Source: Amphiscolops sp. MND2022 (Eukaryota). From it: DNA of 64,000 bases. This document shows, in pieces, positions 1 through 64,000 of this stretch. Position 1 is the stretch's first letter, and each line of letters begins with the position of its first letter. The stretch spans positions 69,380,001-69,444,000 of the forward strand of contig OZ076409.1 of assembly GCA_964187785.1 (NCBI GenBank). The letters run 5' to 3'. A program made the position numbers and the translations under genes. The notes beneath the pieces were generated by a model. The model ran no database searches, was not told the origin of the DNA, and worked only from the letters and a program-made list of their open reading frames with translations.

Positions 1-263
1 CTTTTGGGTCAACTGGGCTAAGGGACATTTACAGTCCCTGGAGTGACTTGGATAAGTTTGGATGGGCTGAGATCAATGACGTCATCAATAGTGTGACGCC
101 CAAAGGCCCGAAGGTCTCCGCCGCAGAGGATGCCCCTAGTACCAGTAAAGCCTCATCGTCTTTTATGGTGCCAAAGCCAGGGAAGAGGCGTAGTCACTTG
201 ATTTCAGATGAAGAGCTAAACAAGTCCGCTGAGCGTTTAAATGCTAGTTTAGATAAGTCTTAA
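1..263 (+). CDS. 3' end of an ORF antisense to, and converging on, the Gypsy pol; unknown product
   Basis: Frame 3 is open from position 3 to TAA at 261-263 (FGSTGLRDIYSPWSDLDKFGW...). It ends ~190 bp from the integrase stop. No homolog recognised. Confidence 0.4.
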   Translation, partial: FGSTGLRDIYSPWSDLDKFGWAEINDVINSVTPKGPKVSAAEDAPSTSKASSSFMVPKPGKRRSHLISDEELNKSAERLNASLDKS

Positions 264-449
264 TTGTACCATATGTACAATTGTCATTTTAGTTTGTTGT
301 ACAGTGCTTCAAAAACTTTTCGTATAGGCACTTTGGGATTCTATTTAGTGTTCAGTTATTTACTGTATTCTTTGTCTTTTATTCAGTCAAGTCCCGCAAA
401 GATATCATTCTGCAATTGTTTAATCGGGACAGTTAATTTACAATTCTGG

Positions 450-2116
450 CTAATATCTGTATTTGTCGGTGAAGTTGGGGGTGGGGTTAGGTCGTAGGTT
501 ATATTTTCCTCCCCTGGGGCTTTCGTTTTCTACAATCATATCGTCTTCATCATCTAATACTTCGGGCACGATAGTATCACTCCCTCCTGACGATTGTTGA
601 TAATCAATCCCATCATTTATGCGTTCTGAACGTGTTTTTTCAAGCGGAGCGAATTCATCATTTTCGTGTGGCCCGGTGGACCTAAGGTCCACGTCGGTGA
701 AAATTTCGTCTGGCGCTCTGGCGTCATTTTCTTGAGGCCCGGTGGACGTAACGTCCACGTCGGTGGAAATTTCGTCCAGCGCTCTGGTATTGTTTGCGTT
801 ATCATTAGAAGTGTCTTGCGCTTCTCGACATGTAGGAATTGCGGTTTCTCCAGTGGAATTTGGAAATTCACCAAAATTGGTATCCCAAGTGATTACATAT
901 AGGTCATCTTGCGGAATAATAATTTCATCGTCCGGTTGCAAACTCCCTTCCGGTCTGGTGTCCTGTAGGACTGTGTTCGGTTCATATTTGCGTAGTCTGA
1001 TGCGGTGTAAAATTTGCGTTTTGTTTGAATTCAGTTTTCTGACTATATTGTTTTCATTTGGCAAGACTTTTTCTACAATATAGGGTCCTGTCCATCTGTA
1101 TTCGCGAAATGGAATTTTCGATCCCTGGTGGTCGGCGATAGGTTGCAGTATAAAACAGTAGTCGTTCTGTTTCAAGGGGGCCGCTTTGGCCTTCCGGTCG
1201 TAATTTTCTTTGTACTTCAAATAGGATTGCATAATGTTTTTCTTTGTTGAATCAAGCAAAATTTGCGTCCGGCGCTGAAATTCATCTGCAAAGTCTGTAG
1301 TTGGTAGGACTTTCGGGTTTGGATTAAGGCCCAACTTGTGATCCAATATATTATACGGAATTCGTCCGTGAAATATTCTAGATGGTTCACAACCTAGGGT
1401 AGCGTGATAGGTCGTATTATAATTTAATACGGCTAAAGGCAAATATTTGTGCCACTGTCGCCTGTAGTCCCCTGAGGCCATCTTGAGGTTTGTTTTGAGA
1501 CTGGCATGGGTACGTTCTAATTTGCCAATTGTTTGCGGGTGTTTTGTAGTTGCGCATTTTATGTGAATTCCGAGAGTTTGAGCTACTTCGGCGACCAGTC
1601 TGGACGTAAAAGCCGTCCCTTTATCCGTGATCAAGGTAGTAGGCAAATAGGTATGTTTGGTCATTATGTCTATAATAACCTTTGCCGTGTTTGTGGCCGA
1701 AGCGTCAGTAACTGGATATGCAAAAAGATATCTTGAAAACACATCCATTGCAGTTATGATGTTTTCATAACCTCCGCTGGGGAGCAGGTTCGGTAACAAA
1801 TCAATTTGCATTCATCTTCCGGACCTAAGTCCCATTCAGGCAAGTTAAGCAATTCGGGAGTTATAGATGAGTTTGGGACTCTTTTATCTTTAATGCAAAT
1901 TTCGCATCCTTGAACCCATTTTTTAACAAGTTTTGCGATGCCAGGGTAGTAATATTTTTGGCGAATTTCGACGAGCATCTTGGATTTTCCAGGGTGTTTT
2001 TTTAGCTTTGCCGTGTAGGGATTCAAGTAGTTCATGTACCAGATGTTTAGGTAAAAGCACTTGATTGTATTTGACAGCTCCTGTTTCGTCAAAATATTGT
2101 CTGGTAATACTTTCAT
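450..2116 (-). pseudogene. Gypsy integrase (H2C2 zinc finger, DDE core, GPY/F region, acidic tail), frameshifted
   Basis: HPG...CEIC in ORF 1754-2116. DVFSRY, ITDKGTAF, GKLERTH and WTGPY in ORF 450-1811. The domains are split across frames. Confidence 0.9.
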
Positions 2117-4783
2117 CCGTAACGGACAGTCTGTCCATTTGGCGACAGTAATGTTGGTAGCGGTGATCTTGCAGTAAGATAGTCTCTGAGTAGCTTTCTT
2201 TCAGTATTTTTAGGCGTAATTGTTGTAAAATGACGTCATTGTTTTGTTCTACTGCTATAGAGTTCGCGTAGGATAATTTCTGAAATGTTGAAAGTTTGTG
2301 ATAATCACTTTTGTGTGTAGTGAATTTTTCGAACGAAATATCAGGTAATTGATTTGCTGGATGGTCTCTAGCTGCCTTTTTACGTTGTAAAATCTGTTCT
2401 TCCGTCTCGTCATCATCCTCTGTATAGAAGATTTGTTCCTCTTCCGAAACTCCGGCCGATTGGACATGTAGTTCAATCGGTGTTGTGGGGATATCTTCTC
2501 TGATTCTGAGGATTAATTTCGCTTTTGGAGAGATTTCTAGACGTGACAGATAATCAGCCGCTGTGTTGTTTTTGCCTGGGAAGTGTGCTATTGTGAAGTT
2601 GAACGGGATCACATAATCACAAGCATTCCATAATGTCGGCGGAATACTTTTAGTTTGAAAAAAGCGTGTGACGGACTTGTTGTCTGTGAGTATAATTACC
2701 GGTTTTTGCGTTCCCCAAAAGATATGTCCAAATTCCTTGAAGGCAAAGAAAATTGCTAAGAATTCCGTGGCATAGATGGACATTTTCAATTGGGTAGGAC
2801 TAAAAGTCTTGGATCCATAAGCTACTGGTGCGAAAGCTTTCCTCGTAGAAGTGTACTTCTCGAGTGGATCGTCTTCGATGAGAACTGCGTACCCTGCGGC
2901 CGAAAAGCTGGCATCGGTCATAAGGGCTATTTGCTTGTTCGGTAAGGGTTGTTTGAGTGCCAGTTCGCAACATCGATCAAGAGCCTTGTTTATCTCGGTA
3001 AATTTTTCCAATAGGTCCGGTGTTACCAGGACTTTTTCAACTTTAGTGAGCAGTTTGAAAAACGGCGTTAGTTTTTCTGATAGTCTTGGGATGTAGTTTC
3101 GGTAATAGTTCAAAAATCCCAAGTAACGCTGTAGTGCTTTCTTGGATTTCGGGAATTTCGTATTTTCTAGGAAATTTTGGACCCGTGGTCTCTGCGGCTT
3201 CACTCCAGCAGGAGTGATGGTGCGTCCCAGAAAGTCGATTTCCGTTGCGCCAAAATGGCATTTATGCATCGTAAGCTTGAGACCAGCGTTTTGCATGCAT
3301 TGGAATGTGGCCCTCAGGTTGTTGATGAGTTGTTCAGCATCGTTAGCAGCAATGCCAATATCATCAACATATTGGGCGCATTGGTCTGCTTTGATGACTT
3401 TGTCCAAGTATTCGCGCATGAAACTAGAGAAGGCCGATAGGGCTCTGCTGAGACCCTGTGCCAATCTTCTGTACGCGAAAGTTCTGCTGGCAAAATTGAA
3501 AGCAAGCATTTTAATGCACCGTTGGTCCGCCATTTGTAGGCAATGGTAAGCTTGCGAAAGGCCAACTTACAGAATAGCTTTTTCCCAGCCATGTGTTGGG
3601 CCGCGTCTGTAAGCGTACTTACTGGATGGTTATTGTTGATGTAATCATCCGATATCAAGTTGTTAATTTTACGCAAGTCGACTAAAAGTCGCAGTTTGCC
3701 ATTGGGTTTCTTTCGTGCAAAAATGGGGCTTGCGTACTTAGAGAATGGGAGTGTTGTAATGATCCCATAGCCGCTATGGGATCATTACAACACTCCCATT
3801 CTTTAAGTACGCAAGCTCCATTTTTGCACGAAAGAAACCCAATGGCAAACTGCGACTTTTAGTCGACTTGCGTAAAATTAACAACTTGATATCGGATGAT
3901 TTCGCGGCTGATATCGGATGATATCGCTGCGATGTATCAAGGCTAGTTCCACAAGGATGTCTTCTTTGAGGTTAATTGGGGTTGGTAAACTTTGACTGTA
4001 GGCCGGAGAGTTGTCTTTCGGGGTCAATTTGACCTTGAAATCTTCGTTCATGCCGATATCAAATCGATGTCTTGCGAATATATCATGGAATTCAACAAGT
4101 AGGTCTTCTATGCGCGCTATTTCAGCAGGTTGAAACATAGAGTCTGTCCAATCAAACTTGGATAGGAATTGACGTCTCGACTCAGAGTCGTCCTGAGGAT
4201 TAAGTTTTTCCAATTCCTGGAGGTTGATCAGTTCTGACAAAATCCGTTTTTGAATCGGGGTATGATGCTGAGGGTCCCCAGGGTCCTCTGGTGTTGGAAA
4301 CCAGTAGTTTTCCTTGAAGTCCTCAGGCTTAGTAGATTTGATCAAGCTGCTTGCATAGTAAGCAGCGTTTTCAGGATTGTCCTGCAAAAGGTGCCATGTG
4401 GTCACTGGGTCAATAGGTTTGACATATTTCATCTGTTCCGGTGTAAGGACAGTGAAATTAGCAACTTGTGTACCTCTTTTGAGGGTATAGAGACTGTCGG
4501 TAAAATTGTTCAGGTGAACGGATACTTGACCATTGGTCAATGTGACTAGAGCAGCGCAGAAAGCAATATCGCCATCATCCGTAAGGGTGTGGCTCGGTTG
4601 AAGGATCCCGGTAACTGTAGTATCCTCGTACAGTTGTGAAGCCATGAGGACCCAGTGTCGGTCACTAGGTGGGATGGTTACATCCTCTCTAATGCAAATG
4701 GGTTCCATGAAATTTGTATATTTGTGAACTGCAGTTTTGAGCTGCATTGAGAAGAAAAGATAATTTAGGACGCCTTGTCGCAT
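1923..4783 (-). pseudogene. Gypsy reverse transcriptase / RNase H, disrupted
   Basis: QYVDDI, IDFLG, LQRYLGFLNYY, TDASFSAAG and NTAADYLSR motifs. The N-terminal part (ORF 3878-4783) is separated from the rest by the fold-back insertion at 3772-3930 and a frameshift near 3560. Confidence 0.9.
3643..3901. repeat. Fold-back inverted duplication inside RT (~129-bp arms, 1-nt spacer at 3772)
   Basis: 3773-3901 is the reverse complement of 3643-3771, with two mismatches seen. A short scrambled filler follows to ~3930. Confidence 0.95.
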
Positions 4784-4824
4784 GTCCAGAATGGTGTTAT
4801 TCCTTTGAAGGAAGGAAAGACCAA

Positions 4825-5607
4825 TTAATGTCCGTTTGCAACCATTATTTGGAAGTTGGGAGCTGGACCCTCTTTAATAATAGACTGAGGGGCTAATACT
4901 CGGATTTTACGTAGATCAGCTTCAGGGATTGCGCTAGATAGAGCTCCCGTGTCTACAAGGCCATCTTGTGTTAGTTCGCCAAAATCCATTGGAAAGTAGA
5001 GCATTCGTCGTTTGTATTTGAGGCCAAGATTGGTAGTCGGCGGCACATAGTCCGGTACCCCTGTTCTGGTGACCAGGGTGCTCACATAGCGTGCCGCAAC
5101 GGCTGTGACCACGGAGACCTGTGGTCCCTCATGGTGAAATTCATAACCGACATTGGATTGAGTGGTTTGATGGGCGAGCTGTGCGCCATGTTGCCGTGGG
5201 TCAACTGGTGCTTTGGTAAGAACTGTATTTAGGGCTTGGTCAGTTTCAAAAGAATCTGGCTCTATATTCGAGGTCTGTTTGTCAAAATTGTGGTAGAAGT
5301 ACAGATGATGTTGATTGTAGCAGTTAGCCTCCCAGTAGGGGTCAAAACCATAGTCGGCGTCAGGATAGTATGGGTTATAGTCATCAATGAGGGGTATAAG
5401 TGGTATAGTAGTAGTATCAGTTTGTAGTCTGCTGGACATAGAGTCCAAAGTGGTAAGAAAATTAGGTGGAGTTTTCATCTGCTGCGGCCAGTCAGCTGAT
5501 GAAGTTTCTTTAAGAGCTGTATAATACTCAATGTAATATATATTTGGAGGGTCGGATATTATGTACTGTCGTACACGGAGTTTTTCATGTATTTGGAGTC
5601 GTGGCAA
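4825..5607 (-). pseudogene. Gypsy aspartic protease region
   Basis: LVDTGALSSAI retropepsin active-site motif, then IMVANG. The frame ends prematurely. Confidence 0.8.
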
Positions 5608-5609
5608 AT

Positions 5610-7121
5610 CTAGTTTTTTGGATTCTTTAAGATGGACGTGGTTTGTTTATTTTTCGCGTCTTCTTGGCTGGTGGACTTATCAGTGGCCGTGGTGTCAACC
5701 AGTTTAAGGTTTTTGGGCTTGAGGTGGGCTCCAGCGCCTTTCCAACATCTTTCCGCCTGGTGGTTCGTTTTGTCGCAAGTTGGACATTTTGGATATTCTT
5801 TCTTGGTATCCTGTCCGTCGTTGCGGCGTTGTTCCTCCTTTCTTTTAAGTTTGCGGCAATCGTCTTTGACATGTCCAGGTTTCTTGCAATAGTTGCAAGT
5901 AATGTTTGGGTCAATGCCAGAGGAAAGAAGGCCAGTTCCCGGTCGTGTTGCTGTAGGGGCAGTGGACATTGTTGGTACTGGAATGTCGTCCCCCTCCTCA
6001 AGTACATTGAGCTCAAGCTCTCGTTCTAGATGGGTGACAATTTCCTCATAGGTGGCGTTTTCAAGTCTAGCCATATTGACGGAGCGTTTCAATTTTGGAA
6101 GCAACTTGGCATAGAGGAGACTATCGATCATGGCCTGGGCGTTCTCGCCAAACGCTTTTTCAGCTCCTTGGTTTAATTCTTCAAGGAAGTCGGGTAGTTT
6201 CATGGTGTTCGGATCAAACACCAATCTGTGCCATTTGTGTTTGGCGGTCGCCTGGGACTCAGGTTTGACGTATTTCCGACGAAATACAGCTAGAATGTCT
6301 TCCAATGTTTGCCTGTTTGCCGTATTGATGATACGGAAAGTTTGTAGGGCATTTTTTTGCAACAGTGAATGAAAATGATTGATGGAATTTTGACGATGCA
6401 GGGGATCTCGAGATAGCATGGGACGTCCAGTGAGAAACTCGGGAACCATATGTGGGGTAGGTTTGGCTCCTGTCACCATGTCGCGATGTTGTTCGCTATT
6501 TATAGAGTTTGTTGAACTCTCTCTAGACCTCAGTCTACTATTTTCCTGTGTAAAACATGTTCTAGAACGATTTTCTCATGTTTTCTGCGAATTTCCTACT
6601 TCGGCGTTCCATTGTAGGTCACTGGACCTTCGGTCCTTTAACGTGAAATCGGTCGACCTTGGGCTAGGATGTGGCCCGTTGGACTCCCGGTCCACCATGG
6701 TGAAATTAGGTCTCCCCTGCATTTCTAGTGTATTTTGGATGGAAGGAAGCACTGTACTTGTTATTGCAGCTGTAATTGCATCCTTAATTTGGGAATTCAA
6801 ACCAGTTTTAATTTCATTGAGCTTTCTAGACATTTGATTGGAAATTTCCTCGCTTATCAACCTAGAAGTCTCAATTGTGATTTCACTGTTTTCCCTGCTG
6901 TTGGTATTAAGTAAGGACCTAAAATCTTCTCCTATAACATTTGAGCTTTGTTGCGGTCTGCTAGACCCTGAGTCCAAATTCACTTCATTTTCACTAACAT
7001 TATTCTCTTCATCTTCCCTAGAGTAACTTCCAAGCATTATGTCAACATTTTCTACATCGAACAGCATGTCTAACTGTCTAGAACGACGTTCTTTAGCCTT
7101 TTGCTTTCTCGTGGAAGGCAT
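5610..7121 (-). pseudogene. Gypsy gag (two ORFs: 6576-7121 and 5610-6479)
   Basis: CNYCKKPGHVKDDC and CPTCDKTNHQAERC zinc knuckles, positioned upstream of the protease. Confidence 0.85.
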
Positions 7122-7613
7122 GAGAAGGGGATTTGAGTTTCACAGTCAATTGTAAATATCAACTAACAAGATAATCCAAATCAACAAAGTATGTATCAGC
7201 AGAGTTTTAAACTCAAAGTTCAGAGTCGTGACAATATTATATCGACTTGTTTGTATCAAGGTTGTGAAAGTTTCTGTCCCTGCTCTCCAGTGTTCCCGCT
7301 ATTTATAGTTTGGGTGGGGTTACACACAGAATTATGCGGGTCATGGTTCTAAAAATAGCAATAGATGGGGTTTTAGGATAGTTCTAGGGACATTACGTCA
7401 CTATTTCATCATGTTTGTAAGGACAAAAATAGCATCAAAGAGAAGCGGCTAAGGGTTGTAGCTGGAGATTATGATGTCATATAAATATGCATGGAGGAAT
7501 ATTATTATGCCTGAATATGCTATTTACATGTTTATATTTCCAATAATAACACTTCATGTCATTAGAATAATCACAAACAGCGTGATTGGCAATTACGCCA
7601 AATCGGACGTAAC

Positions 7614-7631
7614 GTCCATGCGGCGTCACCA
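7614..7631 (-). promoter_or_regulatory. Putative primer-binding site of the Gypsy element
   Basis: Minus strand reads ...ATACA-AT-TGGTGACGCCGCATGGAC, i.e. TGG two nt after a CA LTR end. The cognate tRNA was not identified. Confidence 0.6.
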
Positions 7632-7633
7632 AT

Positions 7634-8347
7634 TGTATAGTTAGTTCGATTTGATTGGTTAATATAGCACTCGACGTTGCGTACAATCAGCCACAACAAC
7701 AGTACATTTGAACACGTTTCCTTACTGCGCTTCAATTGCATTCTAATACATCATTCAAATTGATCATTTTACATTGCTAATTCCAATTCATTTAGTACAT
7801 TACTATTTCAACAATAATCAACAGGTAAATCAAGCACAAACTAACTATAATATTAAGCAACGGTAAATTACATAAAGTAGAGTGTTTTGTGATTAGTTTT
7901 AACACAATTGTTTGATGAGGCCGTATCGACCTAAGGTCCTTTATGTTTTGGACGCAGTTCTTCTAGATTTGCCTCAATTTGAGTGAGGCCGTCCGTACCA
8001 TCGGTCCATTGTTGTCAAACCTTCTAAATAGGGAGTACTCCTGGCGGGGGGTTAGATAGATCGTCTACTGAAGGGATTTGGTAGTAATTGCCGTCACAGG
8101 CGGCAGCCTGCGACAGTACCCGAAAGGGCGCCGACTTAGAAAAGCAGAACTGCTTATTCGGCGTCCACCCCGCGGTAGTGGGGAAATTAACCTCTCTCTC
8201 TCTCACTTCTCTCTCATTGACTTACTGCTTTACATTACGTCATTCTCAAGGATAGACGCCATGAAGCCTTTTGCAGTGACCTCTTGTATGGTCAATCAGT
8301 TTTCATTTATTCTGTCATTCTTCGAAGTTTCTATCACACTACATACA
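7634..8347 (-). repeat. Putative 5' LTR of the Gypsy element (~714 bp)
   Basis: Bounded by TGTAT...ATACA inverted termini and adjacent to the PBS. The second LTR is outside the window, so the outer boundary is unverified. Confidence 0.55.
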
Positions 8348-8717
8348 TTTTGGGGAAAACTTCCGGTTGTTCTCACCGATATTGCATCATTGGAAAGTAA
8401 TCCGATACAAACTTTGGCCAATGCAAAGACTTGAAGACCCCTGTTGGTCAACAAATTACCTTGACTTGACGTGAATCCGCGTTCGAACCAGATAAATTAA
8501 GAAAATTAAATATCACCGTATGAAAATTGCTCCAGAAATATGAAGACCATAACCTTGTTTTGTTAAAAAACAAGGCAATCAGAGCAAACCCTGTGGATGG
8601 CAGGGTCTATGATGACAAAAATCCGATGAAGGCTGATGAAGTATTAGAATGGAGCTATTCTGAAAATTTATATTTTTGTCTTATTTGACCACTTGGGAGG
8701 GGGGAGGGTCTACTTAC

Positions 8718-8918
8718 GAGTACAAGCACTTGTTGGAGTATTGCAGCCATCAGGTACTAAGTTGCAAGTAGCCCCGGTGGGAGCAGCCACTGTGAAAGTG
8801 TCGTCGGCATCGCTGTAAACCACAAACACCACTCCTGCCTTGTTTTCAGGCCATTCGATTGTATTCGGCAAGTTCACAATGTTCCCTTGGGCGTTCTCAT
8901 TTCGGATCATCAACAGAG
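8718..8918 (-). CDS. Exon of a second cadherin-like gene, paralog of exon 2 of the gene at 32151-63119
   Basis: ttttcag| ... |gtaagt boundaries, phase 1-1. IVNLPNTIEWPENKAGVVFVVYSDADDTFTVA...CT aligns by eye with ITNLPNTIEVPENFEGTVYVVYSDSPTTFTVA...CT at 62018-62212. Confidence 0.85.
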
Positions 8919-10550
8919 CTGAAAATGATGGCAAAAGTAAGGGGCTCACTGCCCGTACTGACAACCCAGGGAAATCCATCGGTGGCCATCGGTGGACCAC
9001 CAATGGCCATCGCTGGGGGGAAATTAGCTTACGTGGAGGAACATTAAAATGAAAATTTCGTTCAACATTTCTAGCAACTGAATGTTGGTACACGAAAGAC
9101 CTTGAAACGATATTCGCAAACTTAATGCATCAAAGCCTAACAAAATGGGAAAATTATAAGGACCGGTTCTGAAGTATCTGTAAACCCTGTTTGCAGTTTC
9201 AGAACGTGTCCGAAAAACCTTTTCCCACTGGTTATCCAGTGAGTTTAGATCTTACTCTAGTAATTTTTTTGGGTGATTTTAGATCTTGGCGATGCAGGCC
9301 TACTATCCTCAAAATTTCATCCATCGTTCTAGTTAGTTGAAGTATTCATGCGCATTGCACTGTAAAAACAACGGGAGTAAACTGGCTTGATAATGCTTTG
9401 GACAATCACAACCTGTGCAATAATACGTAAGAAAACTAGGATAGAAAATTTCCCCGAGGTTTCTCCGGTAAAGTAGTTTCCAACAGCAGACTGAAAACTA
9501 GCATAGCAGTAATAATACAGTCTGAAAACTAGCATAACCTATTCAACTAACTCAAACATTAGATGAACTTAATATGTATCACTCAATCAAAGTGCAAATT
9601 TCGACCTCAAAACTGCAAACCTTATCACAACTTTTTATTTTGACATTTTAGCCCGATTGTTTTTGATTTAACTGATTCAAAATGCTACGAAAGAAATGCT
9701 TGAAACATGGAGCCATTTTCCTGGAAGAATTAGAAAGAACAGCATGAGAAACAAGAAATGTTTTTAACAGAAAACACAAACTGTTGACATGTCCTGTTGA
9801 CATGTACTGTTGACAGTGAACTTCCGCTGATGAATTAGTATATGATCAGCTGCAGTTTCGCCTGAGTCACCTTGATAATTGAGGTATGTTATTATTTCCA
9901 TTTTCTTTAGCAACGAGAAAATCTTGGTTTTAGCATCGGATATTTTTTCTAAACCTGTAAAAAAAAGAGCTTTGTATGCATGAAAAGTGCATGCATGAAA
10001 ACAGCATTTATGAAAACAGTATGCATGAAAACAGCATACAAAAGTGTCAAGCAGATTATTCTGGGGAACGCGAAGTGAAATTTGAATGATTGGACCTTGA
10101 ATGAAAAATAGTGCACTGGAGCAGCACAAAGAATTCAATAACCGTTGGGAGCAAGGAATTGAGAGTCTTTCATAGCAAAAAGTTAAGAAGTTGATTATTG
10201 TCAAAAATGGAGTATTTAAGCCTTCTAATTTTGTGTTTATTTTTCATGGCTGTGCTTTGGTCATCAAATCAACTTCATTTGGGAGTCAGTTGATCTGGGA
10301 TAACCAATGGTAGCTTTTACAAAAATGGTCTTGTTGGCATTTTTGCGTCGTTACTGTTTGTCTCTAACTAGAAGTCAAGAACAGTTCATGTGAACCGGAG
10401 CATATTTAGTTTGAGTGGGAAACTCTGAGTGAGGGGATTTTTAAAAAATTAATATCATTTTAATTTCATAGTGTTTTCCTGATCGGATTGGAGAAATTTC
10501 CCAATTTGTGAAAACGGTCGAAAGATCATTGGAAGTGTACCGCTTATCTG

Positions 10551-11098
10551 TTTTTAGTCGGCGCATTTTAGTAGAAAATGTGCCCGACTCTTACAGTGGG
10601 TAGTTTTTTTAGACACGAAAGGTTCACTTTTCTTTCTGTTTCTTTTCTTTTTGTTCAGATCATTTCTTCAACAACTTGGCGAACCTAAGAAGCGCGTCCA
10701 AAACGAAAAAGAAAACAAAACAAACAGAACCTCGACAACACACTAAGGATCTCCCCTAAGCCTCCCCCCCCCTCACTTTTTTTCGGCACTATGCGACTTT
10801 TTTTGAAACTTTTTGGATTGCACCAAAGGGTCCCCTCTTTATTTGTTTCGATATTTTAAAACACAATGGATGTCAGAAAATTCCAAAGGGTCCTTTTACA
10901 TTTTTCGGCACTGTGACACTGTTCAAAAATCACATTTTAAAATTTTTTTGGGCAATTTTTTTAAGTCCTTAAAGGGTCCCCCCTTCAATTTTTTTCATAT
11001 TTTGCCACCAGCTGGAGTTTCACAAAACCCAAAGAGTCCCCCCTTTTACAATTTTGAGCCTTAGATATAGCGCCGACTTTGGCCGTTCTCGGCTTGTT
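10551..11098 (+). mobile_element. Helentron-associated (HINE/DINE-1-like) non-autonomous element
   Basis: T-run, then AGTCGGCGC subterminal IR with a nearby partner GCCCGACT. The 3' GCGCCGACT is followed by a short stem-loop (GGCCG-TTCT-CGGCT) and TT. Several related copies are in the window. Confidence 0.7.
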
Positions 11099-11629
11099 TT
11101 TTCTCATACTGTTTCATTTCTCGTACTTGTTTTCAATAAAAGGATGTCGACAGCAAAACGTTCTTTCTTGCTGTTGATATCTCAAACCTTTATATCATTG
11201 AAGAGCAGAATAAAGAATAGTGCCCTCAAAAATGAATCTAGCGATGAAACCGTTTTTAATCTAAGACAGCTTGTGATTTCACCCGCACACTGATGTGATG
11301 AATTCGGTTCTCCGAATAACTTCTCATGAGGCTCTGGAAATCTCTCAATTAATTTTCATACAACGTTTTTCACCAAAGTAGTATGGGGATTCCCGATACG
11401 GGCCACAAAAACCCCAAAAATTAAAAGTCCTCAAAACCATTGATTTTAAGCACTTTTTAGAAAACAAATCATCAAAAATAGTGTTTTGCCATGAAGCAAA
11501 ATTCGCGAAGCTTCGCACTAACCTCTATGATGCGCGAAGCTACGCAATGTGTAATAATAACACGTTGCTGTACAGCCAGCATTAATGCACAACCAACATT
11601 AATACACACCAATGAAAAATAACTAATAA

Positions 11630-12079
11630 ATGGCACAGCTTCACAATTACCTCTCATTCAAAGACTTTGTTGAAAAATACGGACTAAAAAACGAAGCAAC
11701 TTCCAATGTAAAAATAAAAGAAATACTTGATAGGCTTGGTGCCTCCGGCGAAATAAATACAGTGTGTGGGCAAAGCTGTGCAATATACATGAGAGATGAT
11801 AAGTTTAACACTACCAGTGGTATAGTTAACTTACATCCCTCAGTGGGAACACATTGGGTTATGTTTATAAATCAAAATTATTTTGATTCATATGGATGCC
11901 CACCCCCAACTAATATACTTAATCATATTAAAAATGGTATTTATTCAGAATATCAAATTCAGACCAACGACAGTTATTGCGCGGCGTATTGTTTATACAC
12001 ACTGTATCTCACAAATAAAATTGGGTTCAAAAATGCAGTACTAAATTTATACTATCAAACTTTCAAACCTAATAAATGA
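11630..12079 (+). CDS. Adenain-like (Polinton PRO) cysteine protease
   Basis: GTHWV, YFDSYG and QIQ...YCAAYC give the His/Asp/Gln/Cys catalytic arrangement of adenoviral and Polinton proteases. Confidence 0.9.
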   Translation: MAQLHNYLSFKDFVEKYGLKNEATSNVKIKEILDRLGASGEINTVCGQSCAIYMRDDKFNTTSGIVNLHPSVGTHWVMFINQNYFDSYGCPPPTNILNHIKNGIYSEYQIQTNDSYCAAYCLYTLYLTNKIGFKNAVLNLYYQTFKPNK

Positions 12080-12291
12080 AGAAAATTAAGAATTATTCAA
12101 CTCAATATAAAATTATCCAACCCGCGCAGCTACGCGACAGCTCTCGCACACAGCTTCACAATCAAAATCAAAATCATGGAAAAAATTCATCGAAGCCGCA
12201 GAGTTTCACACATAAGAAAACATTATCAAAAGATAGGCAAGAATTTATAAATAACATTTCCGCTAGTGGATTCAAACAATTTAATCTATAA
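12076..12291 (+). CDS. Small basic protein, unknown function
   Basis: ATGA overlap with the protease stop. It has the same CTAATAAATG start context as the other element genes. Confidence 0.6.
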   Translation: MKKIKNYSTQYKIIQPAQLRDSSRTQLHNQNQNHGKNSSKPQSFTHKKTLSKDRQEFINNISASGFKQFNL

Positions 12292-12339
12292 TGCGCGCAG
12301 CTTCGCGGAGCTGAGAAAAAAGGATTTTTTTCTTAATAA

Positions 12340-13353
12340 ATGGATCTATCAAGCTTCGTAACATATGATAAAAAAGAATCTCTTCTTTTAAGTATTGCAA
12401 AATCTAATCAAGAAATTGTTGAAAATACTCATTCTAAACCACAAGAAACTCTAGAATTTAAAATGACTAAACAAAAAGAATCTTTCTCATTTGATGTTCC
12501 ATTACTACTGCCTGAAAAATGGATGATGGGAGTAACAAGCCTAGAAGTATACAACACTGTATATAACATTACTGAAAAGAATAACAACCTTGAAATTCTT
12601 CTAACAAAACAACAACTCGAAGAGTATAGAGTTGACACTGAATTAGTGCCAAAAATAAAGGATTTGTATGAAACATCTGATGATAAATTTATAGAAAAAA
12701 CTAATACACTTATAACTTATAGTTATACTAAAAAGAAGAAAAAACTTACTAGAAAAGACTTTAACCAACTCAAGAAATTAATTGAAGTTTTTAACTATCC
12801 TGATCAACAAATACATATTCCTGACTTTGAAATTGAACATGATTCCTTTGGAATACAACTAACACCAGGAGCATATGAATTAGTTGATATCAATGCTTCC
12901 GTAAAACAAATAATTAATGAAAGTGATTATGATTTTAAATTCAACATAATACCTGACACAATATCAATGAAATCAGTTTTAACAACCTCAAACCCTATTC
13001 ATTTTAACTCCGAACTTAACAAAGTCCTGGGTTTTACACAACGTGATTACCCACCCGGAACTCACACTTCAGAAAAACCAGTCATGATAACAACCACCGA
13101 CAAAGTTCATCTGAAGTGCGACTGTGTAGATGGTTCAATTGTTAATGGTATACGAGAGCAAATTTTATTTTCTTTCAATTTAAGCGCACCTCCCGGATAT
13201 AAAATTATAAAAGAACCCACAACTGTTTTGTACAAATCAATTAACAAAACACGACTGGACACCATTCAATTTTTCCTTGAGGACTCTAATCATGATTCAG
13301 TTGATTTCAACGGGGAGACACTCACCTTCACAATTCAAATCATCAAAATATGA
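12340..13353 (+). CDS. Minor capsid (penton-like) protein
   Basis: The C-terminal VHLKCDCVDGSIVNG...ILFSF...PGYKII.EP...LY..IN...I.F.LED....VDFNGE.LTF pattern is typical of Polinton/adintovirus pentons. Recognised by eye. Confidence 0.75.
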   Translation: MDLSSFVTYDKKESLLLSIAKSNQEIVENTHSKPQETLEFKMTKQKESFSFDVPLLLPEKWMMGVTSLEVYNTVYNITEKNNNLEILLTKQQLEEYRVDTELVPKIKDLYETSDDKFIEKTNTLITYSYTKKKKKLTRKDFNQLKKLIEVFNYPDQQIHIPDFEIEHDSFGIQLTPGAYELVDINASVKQIINESDYDFKFNIIPDTISMKSVLTTSNPIHFNSELNKVLGFTQRDYPPGTHTSEKPVMITTTDKVHLKCDCVDGSIVNGIREQILFSFNLSAPPGYKIIKEPTTVLYKSINKTRLDTIQFFLEDSNHDSVDFNGETLTFTIQIIKI

Positions 13354-13382
13354 TAGGATTTAATACAATTTTTTTCTAATAA

Positions 13383-13937
13383 ATGAGTTATAATAAATTT
13401 ATAAATAATTCATATTGTGTTGGTGGAAAACATTATTCTCCCACCACAAATGTTCATGGAGAAATTACAAACACTGGGATACAGATGGGCAGGCCCGTAC
13501 ACACATTACGTGGCAACTGTGTAGTGTGTAACAGAAATAAGAGTCTAATTGTATCTGAACGAACAATAGATGGGGAAGGATTGGGGGACTTTTTCAAACA
13601 TTTAGGTTCTGCAGCCAAAAATGTTGGAAAGAAAATACTCAATAACCCAGCAAGAGCTCTAGAAATAGCAGCAAATATTGGAACTGCAGCAGCAAGTAAA
13701 AATCCACGATTAATTGCCGCAACTGCCCCCGATGTTATTAAATTTGTTCATCAAGGGAAGGGCCTATACAAAGCTGAAGCATTGTCGAGTAAAGGCGGAA
13801 GCTATCGCGAAAGCTATCGCAGCAAAGCAGGCAAAGCAGCAGGCAACGCAAGCGGCAGCAAAGCAGCTAACGCAAACAACACAAACCGAAAAGCAAGAAC
13901 TAATGGTAAAGGCCTGTATCTGGGGAAAATCCACTAG
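13383..13937 (+). CDS. Putative virion core / membrane-lytic precursor with adenain-type cleavage sites
   Basis: N-terminal C..H/CxxC module. IDGE|G is followed by the amphipathic GLGDFFKHLGSAAKNVGKKIL. GKGLY occurs twice, and the tail is basic. Confidence 0.6.
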   Translation: MSYNKFINNSYCVGGKHYSPTTNVHGEITNTGIQMGRPVHTLRGNCVVCNRNKSLIVSERTIDGEGLGDFFKHLGSAAKNVGKKILNNPARALEIAANIGTAAASKNPRLIAATAPDVIKFVHQGKGLYKAEALSSKGGSYRESYRSKAGKAAGNASGSKAANANNTNRKARTNGKGLYLGKIH

Positions 13938-13963
13938 TTATATGCATTAATTATACTTAATAA

Positions 13964-15121
13964 ATGTATTCAATTCACACCCGAGATGACTTGGAAAAAT
14001 TAAAAAAATTACAAGAAACAAAATCCTTAATTTTTAAAGAAAGATTAAAAGAGAAACTAGGGAAACAAGACTTTCATTATGACCTTGAAGAAGTTTTTGA
14101 ACCTGTTACTACAAAGCAGGTAGAATCAAATGAAAAACAAATACAAGCACTACATGATTCTACCCGCGAAGCTTCGCGCGCAGCTTCACAAACAGTACAA
14201 GCAATAAAAAATCAAACACAGGCTATTCGAGAATCGAGTAACGCTTTGAATAAAAATTTACAGAAATCAATTAAAGAAGGAATACAAGAATATGATGAAA
14301 TTACGAATCGTAATAATCAGCTTCTTACGAGTCTTGTTACTTCCAATCAAGTTGATTCTAGTATTGTAAAAACAGTTTCTAATTTACTTAATGACAAAAA
14401 CAAAAGCCAATTTAGTTTAGAACCATTTATACAAGACTATCCAAATATATTCATAATTAATCCCCATAACCCACAACAAGTACTAATCAAAGGTTCAACA
14501 ATGACTTTCGAGAATGGGAATTCATACAATTTAAATGATCCAGATCTTCAACATTTTATAACTAATACACAATTTGACAAACAAATAAATAACTGGGGTC
14601 CAATTTATAACTTCTTAAATGATATGAAATATGATCTAAATTATGGAGATAAAAAATCATACAGATATCAATTTATTAAAGAATTGTATAAATATATGCA
14701 GGGCTTCACACAAGGCTATGCGGGGAGCTCTGCGACAGCTAACGCGACAGCTAACGCGACAGCTAACGCGACAGCTAACGCGACAGCTCCCACACAGGAC
14801 TACACACAGGGCTTCACAGGAAGTGGATTGTGCGATAGCTATCGCGGAAGCTATCGCAAATATTCACGAAGTTCCACGCACAGCCCTGCGCGAAGCTACG
14901 CACGAAGTTCCACACAACAGTACATTTTCCTCCCATCTGACCCAGACGAATTAGTCGATAAATTGAAATTACTTTATTTTGAAAAAGTTGGAGGAAATGA
15001 TAGTTTTTTGATTAATGAAGAAATTATTGCAATTATAGACAAGTTATTGGAGTATGAATGCATATCACCTTCTCAACACCAAAATATACGAAGTTCCACA
15101 CAAAGCAACTTAATTACTTAA
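13964..15121 (+). CDS. Conserved Polinton-type coiled-coil protein, function uncertain
   Basis: The C-terminal LPSDPDELVDKLKLL...GGND....EIIAIIDKLLE motif resembles a recurrent Maverick/adintovirus ORF. It has an N-terminal coiled coil and an (ATAN)n low-complexity insert. Confidence 0.6.
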   Translation: MYSIHTRDDLEKLKKLQETKSLIFKERLKEKLGKQDFHYDLEEVFEPVTTKQVESNEKQIQALHDSTREASRAASQTVQAIKNQTQAIRESSNALNKNLQKSIKEGIQEYDEITNRNNQLLTSLVTSNQVDSSIVKTVSNLLNDKNKSQFSLEPFIQDYPNIFIINPHNPQQVLIKGSTMTFENGNSYNLNDPDLQHFITNTQFDKQINNWGPIYNFLNDMKYDLNYGDKKSYRYQFIKELYKYMQGFTQGYAGSSATANATANATANATANATAPTQDYTQGFTGSGLCDSYRGSYRKYSRSSTHSPARSYARSSTQQYIFLPSDPDELVDKLKLLYFEKVGGNDSFLINEEIIAIIDKLLEYECISPSQHQNIRSSTQSNLIT

Positions 15122-16177
15122 AGGATCAGTTTGTGGATTAAAGATCTTGTAATTTGGATTAGATTCATTACAAATCCTGTACCTACTCCCATTTTTATCT
15201 TCCAATCTGTTTATTAAAAGGTAGTTGAATTTTTCGTTCCATGCTTCTCTACACAAACTTTTGAATTCCTCATAAGACATATCAAAACCTGATATGTCCC
15301 TATGAATATGTTCTACATCTTTCAGTGTTTGTTGAAATAAAATTATGATATTACTATTGTTTCTAACTGTCTTTTTTGGTGCATCAAAATAACTCTGACA
15401 TAAATAATAAACATCACAAGATTTGTGTCTTCCCCTAGTAAAAAATGGATCAATCAATTTCTGGTTGGAGTCTAACATATCATCAAATACTACACAACAT
15501 CCCCTATACTCTTCCAAATCCCCCACATTTTCTTCCACTTCTATTCCTTGCATATCAATATTCTCATATTGTTCCGGACTCCTTGTAATGATACGAATTT
15601 GTTTCTCTGGATCTTCCAAACGAATCAATCGTAATTTATTCAACAACAAATGAGTCTTACCACAAAATGATGGGCCAACTATTAATGTTCTATTAGTTTC
15701 GTTCGCGTTAGCTTCCGCGTTAGCTCCCGCAGGGCTATTCGCGTTAGCTTCCGCGACAGCTCCCGCGTTAGCACCCACATTATTATTATTACTACTGTGT
15801 GAAGGGGTGCCTCGCGGGAACTCCCGCTGTAGCTCTCGTGATAGCTGTCGCGAATAGCCATGCGGAAGTAAATCATACAGAGCCCCGCGCAGAGCTCCAC
15901 CCCCAGTATGCTGATTATAGTGTTGATTATACTGTTGATTATAGTGTTGTTTTTTAATGTGTGACCTTAAATAACTTTTATTTAATTCCTTATTACAAAA
16001 TTCACACCTCACCTTTTTATTAAAACATTGAATGCATGAAGAGTATGTTTTACCATTTTTGTATGAATAAAAAGTATTACAATTCTTCAAAGTTTCACAG
16101 TCTTTACATCTTTTTTTACTAGAGCAATCATCACATAAACTTTTTTCACTACTTTTATTACAAATTAAGCAATTCAT
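15110..16177 (-). CDS. A32/FtsK-like DNA packaging ATPase with N-terminal zinc-finger extension
   Basis: Walker A GPSFCGKT, Walker B VVFDD, FTRGRH and LCQSYF motifs. Multiple CxxC pairs and a C2H2 finger at the N terminus. Confidence 0.9.
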   Translation of the reverse strand: MNCLICNKSSEKSLCDDCSSKKRCKDCETLKNCNTFYSYKNGKTYSSCIQCFNKKVRCEFCNKELNKSYLRSHIKKQHYNQQYNQHYNQHTGGGALRGALYDLLPHGYSRQLSRELQREFPRGTPSHSSNNNNVGANAGAVAEANANSPAGANAEANANETNRTLIVGPSFCGKTHLLLNKLRLIRLEDPEKQIRIITRSPEQYENIDMQGIEVEENVGDLEEYRGCCVVFDDMLDSNQKLIDPFFTRGRHKSCDVYYLCQSYFDAPKKTVRNNSNIIILFQQTLKDVEHIHRDISGFDMSYEEFKSLCREAWNEKFNYLLINRLEDKNGSRYRICNESNPNYKIFNPQTDPLSN

Positions 16178-16253
16178 TTATTTAGTATTATTTAGTAAAA
16201 AATCACTAAAGTTTCACTAAATACCTCTAAATACCTCTCAGCATCACTATGTA

Positions 16254-16453
16254 NNNNNNNNNNNNNNNNNNNNNNNNNNNNNNNNNNNNNNNNNNNNNNN
16301 NNNNNNNNNNNNNNNNNNNNNNNNNNNNNNNNNNNNNNNNNNNNNNNNNNNNNNNNNNNNNNNNNNNNNNNNNNNNNNNNNNNNNNNNNNNNNNNNNNNN
16401 NNNNNNNNNNNNNNNNNNNNNNNNNNNNNNNNNNNNNNNNNNNNNNNNNNNNN
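16254..16453. other. Assembly gap (200 N) whose flanks overlap by 107 bp
   Basis: 16147-16253 is identical to 16454-16560. Collapsing the overlap removes 307 bp and gives a 10068-bp element with one symmetry axis. Confidence 0.9.
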
Positions 16454-16484
16454 CACTACTTTTATTACAAATTAAGCAATTCAT

Positions 16485-16950
16485 TTATTTAGTATTATTT
16501 AGTAAAAAATCACTAAAGTTTCACTAAATACCTCTAAATACCTCTCAGCATCACTATGTAATCACTAAGCAAATTTCACTAAATCACTAAGAATCTCTAA
16601 GAATCTCTAAGAGTATTTTATTTCTCTAAGATTAGAGAATATAGTGAAATTTAGTGAAAATAATGCTCTTAGTGAAACCTTAGTGATTTAGTGAGAAATT
16701 TAGAGATTCTTAGAGAAATTTAGAGATCACTAAATAATCACTAAATAATCACTAAGGTTTCACTAAGAGCATTATTTTCACTAAATTTCACTATATTCTC
16801 TAATCTTAGAGAAATAAAATACTCTTAGAGATTCTTAGAGATTCTTAGTGATTTAGTGAAATTTGCTTAGTGATTACATAGTGATGCTGAGAGGTATTTA
16901 GAGGTATTTAGTGAAACTTTAGTGATTTTTTACTAAATAATACTAAATAA
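16485..16950. repeat. AT-rich non-coding palindrome centre made of TCACTAA/TCTCTAA and TTAGTGA/TTAGAGA units
   Basis: The arms pair exactly inward to 16688/16747. The 58-nt region 16689-16746 is asymmetric and only partly pairable. Confidence 0.9.
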
Positions 16951-18018
16951 ATGAATTGCTTAATTTGTAATAAAAGTAGTGAAAAAAGTTTATGTGATGA
17001 TTGCTCTAGTAAAAAAAGATGTAAAGACTGTGAAACTTTGAAGAATTGTAATACTTTTTATTCATACAAAAATGGTAAAACATACTCTTCATGCATTCAA
17101 TGTTTTAATAAAAAGGTGAGGTGTGAATTTTGTAATAAGGAATTAAATAAAAGTTATTTAAGGTCACACATTAAAAAACAACACTATAATCAACAGTATA
17201 ATCAACACTATAATCAGCATACTGGGGGTGGAGCTCTGCGCGGGGCTCTGTATGATTTACTTCCGCATGGCTATTCGCGACAGCTATCACGAGAGCTACA
17301 GCGGGAGTTCCCGCGAGGCACCCCTTCACACAGTAGTAATAATAATAATGTGGGTGCTAACGCGGGAGCTGTCGCGGAAGCTAACGCGAATAGCCCTGCG
17401 GGAGCTAACGCGGAAGCTAACGCGAACGAAACTAATAGAACATTAATAGTTGGCCCATCATTTTGTGGTAAGACTCATTTGTTGTTGAATAAATTACGAT
17501 TGATTCGTTTGGAAGATCCAGAGAAACAAATTCGTATCATTACAAGGAGTCCGGAACAATATGAGAATATTGATATGCAAGGAATAGAAGTGGAAGAAAA
17601 TGTGGGGGATTTGGAAGAGTATAGGGGATGTTGTGTAGTATTTGATGATATGTTAGACTCCAACCAGAAATTGATTGATCCATTTTTTACTAGGGGAAGA
17701 CACAAATCTTGTGATGTTTATTATTTATGTCAGAGTTATTTTGATGCACCAAAAAAGACAGTTAGAAACAATAGTAATATCATAATTTTATTTCAACAAA
17801 CACTGAAAGATGTAGAACATATTCATAGGGACATATCAGGTTTTGATATGTCTTATGAGGAATTCAAAAGTTTGTGTAGAGAAGCATGGAACGAAAAATT
17901 CAACTACCTTTTAATAAACAGATTGGAAGATAAAAATGGGAGTAGGTACAGGATTTGTAATGAATCTAATCCAAATTACAAGATCTTTAATCCACAAACT
18001 GATCCTTTAAGTAATTAA
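16951..18018 (+). CDS. Packaging ATPase, mirror copy
   Basis: Protein identical to 15110-16177. Confidence 0.9.
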   Translation: MNCLICNKSSEKSLCDDCSSKKRCKDCETLKNCNTFYSYKNGKTYSSCIQCFNKKVRCEFCNKELNKSYLRSHIKKQHYNQQYNQHYNQHTGGGALRGALYDLLPHGYSRQLSRELQREFPRGTPSHSSNNNNVGANAGAVAEANANSPAGANAEANANETNRTLIVGPSFCGKTHLLLNKLRLIRLEDPEKQIRIITRSPEQYENIDMQGIEVEENVGDLEEYRGCCVVFDDMLDSNQKLIDPFFTRGRHKSCDVYYLCQSYFDAPKKTVRNNSNIIILFQQTLKDVEHIHRDISGFDMSYEEFKSLCREAWNEKFNYLLINRLEDKNGSRYRICNESNPNYKIFNPQTDPLSN

Positions 18019-19164
18019 GTTGCTTTGTGTGGAACTTCGTATATTTTGGTGTTGAGAAGGTGATATGCATTCATACTCCAATAACTTGTCTATAATTGCA
18101 ATAATTTCTTCATTAATCAAAAAACTATCATTTCCTCCAACTTTTTCAAAATAAAGTAATTTCAATTTATCCACTAATTCGTCTGGGTCAGATGGGAGGA
18201 AAATGTACTGTTGTGTGGAACTTCGTGCGTAGCTTCGCGCAGGGCTGTGCGTGGAACTTCGTGAATATTTGCGATAGCTTCCGCGATAGCTATCGCACAA
18301 TCCACTTCCTGTGAAGCCCTGTGTGTAGTCCTGTGTGGGAGCTGTCGCGTTAGCTGTCGCGTTAGCTGTCGCGTTAGCTGTCGCGTTAGCTGTCGCAGAG
18401 CTCCCCGCATAGCCTTGTGTGAAGCCCTGCATATATTTATACAATTCTTTAATAAATTGATATCTGTATGATTTTTTATCTCCATAATTTAGATCATATT
18501 TCATATCATTTAAGAAGTTATAAATTGGACCCCAGTTATTTATTTGTTTGTCAAATTGTGTATTAGTTATAAAATGTTGAAGATCTGGATCATTTAAATT
18601 GTATGAATTCCCATTCTCGAAAGTCATTGTTGAACCTTTGATTAGTACTTGTTGTGGGTTATGGGGATTAATTATGAATATATTTGGATAGTCTTGTATA
18701 AATGGTTCTAAACTAAATTGGCTTTTGTTTTTGTCATTAAGTAAATTAGAAACTGTTTTTACAATACTAGAATCAACTTGATTGGAAGTAACAAGACTCG
18801 TAAGAAGCTGATTATTACGATTCGTAATTTCATCATATTCTTGTATTCCTTCTTTAATTGATTTCTGTAAATTTTTATTCAAAGCGTTACTCGATTCTCG
18901 AATAGCCTGTGTTTGATTTTTTATTGCTTGTACTGTTTGTGAAGCTGCGCGCGAAGCTTCGCGGGTAGAATCATGTAGTGCTTGTATTTGTTTTTCATTT
19001 GATTCTACCTGCTTTGTAGTAACAGGTTCAAAAACTTCTTCAAGGTCATAATGAAAGTCTTGTTTCCCTAGTTTCTCTTTTAATCTTTCTTTAAAAATTA
19101 AGGATTTTGTTTCTTGTAATTTTTTTAATTTTTCCAAGTCATCTCGGGTGTGAATTGAATACAT
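18007..19164 (-). CDS. Conserved Polinton-type protein, mirror copy
   Basis: Protein identical to 13964-15121. One synonymous difference seen (GTC vs GTG; 14956/18172). Confidence 0.6.
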   Translation of the reverse strand: MYSIHTRDDLEKLKKLQETKSLIFKERLKEKLGKQDFHYDLEEVFEPVTTKQVESNEKQIQALHDSTREASRAASQTVQAIKNQTQAIRESSNALNKNLQKSIKEGIQEYDEITNRNNQLLTSLVTSNQVDSSIVKTVSNLLNDKNKSQFSLEPFIQDYPNIFIINPHNPQQVLIKGSTMTFENGNSYNLNDPDLQHFITNTQFDKQINNWGPIYNFLNDMKYDLNYGDKKSYRYQFIKELYKYMQGFTQGYAGSSATANATANATANATANATAPTQDYTQGFTGSGLCDSYRGSYRKYSRSSTHSPARSYARSSTQQYIFLPSDPDELVDKLKLLYFEKVGGNDSFLINEEIIAIIDKLLEYECISPSQHQNIRSSTQSNLIT

Positions 19165-19190
19165 TTATTAAGTATAATTAATGCATATAA

Positions 19191-19745
19191 CTAGTGGATT
19201 TTCCCCAGATACAGGCCTTTACCATTAGTTCTTGCTTTTCGGTTTGTGTTGTTTGCGTTAGCTGCTTTGCTGCCGCTTGCGTTGCCTGCTGCTTTGCCTG
19301 CTTTGCTGCGATAGCTTTCGCGATAGCTTCCGCCTTTACTCGACAATGCTTCAGCTTTGTATAGGCCCTTCCCTTGATGAACAAATTTAATAACATCGGG
19401 GGCAGTTGCGGCAATTAATCGTGGATTTTTACTTGCTGCTGCAGTTCCAATATTTGCTGCTATTTCTAGAGCTCTTGCTGGGTTATTGAGTATTTTCTTT
19501 CCAACATTTTTGGCTGCAGAACCTAAATGTTTGAAAAACTCCCCCAATCCTTCCCCATCTATTGTTCGTTCAGATACAATTAGACTCTTATTTCTGTTAC
19601 ACACTACACAGTTGCCACGTAATGTGTGTACGGGCCTGCCCATCTGTATCCCAGTGTTTGTAATTTCTCCATGAACATTTGTGGTGGGAGAATAATGTTT
19701 TCCACCAACACAATATGAATTATTTATAAATTTATTATAACTCAT
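19191..19745 (-). CDS. Core / membrane-lytic-like precursor, mirror copy
   Basis: Identical to 13383-13937 except GLGDFF to GLGEFF (13589/19539). Confidence 0.6.
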   Translation of the reverse strand: MSYNKFINNSYCVGGKHYSPTTNVHGEITNTGIQMGRPVHTLRGNCVVCNRNKSLIVSERTIDGEGLGEFFKHLGSAAKNVGKKILNNPARALEIAANIGTAAASKNPRLIAATAPDVIKFVHQGKGLYKAEALSSKGGSYRESYRSKAGKAAGNASGSKAANANNTNRKARTNGKGLYLGKIH

Positions 19746-19774
19746 TTATTAGAAAAAAATTGTATTAAATCCTA

Positions 19775-20788
19775 TCATATTTTGATGATTTGAATTGTGA
19801 AGGTGAGTGTCTCCCCGTTGAAATCAACTGAATCATGATTAGAGTCCTCAAGGAAAAATTGAATGGTGTCCAGTCGTGTTTTGTTAATTGATTTGTACAA
19901 AACAGTTGTGGGTTCTTTTATAATTTTATATCCGGGAGGTGCGCTTAAATTGAAAGAAAATAAAATTTGCTCTCGTATACCATTAACAATTGAACCATCT
20001 ACACAGTCGCACTTCAGATGAACTTTGTCGGTGGTTGTTATCATGACTGGTTTTTCTGAAGTGTGAGTTCCGGGTGGGTAATCACGTTGTGTAAAACCCA
20101 GGACTTTGTTAAGTTCGGAGTTAAAATGAATAGGGTTTGAGGTTGTTAAAACTGATTTCATTGATATTGTGTCAGGTATTATGTTGAATTTAAAATCATA
20201 ATCACTTTCATTAATTATTTGTTTTACGGAAGCATTGATATCAACTAATTCATATGCTCCTGGTGTTAGTTGTATTCCAAAGGAATCATGTTCAATTTCA
20301 AAGTCAGGAATATGTATTTGTTGATCAGGATAGTTAAAAACTTCAATTAATTTCTTGAGTTGGTTAAAGTCTTTTCTAGTAAGTTTTTTCTTCTTTTTAG
20401 TATAACTATAAGTTATAAGTGTATTAGTTTTTTCTATAAATTTATCATCAGATGTTTCATACAAATCCTTTATTTTTGGCACTAATTCAGTGTCAACTCT
20501 ATACTCTTCGAGTTGTTGTTTTGTTAGAAGAATTTCAAGGTTGTTATTCTTTTCAGTAATGTTATATACAGTGTTGTATACTTCTAGGCTTGTTACTCCC
20601 ATCATCCATTTTTCAGGCAGTAGTAATGGAACATCAAATGAGAAAGATTCTTTTTGTTTAGTCATTTTAAATTCTAGAGTTTCTTGTGGTTTAGAATGAG
20701 TATTTTCAACAATTTCTTGATTAGATTTTGCAATACTTAAAAGAAGAGATTCTTTTTTATCATATGTTACGAAGCTTGATAGATCCAT
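19775..20788 (-). CDS. Penton-like minor capsid protein, mirror copy
   Basis: Protein identical to 12340-13353. Confidence 0.75.
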   Translation of the reverse strand: MDLSSFVTYDKKESLLLSIAKSNQEIVENTHSKPQETLEFKMTKQKESFSFDVPLLLPEKWMMGVTSLEVYNTVYNITEKNNNLEILLTKQQLEEYRVDTELVPKIKDLYETSDDKFIEKTNTLITYSYTKKKKKLTRKDFNQLKKLIEVFNYPDQQIHIPDFEIEHDSFGIQLTPGAYELVDINASVKQIINESDYDFKFNIIPDTISMKSVLTTSNPIHFNSELNKVLGFTQRDYPPGTHTSEKPVMITTTDKVHLKCDCVDGSIVNGIREQILFSFNLSAPPGYKIIKEPTTVLYKSINKTRLDTIQFFLEDSNHDSVDFNGETLTFTIQIIKI

Positions 20789-20836
20789 TTATTAAGAAAA
20801 AAATCCTTTTTTCTCAGCTCCGCGAAGCTGCGCGCA

Positions 20837-21052
20837 TTATAGATTAAATTGTTTGAATCCACTAGCGGAAATGTTATTTATAAATTCTTGCCTATCTTTT
20901 GATAATGTTTTCTTATGTGTGAAACTCTGCGGCTTCGATGAATTTTTTCCATGATTTTGATTTTGATTGTGAAGCTGTGTGCGAGAGCTGTCGCGTAGCT
21001 GCGCGGGTTGGATAATTTTATATTGAGTTGAATAATTCTTAATTTTCTTCAT
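20837..21052 (-). CDS. Small basic protein, mirror copy
   Basis: Protein identical to 12076-12291. Confidence 0.6.
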   Translation of the reverse strand: MKKIKNYSTQYKIIQPAQLRDSSRTQLHNQNQNHGKNSSKPQSFTHKKTLSKDRQEFINNISASGFKQFNL

Positions 21053-21498
21053 TTATTAGGTTTGAAAGTTTGATAGTATAAATTTAGTACTGCATTTTTG
21101 AACCCAATTTTATTTGTGAGATACAGTGTGTATAAACAATACGCCGCGCAATAACTGTCGTTGGTCTGAATTTGATATTCTGAATAAATACCATTTTTAA
21201 TATGATTAAGTATATTAGTTGGGGGTGGGCATCCATATGAATCAAAATAATTTTGATTTATAAACATAACCCAATGTGTTCCCACTGAGGGATGTAAGTT
21301 AACTATACCACTGGTAGTGTTAAACTTATCATCTCTCATGTATATTGCACAGCTTTGCCCACACACTGTATTTATTTCGCCGGAGGCACCAAGCCTATCA
21401 AGTATTTCTTTTATTTTTACATTGGAAGTTGCTTCGTTTTTTAGTCCGTATTTTTCAACAAAGTCTTTGAATGAGAGGTAATTGTGAAGCTGTGCCAT
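21049..21498 (-). CDS. Adenain-like protease, mirror copy
   Basis: Protein identical to 11630-12079. Confidence 0.9.
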   Translation of the reverse strand: MAQLHNYLSFKDFVEKYGLKNEATSNVKIKEILDRLGASGEINTVCGQSCAIYMRDDKFNTTSGIVNLHPSVGTHWVMFINQNYFDSYGCPPPTNILNHIKNGIYSEYQIQTNDSYCAAYCLYTLYLTNKIGFKNAVLNLYYQTFKPNK

Positions 21499-23654
21499 TT
21501 ATTAGTTATTTTTCATTGGTGTGTATTAATGTTGGTTGTGCATTAATGCTGGCTGTACAGCAACGTGTTATTATTACACATTGCGTAGCTTCGCGCATCA
21601 TAGAGGTTAGTGCGAAGCTTCGCGAATTTTGCTTCATGGCAAAACACTATTTTTGATGATTTGTTTTCTAAAAAGTGCTTAAAATCAATGGTTTTGAGGA
21701 CTTTTAATTTTTGGGGTTTTTGTGGCCCGTATCGGGAATCCCCATACTACTCACCAAAGATCCTTCAACTGCGAAACTTGCTTTTGGTTTACATTGTTTC
21801 CTCACTGTGCCCACTTTCTCATTTCGGTGCCAAAACCGACTCTAGAAATCTCTCTCGCGGGTTTGTTGCAAGAAGTAAATCCATCGCATTTTGGATAACG
21901 CCAGTGTCTGCAAGTTGTTACATTAAAACTCTGGAAAATTGCTGTTGAGTTGTCCAAATAGAACTGTAGTGAAATAAAAGTTGTGAAAATTTCGATCTGA
22001 TAGCTTCTTTTGAAATAAATTTAATCAAAATTTTTGTCACGAGAATCAAATGCTTACCTACCTATCAAATGTTAAGAGAAATGAGTGCTCAAAGTAAAAT
22101 AATTTGCAATAATGTTGGAACATGAAAACGGTGGAGATAGCAAGAAGCGGAACAAAAAATTCTGTCATTGTATTTCAATTCTTGGTAAAATAATCTCGAT
22201 AGTTGTCTGAAATGTGTAATTCTGACAATTTGAATGACACAGTTGAAATTTTATTAATCCGACAAAGAGAAGAAACACTATATAGCTGAGCTCAAAAGTA
22301 CGTCTTTTCTTTCGTATGGAACTGGAAATAATTTTGGGTAATTTTACAGAAATTGAGCTTCTGGATGGTTAAAAAAAATTGTTCCACTCACCAATGAAAG
22401 TTATTACAGCAAGAGTAAACTCCATGGCACAACTGAAATTTAAAGCTAAGATTATCAAACTGATAACTTTTTTTTATTACTCTTGACACTAAGTAGACTC
22501 CAGCTTCAATCGAAAAACAACAAACTATGAAATGAAAATGCTTGTATAACCTGAAATTGTTCTGAAGAGTTCTAAAACGTATTTTGAGATTATTACACAC
22601 ATTATGAGCTTGAGAATTTTTGTGCTACTTGAGGTTAATATCTGGTAACAGATCCACGACTATTATATATTAAAATGCAATTTTTAACGAGTAGTTAAAA
22701 TTGAATGGGCGCCCATTGAGATATAGTTTATCGAGAAAGAGGGCTTATATCTTTAATCAAAGAACGAAGTATCTCTTAGATACAACTGAACTAGTTTGAA
22801 AAACCGATAATTGTTCAAAACAATGAAATGATTAACATTGAGTCAAACTTTCTTGGTGAAGAAACTGTATTACCCAAAAGAAAGTAGATGAAGCAAAATT
22901 ATATGTTGAATTGTATTCGAATGTAAAGTTAGTACATAAGCGTTATGTACATAAGCGTTATCAGTTTCAACCAATATTGCCAAATCGGACAGGAAAGTTA
23001 CTAATTAACTCAGCAGCCCTTTTTTCCAAAAATTTTCTTGTTCCACTCTTTCATTCACAAGTCATTGAATTTCTTACACAGAAATCAACTTCAACGCAAT
23101 TAGAGTCATAGCATTAGTATACGCCGATGTTTAAAACTGATTCGGAAAGTGCCCTGAAATGTGTCTGAAATGCCTTGAGATTTCAAAACCTTTTCACTTT
23201 ACAACCAATTTCAGACAATTTTGAACCGTTTTGAATATTGCTAAGACTTCGAACACCTTCAGAGCTCAAAGACAAAACAAATAGCTATCATGTGCGCTTT
23301 TACGAAGAGCAACATGAACTTTATCCCAAAAATGTACCTCAAAAATGTACCTCTAAAAGTACCTCAAAAATGACTTCGAAAAACCTGAAAACTTTGAAAT
23401 TTTTCAAACTTTGATTATTTGGAACAATTTTTAACAAAGTTTTTCAGCGTTATAAAATACACAATGTTCTAAAACAGTGAAACTTGCAATCACGTATAAC
23501 TTCCAGAAGCGTTTTGTATCTAGCAAGACCCCCAAAAAACGACAATTTCAATTCTTGACCAATTAGTCGCATTTCAGCATTGTTTTCACTTGTTTTTGAA
23601 AATCAGATTTCCCACAAAAATCGAAGACGAAAAACATTACTTATCCAAGGGCTA

Positions 23655-24699
23655 CCCGGGTTGACCCTCTTACTAGCATCTTGGCTGTCTTGGCAAGATC
23701 TTGCCAAATTCTTAGTACATCTTGGCAGCCATGGATCCCATGGCAAGATTCTTATTAAGATCTTACTAAGATAATACTTATTCCAAGATCGTATCTTATC
23801 ACGATGGACAAAATTTTAAGATTATTGAAAAACACTATACCTTCGGTACAAGCAGCCGAGACTCAATCTAAAGGCTCATTTCACCCAACAACGACTATTT
23901 CTACTCGTTTTCATAATAAAAATGCTTAAACCTGCTGAAAAAATTTTGCATGCAAAAATGCGTGAAAAATTACGATAACGTAGTCTGGCTTCAGAAATTC
24001 TGACGAGAATCCTAATAATTCCTCACCTGTTTAAGACTGAAAAATGCCGAATGTACCAAATGAAAGGTAATGTCAAGGGCTTTTCAAAACTTGTAATTTA
24101 TCATTCCTGTCGATTCCAGAGACGGAGAAATATGCTCTCAAACGTCCAGATCCACTATCGGAAAGTTACAAAGGAAAGACCTTAAAATCTTGAAATTTTT
24201 GTAAAAATCATATTTCCAGCTTTCTTTGAGCCTGTTAAGCAGCCTTATTACTGCTAGAAACGGCGGTCGTTGCTCTATTTTGGGTAATGACAGCTCAGGG
24301 CTTATCTGACGCCGTTGTTGGCGACAGTTTTGCAATTGAAAAAGAAATCGATATCGAAATGGTTGTAAAAATCATTCAGTAATTTTGTTTTGAGTGATGT
24401 CTAAATTATTTTTGCATAACTCTTAATTTAATGGTTTTCTGATTTTACTTTCTCTCGATATCGAGCAGTTCGTAGCAATTTTTTTCTTGCCATATTCGGC
24501 TTCTTAGTTAGATTTTTCTTGCCATATTGGGCTTCTTAGTAAGATTTTTCTTGGAAACATGGCTCTCTTGATAAGATCTTACCATGGCATCTTGCAATTC
24601 TTGGCAATATCTTGTCACGATCTTAGCTAAGAATTTTCCAAGATCTTGGCAAGATCTTGCCAAGATCTTACTAAGATATCCATGGAGGGTCGACCCGGG
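23655..24699. mobile_element. Non-autonomous TIR element (MITE-like) with CAAGATCTT subterminal repeats
   Basis: 15-bp TIR CCCGGGTTGACCCTC / GAGGGTCGACCCGGG, flanked by TA on both sides. A related copy is at 52776-54567. Confidence 0.75.
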
Positions 24700-24873
24700 T
24701 ATTTCATAATAGATGCTTCAGGTTTTTTGATTCAGGAAAACGCCCTAGAATACCAAGAAGGAAACAAAAGTTTCTACCGCGTTGAGCAATTTCCCTACTT
24801 CCCCAGTGAACATTTTCAAAGTTCGAAAACAAAACAGTAAATTTTTCAATGAAACTTCCGACGGATTTACGTA

Positions 24874-25213
24874 TTTTTAGTCGGTGCTTTTATCAATAAA
24901 AGAGCCCGACTATTACAGTCACTCGTTTTTCTCTTTTTTCAAGACAGACTCGAAGCGACGAAGGTTAACGTTTAACTAAAGGAAACTAAATACCAGGGAA
25001 ACGCATCTAAGTTATTCCAAAGGGTCTCCCCTTTGGTTTTTTTTACTTTTTAAACGTAGCCTACAAAACCGGATAAGTTTAAAGTGTCCCCCTTTCGGTT
25101 TTTTTTCGGCACTGTGCGACCTTTTCTCTATTTCTTTTTGTCTCCAAAGGGCCCCCCTTCGATTTTTATGGAGCCTTAGATATAGCGCCGACTTGAGACG
25201 TTCCCGTCTTGTT
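24874..25213 (+). mobile_element. HINE-like element
   Basis: TTTTTAGTCGGTGC start; GCGCCGACT plus GAGACG-TTCC-CGTCTT hairpin at the end. Confidence 0.7.
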
Positions 25214-25649
25214 CGGATTTACGCGAGTTTATTTTTTTCTTGCGTTTGAAGATTGCGTTACTAAGAGTTCTTGTTGTCAACTTTTTTCCGCAAAAGCTTG
25301 AGTTAAATCAAAAGTTCTCAGAAACATTTTGTTTTACACAGTTTCCGTCCAATCCAATTTTGGGAATTTTCATAGCATTGATCATCGATAGCGTTGTATT
25401 TCGAAATTTTTAGCTACTCACCAGAGTGTTTGAACTGAAAATTTTCGAACTTCCAAGTTTCATGCATTTTTGTTCCACTTGGTGAAGCTGTTGTGTTTGA
25501 AGGTTCAAGACGTTTGAAAAACGAAACATTTGAAAATTCATGTCTTTTCGCAGTTGTTTGCTTGCCCAAACAAAGCTTGATTTCGCATTATAATGTGCAC
25601 AATAATTCACAAATTAAAATTTCCTATTTCTAGGGATCATGGGATCAAG

Positions 25650-26134
25650 TTTTTAGTCGGCGCTTTTATTAATAAAAGATACCGACTATAACAGTCACTC
25701 GTTTTTTTAAAAAATTCTTTAACACAGACTCAGAGCGACGATTTGTTCAGTTTGTTCAACCAAACGATTACCTGGGAAATGCATCTAAGGTATTGCTAAG
25801 GGTCTTCCTTTCAATTTTTACTTTTTAAATGTAACATACAAAACCGGACGAGACTAAAGGGTCCCCTTTCAATTTTTTTGGCGCTGTGAGTTTTTTTTGA
25901 AATTTTTTGTCTTTAAAGGGTCCCTCCTTCGATTTTATTGAAGTACTCCCTCGTAATATCCGGTGTTAAGCGCTGTATCCGAATTTGTGAGGTTATATCC
26001 GAACTATATCGGTTTTAGTAAGGGTTCGAAAACAAGGCTTTTTCATGAAAACGTCCTCCGCATATTTCAAATCTGGGCTTTTTGAGCTTAAGATACTAAG
26101 ATATAGCAACGACTTTAGACGTTCTCGTCTTGTT
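25650..26134 (+). mobile_element. HINE-like element
   Basis: Same terminal structures and GGGTCCCC internal motifs as 24874-25213. Confidence 0.65.
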
Positions 26135-26864
26135 ACAGTGTTCAACAACAAATTACTTAGACCTTCACATCTTTCTGTAGAGACAAACTTGATTTTTGTT
26201 TTTCAAAAAGAACTGCAACATGTAGATATTTCATGTAGTCTGCAACATGTAGTCTGTGTTTTTTGAGGCAAGGCACAAGACTTACGAATATTTTGTAGCT
26301 AAAATCTGTGCAAAGAATATCCCGCTGCTTAGCGGCTTCTTGTTAGTTGGCGTTTTTAGAAACTATTTCAGCTCTAAACTACCTTGTTGTTTTTATGAAC
26401 TATTTACGTGGTGGTTGTGAGAAGAAAGCACAATTCCTGTGATTTTTAGCAATTACAGACTGGTATCAGGCCAGAGAGTGTCTCTAGAGACGGTTCCCCC
26501 TCCTCGGGACCGCATTAGAGTGCATAGGCAATCTAAATTTGCTCAAAGCTCAATTTTGTTCTTTCAATACCTCGGATTCCACGACCATACCTTTAACCGT
26601 GCAAAATCGGCAAATTACGTCATAAGTCCCGGATTCCACGGACAAGCATGCCACGGACAAGCAACTGAATTTTCGTGTCCCGGATTCCACGACAAGCAGC
26701 AAAATAGCTTGCCTATGCACTGTAATGCGGCTATCCTTAGGAGGACAAAGTGAGCTGATATCATGGTGGATTGTCCCCGACCATATTCATGGTACCAATT
26801 CCTCTACTCCAATGTTACGATACAATCGCTTAGCGCTTGCCGTTACATAACATACAATACCTTA

Positions 26865-27648
26865 CAAGACTAAAGGGTCCTTTCGGTTTTTTTGATACTG
26901 TGAGACGTTCTTTCGGAAACTTTTTAATGTCTCCAACGGGTCCCCCTTTGAGCTTTTTGATATTTTGCATCAGATTGGATGTTAAAAACTCCCAAAGAGT
27001 CCCCTTTTTAAAATTCTCGGCACTACCAGACTGTTCAACGTTCTCATTTTTCGTCTGATATTAGGTTTTGTCAATATAAATCCATTATTTTTTTTTCAAA
27101 AGCAAGCGGTCTCAGCACACTATATTCGAACTTCTGAAGCGTTTTCCGATCACGAAAGGCACCTTTTCGGTGTTTCGCTTTTTTGTGAGTTTTTAAAACG
27201 TCCTCGTTTCAAAAACTTTTTGAACTTTTCTCAATACACTTCTACCAATAATTTTTGTCGATGCTGTCCGAATTTTTTGAGACGTTTTGACGGTACTGTG
27301 CGACTTTTTGCAATTTGTTTTTATCGAAGTCCCTCCTCGATTTTCACTAGGAACCAGAGAGGACTCTTCAGGGTTTTCGGCGCTATGCGACTTACCGAAG
27401 ACAATTTTTAATTCAAAAAAATCGAAAATTTTTTTGTTTTTTGATAGGTGTTTCGTTGAGCAAGATGGGTTTTTTGCTGTTTCGAATTGAAGAAAAAGTG
27501 GTTTTCGAGTCTTATGCGTATCCCGTCGGGTCTATTTTTGTACTGTAAATTTGATCATAATTTTAACATTAGTGTCCTTTTGCATATTTAAAAAACTACC
27601 TTTTTGAACATTGAGTAGTGCGTCGACTTCGGCCGTTCCTGGCTTGTT
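26865..27648 (+). mobile_element. HINE-like element, 5'-truncated and diverged
   Basis: Family internal motifs and the 3' end GCGTCGACTTCGGCCGTTCCTGGCTTGTT. The left boundary is approximate. Confidence 0.5.
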
Positions 27649-28691
27649 TCGTGAAGCCCTTAGTGGCTAATAGACATAGCCAACTATATTCAAAGTTCAT
27701 GATTGGTTCTTTCTACGAGATTTAAACCCTAGAATGTACCAATCATTGGTTACGCCCATGCATGTCAAAATACAGCAGCAAAGTACTATTTTTTGACCAC
27801 AGGACATCGTAATTGAGTAGTTCCGGACTACACGAGTGTAGAAAGGCACTTACACATCAAATTTTAGGACGACTTGAATTTACAGTGACTCTAGTTGCTG
27901 TAAGCCAGGCTGACTCCGGGCTAACCTCAAAGTTTGTGTTATATAACTTTTTCAGATGTGTGTATCAGATACAATCAGATGCAAAAAAAATTAGGACATC
28001 CCCAGAAAGTCAAACATTCGTGCGCTCAGCAATACATATTGGAACTCGGGGCCCGGTTTCCCTGAAAAAACGTGTTGCTCCGGTACCAGAAAAACCGAAA
28101 ACGGCGTTTCAATAGGTCAGCCTGTTGTCATGTCAAAACACGCTCAAATCACTGAAAAAAGCTGAGAAAAACTGTCAGACACATACGGCGACATGTACTA
28201 GCGATAGCTGATTTAAACTGGTAGTACCTTGCTAGGCCACAATGGCCTATCTTTCTGCGCCAGTTTAAAAAAACTCCTTAGTACACAAGTTCAACGCCCT
28301 ACAAGGACTAGCTGGAGCAGAAAATCCAACAAGAAAAAGATACCGACTTTTGAATTAACAATTTTGAGAAAATTTGCTAAAACTACAACTCCGACAATAA
28401 ATTTCTTTTTCTGAGGGCAATGGCGCATTTTGAATGATACTTTCCGTTAACCTTTCTTTAATTGATATATTTGATAAGCTTTTGATTTATGATAAACTTT
28501 GATAAACAATTGATAAACTTTTCTTTATGAATCATTGTTTTTTTTGGTGCAACTATTTTCATGCGAAAACTCGCAATTCAACTTTTAATGTTTCTGAACT
28601 GACGTTCCTTGTAGCTTCCCGGAACAGTGTAAGTGCATTTACGTGACTAACAAGGCAATTTAATCCCAGTGCGTTCACACTTGTGACGAGA

Positions 28692-28987
28692 AGTTCTAAG
28701 AAATTACGCCCAAGGAAAGTACGCCCAAACGGAAATCACGCCCAAACGGAAATCACGCCCAATGAAATAAGGCTTTTCAAAACGAATAGCAGCCAATATT
28801 TTAACGTTATAATTTGAATAGGTTAGCATGTTTGTTATATGGCTCGGTCGCTCCGCTCCTTTCGCAACATTGAGGCATGGCCATATGGCAGGTCGCTCTG
28901 CTTTGCTTCGGCTTTTAGGGCACTAGAAGTATGTGAGCATAGCTGATTACATTATCGTAATTTCCTTAGGCATAATTTCCGGACACC
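28692..28987. mobile_element. Small TIR element with apparent 9-bp TSD and 17-bp internal tandem repeat
   Basis: GTGACGAGA at 28683-28691 and 28988-28996. Imperfect IR GAAATTACGCCCAAGG / CCTTAGGCATAATTTC. Tandem GGAAATCACGCCCAAAC units. Confidence 0.45.
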
Positions 28988-29275
28988 GTGACGAGACGTA
29001 ATAATTGGACTAAAGGTTGGCTCCCTTCTAGCAAATACACAGAAAGTGATTCTGAGACATGTTAACAAATAATATTGCTAACGCTAAATCAATGTTTCAA
29101 TACGCGTTCAGTTTTATTGGTACGCCTATTATTCTCACGGTCCACAACTAACGAGGTTAGCCTATGTTCCTAATCGAACAGCTTTCCGCTTCAATTAAGT
29201 TGTCCAGTTGTTTTTCGATGGGTTTCTTTTATTCTAATTTTAGGAGATTTTGACTTATATGTACTGCCGTATAGC

Positions 29276-29699
29276 ATTCACACAAATACGACGAATAACT
29301 AAGCTATTAGCATGGCTCGGAGGATTTATTTCACCTTGGCAATGAACTATTTACGATGATGATTGTATCCTTAAGCAGAAATATTACTGGCAATTTTTAT
29401 TAAATATTTGGGTGATTTATTAAAAACTTGGGTGATTTTAACCTGGGAGATTTTACCTTAGAAGTCACTAACTTAGTAGATTTTGACAAGTAACCATCGG
29501 CGACACTACTTGTTTTGATCTTATATGTACTGCATTCACACAATGTATAGTTATATGTTATATGTATTCACACAAATACGACGATTAACTAAGCTATTAG
29601 CATGGCTCGGAGGATTTATTTCACCTTGGCAATGAACTATTTACGATGATGATTGTAGCCTTAAGCAGAAATATTACTGGCAATTTTTATTAAATATTT
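29276..29699. repeat. ~135-bp near-identical direct repeat (29276-29409 and 29566-29699)
   Basis: ATTCACACAAATACGACG...TTATTAAATATTT occurs twice, with two substitutions seen. Confidence 0.85.
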
Positions 29700-30112
29700 T
29701 TGAGTCTTTAATACCTGGCTGTTAAATTAGTGGCTCCTCCATTGGCAAGTTTAAATATGAAGGTGATTAAACGGGTTAGGTGCTTTTTTGTTTGATCTCA
29801 ACTAACTTTTGGACCCTTGGAAAATTGCGGAAGAGTCGACCAATTACGCTTTTAAAAGCAGTGAAACCGTAAGAAGCGGTTGTGTCGCTTGAAAAGTCAA
29901 TAAAGCTTCTTCCTACATGCAAAACAAAAGGTTCTCTTTTCAAAGTATATTGATATTTCTATGAAAGGCAAATCATTATTTCAATCAATCATGTGTATTC
30001 ATAAATAAACAAAATTCGATAGACTGTGACTACTTATAATCAAAAATATGGTCAACGTTTAAATTGAAATCTGAATAAGTTTGTGTAAAACACCGAATAG
30101 TGAAGTTCAGGT

Positions 30113-30616
30113 CTACTTTTTAGCTGCTGCTTTCTTCGCAGCTAGCTTTTTGACTGCTGGCTTTTTGATCGTTTTAGACTTCTTAGGGTTGGTTGCTGAT
30201 TTTCCTTTTTTGGGCGATTTGGTTGTCTTGGGTTTCGCAGCACTTTTCTTCGCGGGAGACTTCTTAGCGGATTTTTCGACTGTGGCCTTTTTCGCCTTGG
30301 GTTCTTTGGCTGGAAGCTTGAAGGATCCGCTGGCACCGTGTGTTTTGCTGGAAGCGTGAACAAGTTCTTTATTCAAGATCATTCTCTTCAGGGCCATCTT
30401 TACTTGGACGGCGACTTTATCCCCGACTTTGTAGTTACTACTGACATACTTGACAATTGCCGCTCGGCTTGAACCTCCTTTTTCGTTCAGAGTGGAAACT
30501 GCTTTCTTGATCATGCTTTTGTAGGGTGGGTGGCTGTAAGTTTTCTTCACGGCTGTAGAAGACTTTTTGGTCTTGGGTGTTGTGACCTTTTTGGGGGTAG
30601 CGCCATATCCAGTCAT
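30113..30616 (-). CDS. H1: Linker histone H1/H5 family protein, intronless
   Basis: Globular domain HPPYKSMI..A...L.EKGGSSR.AI.KY....Y.V...GASGSFKL, with a Lys/Ala/Pro-rich tail containing SPKK/SPAK motifs. TATATA lies ~110 bp upstream. Confidence 0.95.
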   Translation of the reverse strand: MTGYGATPKKVTTPKTKKSSTAVKKTYSHPPYKSMIKKAVSTLNEKGGSSRAAIVKYVSSNYKVGDKVAVQVKMALKRMILNKELVHASSKTHGASGSFKLPAKEPKAKKATVEKSAKKSPAKKSAAKPKTTKSPKKGKSATNPKKSKTIKKPAVKKLAAKKAAAKK

Positions 30617-32150
30617 TGTTGAATTGGTAATTGAATTGAAACTGAGTCAAGATATTTGAAAATAGATGGTAAGCTAATTGAGGAGTTGAATTATTGCTGA
30701 ATGACTGGTTCAGTTGCCAAATATGCTATATATGTGCTAAGATCGGACCGGAACGAAGGCTGATAATTAACAGCCAGAGCGCTGGAATGACCTGCTAACT
30801 TTTGAGGAAATATTCTACTTTTTTAATTGAATAACTAAATGCACACCTATCGTTTAAAATCGTAGATTAGCGCAATCAACTCATAATGAAGTTGTCTCTC
30901 ATCTGATATATTCCAAAACAAAACAACTCTCAGAGAAACCAAGAAAACGAAAAACAACGAACCAAAGGTTGTCTTTATTCTACTCAGATTTCTCTTTGGT
31001 AGTTTCTGGCCAATCGTATAAAATGGATACTTTATTTCAATTTTTTGTTACCCCGCGGTCGCTTGGGAGGGGATAAGAAACATGGTCCTATATACCTTAT
31101 ATTTTAAATACATCAGATGAGTAGTTGAGAAAACAAAGTGTGAATTCAAAGTGATTGTGTCGGTAATGTATCGGAATTTATTTTCAAGTTTAATTGCAGG
31201 AGCTGAAAATGCAGTGGAATTGTACATGATATACCACCGAAGTTCACTGAATTTTCTAGGTTTTATAACAAATTACCCTGGATGCAGGCTTGCAGCGTGA
31301 AAAAGTTGCTGCAGTTTCAACTATGGCGCTTGCGAACCTTTGCTTCATTTTCAAAACTGTTAAAGATTTGTTCATTTCACCAAAAGACCACCTTTAGCTT
31401 ACCAAGAGGGCGTCCCTTTTGAATAACACTGGCATTGCTAAATTCTCCCGATTTTTCTCCGAAGGTATCTTAGCATATTTGAGAGACTTTGCCGTTTTTG
31501 GGTCTTACACTTTCGTGTACAAGTTTTTGTGGAACCCTACGCTATGTAGTAACTAATTTTGCTTCCTGTCTCGAACATTGTCCTAGGAGCCGTATATCTC
31601 TGTCCTTGAGATGGCTCTTAAAATCGTCCCGGATATATGATGACGGCTTCGCCTTTAAACTTGAGAGTGACGTCAGAGTTCATCAATTCCCAAACAATTG
31701 AAACCGCAACTCCCTCAAAATTAGAAAAGATATTGCAAAGGAGTTTTGGATGTTCCCGTTCTTAGGATTTTTAGAAGGTAATTTAAAAAGTTCTATTTCG
31801 AATTTCAATTAAAACACTACTTTTTCATGTCTATCTTGCTCAATGAAAAAACTTTCTGTGGAAATCTATCGCAAGTACAAGGTCCAAGATAATGTAGTCT
31901 AAAATTCCTGCAACTGCTGGACTAACTTTTTAGAGTGCTAACTTCGAATGTCTCACTGAAATGCTGAATTTCTTATATAGGAAATCTTCGCCCTTCAACA
32001 ATTGATGACTGTGGTTGAATTATTATTTCTATTCTGCAATTTAGAGTAAATTTCTTCTATGTTTGTTCGTATTCAAATCAATACTCATGAGATTTTTTCT
32101 CAAAGTGACATTTCTGCTTTTTCTCATCGAATGCATCAATCCATGGGTAC

Positions 32151-35100
32151 CTCTGAACTGTTCTGGTCTCGGGATTTTCTGATCTCCCAGATTTTCCTAC
32201 CCCCTTCTTTGGTTTGAACAACTATAAACAGAATTTATATTGAACCAATTGTTGAATATAGGTCTAGGCAAGAGTAAAAAATTTTATAACTCTGCTTTCA
32301 GCTTACCCGGTGAATGTGCTGGAATCACAGGCTGCAACTGTGGTTTCACTGGAACAAAATGAAGCATTACGGAAGCAAAAAAACACCGAAGGTTTTTTTG
32401 AACTTTTTAAAATTAAAATTTTAATTGATGTTCGCATTTAAATTTGTATTTATGAACTATTCTCAAATCATTTTATTTGAGCTTTGATTCGAAGATTTCA
32501 GTTCTGTTGGAAGGTGAGGTATTTCCACAGGTCATGCAATGTCTTTATTTGCATTTTAAGTTCATAGGTTTAACAGCTTCGGTACTAATGTCAAAGAATG
32601 TTGGAAACCAAATTGTCATGTAAGCAATTGGAACAATTTGCGCACAAAACCATTAACACATGGAAAAAATGAAACAAAACTTTTACCAGAAGTTGGTACT
32701 TTTACCACTTGGCGTGAATTTATTCAATAATGTCTGAATGAATACCGAAGACATTTGGCTTTTTTTCAAAAATGAAAATTGCTTCACTAATTCCTTCACC
32801 CATTATTAATTTCATTTATATTTTTTGCTCCCAAATTCCATTTGAAAGAAGTTTCTTTCAAAAGTGTTTTTTCCAAGTTTTGTCATGTTCCATTTCTATA
32901 CTCAAAATGTATTAGATTTTCGAGGAATTCAACGTTCAAAAGAATTACATTAGTATCATATTTCTGGTGATATCAGTATTTCTGGTGATATTTTTACAAA
33001 TTTTTTGCAAAGAAGTGCATATATAAACACTGCTCAAATGCTTTTTAAAACGTTCAAATATTTTTTAAAGTTTTCACGCCATTTTGAAGAATTTTGAATG
33101 ATTTCGTTAATATGAATATCTACAGACTTCAACGACAAAACCATTAGTTTCTTGGAATACTTCATTTTAAAGTAAATTTGAAGTTTTAATCATTAAAAAA
33201 GTGCAAAATATGCGCAAAATAGAAGCAAAAAAGAAAATTACTGTCTACGATGGATCTTCGAAAATATGTTTTGTCAAAACTTCACTGCGGAAATTTTCCA
33301 AGTGAAAACCAGATTTTTTAAATGAGTTTATCCTACTTTATTACCTGGGGGGTCAGGAGGACCATCCAAAGTGGGCGCTGCTGTCATTTTACGGTCTTCT
33401 CTGGCAAGAGCTGCCAGTGACGACTTATTAGTTTTACCCACATTCAGTTTGTTTTCCCTGTAAACAAAACGAAAGAGTTAACTACAAAAATGAATTATGT
33501 CAATAAAGTCAAATAAATGTCCAAACAAATATGTTGTCATATGTTGATTTCACTTGGATTGCTGGTTAGGGGTGCCTAAGGGGTCAAAATACCTGTGAAC
33601 TTTCAATGAGTTTTACTTTTGTGCTGGAATCCAAACTTTTAAGAAACCTAAATCGACGTACTGTTGGCTCGGAAAATAGCTGACTTTATCCGCCGATGGT
33701 CTATAACAATCGAGTCTCCTCATGAAGGTGTAGAAAGCAAACACGATACCAATCAACACCATCAGGGTGAGCAACAATATTAGGGAGAGCACTACATTGC
33801 CCTCAGGGGTGTCAACCATCCAACTCTCGGGAGCCGGTTGTTCTTCGACAAAGAACTTGTTTCGTATTGGTGTCGCCTCAACTGAAAAACCAACGAGAAC
33901 ATTTTATTTGATAGCTGAGAAACATTGTTTTTTTAATTATCTTTGAATTCAACGTTGCGAATTTTTCAATGTTTCTGATAAAAATTGAGCCTAAATTTCC
34001 CAAATATGAAAGTAAAAACTTGAACTCTCAATGCAGAGTTTTTCTTGAATCTTACAACTAATATTGCTCGTTTTAATAACCAAACCCTAGATTTGCTGCT
34101 TAGATTTTTCAGAAATATGAAACGAAACTTTCAAGACATTGAAAATCTTTCAAATTCATAACATGCCATGTCGGACTGAGAACGAAAGAATTTGCTCTGA
34201 TTGGAAAAACTCTGAAGGAGTTCCGTCGGCACTTTCTCTGAAGGTGGCCAGAAGTTCCTCTGTTCTCACAAACACCTTCGTCTGATTCAGCCCAGATTCT
34301 TGCAACGTGATGTCACTTTCGATTGCGTATACTGAGACTTTGACACTAAATTGACAAAAAAGATTGAAAATTAATCATAGTTAACTGTCCCGAATGTGCT
34401 CGTTAGCTCCGACGTCTGCCAGACAGTATAGCTTGAGTTTAGAACCAGCTCTGATTTTTCGGATTTCCCAAATTCAGTCATACGACTTAGGTTTTTAAAT
34501 TCTGCAAGAGGTTCAGTTAAAAACCTACAAACATAGAATAAAACGTATAAACTTCCAGATAATACTTATGAAATTCCGGTACAACACTGATATTGGACTT
34601 GACCAAAAACAAGAAGCGAATAAAACAATCTTTAATTCAAATTGACGAAGGATAGAATTCGAAGAAAAAATATTTTGAAGAGATATTAATTTGCCGAAAA
34701 AAATGCCTAGAAGCTGCACAAACGATAAATTTTAAAACTTCAATTTTCTAATATTTCTTTTAATCGTAAACAATTTTTTAAGCGTGTAACACATGTTTAC
34801 AGGTCATGGTTTTCCATCCTTGATTCATACATGATTCAAGGATTCTTCGAAACGCAAAAAAACCAATGCATGATCATCGATAATGATGGATGGATTGCCA
34901 TGGATGAAAAGCTTTGTCATGGATGAAAAGCCACAATGCCAGATGAGCTCAGATGAAAACTCATGCATTGAACCATGGAAAGGCCCAAAATTAGTAGTTC
35001 CACGTTAATAAGTGAAAGATGATATATAAAAACCAATGTAATTTCTGAGAAACTTTCAAAAAGTGTTTAGAACTAGCTTGTTAAATCAAATTCATAACGT

Positions 35101-38100
35101 TGTATTTAAACAAAATAGAACACTTATGTATTATCTTGTACCTAACTTTATTTGGTATAATTACAAGGTTATGAATTTGATTTACCAAGCCAGTTCTAAA
35201 CACTTTTTCGAAGTTTCTCAAACTTTACATTTTTTTTGTTTTCTATTTTCACAGGAAACATTTTTGTTAACAGAAAACGTTCCATTCGAACCCTCTCGAC
35301 AATTTTTTAAATGCATAAATTGTCACAGACTTGTTAAAACTTTCTATGGTTAACAAGATGGAATGATGGAGTTTTCAAGATTAACTTTATGTATGAGTCA
35401 TGTGTTCTCATCATAGCCATGGTTCAAATGTAAGTAAAATCACCATGGATGATTAGCCATGATTTGGATGTAATGCTATGAAAAAGCAATGATCTTGGAT
35501 GAAAAGCTCCACCCAGGAGCGCCACTGTAGAAATTTTTGCTAAAGGGTCGGTGTTGCGGCAGCAATATCGTTAATTTAAAACAAACAAATATTAAGACAG
35601 GTTGGCTTAGCGGTAGAATACAAGGCCGGTATTTGACCGGCGTGGGTTCGATTCCCGGAAATGTAAAATATTTTACAATTTAGAAATATTTCTCTGATTT
35701 AGGTAAAAATACTCTCGAAAAGGCCTTGCTATTCATATCATAAAATGAGTCATTTTTAAAGTTTGTGTGATCAAATTTTAACTTGGCGGTTAATAATAAT
35801 AATTTTCCTCAACTTTCATTGTTGTTTTAATTTTGATTGACAATACAAGCTTTAGTACTTCTAAAGATTTTTATGGTGGCCATAGAGAGGCAGTTTCTTC
35901 CTACTTTTGTTCAATTGTCCTAATTATTGACAATTTCATCCGTGTCTAAATTCGGCAAAACCTATGTACAATTACAACCTTCCTTGAGCTTGTTAGGTTG
36001 ACCAAACAAACTCACATTTTGTTACCATTTACAAACCTGATGGTTGGGTAATATTAAGTGCTGCTTGTGCATCACCACTCTTATATCAACCAGCGGGGAA
36101 AATTTCAACAAGCATCGACATTTGAGGGCGGCCACTTGAAACGTGACAATTCAACTGGACCAAGGCAGCGACGTGTTCCACGTGTGCGAACTGGAGAAGT
36201 GTGATCGAGACGAAGTTGTGATTTGGGAGCTGCTCAAAAGCGACTGAAGCTTATCAATACGAAGCGCTACACTATACAAGAAATGGAACAGAATCAAACT
36301 TCTTCAGATGAGCCTGAACTCTATTGACGAAACACTGGAAGATACCCCAAGTGGCGTCTCAAAAAAAAACTCTTGTTGGTAAAACAATTTAACGAACAAC
36401 TTTGATATTTCAACTGAATTTGATCAATACTACAAACTCATGATCCAACTCATAATGCGATATTAGCAAGGCCTTTGGCAAACCTTTGGCTAAACACAAT
36501 AAACTTTCAAAACTATCGATTTGGTGCTTCATTCATAGCAAGGCCTTTGTGAAAATTCGTTAATATAACCTAACATTCTTATCATTATTAGAAGTTGATT
36601 CGAGCCTAAAAAACTTCCTTCTGAGCGAAATTTTTTGCCTTTTGCGCTGTGTACAAAGAAATTATTATATTTTAAAATGTAATGGTGTTTATTTTGGGTG
36701 CGAGCTCGTTGCATCATGCTCTTGATATATTAACCCCCGAAAAAAGAAAAGCCTCCAACGAAAAAATTTACACGATACCGGGCCTTAGTTTGAATAATCA
36801 CGCAAAAAACCCACAAAAAGTTGTTCAAAACTTGTTGCAAAAAGATTTCGCTGAAAAAAATGATATTGTTATCTGGCATGATGTGCTGAATAATAGCTTG
36901 TCAAAACATAAAAGCAACAATTTTCGAGCACTGTCTGTTTCTGAGTTGCTAGAAATTTTGAAATCTCTAGAAAACAAACTCCGGGCTCTTGTGTATTGCC
37001 ACCGAATTCGAACGCCCGACATTTCTGATTTTCTAAAAACGCAAAGCATTCCTGTTTTCCGAATTGAAACCGATTTTTTTTCGACAAGAAAACAAAATGA
37101 TCCAAAAATTTTGAACGAATTGAAGGCAATACACCAAAGACCTGAGTTTGAGCTCAAGTATTTGGACATCATTCTCCGAAAAGAAACTGATCTAGCGAAC
37201 ATTACAGCCAAAAGTCGCCCTAAGCGACCAAGTAAACGTGCCCGTAAGGCTTTGAAGAACGCTGCTTCAAATCAGAGTGAAGTTTCTTCCTCCCCAAAGG
37301 AGTGTTGTTGTAACAGTGTCCAGACTTCATTGTCAGGTTGAAGTCGCAACAACTTTCCTCCAAGTTTTGGACTGTGTCCGGACTTGACTGTCCCGTTGAC
37401 GTTCAAAACGACCGTTTCAATACCTTAACTGCGTGTTCTTCTTTACTCTTGTCCTATACCGTCCTCGTAGTTCCTTAGTGCCTATTTTTGAACCAAAACA
37501 AATAAATTAACCGTCTTTCGCAACATCCTCCGCAACATTTTAAACTTGTAGATTTTGTACTTGTACATTTTGTAGTATCTTCTTTTGATCTGTCACTGTA
37601 GAATTTCCATTAATTGACAACCGAATAGTTAACTTTCAGTATTGTGTCCGGACTTAGTTGTCTGGTTGATGTTCTGTAAGTGATTCTGCTGTTTTGAACA
37701 TAATTTAGTGCTGGAAACATTACAATTCGTGTCCTAATAACACACTACATTGATCCAAAAAGTTAAGAAAACAATCAATGGCTGATAGGATGCAAGAGAA
37801 AGTCGCGAAGTTGCATGATAGCCGCGCTAAAGCCGAAGCGGAGCTCAACAAGATCCAACAAAAGCTCAATGACGCCGTTGGAAATGCCGTACGACGTGTT
37901 CGCGTTGATCGATTAATCACCTCGTGTGAGGAAGCTATGACTAAAGCCTTTGCAAAAAACGAACAACTCCTAGACTTAGCCAACAAATCAACCAACCCAG
38001 AGTCAGTGAAGCCAGAATTGGAAAAGTGGTTAAACGACGTTGCTGTCAGAAACGATGAAATACTGACGAAAGCTCGCGATTATCTGGAGAAATGTCTGCA

Positions 38101-41100
38101 AACCGACAACACTTCGCAAACTTCAATAGTTCTATCGACGAACAAGACAAAGTCTAGTAAAGTGTCAAGCTCTCTTCGATCAAAGACGTCAATTCAACGG
38201 CAGAAAGAGCTACTCCTTGCAAAACAAAGGCGTGAAGAAATTGAGAAGCAAAATGAAGCTACACTCCGACTGACTCAGCAAAAGCAAGATCTTGAAATCA
38301 AACGAATGCAGCAAGAACAAGAGCGTCTCAAGGAAGAACTTGCACTTAGAGTCGCCGAGGTGCAGGAAGAAAACCGCAAAAAACTGGCTGAGGCAACACT
38401 GATTGAATTAGAACTTCAAGATGATCTGTCTGCGACAAATGAAGAATTCCAGGAGACGCTATCACTGTTGAGTGAGGAGAGCCACGAACATCAGTCAACC
38501 CGAGTTAACAACTGGGTTAATAATTCTCCCACTCTGATGTCTGCTACCAATCAATGTGCCCCTGAAGCACCCGTTTTTGAATCGAATCAGGAACAGACTG
38601 TTGGAACGCAACCATTGCCCTTAGCTGCAACTCCATCAAATGAAAACGCTACTGTATCAGCGCCTACATTTGTTACGGTGCAAAATAGTGTTCCGCCCTA
38701 AACGGAAAACACCACAGGTACGGTTCCACTGTCGCTTACAACAACTAAGTCTTTGAATCACCCCACCAACACGTTTGCTGGTTTACCTGGCCAGCTTCCG
38801 CGTTTCCCCGGTCAAACTAGTTTAACCGCTACTAACTCCGCTGCTAAGGGTTTGTTTTTGAACAATGCTAGCACTTTGCAACATCCTTGTTCTTCAACGA
38901 GTATCACTTCAGCTCCAACAATAGCTCAACCTCGACCCAATCCCATAGTCACACTGCCGATGAACCACGTTTTACCTATTTTGTCAGCCTGGAGTTTTCC
39001 GGTCGTCAAAACTGCACAACATTCGACGGTCACCTCTGTGGTGCCACTTCCCACTGCAACCTTACCGACAACCACTCCAGCCAACATTAGTGCATTATCT
39101 ACAGCACCCGTTTTCCCAATAACAAGTGGAGGAACCATTTTCTACGTGCAACCGACTGCCATGGTGACATCGACAGCAAGCTGTAGTGTACCTCAAACTT
39201 CAACAACGTTTCCCAGTGTTACTGCCCCTTCCTTTGTGCCTGCAAGTTCCTTTACGTTGCCCCAACCGTCTGTAAACAGCTTCACAATGCAAGACCTTGC
39301 ACAACTTTTGTCATCGACAAAGAAAGACCATCTCCCTGAGTGGAAATTAGCTCAGTTTAATGGTGACCCTCTTCAATGGCATGAGTGGTTTGGCCAGTTC
39401 AAGAGTGCCATTGACTCATCCCCACTCACAGACGACGTGAAGCTTACATATTTGAAGACGCTTGTTACGGGGAAAGCAAAAACGGCAATTGCAGAGTTCG
39501 CGTACTGCGGGACAATGTACAAGGAAGCACTGAAGACCCTTGAACGGAAATTCGGCCAACCACAGACTGTTGTCAGTGCCTACTTGGACAAATTAGCGAA
39601 TGTTCCTCCAGTGAAAATGCATAATAGCGAAAGCATCATAAGTTATGCAGCTACAATTTGCTCCTTGGTTGGTGTTTTCCGATCTCTGAACTACGTTCAA
39701 GATCTTTCGAGTGCTTCACTGCTCGGTCAAGCGGTTCAAAAGCTTCCCCCGAACTTGAAAGAAGGGTGGTCAATGCATACGGTGAAGCGAGATTTGAGCC
39801 GACCGACTCTGATTGACTTCAATGATTGGCTGAAAGACAAAGCTGAAGCTCACGATAGGATGAAATCTGCCACTGGAAAACCTAAAGTTGAAGAAACTCC
39901 AACCGGAAACGTAACGAAAACCAAGACCAATTCTAAAGTGTTCGCTGCAACAACAACTTCCACTAAAAATACCATCGCAACCAAGCCGTCAACCCAGAAA
40001 TTCCAAGTCACTTGTGTAGTTTGTAAAGATAAACATCCGTTGTGGCGATGTCAAGTGTTCAGAAAGAAGACTCCAACTGAACGAGCGAAAGTTGTGGCCG
40101 AGAACAAACTTTGTTTCTCATGCTTTAATGGACAACACTCTTTCCGCAATTGCCCCCAGCCACGCAAATGCACAAAGATGGCTGTGGAAGTACGCACAAC
40201 ACTTTGCTACATGGTGCAGAGAAGATTTTCCCGAGAAAATCTGAATCTGGGAAAACAGGCAATGGTGAAGCAACTACTTGTAGCGTAACGACAGCGATCC
40301 AAAAGAAAGACGAAGTCACCTCATGCCTCCCTTCCATCTCTGATGTGAAAGGATTATTACAAATAACGGAAGTGGAATTGCAAACTTCTGAGAATTCTGC
40401 AAAAGTTTTAGTTTTGTGCGACTCAGCGTGTAGCCATTCTTGGATTTCCTCCGAGCTAGCTGACAAACTTGACGTGCGCGGCACGCCGACCAAACTGACT
40501 GTACACGGAATTAACTCCAATAAGGTTGTTGACACTCAAATGGTCGAGCTCAAGTTGACACCGGTTCATTCGGGTGGCTCTTGCTCCTCCTTTACTGTCA
40601 AACCTTATGTGCGAGATCAACTGACTATTGGAAACAATGTAATTGACGTAGATGAGTTGAAGACTCGCTATCCCCATTTAGAACCAATCGCTCTTAGCAA
40701 GTACAGCTACACAGATGTGAAAATGATTCTTGGTCAGGACGTTTTCCACGCTATCCGCTCACTGGAGTATTTCGAATCCGACCGTCGAAATACACCAGTT
40801 GCCGTCCGTTTACCGTTGGGCTGGGTACTGAGTGGTCCCCTTCCGTCGACCACGGGTCTATTTTCGACATGCTTCAAAGCTGTTACTCAGAAAGAGCACG
40901 ATTGTACACTCTCTGACCGACTCCGAAGCTGGTACGACATTGAGTCGTACGGCGCGTACAAACAAGTGGATTCCCGTTCCGCAACCGACGCGAGAGCGAC
41001 AAAGATACTTGATGAAACAACATACCACGATGGGTCCCGATACCAAGTAGGTAAGTTGTGGGCCGACGACGAAAGTTGTTTACCGAACAATTATTTTCTG

Positions 41101-44100
41101 CACTTATTCAACTGAAATCGCTAGAGCGCCGTCTTCAAAAAGATGCTGATTTGAAAGCCAGTTATACGAAAACAATTAGCGACGATTTCTCGAAAGGCTA
41201 TATTGTTCAAGTGGACAAAACCGATTGTTTTAAAGTACACCAGCCCCGGGAATGGTATTTACCGCACCATCCGGTCGTGCATCCTCACAAGCCTGGCAAA
41301 GTCCGTAGGGTTCTTAATGGAGCCGCAAAATTTCATGGTCAGTCCTTGAACAGTGCTCTTCTAGCAGGACCAGATTTGCTACAGAGCCTAATCCACATTC
41401 TTTTCCGTTTCCGTCAATATCCTTTTGCTGTATCTGCAGACATCGAAGGAATGTTTCTCCAAGTTGGAGTTATCCCACGTGAAAGACCATCACTTCGATT
41501 TTTGTGGCGGGAACACCCAGCAGCTGAAGTTGCTGTTTTCGAGTATGTTCGGCATATTTTCGGCTCCAAAGATTCGCCAACTTGCGCTAACTACGCATTG
41601 AAACGAACTGCCACAGATAACCAAGCCAACTTTCCAGATGCAGCACGAAGCGTCCACAACAACTTTTATATGGACGATTACCTCGAATCAAGTCCAACAG
41701 CTATCGAAGCCTCAAACAAAGCGAAGGATCTTGTTAAAATGCTTGCTTTGGGAGGGTTTAAACTGACAAAGTTCGTGTCTAATGTACCAAGCATCCCCAT
41801 CGAAGTAGATCCGAACAGCGACACCAGAATCACGGAAGAGAAAGAGATTCCGACTGCGGAGAATTTCTCGCACGTTCTTGGAATGAAATGGAATCACTCA
41901 ACAGACACCCTAGTTGTTAGCAGAGGAACAAGTCCAAACACCGACCGAAATGTCACTTAAAGGGTTGTTCTGAGTTTGGTATCCGCTGTATACGACCCAA
42001 TTGGTCTCGTCGCACCGTTCACCATCAAAGCGCGCCTGCTTTTGAAAGACATTTGGAGGCTCAGTGGCCAGCAGTGGGACGACAACTTGCCAGACGAAAT
42101 TGTAACAAAATTCTTGGAATGGAGCAGAGAGTTGTCAACTTTGAATGAAATTACCATACCAAGAAGTTACTTCTGTCAAACTGTTGAGACGATTGAGCTA
42201 CACGTGTTTGGTGATAGCTCACAAGATGCTTTCAGCGCAGTCGCTTTCTTGCGAGGAAAACTAATAAACGACCACGGTGTTGTGACGCAGCTAGCTTTCG
42301 TCTTTGGAAAAGCAAGAGTGGCTCCTATGAAGGCACTAACTGTTCCAAAGTTGGAGCTACAAGCCGCATTACTGGCAGCACGACTTCGCGCCGAGGTCCT
42401 CAGTGCACTGTCTTTGAAGATAGACAGAACTTTCATGTGGAGCGATAGTTCAACTGTGCTACAGTGGTTAACTTCTTTGGAAAAGCAACCCACATTTGTG
42501 GCGAACCGAGTATGCGAGATTCTAGACTTAACAACTGTTGATGAGTGGCACTATGTCCCTACAGCTCACAATCCAGCTGATGCTGGCACACGTGGAATGT
42601 CTGCAACTGATCTTTTGAACAGTTGTTGGCTGACAGGACCGGACTTTCTAAAAACATCCGACTTCCCGTTCAAACCCCCAGAAGAATTTCGTCAGAAAAT
42701 AAAGCTTAACAATGGCGCTCATTCCACTAAAGTTAACGAAACCAAAGAACATCAGTGTACTACAATCACCGCAACAGTAACCGAAATTACAACAACTTTC
42801 AAATGGCAGAAGTACAGTTCGTACGAGAAGGTTTTGCGCATTGTGGCTTACATGTTGAGACTCCTCCCAAAGAACGAATCCAAGCGCACCGACAATGGAT
42901 TGATTACAGATCCAACTGAACTCGACAATGCCCAACAGAGATTGTTCTGTTTGGTACAACTCGAGTCCTTTAACACTGAAAAGAAATGCTTGTTGAAGTC
43001 ACTCCCCCTCAGCAAGTCTTCTGAAATTGTTGAATTTTCCCCTTTCATTGGACCTAATGGTTTACTGCGAGCTTCTGGTCGCACAAAACAGATGGATGTT
43101 GCTTCATTCGACATGAAACACCCAATTCTACTAGATAGCCGTCATCCCTTAGTTCGGTTGTTCCTGGAGAACTTTCATATCAATCAATGCCACCAGGGTG
43201 TTGAATACTTGAGGGCTTTGATCCAGCAACAATACGCAATCGTCAAATTGAGACCAACCTTGAGATCAATTGTATAGAGGTGCATCACCTGTCGTAAGCG
43301 CAAGGCTGTGACGTTAGCTCCCATGATGTCCGATCTTCCCCGGGAAAGACTTGCATACAGAGAACCTCCATTCCGCAACACAGGAATCGACTACTTTGGT
43401 CCCTTCTACGTGTCCGTGAAACGTTCTACTGAGAAACGCTGGGGATTCCTTTTCACTTGCCTAACTACTCGGGCCGTCCATTTTGAAGTTAAACCATCAA
43501 TGGACACCAGTAGTTGTGTCATGGGAACTGAACGATTCGCTGCCCGACGAGGCACTCCGTCAGTTCTCTGGTCCGACAACGGCACTAACTTTGTTGCAAG
43601 TGACAAAGAACTGTTACAGAACGTCAGAAACTGGAATCAACAAGTCCTCACTGATTTACTTGTCAAGAAAGGAATCCAGTGGAAATTTAACCCACCCAGT
43701 GCTCCGCACCATGGAGGTGTATGGGAACGTTTAGTACGTAGTTTCAAGCACGTGTTCTACGCTGTCATCGGAAATAGACGTCTAACAGACAAAATCCTTG
43801 CAACTACGTTCTGTCTCGTAGAACAAAGTTTGAATGCACGACCGTTAGTACCTGCTAGTGCAGATGCAACCGATTTGGACGCCTTAACTCCAAATCATTT
43901 TCTACATGGAACTTCAGGCTCAGTACTGCCTTCGCATCAGCAAGCAGACATCGACCATCGCAAGCGTTACGCTCGAGCGCAAGCTTATTCCGATACAATA
44001 TGGTACAGGTGGTTAAGAGAATACGTTCCCACTCTGAACCGCCGTTCGAAGTGGTCATCGCACTCAAACAGAGATCTTAAGACCGGAGATCTCGTGTGGA

Positions 44101-47100
44101 TTGTTGAACCGACCTCACCTAGAGGGCACTATCCACTAGCTCGTGTCGTAAAGCTTAACTTCGGTACAGACGCCGTCGCCAGGTCCGCTGAAGTCAGAAC
44201 AGCATCTGGTAACTTTATACGCCCAGTGATCAAACTCGCTCCCGTCCTTCCCCTTCCCGAATAAACAATGTGCTGTTTCTTCCACTTCCTTCATTTATGC
44301 TTCACGTATCAACATGTATGAAAAAAGTAATTTTCATGTAAAAACATGTTTCACAAAACATTAAAAAAATTTTTTTTTGCACTATAAAACATTCATCTTC
44401 TTGAGTCCGGAGGATGTTGCAGCAGCAATATCGTTAATTTAAAACAAACAAATATTAAGACAGGTTGGCTTAGCGGTAGAATACAAGGCCGGTATTTGAC
44501 CGGCGTGGGTTCGATTCCCGGACATAGAAAATATTTTACAATTTAGAAATATTTCTCTGATTTAGGTAAAAATACTCTCGAAAAGGCCTTGCTATTCATA
44601 TCATAAAATGAGTCATTTTTAAAGTTTGTGTGATCAAATTTTAACTTGGCGGTTAATAATAATAATTTTCCTCAACTTTCATTGTTGTTTTAATTTTGAT
44701 TGACAATACAATCTTTAGTACTTCTAAAGATTTTTAGTCGGAGAGAAATCCCAAATGCTCGATTCTATCAGAAAGGTTTAGTTTTGGTGAGTAAGTTTTA
44801 GTTCACTTATTGCGTACTCTCTTCACAGGTCTCTCTGGGCTCAAGTTTTCGGCTTCAAGACACTATGGAAAAGTTACTTGCAGTTAATACTCTAATTCCG
44901 GAATTATCTGGATAATACAAGTTGAACATTTCCACAGTACGTAACTACTCAATCAAATAATAACAGCACAGCAGGTGAATGAATTATATACAGTAACTCG
45001 ACAAAACTTTGCCAGAATCGCGATTTACTCTAAGATTTCCACGTCCCGGACTTGTAACTAATTCGCCGCTCTCACTAAGCAGTTAAGTCAAATTCGTTCA
45101 CGAGTAGGTTTCTTGCCCGCACACGGCTCAACTCACTTTTAACTTCGTAATCGTTCTTGTGTCGGGCGGTTCCCTTAATTATTCTCTCCTTTTAGTCTAT
45201 TTACTCATAGCCCGCATTTTTGGTATTAGGCGTCGGTCTCACATTTGCATGTTTTTGACTGACTACTTGCTCTGTGTTTGTCGTTTCTTCATTACCGGTA
45301 TTTGTATGCTCCAACTTAATAGCAAACAAGACACTCGTGTTGATTTTAACCTCGCTGCTTAATTAGCCATGGATAAAGCCTTATATGATGATGTGGTTCT
45401 GTTCCTCCGGGACACAATTCTTTTAACCCAATTCATGCTCACGATCGTTTCCGCTGACGTCTTATCCGAAGGAACACACGAAAGTACTCTCTTTATGGCC
45501 GCCGCCTTCGGCTGGGTTCCCGAGTTGAACTACACGAGGAGGAAGCTTTTGATGCTCTCCGCTCTCTACACTTGCGGAAGAGGCATCTACGGGGTCCTGA
45601 GGTTCTCCGTGCGTGCAGAAGGCATACGTTGTCCCGGTAAGGTCGTATGTTTCGAAGTAGTGAGGTGTTGTGCTAATTGCTCTGGGACTTACACCCACTC
45701 CGAGAATGTGGTCCTCTCAGCGTAAGGGGCTCTGCCGGAAAAATGGAATCCCCTTTGTCCGGGACGTCGGTCTCGCCGATGCCCCCGAGCTCGACCCTTT
45801 AAGGTTTCGCCCCCTTACGGTCGATCTGGCTGGACCCTGGAACTGTTTCTGTGCCGTATTTTTTTATGTTCTGTCGGGGACTTGTAAAAACATTGCAGCC
45901 ATTGAGCAGTGGGTGAGGAAGACCAGGCGCGGCCCCCACAGCTCGCTCTACAAGACTTTTGGTGCCCAAGTCCCGCAGTGGCTTGATGATACGTCTTACC
46001 TCACAAGGACTGATATCAAGATCATCACCCGAGAACTGAAGATAAAATTATTCGAATATTTCCCAGCTTCGGGCCGGCATCCTGCTCGATGGGACAGTTA
46101 TTCCGGAAATAAAAAGGGTGCTGCCCGTGGGGGAGTTTATTTTGCTTGGACTTTCCGGAATGGGCAGGGCCATTCTCTACTAGTTGATGGGTTGGAACCC
46201 TTATCAGAATAACAAGATCAGTTAACAATTTTTTTCTACGGATGATTAGCCATGATTTGGATGTAATGCTATAGAAAAGCAATGACCTTGAATTAAAAGC
46301 CACAAATGTGCTATGATAATCAACCTGGGAAGTCTTGAACAGTTCTTAAAGCGTTTGCTGCTAAATAGGTCCAAGACGAACAAGCCGAGAATGGCCAAAG
46401 TCGGCGCCATATCTAAGGCTCAAAATTGAAAAAGGGGGACCCTTCGGGCTTTGTGAAACTCCAGCAAAAATGAAAAAAATGAAGGGGGGACCCTTTGGGG
46501 ACATGAAAGAATTTCCCAATAAAAATTTTTAAATGAGATTTTTGAACAGTGTCACAGTGCCGAAAAATGTAAAAGGGACCCTTTGCGATTTTTTGACATC
46601 CATTGTGTTGCAAAATATCGAAACAAATGAAGGGGGACCCTTTGGTGCAATCCAAAAAGTTTCAAAAAGTCTCAGTGCTGAAAAAAGTGGGGCTATGGGG
46701 GATCCTTAGTGTGTTTTCGAGGTTCTGGACGTCTTTTTTGTTTTTTCTTTTCGTTTTGGACGCGCTTCTGAGGTTGGAGTTGTTGAGGTTTGAAGTTGTT
46801 GAGGTTTGACGTTGTTGAACAAATGAACAAAAAAGTGGACCTTACGCGTCTAAAAAAACTACCCTTACAGTGCCAAAAGTGGGTTAACACACCTTTGTGC
46901 TATTAAGTCACCGAAATCCACTGACATACTTTTAAACATGTATTTCACTGATTTTCATTGGATTCCTCTGTAGCCTGTTTTGGATTCCATTAACATATCT
47001 AGCTAATGTACAAAAATGTGTGCACCGAAATCCACTGCTTTTCACTGCCAACTGATTGAACCAATCGCGTCAGCTTATTTCAACTTTCAGCGAAATTCGC

Positions 47101-50100
47101 TGAAACTTGCAGTGGAATCCACTGCGAGATCCGAATGTTTAAGGTATTTGATAAGGGAATCCAATGCTTTGCAGCGAAATTCGCTGCAGAAAAATTGCCA
47201 AAAGAGTGGAATCGACTGCAACGTAATAGCATTTGTTAGTGGATTACGCTGCACGCTTTCCAAAACTGCCGTCCAGCGAAATCCGCTGCAAAAATTCAAA
47301 ATACCCACCTTTGGCACTGTAATGGCCCACTGTAATAGTCGGGCTCATTTTCTACTAAAATGCGCTGACTAATAAAAACACTTCGGTGCTTAGCGGATGT
47401 GTTGTGTCTTAGGTTTTTATTGTTGCACGAAGGAATTTCCAATTAGTTTTTCAGATGAGTAAAAATACCCGAAGATGAAAATCGAAAGTGAAAATGATCT
47501 ATTCAGTGACAACCATGAAGAAGTGAGCAGAAAGATTGAAAGAGACGTTCGCTAAATGAACTATATACATAGGAAAACTAGAAAAGTTTTGACACCAGTT
47601 CAGATACCTAGTTTTGATACCTAGAGTTGTCCATCAAGCAGATGACTTTTGCAGATCCTGAAATCACTTTCTTTGAATGATGCATTTTATCATTCTCTTT
47701 GCAGCATGTGTTCAGTTTTAGAAGTCAGTGATCATAAAGTTTAAATATGAATGTTTGCAAATATGAAGTCTGCAGAAAGCATGTGGAACTAACCCGTTTG
47801 TTACAACATTTTCCCGTAGCACATATCCGTTGACTTCATAAACGAAGAACTTGTAGGGAAACAAAAGATCTTCAAGAGCAGCAATCAGTTTGTCTTTGTC
47901 AAAGCTGGGATAATCTATGCCCATGTACAAATCCACCAACACTGCACTGACATCGAAGGTGTCAACTCTGATTGTTGCAACTTGCCTGGAAAACTTTTCT
48001 ATTTTGAACCAAAGCTCGCAAGTCTCTCATTTCTCTGTTTTCCAGAACAATCGAGAAATGACCAATTTAAAGCACTTTCTGGGTCAATTCAAATGAAACA
48101 ATAATTACATATAGGACGAGCCAAAATAATGACGAGTTTGCAATAACTGAAGAATGAAGAGCAGAACCATGATTTTTTTCAGTCGTCAAGTATAAAAATT
48201 ATACCTTGACAAAGTATGTTCATTGAGCTCTTACAATTCTGTAGGTTCGGGAGACTACAGGAAGTCTCCGAATGAAAAAAAAATCCAAAAATTTTAATTT
48301 TTCGAAAAAACTCAATTTTCAAATAAAATTTTCTAAACTTTGCATTTTCTAACTTTTTCAGTATGGGTCGTGGAAATTTCAAACAAACCTGTTGTAAACT
48401 GGATATAATTCAAAGAAACTTTTGTAGCTGACATTTTTTGTACTTGAGACAGTTTTAAAGATATTTGGGTTTGAAAAATCGCAATTTTAAGCAATGGAGT
48501 TGCGATATTTTAGAACGCTACTGTACAACGAGAGTTCACTATTTATTTATAGCATCTTATTCCTATACAATTAGTCGGAACCCTAAAATACAAAAAAAAC
48601 CTACGAAATGCAGTAGCGTTCTGAAATGTGGCAATTTCATTGCTTGAAATTGCCATTTTCAAATCCAAAAATCTTGAACACTGCAAGGAATACCAAAAAT
48701 TGTCAGCTGGGAAAGTTTCTTAGAACTTTTTGTAGTTCACAAAAATGTTTGTTTGAAATTTCTACGACCCATATTGAGAAAGTTGAAAATTGCTAATTTT
48801 GGGAAATTTGAATTCAAATTTGAGTTTTGTGATATATAATGTACAATGTATGTTGAGGAAACGTGTACGATGCCCTGGAGTAGGAAGTCAACCTCGGGCT
48901 CAACCCTGGTTGAAATTGCTTGAACTTTTAACATGTTTTTGTAGGTTACCAAGCTGATTTTTCATGATTTTATAAAATCCTCAAAGAAACGTCCTTGCAT
49001 TAAACTTCACTGATTCGATTTAGTTTTATCAAGCTGCCTATAAGATGCATCCTAAATTTGGCGGCAATTTTGCGCTTTTACCGCGCTTTCAATGCAGATA
49101 GAGTTCAGTCACATTAAGTTCCAAAGTAGTGTCATATTCAGCGTGCTATTTGACTAACGGTGATTACATAACGTACACAAGGAACTTTCTTGAGAAACTT
49201 ACGTGTGAAAACAAAGTGATCGCGGCGGTGAAGAAGCGGAAATGTTTTCAGTTTTAATTCAAATAGTTGAGGCTACATCGTAATCCTACAAAATGTTTCC
49301 ATGCAGGCTCCGGATTTTTCCATGTTTTGTAAAAAAAAAATTAGCCTGCATGTATCTATGCAGCATGTAAAAAGTTCAAGCATTCTCGACATGGGAAGTG
49401 CCGCTGGGTTGCGGGCTCCTCCTACCACCGGAGTCTTACACTACCAAAATCTAACCAGTATGCACATTACTAACTTTCCAATGTTTTGAGGCACGCCGTT
49501 GTCAAATACGACTCCGTAGATGAGATAAGTCGTAAAGGGATACAGCTGCAGACCCTTCGTGAAGATTTCTCCAGTGTCGGAGTCTATTCCGAACTCATCA
49601 GAAAAAGACCCGAGTGCGTAAATCATTTCAGCATTCACACCTAATAGAAACAATAAAACTACGTAGAAGAGGATTGCCCAATAAATTATATCATCAGAAA
49701 AAACTACTGTTTTGGTGGAAGATACACGAACTAATTTAATCAATGATTTTCCCGAAAACAAATTGAGGTATCGTTAAAAACAAGAAACTATCTTCAGGTC
49801 TAGCTTCAGGATTCAAAATGGTTTATAGACAACGGTAAAAAGGAGATCTAAAAATGAATGCGAGTATTGGCACACCACTCCTTTCTTTTTGTAAGAATAT
49901 TATAAGAATCTTATGAACTATGTATGTATCACGTTAGGAGTATTCCGGAAGATAAGTTTCCTCAAAATGCTTCCTGAAAACTGCGAAATCTTCAGCACGA
50001 TTCTTGAAACAACCCAATTCGCTTGACCTTTAGCAATGTATCAGTTCACTGAAAATTAGAGGCTCCGTGTTTTGAGAGTTTTGCGTTTCTGAAAAGATGT

Positions 50101-53100
50101 ATTAAGCGTACCACTATCGCGATCAGTGGCTGACAAGGTGGCCAAGTAGCTTCTGTAATCCGTGTCGTATCGAGTGGCGAGACTGAAGAATGTCTGCTGC
50201 AGTTCAGGCTCGTTGTCATTCAGGTCTATGATGTTCACTGTCACAGTTGCAGTGGCTGTCATTTCGTCACCAACGCCACTGTTTTTATCTATGCATCTTA
50301 CGTCGAACACGACCTGAAATTGATCAAGTCAATCAATCGAAAACTGGTCTGCTCTTAAATTCCAAAATTTTTGCTAATTCAGTAGTACGTTTAAAAATAG
50401 GTTGCAAAATTTTTCAGCTCAAAAAAGTAAGGCTACTGGCGAAGATAAATTCTTGTTTGAATTTTGTTAGTGGAAGCCGAAAGTGAGATCCACAGATGGA
50501 AGCAATTTAAATGCTTCCATCTGTGGATCTTACTTTCGGCTTCCACTACCAATATTCAAACCAAAATTTGCCTCCGCCAGTAGCCTTACTTTTTTGAGCG
50601 GAAAAAAAATTTTGCAACTTATTTTTATACGTACTACTGAAGAAAGCGAGAATTTTTGGAATTTAAGAGCAGACCCGTTTTCACTTGATTGATATGATTC
50701 ATTTTCTGATAGACACAAAAAAGATGTTTCTTAATCATAAATCCATGTCAACGTTTGTTACAAAGAATAATTTTTGTAGAACTTTGTGCTGAAGGACGTT
50801 TCAGTACCTCTTCCGTAATGTGTAACTCAACCAATGATGACACGTAGCTTCAACCAATAATGACGCGTAGCTTTATTTAATTATAAAGATAACTAACTTG
50901 CTGTATGGTTTCGTAGTCAGGGGGTCTAAGCACCTGTAGTCTGCCAGTGTTTGTGTTCAGCTGGCTCACTTTGAAGTAATAGCTGCCGTCATTGGATGCA
51001 GGGCTGGCTGCGTTGATGTTGTAACGACTGAAGCAAAACTCCACAAGTAAAAACAAGTTTAGAAAAGTTATCCCTTTTGTTGGTTCTTAGGGATTTGAAA
51101 TGAAATAGTACATGGTAAATTCAAGAAAAATCTATGTTTTAAAATGAGTTCAATCAGTTTTTAGGATTCTCGATATAATTTTTTGCATCGTCATCATCCA
51201 CATTTTTTTGGGTTTCACCGAATAGTAGTAAAAACGGACCTCCATGGGAAAATTTTAAAAGTTGTGTAGTATGTGATGTGATGTGAGTAAGGTTATAAGT
51301 GACATCATTACTCAATGTCGTCATTATAGCAATCATTGACATCTTGACAAGTCATGTCACCAATGACAGTGTCAAACACGGCATTCTCGTCCACGGTGAA
51401 GCTGACTTCAGGGTTCATGGTGGGAATGTACTCGTTGGCATCCTGTAGTTGCAAAGAAAGGGTCACTGTGTTCGTAGTCTCCAACCCAGAGTTGTCCACA
51501 CCAACTAACTAAAACGCCTTATAGATAAAGGCCTTATATCAAAACCACTGGGATTGAGGAAAAAGTAAGCAAAGAGGTATTTTCTTGCAAAGTGCGTAAA
51601 AATCGTTAGTGGAAATAATCTCCTTTATCATGTGAAAGCAAATTAAAACAAAAAAGATATTAGTCTGCAAGGACTAAAAGATTGCATTATTTCCACGTTT
51701 TGAACTCTTTGACTATAAGCTTCAAAAGAGGCCTTCTATAAGCTTCAAAAAAGATGAAAAGTTTGCGTTTTTCCACCAATCTGGATCCTAAAAACGCCAT
51801 ATTAGTTTGCCTAAATGTATCAATTTTGACAAAAACTTCTAAGCATCTGGATTTTCTTTTCTTCTAATTGATATTTAAAACTTTTGAAATTTGCTAATTT
51901 TTATTTGTAAGTTGTTTTTTTCAAGAGAAATCAACGATTAACTAACCTCCATTTCAAAGTTGTGGGTGTTGCTTGTCCAGGTTTGAGCTTTGCACAGTGC
52001 CTCATAGTCAATGTCATTCACAAGGTATAGATAATAGTCTGTAAAAAATTGAAACAACTTTCAGCGCAGTTTTGGAAGACCTCAGAAGGCAAATACATGT
52101 ATATTAAATGTGATGTCAATAGTCGTAGGGTCTTTCTCTACGTGATGTGCAAAGATATATGTCTTAATCTTTTTCGGGTAATTAAAGAAACAAACGAAAT
52201 CAATGAAAACACTCCACAAACGTCTATTTTTTAAAAACTCTGAGCAGCTAAACGTGTAATATGGTTAATCAAGCAATAAGACATAGAACGTTCAACAATT
52301 TTTGTGACAAGGTGTCTATATCATTTCCTCACTTCCAGTAGCAGCATCTTGTCGTATGTCAAAATAAGGCTCCATGAAAGTGCCGACTTGGTTTTTGAAC
52401 TGGAATGTAGCGACACAAGCCGGCAGTCCGGTAACACCATCCAGAGCAGGACTGCAGTCTGGATCATAATATTGTCTGGCTCTGGTGTAGTCATTCAGAT
52501 CTGCTATGTACACGCCATCCGATTTGGCAGCCGGACTCGGAATTGACTGGACATTTTTGAAGAGGCCGATTGCTTTCTGGAACGAGCGGAAGACTTGAAA
52601 TTGTTAAAATCTGTTGAACAGCCAAGTTCGTGGTCATAGTATCATAAATTTGATCAACAAATTTTTCAAACCTCTTATAACTAAAAAAAACCTTGTTGTA
52701 TCCCTTGTTTTTAATAAAAGAGTTTGATAACATAACTGTTTTCATCGAGTTTTTTCTTACAACAACTGAATACATCCCGGGTTCACCCTCTTACTAGCAT
52801 CTTGAATGCCATGACAAGACCTTGCCAAATTCTTACTACATATTGGCAACCATGGATCCCATGGGGAGATCCTTACTAAGTTCTTACCAAGATGTATCAT
52901 TATCCCAAGATCAAATCTTACGGAGATAAAAAAAATCTAAGATTTCAAACTTTCGATCAAGAGCTCCAAAGATAGATACAGTCGAAAAATAATTCTACTG
53001 CCGGGTCTTTACGTTCTTTTGCAGTGTAGACTTTGATTTCGGGAGGGGGGAATATGGTCTAAATAATTTGATCTAAAAGAATAAGATCTTAAAAAATTGA

Positions 53101-56100
53101 CATGCTTTCAAGGGAAATAGGTTCTAAAGTTTTAGATCTTATTCCCTTTTACGAAGTTGGAACTTTGAAAAAGGGTTATAAGAACTAAAATTTAGTGATT
53201 TTAGATCTTATTCCCTTTGGATCTTATTCCTGTCCTGAATTTCAAGATCTTATTTAAGTCAAACAAGCCGAGAACGGCCAAAGTCGGCGCCATATCTAAG
53301 ACTCAAAATTTAAAAGGGGGACCCTTCGGGCTTTGTGAAACTCCAGCTGGTTGCAAAAAAATTAAAGGGGGACCCTTTGGAGACATGAAAAATTTCCCAA
53401 AAAATTTTTTTCAATGAGATTTTTTGAACAGTGTCACAGTGCCGAAAAATGTAAACGGGGTGACCCTTTGCGATTTTTTGACATCCATTGTGTTGCAAAA
53501 TATCGAAACAAATGAAGGGGGGACCCTCTGGTGCAATCCAAAAAACTCCAAAAAAAGTCGCATAGTGCCGAAAAAAGTGGGGGTGGGATCTTTAGTGTGT
53601 TTTCGAAGTTGCGGACGTCTGTTTTGTTTTTTCTTTTCGCTTTGGACGCGCTTCTGAGGTTGGAGTTGTTGAGGTTTGAAGCTGTTGAGGTTTGAGGTTG
53701 TTGAACAAATGAACAAAAAAGTGGACCTTTCGTGTCTAAAAAAAACTACACACTGTAATAGTCGGGCACATTTTCTAATAAAATGCCCTGACTAAAAAAG
53801 GGAATAAGATCTAAAATTTTAGGACGGGAATGAGATTTAAAATCACTAAATTGACTTCCTGTAAAAAGTCAAATTTTCTCGAATAAGATTGAAGAAATCA
53901 TTGTCGTTCTGGGGAATTTTAGACCTTATTCCAGTGGCTTTGGATCTTACTACGTTGAAATGACAACCGACGTACCAGGTTTTTTGGTCTCTTTCAGGGG
54001 TTTTCAGGAAGAAATTGGCGAAACATGGTAATTTATTCAGCAATTTTTAGATGTAATTATTGTAATTTATAGATACTCCAGTGGTTCTAGTTCTTAATTC
54101 AAGTGTTTTAGATGTTATTCCAGTGCTTTTAGATCTCATTCCCGTAATTTTAGATGAATGCAGTAATATTTAGATGTTATTCCGTCGGAGTTAGAATTAA
54201 ATCAGTGACTTTTTATGTTTTTGTAGTGGTTGTAAAGATCATCCAGTACATTTAATGTTTTGAGTGATTCCAGATTGTTTTTCCATAACTTTTAATTCAA
54301 TGTTTTTCTGATTCTACTTTTTCTCGATATCAATCAGTTCGTAAAAATTTTTTCTTGCCATATTGGGCTTCTTGGTAAGATTTTTCTTGCTATATTGGGC
54401 TTCTTAGTAAGATTTTTCTTGGAAACATGAATGTCTTGATAAGATCTTACCATGACATCTTGCAATTCTCGGCAATATCTTGGCACGATCTTAGCAAGGA
54501 TTTTTCCAAGATCTTGGCAAGATCTTGCCAAGATCTTAGTAAGATATCCATGGAGGGTCGACCCGGGGATACGTGAAGTATAGGTGAAGATGTAGCAGGT
54601 ACTCTAGACAATTACGTTAAAGTAGCAACTAAGTAATTAGCTGAAGTGGAATGAGTTCAGTATATAGAGTTCATTATTCTAGTTTCACTTCAAACTTACA
54701 AGTATATGGCAATTCAAACAAGTTTTTCGTCAAAGGCCACATTTTGTCTTCTAAAACCTGTGAAGATTCTGCCGCTAAAATTTGTTAAATTTCAAGAATT
54801 TTCCTTTTTTCCTTCCAGTTTTTGAGATTATCATTGGTTGCATCTTAATTTTTTCAAGCCGTTAGTTTTTTTATGTTTTTCTAAGCGGGTTCTAACTGAA
54901 CATTGGTATTCGAAGAGGATGCCGGCTATTGGATTGGTGTACTTTGAAAATGAAGATGTGAAGAAAAAATGAAAAAAGTATTCAGGCGGGAAGTTTGCTT
55001 ATTTTTAAAGTTAGTCGCAACTCACAGATTCAGAGATAGGAAATCTACTATTGGCAGGTGTTTGATCAGGGTAGTTGAATGAACTCTCGTACGCCGTGGT
55101 GATCCTGAAACAATGTGAACCCATTAAAAGAATATTGCACAGTGTTAATGAATATTGGATTGTTGTTTTAGGGGCACAAAATGTGAAATAGATTTTTGGA
55201 AGTGATTGTTCTGTTATACGTTTTTCGTAGCATTCCGCCAAACCTTTTCATTGCTTCCGGTATTTTTTGTTTCCACAAAGTAGTCAAACCGAACACAAGA
55301 AGCGTAGTGGCCCAGCGATATTTTTTGTTTACTCTTGCAAGACGTTTATAAAAAAATTGGACACATTCAAGCCTCAATTGTTTCAATAAAAAAGGAACGT
55401 AATATTGTCAACTGAAAAATCTGAAGATCTGGGAACGAGTTCATTGCACATGTAAGGTTCCAAAAAGTCTATTTGAACTTGGAACTTGGCATTTTCTTGG
55501 CAAGTTCTACTTTGGACAGGAAAAACGTCAATATTTCGAAGTTACCATTATATTTCGTAACATTAAATAGAAAACGTTACTATGAACACTCAGATTGGAA
55601 AGATACAAAAGCTTGGAAGCTGATAAAATATGTGGGGTTGTTAGTTTTCGTAGCTGATGTATGTTTTTAAACTTTATTCGTCAACGACGTAACTGACTAA
55701 AGTTGAGAGATACTTCTAACATGAATGAAAGCATTAGGTGCTTCAAGTCCAGCTACGCAGTGCTTAGTGCCAACCTTATCGTCTTTTGTCTAAGTGACGA
55801 AAAGCGACAAAAGAAGCAAATCTTAGTTTGTTTGCAGCGGCCTTGATACGAATATCTCACTAAAGCCGCTGCCAATACCTAGAACAAGAATGAGTTTCCA
55901 AGCGAATAGATTTTCGGGATCACTTTTCTCGGTAACTATTGCAGAGAAGAGATTAAGTCAAATAAATGATTACAGCGTAGGACGTTGAAAACTTGCAAAA
56001 CGACATTCAAACTTATTTTCCAAAATCAATCTGTTTTACCAATCTTGATTTCTATTGGCTAATTCCAAAAATTAGACATTCAATTTTAACAAAATAGACA

Positions 56101-59100
56101 TTCAAAATTAACATGCATTACTATCATGCTACTAGAGAAAAATTTGCTGTTTCTCATAGAGGCGTAAACTATCAATCTTAATTACCAGGGGTATGCGAGC
56201 AGTGGTCTGCTGAGGGATTACTAAAATTGAATGTATATTGGGAATTTTGAATGAAGTTTTAAAAAATTGAATGTTTCATGTGATTGGTTCGAGAATTTTG
56301 AATGTCGTTTGCAAATTTTCAGCGTTCTATACTGTATTCTTGGCTACCTCAGCACATGTTGAGTAGTCTATTTTTAGTCGGCGCTTTTATTAATAAAAGA
56401 GCCCAGCTATTACAGTCACTCATTTTTTCCCTTTTTTATAAGACAGACTCGAAGCGACGAACGTTAGTTAAAGGTTTGATCAGTTTGTTCAACCTAAGGA
56501 AACTAAACGAGTATCCGGGAAACTCATCGAAAATATTCCAAAGGGTCCCCTCTTTGGTTTTGTACTTTTTAAACGTAACCTGCAAAACCGGACGAGACTA
56601 AAGGGTCCCCCTTTTGATTTTTTCCGGCACTGTGTGACGTTTTTTCGAAATTTTTTGTCTCCAAAGGGTCCCCCTTCGAGTTTAATTCAGCCTTGGATAT
56701 AGCGCCGACTTGAGACGTTCCCGTCTTGTTCTTTTCGAAGGAACGAGAAGAATTTATTGTCAAACTAGAAGTCATATTTAGAAATGGTCCGAAAATTAAA
56801 GAAGTGGGCATTATTGACAGATGTTTGAGGGTAAATAACAAAAAACTGAATGTTGTGATAGGAGTTAACATAGAATGAGCTAAAAGGTGATCAAAAGCGA
56901 TAAAAAGACATTGAGAAAGCGCTGTAAAAGCTTGAGAGTGTGGTTATTAGAATTCAGTCGCTGCTCAACTTTGAATTTACACCCGTTTTATTTCAAACAA
57001 AAATCAAATATTTTTTTCTCGAAGATAAAACAAGACGGGAACGTCTAAAGTCGGCGCTATATCTAGACTCAAAAAGCGCAGTTTTTATAATATGCGTAGG
57101 GCGTTTTCTTGAAAAACTCCTGTTTTCAAACTTTCACTTTTTGTCTCATAGGTCACAAAAAAGTCTCATAGTGCCGAAAAAATCAAATGAAAAACACCAA
57201 AATAGCCCAAGGGGGATCCGTAGTATATTTTAGAGGTTCTAGAGGTCGTTTTTTGTTTTGGATGAGTTTGTGAGGTTTCGAGTATATTTTGAACGTCCGT
57301 CGTTCAAGTTGTTGTTGTTTAACAAATGAACAAAAAAGTGGACCTTACGTGTCTAAAAACAAACTACCCACTGTAAGAGTCCGGCACTTTTCTTCGAAAT
57401 ATTTGTCATTGTCCCATTCAATGCAGCTGATCTTCCAAAAGGTTGCTTTACGTTGACATTTGTTGAATGCGCATGTGAAATTCAGGAACCATTCCCAAAT
57501 TGAACAAGTCAATTTTGAGCAGAAAATTCTTGTCACTGAGCTCGCTTTGACTCTTACCAACGATTTAGTGCCCAAAGTGCTCATACTAGCTGGTATGAGC
57601 CCAACTTGTAGTTAAAGTAGTTAACAGCTGGTATGTGTTCGTTTCTATTTAAGAAATATTGTTTCGCGTAACTATTTCACTCTTTACTAGAAGTCAACAG
57701 AGTGTTCACAGCTTGTAGCGCAAGTTTCAAATGGATCGAGTTGGAACAGTAGGAGTTGCATTTTAATGGAAATCTCTGGTAAAAAGGAGTACCATCAGAA
57801 ATACCTAAGGTACATGTGAAGTATCCGAACAATAGAATAAATTTGCATGAGGAACTCAGTAAGGCCTTCCTGAGAAATACCTGAGGTTTTCAGGCAAGAC
57901 AGCAATTGCTGTTTGTGTTTTTTCTCTGTGCCTAAAGTATAATAGCGATTTTTTGCCTACAGTTTTATTACGAATTGAGATAAATATTCACTAGAATATC
58001 AGATACTAATACCTGTAACATCGGGGCAAAAGAGCAATTTCGCTTCACAAAATGGAGTCTTTTACTCTAGAGCCAATAGACTCCAAAACTTTGACTTTGT
58101 GATCCAATCATTTTTGGAGAAATGATTTTCATTTTGAATTAAATTCAGAAAAATTGGAGTAAATTCTCCAAAATAAGTTGTGATAGAATTTTTCAGTTCT
58201 GAGGTATAAAATGGGACTTCGGTTCAGGAATGCACATATTTCCATCAGGTGTATGCGTTCTTTGCCGACTTTCTGCTAATTCATAGGTTGTTCTTGAATG
58301 TTGCTCGAAGAAAGTGGGCTATTTCGCACGGAGAACCTCAAGTAATTTGTTTATTCCAAATATCTCTGGTTATTTTGTTGTTGTCCAAGGCATTATCAGG
58401 TTTTCGCACTATATCTCTCCTTAAACCAGCTTTCGTTTATTCTAACAACTTGATCAATACAAAACACGAAGTTAGGCGTTTCATGAGTCTCAATAACATC
58501 GAAAACCTGGATAAAACCATTATCGATAGCATCGAAAACCTGGATGAAACTATTATCTTTTCAAACACGAATAACACTGGATTGGATAATTTGCTACATT
58601 AACAGATTACTTCAATACTTTAATAATTTTCGATTTTAAATAATCGAGGATCTGTCTCGCCTTTCGTTTCGAGCAAAAACGAAAAACACTCCTAAATAAT
58701 CAGAAAGACTGTCCGAATCGGTTTTGCATCCTTCATTTAGAAACCTGAGGAGAATAAGACATTGAGAATAACCTATGATTCAAGGAGAATAAGTGATAAA
58801 ACTCAAAAACAAAGAAGCAACTCACAGAGAGTCGTCGTCATATTCGTTGAACCACGGGGTCTCCTGTATATCCAACACCTTGATAGTGAGGGTGGCAGTT
58901 TGACTGGTGGTTGTGGGGGTGCCACTATCCTCTACAACTATTGACAACAGGAACTCCCTGCATGTTGACTCGTAGTCAAACTTTGCATTGGCTGCCTCTG
59001 TGCTCAGTTTGAGTGTGTTAGAGGCCGTCGAAGCTGAAAATTCAGGTACACTTCAACAAGTTCTAACTAGTAGTTATAATAGGAGATTTATTGATATTCT

Positions 59101-62100
59101 GTTTTACAAGAACGTGTTTCTGAGTAATTTACATAATAACAATTCGAGACAAAATCTTTTAAAATAATATTTGAATTTTTAGGAGTTCTTGTGGAGCGTA
59201 ATTAGAATGGTCGAGTACTTTGTGAGTTGATTAAATTCGCGGTATCAGATCTGTGACAACTTGAGTGTCAATGTGAAACCTAAAATCAGCAAGCATATAA
59301 TTTGAGAAAAAAGTTTTCTAAATTGGTTTAATCATCGCTTCTTCAATCATTTCAAACATTGGCTCCTTTTCCTACAGCTTTTTTCAATCCATGGGAACTG
59401 CATGGAAGTCAATTAAATCTCTAAAAAATTTTTAGCTATGAAGCTCGGAAAAATAATGAGCTTTCACAGCATGATTTTTCATTCGATTAAAAATTTGTCA
59501 ATTTTTGACACTAAATTTTGGGGGAAATGATTGCGCAGTATGATGCTCTAACATCAATTTCGACGCTCGTGAAAAACTGAAAATCTTTTTCTATTCCGAG
59601 TTTATCTATTTGAGTAATGCAACCCCTTTCGAGAAAAAAATATTTCACATTTTCTGAATGAAATGATTGAAAGTGAATTTTTGAATCAAAGAAGACGCAC
59701 CCACAAACTTGAACCAATCGTCTGTGCCTGCACAGCTATTGTCTTTGAGCACCCCTGTGTGGGTCTGTGCAGTTCCCCCGTCTTCGTCATCTTGATCGTA
59801 CACGGTGAGGGTCACCAGATCTGTGTCCACGATTGCCGGAGATGTCGTGTATCGAGGGTAAAACTCCTCGATGTACACCTACAAACGTTATACTGTCGGT
59901 TTCAAAAACAAGTCAGTATCTGCTGCTAGAGTTGCTGCTAACTTCAGAAAAATCAGCAAACAGTCGTTTTCTTGAGGACAACAACAGTAGTCAAAGTTGT
60001 TTTAGGTGATTAAAAAAACGTTTTAAAAGTTTCATATATAAGTTTTGCAGTTGAATTGGAACTTTTGTTCAGGATAACAGTACGTTTACCACTTTATGTA
60101 CGTTAGTTGACTACGTTACGCTATTTCTCAGCCTGTTTTTGATTGTTTTGTTCCTCTGAGGAAAGCGGGGACTGCTTTTCTTAAGGGAAGTCTCTTTGCC
60201 TCAGGTATAATGTTACCCAAGATTCCCCAGGAAATTTTGCTCCAGTTTTGATTGCCCAAGGTATCATTAAGCAGTTTTGCTCGGGCTCAAGATACCAATT
60301 CTATCTAAAAACGATTCGAACACCGCTTAATTAGAATTGTTCCTTCAATCAAATAATCGATGTGCTAAAAATCGACGCCCTGAAGTAGAAACATGAAATT
60401 TTAGAAGGTTTGACTAGAATGAACCGATTCTATTCCCAAAAACAAACTCGTATTCTAGTTCATGTACAAGGTTGTGTGACGCAACTAACAATTTGGGGCA
60501 GATTGGTGATAACAGGTTCTTCGTTGACGTCAGTAACAGTTATTGTGATGTCAGAACCAGCAGCAGCTTTCTGGTTGGGAGTATAAGAGATCACTGTGAG
60601 AGTGATAGAGTTTTCCACTTCATAGTTGAAACCCAATGGAGCCGTGCTGTATCTCACCTCGCCGTCTAAAAAAAGGGTGGCATGTTCAATGTTCATATTT
60701 TTCTCACATAGTCGCTCGTTAATTTTTGTGAAACTTTTTTGTGAAAATTTTTGTTTCCATTTTGTGTATAAAAATTTCTCGAGAGCATAAAGGAAGACGA
60801 AAGTAACTCGAATTGAACTTGAATTCGAGTTACTTTCGTAGAACCCTGTAGGATTACAGGATACGAAGCCGCCATTTGTTTGAGACAAAAAGCGGCTTCG
60901 CATCCAGTAAGGTCCAAAATCTTTGGACAAGAACTTCCATTAAAATAAAAATTATCCATTTCGGGGTTCTTTTCTCAGTAAAAACTAGCTAACTGTTTTC
61001 ATTGATGGTAAATCTGCCGGCCTCTGACCCCGGATTGACCGACAACTCGAACTTGACCGGAAAGTCAGCAATGTTGATGCTGTTAGTACACGTGCTGATG
61101 AGAGTACCAGCTACTGTGTCATCATTTTCATCAATTGTGCCTGCGTCTGGAGTACATGTCACATCTGCATCGAGGCCCCAGAAATTCCAAAACCCAGTAT
61201 TCACTACTTTCCATGATTTCCAGAAGTTATTTTATCTATGTTTATCTATGGTATATTCCAATGCCAGGCATGATTTTCATAGCTTTTGTACCTCTTATCA
61301 AACAATCAAGCATTCACTTTTTTTAAAGTTCAGATGCGGAGAGACACTTTTTTGAAAACGAAACATTATTGTCACTCAAAAAACCTAAGTCTGAAATTGC
61401 CATTAACAAAATTTGAATTTGATTGTGTTCGCTTGATTTTTGATTTCATTTTGACATTTTGAGAATAATTTTTGAATCAATGTTTTTATAAAAACCTTCA
61501 TTGAGTTTTTCTGAGAAGATCGCTAAAATTGTTGTGAATTTTTGGCATTTTCGAACGTTAAACGGTATAAATATATAAAACCTAATAGAATTATTGAAAG
61601 TTCTTTTCATTTTTGTTTGTGTCTGCTGCGGAACACATGATGTCAAATCCTGATTTTTTTTATGAACGTTGAGTTCATTTCCAGAGTGATTTTATGTGAA
61701 TTTCTGGTTCCCCTGCCTGGTGCTTCGTCGTCCTCATTGAGCACAGTGATTGTGAGGGTACCTTTATTAGATGACGTCACCGCAGTAACTTCGCAACTCT
61801 CTTGCTTGGGAGTTCCCGTTAAACTGGTGTCTTCGTAGTCCGGTGTGTTACTGCTGTCATATTTCACTAAAAATCACCACAGTTGTTTTTATTTCAAAGA
61901 CTCATCTAAAAGTGAGCTCCGAAAAAGCGAAGAGCAAATGTTGACCCATCTCTCTTCCACTGACACATCTACCGTCTGATTTGCTGATCAAAAAGTTCAT
62001 TTACGTAATTAACTAACATGTACAAGTTGTTCCGCTCGCTGAACAGTCCGTGTCGAGTTGAAGCTTGCAAGTGGTAGTTGCAACTGTAAAAGTAGTAGGG

Positions 62101-63119
62101 GAGTCACTGTAGACAACGTAAACAGTGCCCTCAAAATTCTCAGGCACTTCAATCGTATTTGGCAAGTTTGTGATAGCAGCTCCTCCCAGCACACCAGGAG
62201 CCCCGAAATAAACTGAAATTTCATCTACCTTGAAACTACCACTAATTTTTTTCTTTCAACTTGTTTAAATCTCATTTAAAAAAACTGAAATATTCCGAGT
62301 TCTTGCTTCTACTTAACGCCAGTCATAACATTTTCATTCATAGCTTTTTCTCAAAAGATTTTCTCGAGAAATCCAGCATGGTTTTGTTTAACTTAATTTG
62401 AATCAGACCCGATTTTCTAACGAAAGTACTTTTCGTTGAACACTTGGTGATAAAGTAGGTTTTCGGGGAAAGTACGTTATTTTTTGTACGGAGACAACTC
62501 ATCAATCGGCAACTCATATAACTCAAAACTCGGGTCAAAATATTAGATCCTATCTAAAGAATAGTTTAAAGATTTTATTCCAAATAATTTTATCAATAAT
62601 TTAAGGCAACTATTTGGTTGACAAACGGTTATCAGAAATTTTATTATATGATATCAGGAAAAACAATACAAGCTGAAGGGTTGTCAATATCCAATTGATA
62701 TACCAGGATGAATTCTACGAGGGGTGGCTGATGGATTGTGAAGTGTGGTACATCGATGAATTCAGAGTGGTCGTTGTGAGTTTCGGATGTTTTCGAGAGA
62801 TTTTGAATTTTGGTTTTCATCCCCGGTCCGTCAGTGGCAATCTACACTTTTACACCTGGCCCTGGCCAGTGTTGGAAACCAAAAATTAAAAATTCGCAAA
62901 AGCAGCGGGAACTCACAACGACCATTCTGAATTCGTCGATGTACCACCCGTGACTATCAATGGACCATCAATGGTAGAATGATACCTTCATCAATTGCAT
63001 ATTAAAACACTTCATTGTCAATTTTTCTGAATTACAAATAACGGTAAAGTGAAAATACGCTGACAAAACAGATCAATTTACTCACCAAACCCAGTCAAAA
63101 TCACAACAAAGAACACCAT
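32151..63119 (-). CDS. Cadherin-like single-pass membrane protein, 21 exons traced (1026 codons); last exon/stop not found
   Basis: Phase-consistent exons: 63086-63119, 62018-62212, 61717-61866, 60994-61164, 60490-60665, 59701-59878, 58826-59033, 55026-55104, 52333-52576, 51947-52038, 51312-51508, 50898-51027, 50112-50313, 49475-49640, 47794-47985, 34167-34345, 33662-33881, 33554-33592, 33345-33457, 32307-32348, 32151-32221. Signal peptide MVFFVVILTGF. Repeated DYE, DxNE/DxNDNxP and ATDRD calcium motifs. TM helix VVLSLILLLTLMVLIGIVFAFY. Small exons may be missed. Confidence 0.88.
35552..35873 (+). repeat. BEL/Pao 5' LTR
   Basis: Direct repeat of 44415-44736, with about 5 substitutions seen. 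Confidence 0.95.
35603..35655 (+). promoter_or_regulatory. Pol III A-box/B-box (tRNA-like) unit within the LTR; second copy at 44466-44518
   Basis: TGGCTTAGCGG matches the A-box TRGCNNARYGG and GGTTCGATTCC matches the B-box, at tRNA-like spacing. Confidence 0.7.
36682..37341 (+). CDS. Accessory ORF of the BEL element, possible SGNH/GDSL-fold protein
   Basis: Intact 219-aa ORF between PBS and gag. VFILGASSL, IPGLS, VIWHDVLNN and a late His are spaced like SGNH blocks I, II, III and V. The tail is basic. Confidence 0.55.
   Translation: MVFILGASSLHHALDILTPEKRKASNEKIYTIPGLSLNNHAKNPQKVVQNLLQKDFAEKNDIVIWHDVLNNSLSKHKSNNFRALSVSELLEILKSLENKLRALVYCHRIRTPDISDFLKTQSIPVFRIETDFFSTRKQNDPKILNELKAIHQRPEFELKYLDIILRKETDLANITAKSRPKRPSKRARKALKNAASNQSEVSSSPKECCCNSVQTSLSG
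37778..44264 (+). pseudogene. BEL/Pao gag-pol polyprotein with premature stops and frameshifts
   Basis: FNGDPLQW gag core, triple Cys-His knuckles, LCDSACSHSWI protease, WYLPHHPV / ADIEGMF / YMDD RT, VFGDSS RNase H, and GIDYFGP / SDNGTNF / GGVWER integrase. Stops at 38699, 41958 and 43275; frameshifts near 40170 and 41095. Confidence 0.95.
44415..44736 (+). repeat. BEL/Pao 3' LTR
   Basis: Direct repeat of 35552-35873, followed by the TSD GTCGG. Confidence 0.95.
45369..46212 (+). pseudogene. Frameshifted GC-richer coding remnant with H2C2-like and OTU-protease-like motifs
   Basis: H-x4-H...CANC across frames, then DLAGPWNCF...W...GVY...GH, which resembles the OTU Cys and His boxes. Weak, by-eye assignment. 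Confidence 0.35.
46379..47372 (-). mobile_element. HINE-like element interrupted by a MITE
   Basis: Reverse complement of the 10551-11098 family termini. Confidence 0.7.
46868..47319. mobile_element. Tc1/mariner-type MITE nested in the HINE
   Basis: TIR CAGTGCCAAAAGTGGGT / ACCCACCTTTGGCACTG with TA on both sides. Internal CAGCGAAATTCGCTG palindromic repeats. Confidence 0.75.
48310..48830. repeat. Diverged fold-back (MITE-like) inverted repeat, boundaries approximate
   Basis: TATGGGTCGTGGAAATTTCAAACAAAC at ~48362 is mirrored by GTTTGTTTGAAATTTCTACGACCCATA at ~48747. Further paired blocks lie inward. Confidence 0.6.
50329..50692. repeat. Fold-back element with ~180-bp imperfect arms in a cadherin intron
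   Basis: Centre GATCCACAGATGGAAGCA-ATTTAAA-TGCTTCCATCTGTGGATC. Pairing continues out to TCAATCAA / TTGATTGA. Confidence 0.85.
52776..54567. mobile_element. Longer relative of the 23655-24699 TIR element, with a nested HINE
   Basis: CCCGGGTTCACCCTC ... GAGGGTCGACCCGGG termini and shared subterminal sequence. Confidence 0.7.
53261..53798 (-). mobile_element. HINE-like element
   Basis: Close reverse-complement match to 10551-11098 and 46379-47372. Confidence 0.7.
56371..56730 (+). mobile_element. HINE-like element
   Basis: Close match to 24874-25213, including both termini. Confidence 0.7.
57029..57392 (-). mobile_element. HINE-like element, 5' end truncated
   Basis: AACAAGACGGGAACGTCTAAAGTCGGCGCTATATCTA 3' terminus in reverse, plus family internal motifs. 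Confidence 0.6.
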
Positions 63120-64000
63120 TCTTAGGCTATAACGCAACGCGTGTTCAATTTATTCATTATTGTTTCGAATGAAGCGTTTTTAAGTCTAATTTTGACACAT
63201 GTCATCAAGAGCTGAATAAAAATTTATGACGTAGAAAATCATTAAAAGCAATAGAACATCGCTTTCAAGTACGTGCTTAACAAATGTACACTTTTCACAA
63301 TCTTTGTTGCTGGCGAAAAGCGATTTTTTGAAATGGGACCAAAAACAGTTTCGAATCGATATGCGAAGCGTTTTTAGCTGTTAGACCATGAGACTAGTCA
63401 ATAGCTGAAAGTCTTCTTTGGTATAACTTTTATGACGTCATTGATTTCAAGACGTTCCACCTGCTGAGACATATAAGAAAAATCGCCCTCTCAAGTATAA
63501 AGAAAGTCACCACTCAAAAAAACTGTTCAGTTTTTAACCACTTTTGCTACTTTTGGGTCCGAATAGTCAAAACATTAACATCGAAAAAATGACAGTGCAG
63601 ATGAACATTTTGAATAACACTCAACGATGCCAACGTCTATCTTCCTTCCTTCCGGATTAGCATTTTATCCGGTGCTCAAAAACTTGATTTGACGCTCGCG
63701 AAAAAATTGGCGTTCTTTGTATTTGATCCCCGGATCATTTGCCAAAAAATTGAATACAGTAAACATTAGGCAGCCTTTTTTTAAACATTTCGCTATACCT
63801 CTTCGGAAGACATCACATGCTTAAACCAATCAACCATACGGACTTATTAGGAAGAAGTTTTGGTCACTTCCATCGAACTGAAGGACCGACCAAATCCAAA
63901 CTGGTAATCTATTTTTCACAAAGAACGTACTGAAAACTTCTCAGAGCCGTGAAAGCTTTTCCAAATGAGAGGAGATAGTTTTAAAGCCATAGAACCAAAT

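Follow-up and report, generated by a model that had tools for sequence, protein, structure and literature searches.

Within the window, a stretch of 64,000 nucleotides from the Amphiscolops sp. MND2022 assembly, a palindrome of ~10 kb at 11377-21751 (G000:C1:69,391,377-69,401,751) carries Polinton termini at both ends and a 6-bp target duplication. The preliminary description of this locus had read it as an intact morphogenesis module without polymerase, integrase or major capsid genes, either a satellite or one segment of a multipartite virus, and the question is how such an element came to be doubled and inserted. We conclude that it is probably an integrated defective genome of the snap-back (fold-back) type from an abundant 15-kb Polinton family, a recurrent kind of product that would form during protein-primed replication and be inserted by a helper integrase. 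The window insertion itself is single, shows no sign of function and is not a segmented virus.

Structure of the palindromic element

The arms, at 11377-16253 and 16875-21751, complement each other over 4,877 nt except for 2 differences, at 13589 and 14956. The element runs from AGTAGT to ACTACT and is flanked by CACCAA at 11371-11376 and 21752-21757 (both + strand), confirming the target duplication noted earlier; the left flank is single-copy in the assembly, in which we found no empty allele of the insertion site. By sequence comparison, the left arm (11377..16253, +) corresponds to the left ~4.9 kb of the 15-kb parent Polinton, and its nearest parent is the G000:C7:30836785 copy (97.8% identity including indels, 0.74% substitutions). 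The terminus itself (11377..11608, +; parent subfamily terminal inverted repeat, TIR, about 232 nt) is 100% identical to the left end of this parent and 90% identical to its right TIR, and both ends of the palindrome match that left end at 100%.

The right arm (16747..21751, -), an inverted copy of the left arm, lies on the same contig as the apex and the right flank. A 200-N scaffold gap (16254..16453), absent from the preliminary description, lies ~260 nt from the apex, and 107 nt are duplicated across it (16147-16253 recurs at 16454-16560). The gap is probably an unmerged overlap, and by arithmetic the element would then measure about 10,070 nt. Each arm carries one private substitution, with the other letter in 31/31 and 43/43 matched copies, respectively. 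The junction was taken from the assembly; contigs of one small-share sequencing run do not span it and carry no weight either way.

Gene content of the arms

Each arm holds the six ORFs first reported, five of them open (149, 337, 184, 385, and 355 aa) and one of 71 aa. The 149-aa ORF (11630..12079, +; mirror copy 21049..21498, -) is a putative adenain-like maturation protease: H75 and C117 are invariant and D86 and Q111 nearly invariant across 26 homologs; the reading as an adenain-like cysteine protease comes from motifs, with no match in Pfam, NCBIfam, or PDB. The 71-aa ORF (12076..12291, +) is variable: of 40 ordinary copies, 23 have it at 63-75 aa and 2 in a shorter form, and in the other 15 it was not located by its start motif.

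The 337-aa ORF (12340..13353, +; mirror copy 19775..20788, -), described at first as penton-like and then flagged as a possible cryptic major capsid, is by its predicted structure a single-jelly-roll penton. Its model (AF2 pLDDT 90.1) matched the mavirus penton in Foldseek (E 2.8e-9), with a VIA Z of 13.3 (rmsd 6.3, 229 aligned) in structure comparison, and the cryptic capsid was rejected on this fold. The 184-aa basic ORF (13383..13937, +; mirror copy 19191..19745, -, with one private D-to-E substitution) contains a GxG-G motif and an amphipathic segment; its putative core or membrane-lytic role is assumed by analogy, and searches of Pfam and NCBIfam gave no significant family match and did not confirm this label. 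The 385-aa ORF (13964..15121, +; mirror copy 18007..19164, -) bears no family name, with nothing usable in Pfam, NCBIfam, or the ESM Atlas. The ATPase recognized earlier, here ATPase 1 (355 aa; 15110..16177, -; mirror copy 16951..18018, +), is A32/FtsK-like, with a Cys-rich N-terminus, the Walker A motif GPSFCGKT, and a Pox_A32 match (E 1.7e-4) slightly short of the curated cut-off.

According to the ORF lists, the element encodes no pPolB, rve integrase, or major capsid, as first stated; in the parent, all three are found on the far side of the fold-back point. The contrast drawn earlier between intact arm ORFs and broken retroelements also stands, with the nearby gypsy and BEL elements split into several frames. 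Open ORFs are nothing special here, since all five left-arm ORFs are open in 28 of 40 ordinary Polinton copies. The proposed dN/dS check gave a pN/pS of 0.34-0.44, a value that was obtained against other sublineages and reflects the parent family.

The parent Polinton family

Full-length parents carry the arm contiguous with ATPase 2, rve integrase, double-jelly-roll (DJR) capsid, and pPolB genes, and at least ~350 unsegmented copies (348 exact marker matches) were identified in the genome. ATPase 2 matched Pox_A32 over the curated cut-off (E 2.1e-6) and is 23% identical to ATPase 1. The integrase matched PF00665 (E 7.1e-11), and the DJR major capsid, which sits across the fold-back point from the arm, matched PF21738 (E 7.8e-21). 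The pPolB gene was recognized as a 1303-aa ORF with PolB motifs; in the Pfam scan only Endonuclease_7 matched, pointing to an endonuclease VII-like insert, and PF03175 was absent at E<=0.1, while some Atlas neighbours do carry it, with clusters showing PF03175 in 27-39% of members (top score 0.95). PF03175-positive PolB is described as the Alpha adintovirus class (PMC8502044). The TIRs measured 233-701 nt across 10 copies, with pairs 98-100% identical within several parents, and target duplications were 6 bp in 6 of the 7 full-length copies checked, the same length as that of the window element.

The preliminary description had supposed that the missing functions come in trans, possibly from a helper Polinton, and a helper family with all missing genes indeed exists. 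We infer helper dependence of the window element from its gene content and target duplication.

The fold-back junction and related loci

At the centre, parent sequence continues through a 58-nt spacer bracketed by a 9-nt inverted repeat, after which the strand reverses. The 5' half of the candidate priming repeat (TTAGTGATT) lies at 16680..16688 (+), the asymmetric spacer, which is parent sequence out of the AT-rich region between both ATPase genes, at 16689..16746 (+), and the 3' half (AATCACTAA) at 16747..16755 (+); downstream of it the parent match ends and the left arm is mirrored. The stretch from 16675 to 16755 is letter-for-letter identical in 8 of 37 ordinary copies. The centre is predicted to form a hairpin, and the parent centre folds better than 100/100 shuffles. 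The junction pattern was identified at 1 place in the genome, and the whole centre was matched at the window locus only, among 40 scored of 519 candidates.

Four further fold-back loci, two clear (C1223, C4:73.917 Mb) and two probable (C6:52.01 Mb, C53), have their own junctions and belong to different sublineages, with all junctions falling within one ~100-nt AT-rich hotspot. Microhomology at the junction measured 9 nt in the window element and 11 nt at C1223, where the spacer is 12 nt; at C53 it was about 7 nt and at C6:52.01 Mb about 6-10 nt. Of the five fold-back arms, the window one included, all but C4 were compared with full-length copies, and each lies closer to one of these (0.51-2.88%) than to any other such arm (1.05-9.6%); C4 is separated from the remaining four by 7-9%. 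By their sequences, the other palindromic derivatives arose independently of the window element. The C4 mini-arms are 10 substitutions apart, 9 of them transitions, so this palindrome has aged in the genome.

Every one of the five loci sits at a gap or at the end of a contig. The window locus is the only one with two arms and two flanks, the second arm being absent or partial at the other four. At C6 and C53 the flanks are host repeats, a genome search for the partner termini gave 0 matches, and the contigs end within or just beyond the spacer, so these two may instead be local inversions. Two loci (C12:47.24 Mb, C8:3.60 Mb) were rejected as fold-backs, being continuous copies that have a local inversion in the hotspot, C5:14.15 Mb proved to be a full-length copy with a ~700-nt TIR, and the short copies at C2:35.37, C2:90.29, C1:4.01, and C1:50.92 Mb carry internal deletions and are not palindromes. 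Six of 8 "odd" close copies likewise showed no fold-back. Junction patterns, searched as exact patterns in limited gap ranges, gave 0 matches in the genome for other gap ranges. A subterminal right-end marker (467 matches) was discarded as a discriminator, since copies with long TIRs have it twice, once at each end.

We also searched for the reciprocal, polymerase-side palindrome and found none: right-side junction patterns gave 0, 2, 0, and 0 matches, both hits being continuous copies. Of 96 right-side marker matches, 0 fell in an inverted pair, and the left arm lay alongside in 35 of 35 on C1-C4; two of the marker lists used for this comparison covered 100 of 222 and 100 of 289 matches. The bias in loci found is thus 5 left-arm to 0 right-arm.

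Origin of the element

The hallmarks of a snap-back product are present, namely a whole-molecule palindrome derived from one parent end and a junction at a short parental inverted repeat. In the mechanism that we favour, extrachromosomal protein-primed strand-displacement replication would start at the left terminus, and the nascent strand would stall or come free within the AT-rich repeats that separate the two ATPase genes. The 3' end of this strand could then pair with the 9-nt complement 58 nt upstream and be extended back to the terminus; copying of this hairpin from the intact origin would yield a linear duplex with two left ends, which the integrase of a full-length copy in the same cell may have inserted. 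The window copy would be very young and would not have spread, and its ORFs would be open for that reason and not because of selection.

An in-situ origin, in which an already integrated full-length copy suffered a break at its AT-rich inverted repeats, copied its left arm by folding back, and regained the right flank by homology between TIRs, strikes us as unlikely, even though long palindromes can generally arise where short inverted repeats lie beside a break. It would keep the original target duplication, and with TIRs 98-100% identical in many parents the rejoining would leave little trace; because of this TIR identity, extrachromosomal fold-back and in-situ repair are inseparable by sequence. 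It needs two steps ending in a clean terminus, however, and offers no obvious reason for left-arm-only palindromes, and both ends of the element match the left end of the nearest parent rather than its right TIR.

Such an element could be mimicked by chimeric reads that folded back at a hairpin hotspot, or by a fusion of two alleles at the gap, and the position of all five junctions at gaps or contig ends and a window junction that lacks read support would fit an artefact. Yet true long palindromes are themselves expected to break assemblies, and close copies routinely fetched are assembled through the junction region in 32/32. A chimera would mirror the flank, whereas the window flanks differ and still share the 6-bp duplication; the apex, right arm, and right flank lie within one contig, each arm has its private substitution, and the C4 arms have aged. 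We therefore regard an assembly or library artefact as very improbable.

Similarly improbable is a propagating satellite, or non-autonomous family retained for its morphogenesis genes. Two intact termini and open ORFs make the element replicable in principle, but its junction and whole centre are confined to the window locus in the searches above, the other fold-backs have different junctions and parents, and the pN/pS belongs to the parent family. Of the earlier satellite or defective-interfering reading, "defective unit" came close to the answer, and propagation fell with the single-copy junction. The same description had set against its own reading a full-length parent of which this copy would be the sole palindromic derivative; parents with the arm contiguous to integrase, capsid, and pPolB exist, and the window copy is not the sole derivative. 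A multipartite Polinton-like virus with complementary palindromic segments has next to no chance, for although the arm is a coherent morphogenesis block with proper termini, contiguous parents in the hundreds refute it, no complementary segment emerged from the right-side patterns and marker matches, and the major capsid gene lies on the other side, so that the split does not follow function.

Implications

To our knowledge, Polinton replication and integration have been deduced from gene content and not observed. If a free linear form replicates by strand displacement, and an integrase supplied in trans inserts molecules that lack an integrase gene, the expected footprint is of this kind: recurrent fold-backs whose priming repeats can be mapped, with a normal target duplication. 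Repeated independent fold-back at one spot, by which copying apparently made a mirror duplicate of one third of the element, is a rare clue to the replication mode. Because the assembly is broken at or near the apex in all five loci, such elements are probably undercounted in other genomes.

The left-only bias provides a testable handle on a possible packaging-size filter at germline re-entry. Speculatively, and with rather little confidence, snap-back half-genomes might be a regular size-filtered product of the Polinton cycle, with the inter-ATPase repeats as a built-in switch point and only the 10-kb left-arm product, not the 20-kb reciprocal, fitting a 15-kb capsid. If so, the insertions would be footprints of passage through virions, integrated half-genomes could boost morphogenesis genes or give long hairpin RNA silencing the family, and families of gene-poor palindromic passengers could originate from them.

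Comparison with known systems

The parent fits Polinton/Maverick (adintovirus-like) elements in its 15-kb length, TIRs, 6-bp duplication, pPolB, rve integrase, DJR capsid, penton, and A32/FtsK ATPase, Polintons being described as 13-25 kb long with TIRs of 100-1500 bp and target duplications of 5-8 bp (bioRxiv 2023.08.22.554363). It differs in having two divergent ATPases and an endonuclease VII-like insert in pPolB, and the window element differs in being the left third only, doubled, so that its "TIR" is the entire element. In the literature searched we found no description of snap-back Polinton derivatives; preprint supplements, outside that search, could list some.

A snapback genome is defined as a symmetric palindrome derived from one parent end (PMC13506859), and AAV 3' snapbacks are reported to hold capsid genes only (bioRxiv 2020.10.20.346957). 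The window element is likewise a symmetric palindrome from one parent end, but it is host-integrated with a target duplication and comes from a linear dsDNA protein-primed element. The kalilo plasmid reportedly has a hairpin/duplex derivative, and pGKL plasmids form hairpins. These protein-primed replicons and phi29 use the same polymerase class as the parent, and their derivatives are free molecules, whereas the window element is integrated. For phi29, site-specific template switching is described as yielding subgenomic molecules of 1-8 kb, mostly from one end (PMC4974454), and palindromic DNAs are reported (PMC2175359). Halocafeteria virophages and Polinton-like viruses also show palindromic sequence in endogenous Polinton relatives, described as terminal palindromes of about 52 nt in complete elements (bioRxiv 10.64898/2026.07.28.741278), and the palindrome here instead spans the whole element. 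Bidnaviruses, described as bipartite with a pPolB related to that of Polintons (PMC8502044), are a precedent for a segmented relative; here, in contrast, no complementary segment was found and unsegmented parents are abundant.

Structure and gene content of the palindromic element

The palindrome at 11377-21751 is one element; across 4,877 nt its arms (11377-16253 and 16875-21751) are complementary apart from 2 differences. Its termini read AGTAGT on the left and ACTACT on the right, and the target duplication CACCAA stands on both sides. A 200-N scaffold gap lies inside it at 16254-16453, with the preceding 107 nt repeated after the gap. The contig to the right of the gap begins with ~260 nt of left arm and continues through the apex and the entire right arm into the right flank. 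In each arm six ORFs are open, with lengths of 149, 71, 337, 184, 385, and 355 aa; the arm comparison, the flanks, and the ORF lists thus bear out the preliminary description of a long palindrome with a target duplication and six open ORFs per arm.

The 337-aa protein has a predicted fold (pLDDT 90, alignment of 70 sequences) matching pentons of mavirus, PBCV-1, Sputnik, and adenovirus; structure prediction, suggested as a check for a cryptic major capsid, found a penton instead, which rules out a hidden major capsid in this ORF. Profile searches identified the 355-aa protein as an A32-like ATPase, confirming the ATPase reported in the arm. On the basis of motifs, the 149-aa and 184-aa ORFs putatively encode a protease and a core/lytic protein, respectively; the homolog alignment of the putative protease shows conservation of H, D, Q, and C, and neither label had a confirming match in Pfam, NCBIfam, or PDB. 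The 385-aa ORF had no usable match in Pfam, NCBIfam, or the ESM Atlas. Short GC-rich inserts similar to GCGAAGCT/GCTAACGCG recur in the ORFs at 14700-14920 and 15690-15900, varying in number among copies and mostly keeping the frame.

Nearby retroelements are degraded, as had been noted, with a broken gypsy-type LTR retrotransposon encoding RT, RNase H, and rve at 450-7121 (minus strand; 259-nt palindrome at 3643-3901) and a BEL/Pao-type element with split ORFs at 35552-44714 (plus strand; 300-nt LTRs 98% alike, 219-aa unassigned ORF at 36682-37341). A linker histone H1 gene without introns (PF00538, E 3.6e-22) lies at 30113-30616 (minus strand). Host repeats of a dispersed family, containing GGGTCCCC-rich subrepeats in both orientations, occur at 10550-11100, 24870-25940, 46370-46860, 53250-53800, and 56370-56730, one copy lying ~280 nt from the Polinton insertion.

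An abundant parent Polinton family

The terminus, used as a query against the 1.07-Gb genome of the same animal (assembly G000), had many matches, often in pairs ~15 kb apart. In all 7 paired elements fetched the window arm continues into another 10 kb, and a 6-bp target duplication is present in 6 of them. The nearest parent (G000:C7:30836785-30851782) differs from the window arm by 0.74% substitutions over 4,877 nt, and the part beyond the arm has genes for a second A32-like ATPase, an rve integrase (E 7.1e-11), a double-jelly-roll capsid (E 7.8e-21), a pPolB of 1303 aa, and two further proteins without assignment. A single parent with the arm contiguous to pPolB, integrase, and capsid therefore exists in the assembly, and the functions missing from the palindrome would be available in trans, as had been supposed. 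Since two allelic left-arm markers have 59 and 289 exact matches, the family comprises at least ~350 copies. All five main left-arm ORFs are open in 28 of 40 ordinary close copies, so their intactness, previously treated as a special feature, reflects youth.

The two parent ATPases are tandem, divergent, and 23% identical (L011:4486-7071, a fetched stretch), with the AT-rich hotspot between them; the N-terminus of the second includes a hydrophobic segment. The parent pPolB (L012:575-4486) has a Cys/His-rich region at its N-terminus and also contains a domain resembling endonuclease VII (PF02945, E 3.3e-5). TIR length ranges from ~233 to 701 nt across ten full-length copies, and some TIRs have acquired the beginning of the protease ORF or sequence lying subterminally at one end, which suggests repeated end-to-end copying. 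A head-to-tail dimer and tandem partial duplications were also found (C3:13.58-13.60 Mb, L029-L031; C1:28.66 Mb, L032; C5:26.59 Mb, L045, the last with a repeat at ~parent position 4,580).

Recurrent fold-backs at one hotspot

The centre of the window element derives from the parent's AT-rich stretch between the two ATPase genes, already a loose inverted repeat in parents. Positions 16675-16755 are letter-for-letter identical to 8 of 37 ordinary copies, and beyond them the left arm is mirrored; the final 9 nt of this match are complementary to 16680-16688, with a 58-nt spacer. Such a repeat and reversal is what a nascent 3' end that folded back and was extended would be expected to leave. At both ends the element is 100% identical to the left end of the nearest parent, vs 90% to that parent's right TIR. 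The same-spacing pattern matches one place in the genome, and a whole-centre match was found only at the window locus among 40 scored of 519 candidates.

The window copy is not the only palindromic derivative, as four further loci of separate origin were identified, giving three clear and two probable fold-backs. Junction patterns located one at a contig start (G000:C1223:1-5034, L107), with 229 nt on the mirrored side, a 12-nt spacer, 11-nt microhomology, 2 arm differences, and some broken ORFs, and one at C4:73.92 Mb (G000:C4:73917179-73922609, L113/L114), with a ~509-nt mirrored arm and a 61-nt spacer, its contig beginning after a 200-N gap ~509 nt ahead of the apex. The C4 mini-arms have aged, being 10 substitutions apart (9 transitions). 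Left arms at C6:52.01 Mb (G000:C6:52008601-52014316, L048, L082) and the C53 start (G000:C53:1-5700, L049) end at the same hotspot, each breaking off at a gap or the edge of its contig shortly after turning into reversed centre sequence; these are the two probable fold-backs, and their partner halves were not found in the assembly. All five loci lie at a gap or contig end, with both flanks present only at the window locus.

The five spacers all differ (58, 12, 61, ~17-21, and ~55 nt). Because each of the four arms compared is nearer some full-length copy than any other fold-back, and the C4 arm differs by 7-9% from the other four, the loci are of independent origin. Fold-backs make up at least roughly 1-2% of family copies, a lower bound because exact patterns were used, taken among the matches listed. 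Two continuous copies of one sublineage (C12:47243767, L104, L117; C8:3600690, L116) have a locally inverted hotspot core, a pattern expected from a double template switch.

A marker immediately to the right of the centre had 96 matches (complete list) with no inverted pair, and by-eye comparison of the matches listed on C1-C4 placed 35 of 35 beside a left-arm marker. Four right-side junction patterns had 0, 2, 0, and 0 matches, both being continuous copies. The complementary palindromic segments proposed earlier were thus absent from these searches, and with contiguous parents a segmented Polinton-like virus has no support. That only left-arm palindromes turned up could be due to the chemistry of priming, to 20-kb palindromes being harder to assemble, or to a limit on what the capsid can hold. 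Of the proposed helper-dependent unit, the helper family is present; a spreading satellite is not supported, given the single match of the junction pattern.

Origin of the palindromes

Folding back has recurred in an abundant Polinton family, and the window element is one of its products, neither segmented virus nor spreading satellite. It probably arose during protein-primed strand-displacement replication of a free linear copy, in which the nascent strand would fold back at the hotspot, the hairpin would be copied to give double-stranded DNA bearing a left end at each terminus, and a helper integrase would insert it. Parent, junction, recurrence, and target duplication are observed, and from them we infer that the copying took place outside the chromosome, which enzymes acted, and any packaging. 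In-situ repair of an already integrated copy is an unlikely alternative that retains some standing because the TIRs of many parents are near-identical. An assembly or library artefact is very improbable: the junction is known from the assembly alone, but the flanks are not mirrored, each arm has one private substitution, and the C4 arms have aged. The palindrome is a real feature.

Comparison with known systems

The parent belongs to the Polintons, whereas the window element does not qualify as an autonomous one. Whole-element palindromic Polintons are not described in the full-text literature searched, which misses most subscription journals and the founding Polinton paper, and in the individual Polinton papers searched for palindromes the only ones mentioned are short and terminal (bioRxiv 10.64898/2026.07.28.741278). 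As far as the available portions of the sources describe them, the window element works like snap-back defective genomes (definition in PMC13506859), AAV snapbacks (bioRxiv 2020.10.20.346957), and phi29 template-switch products (PMC4974454, PMC2175359).
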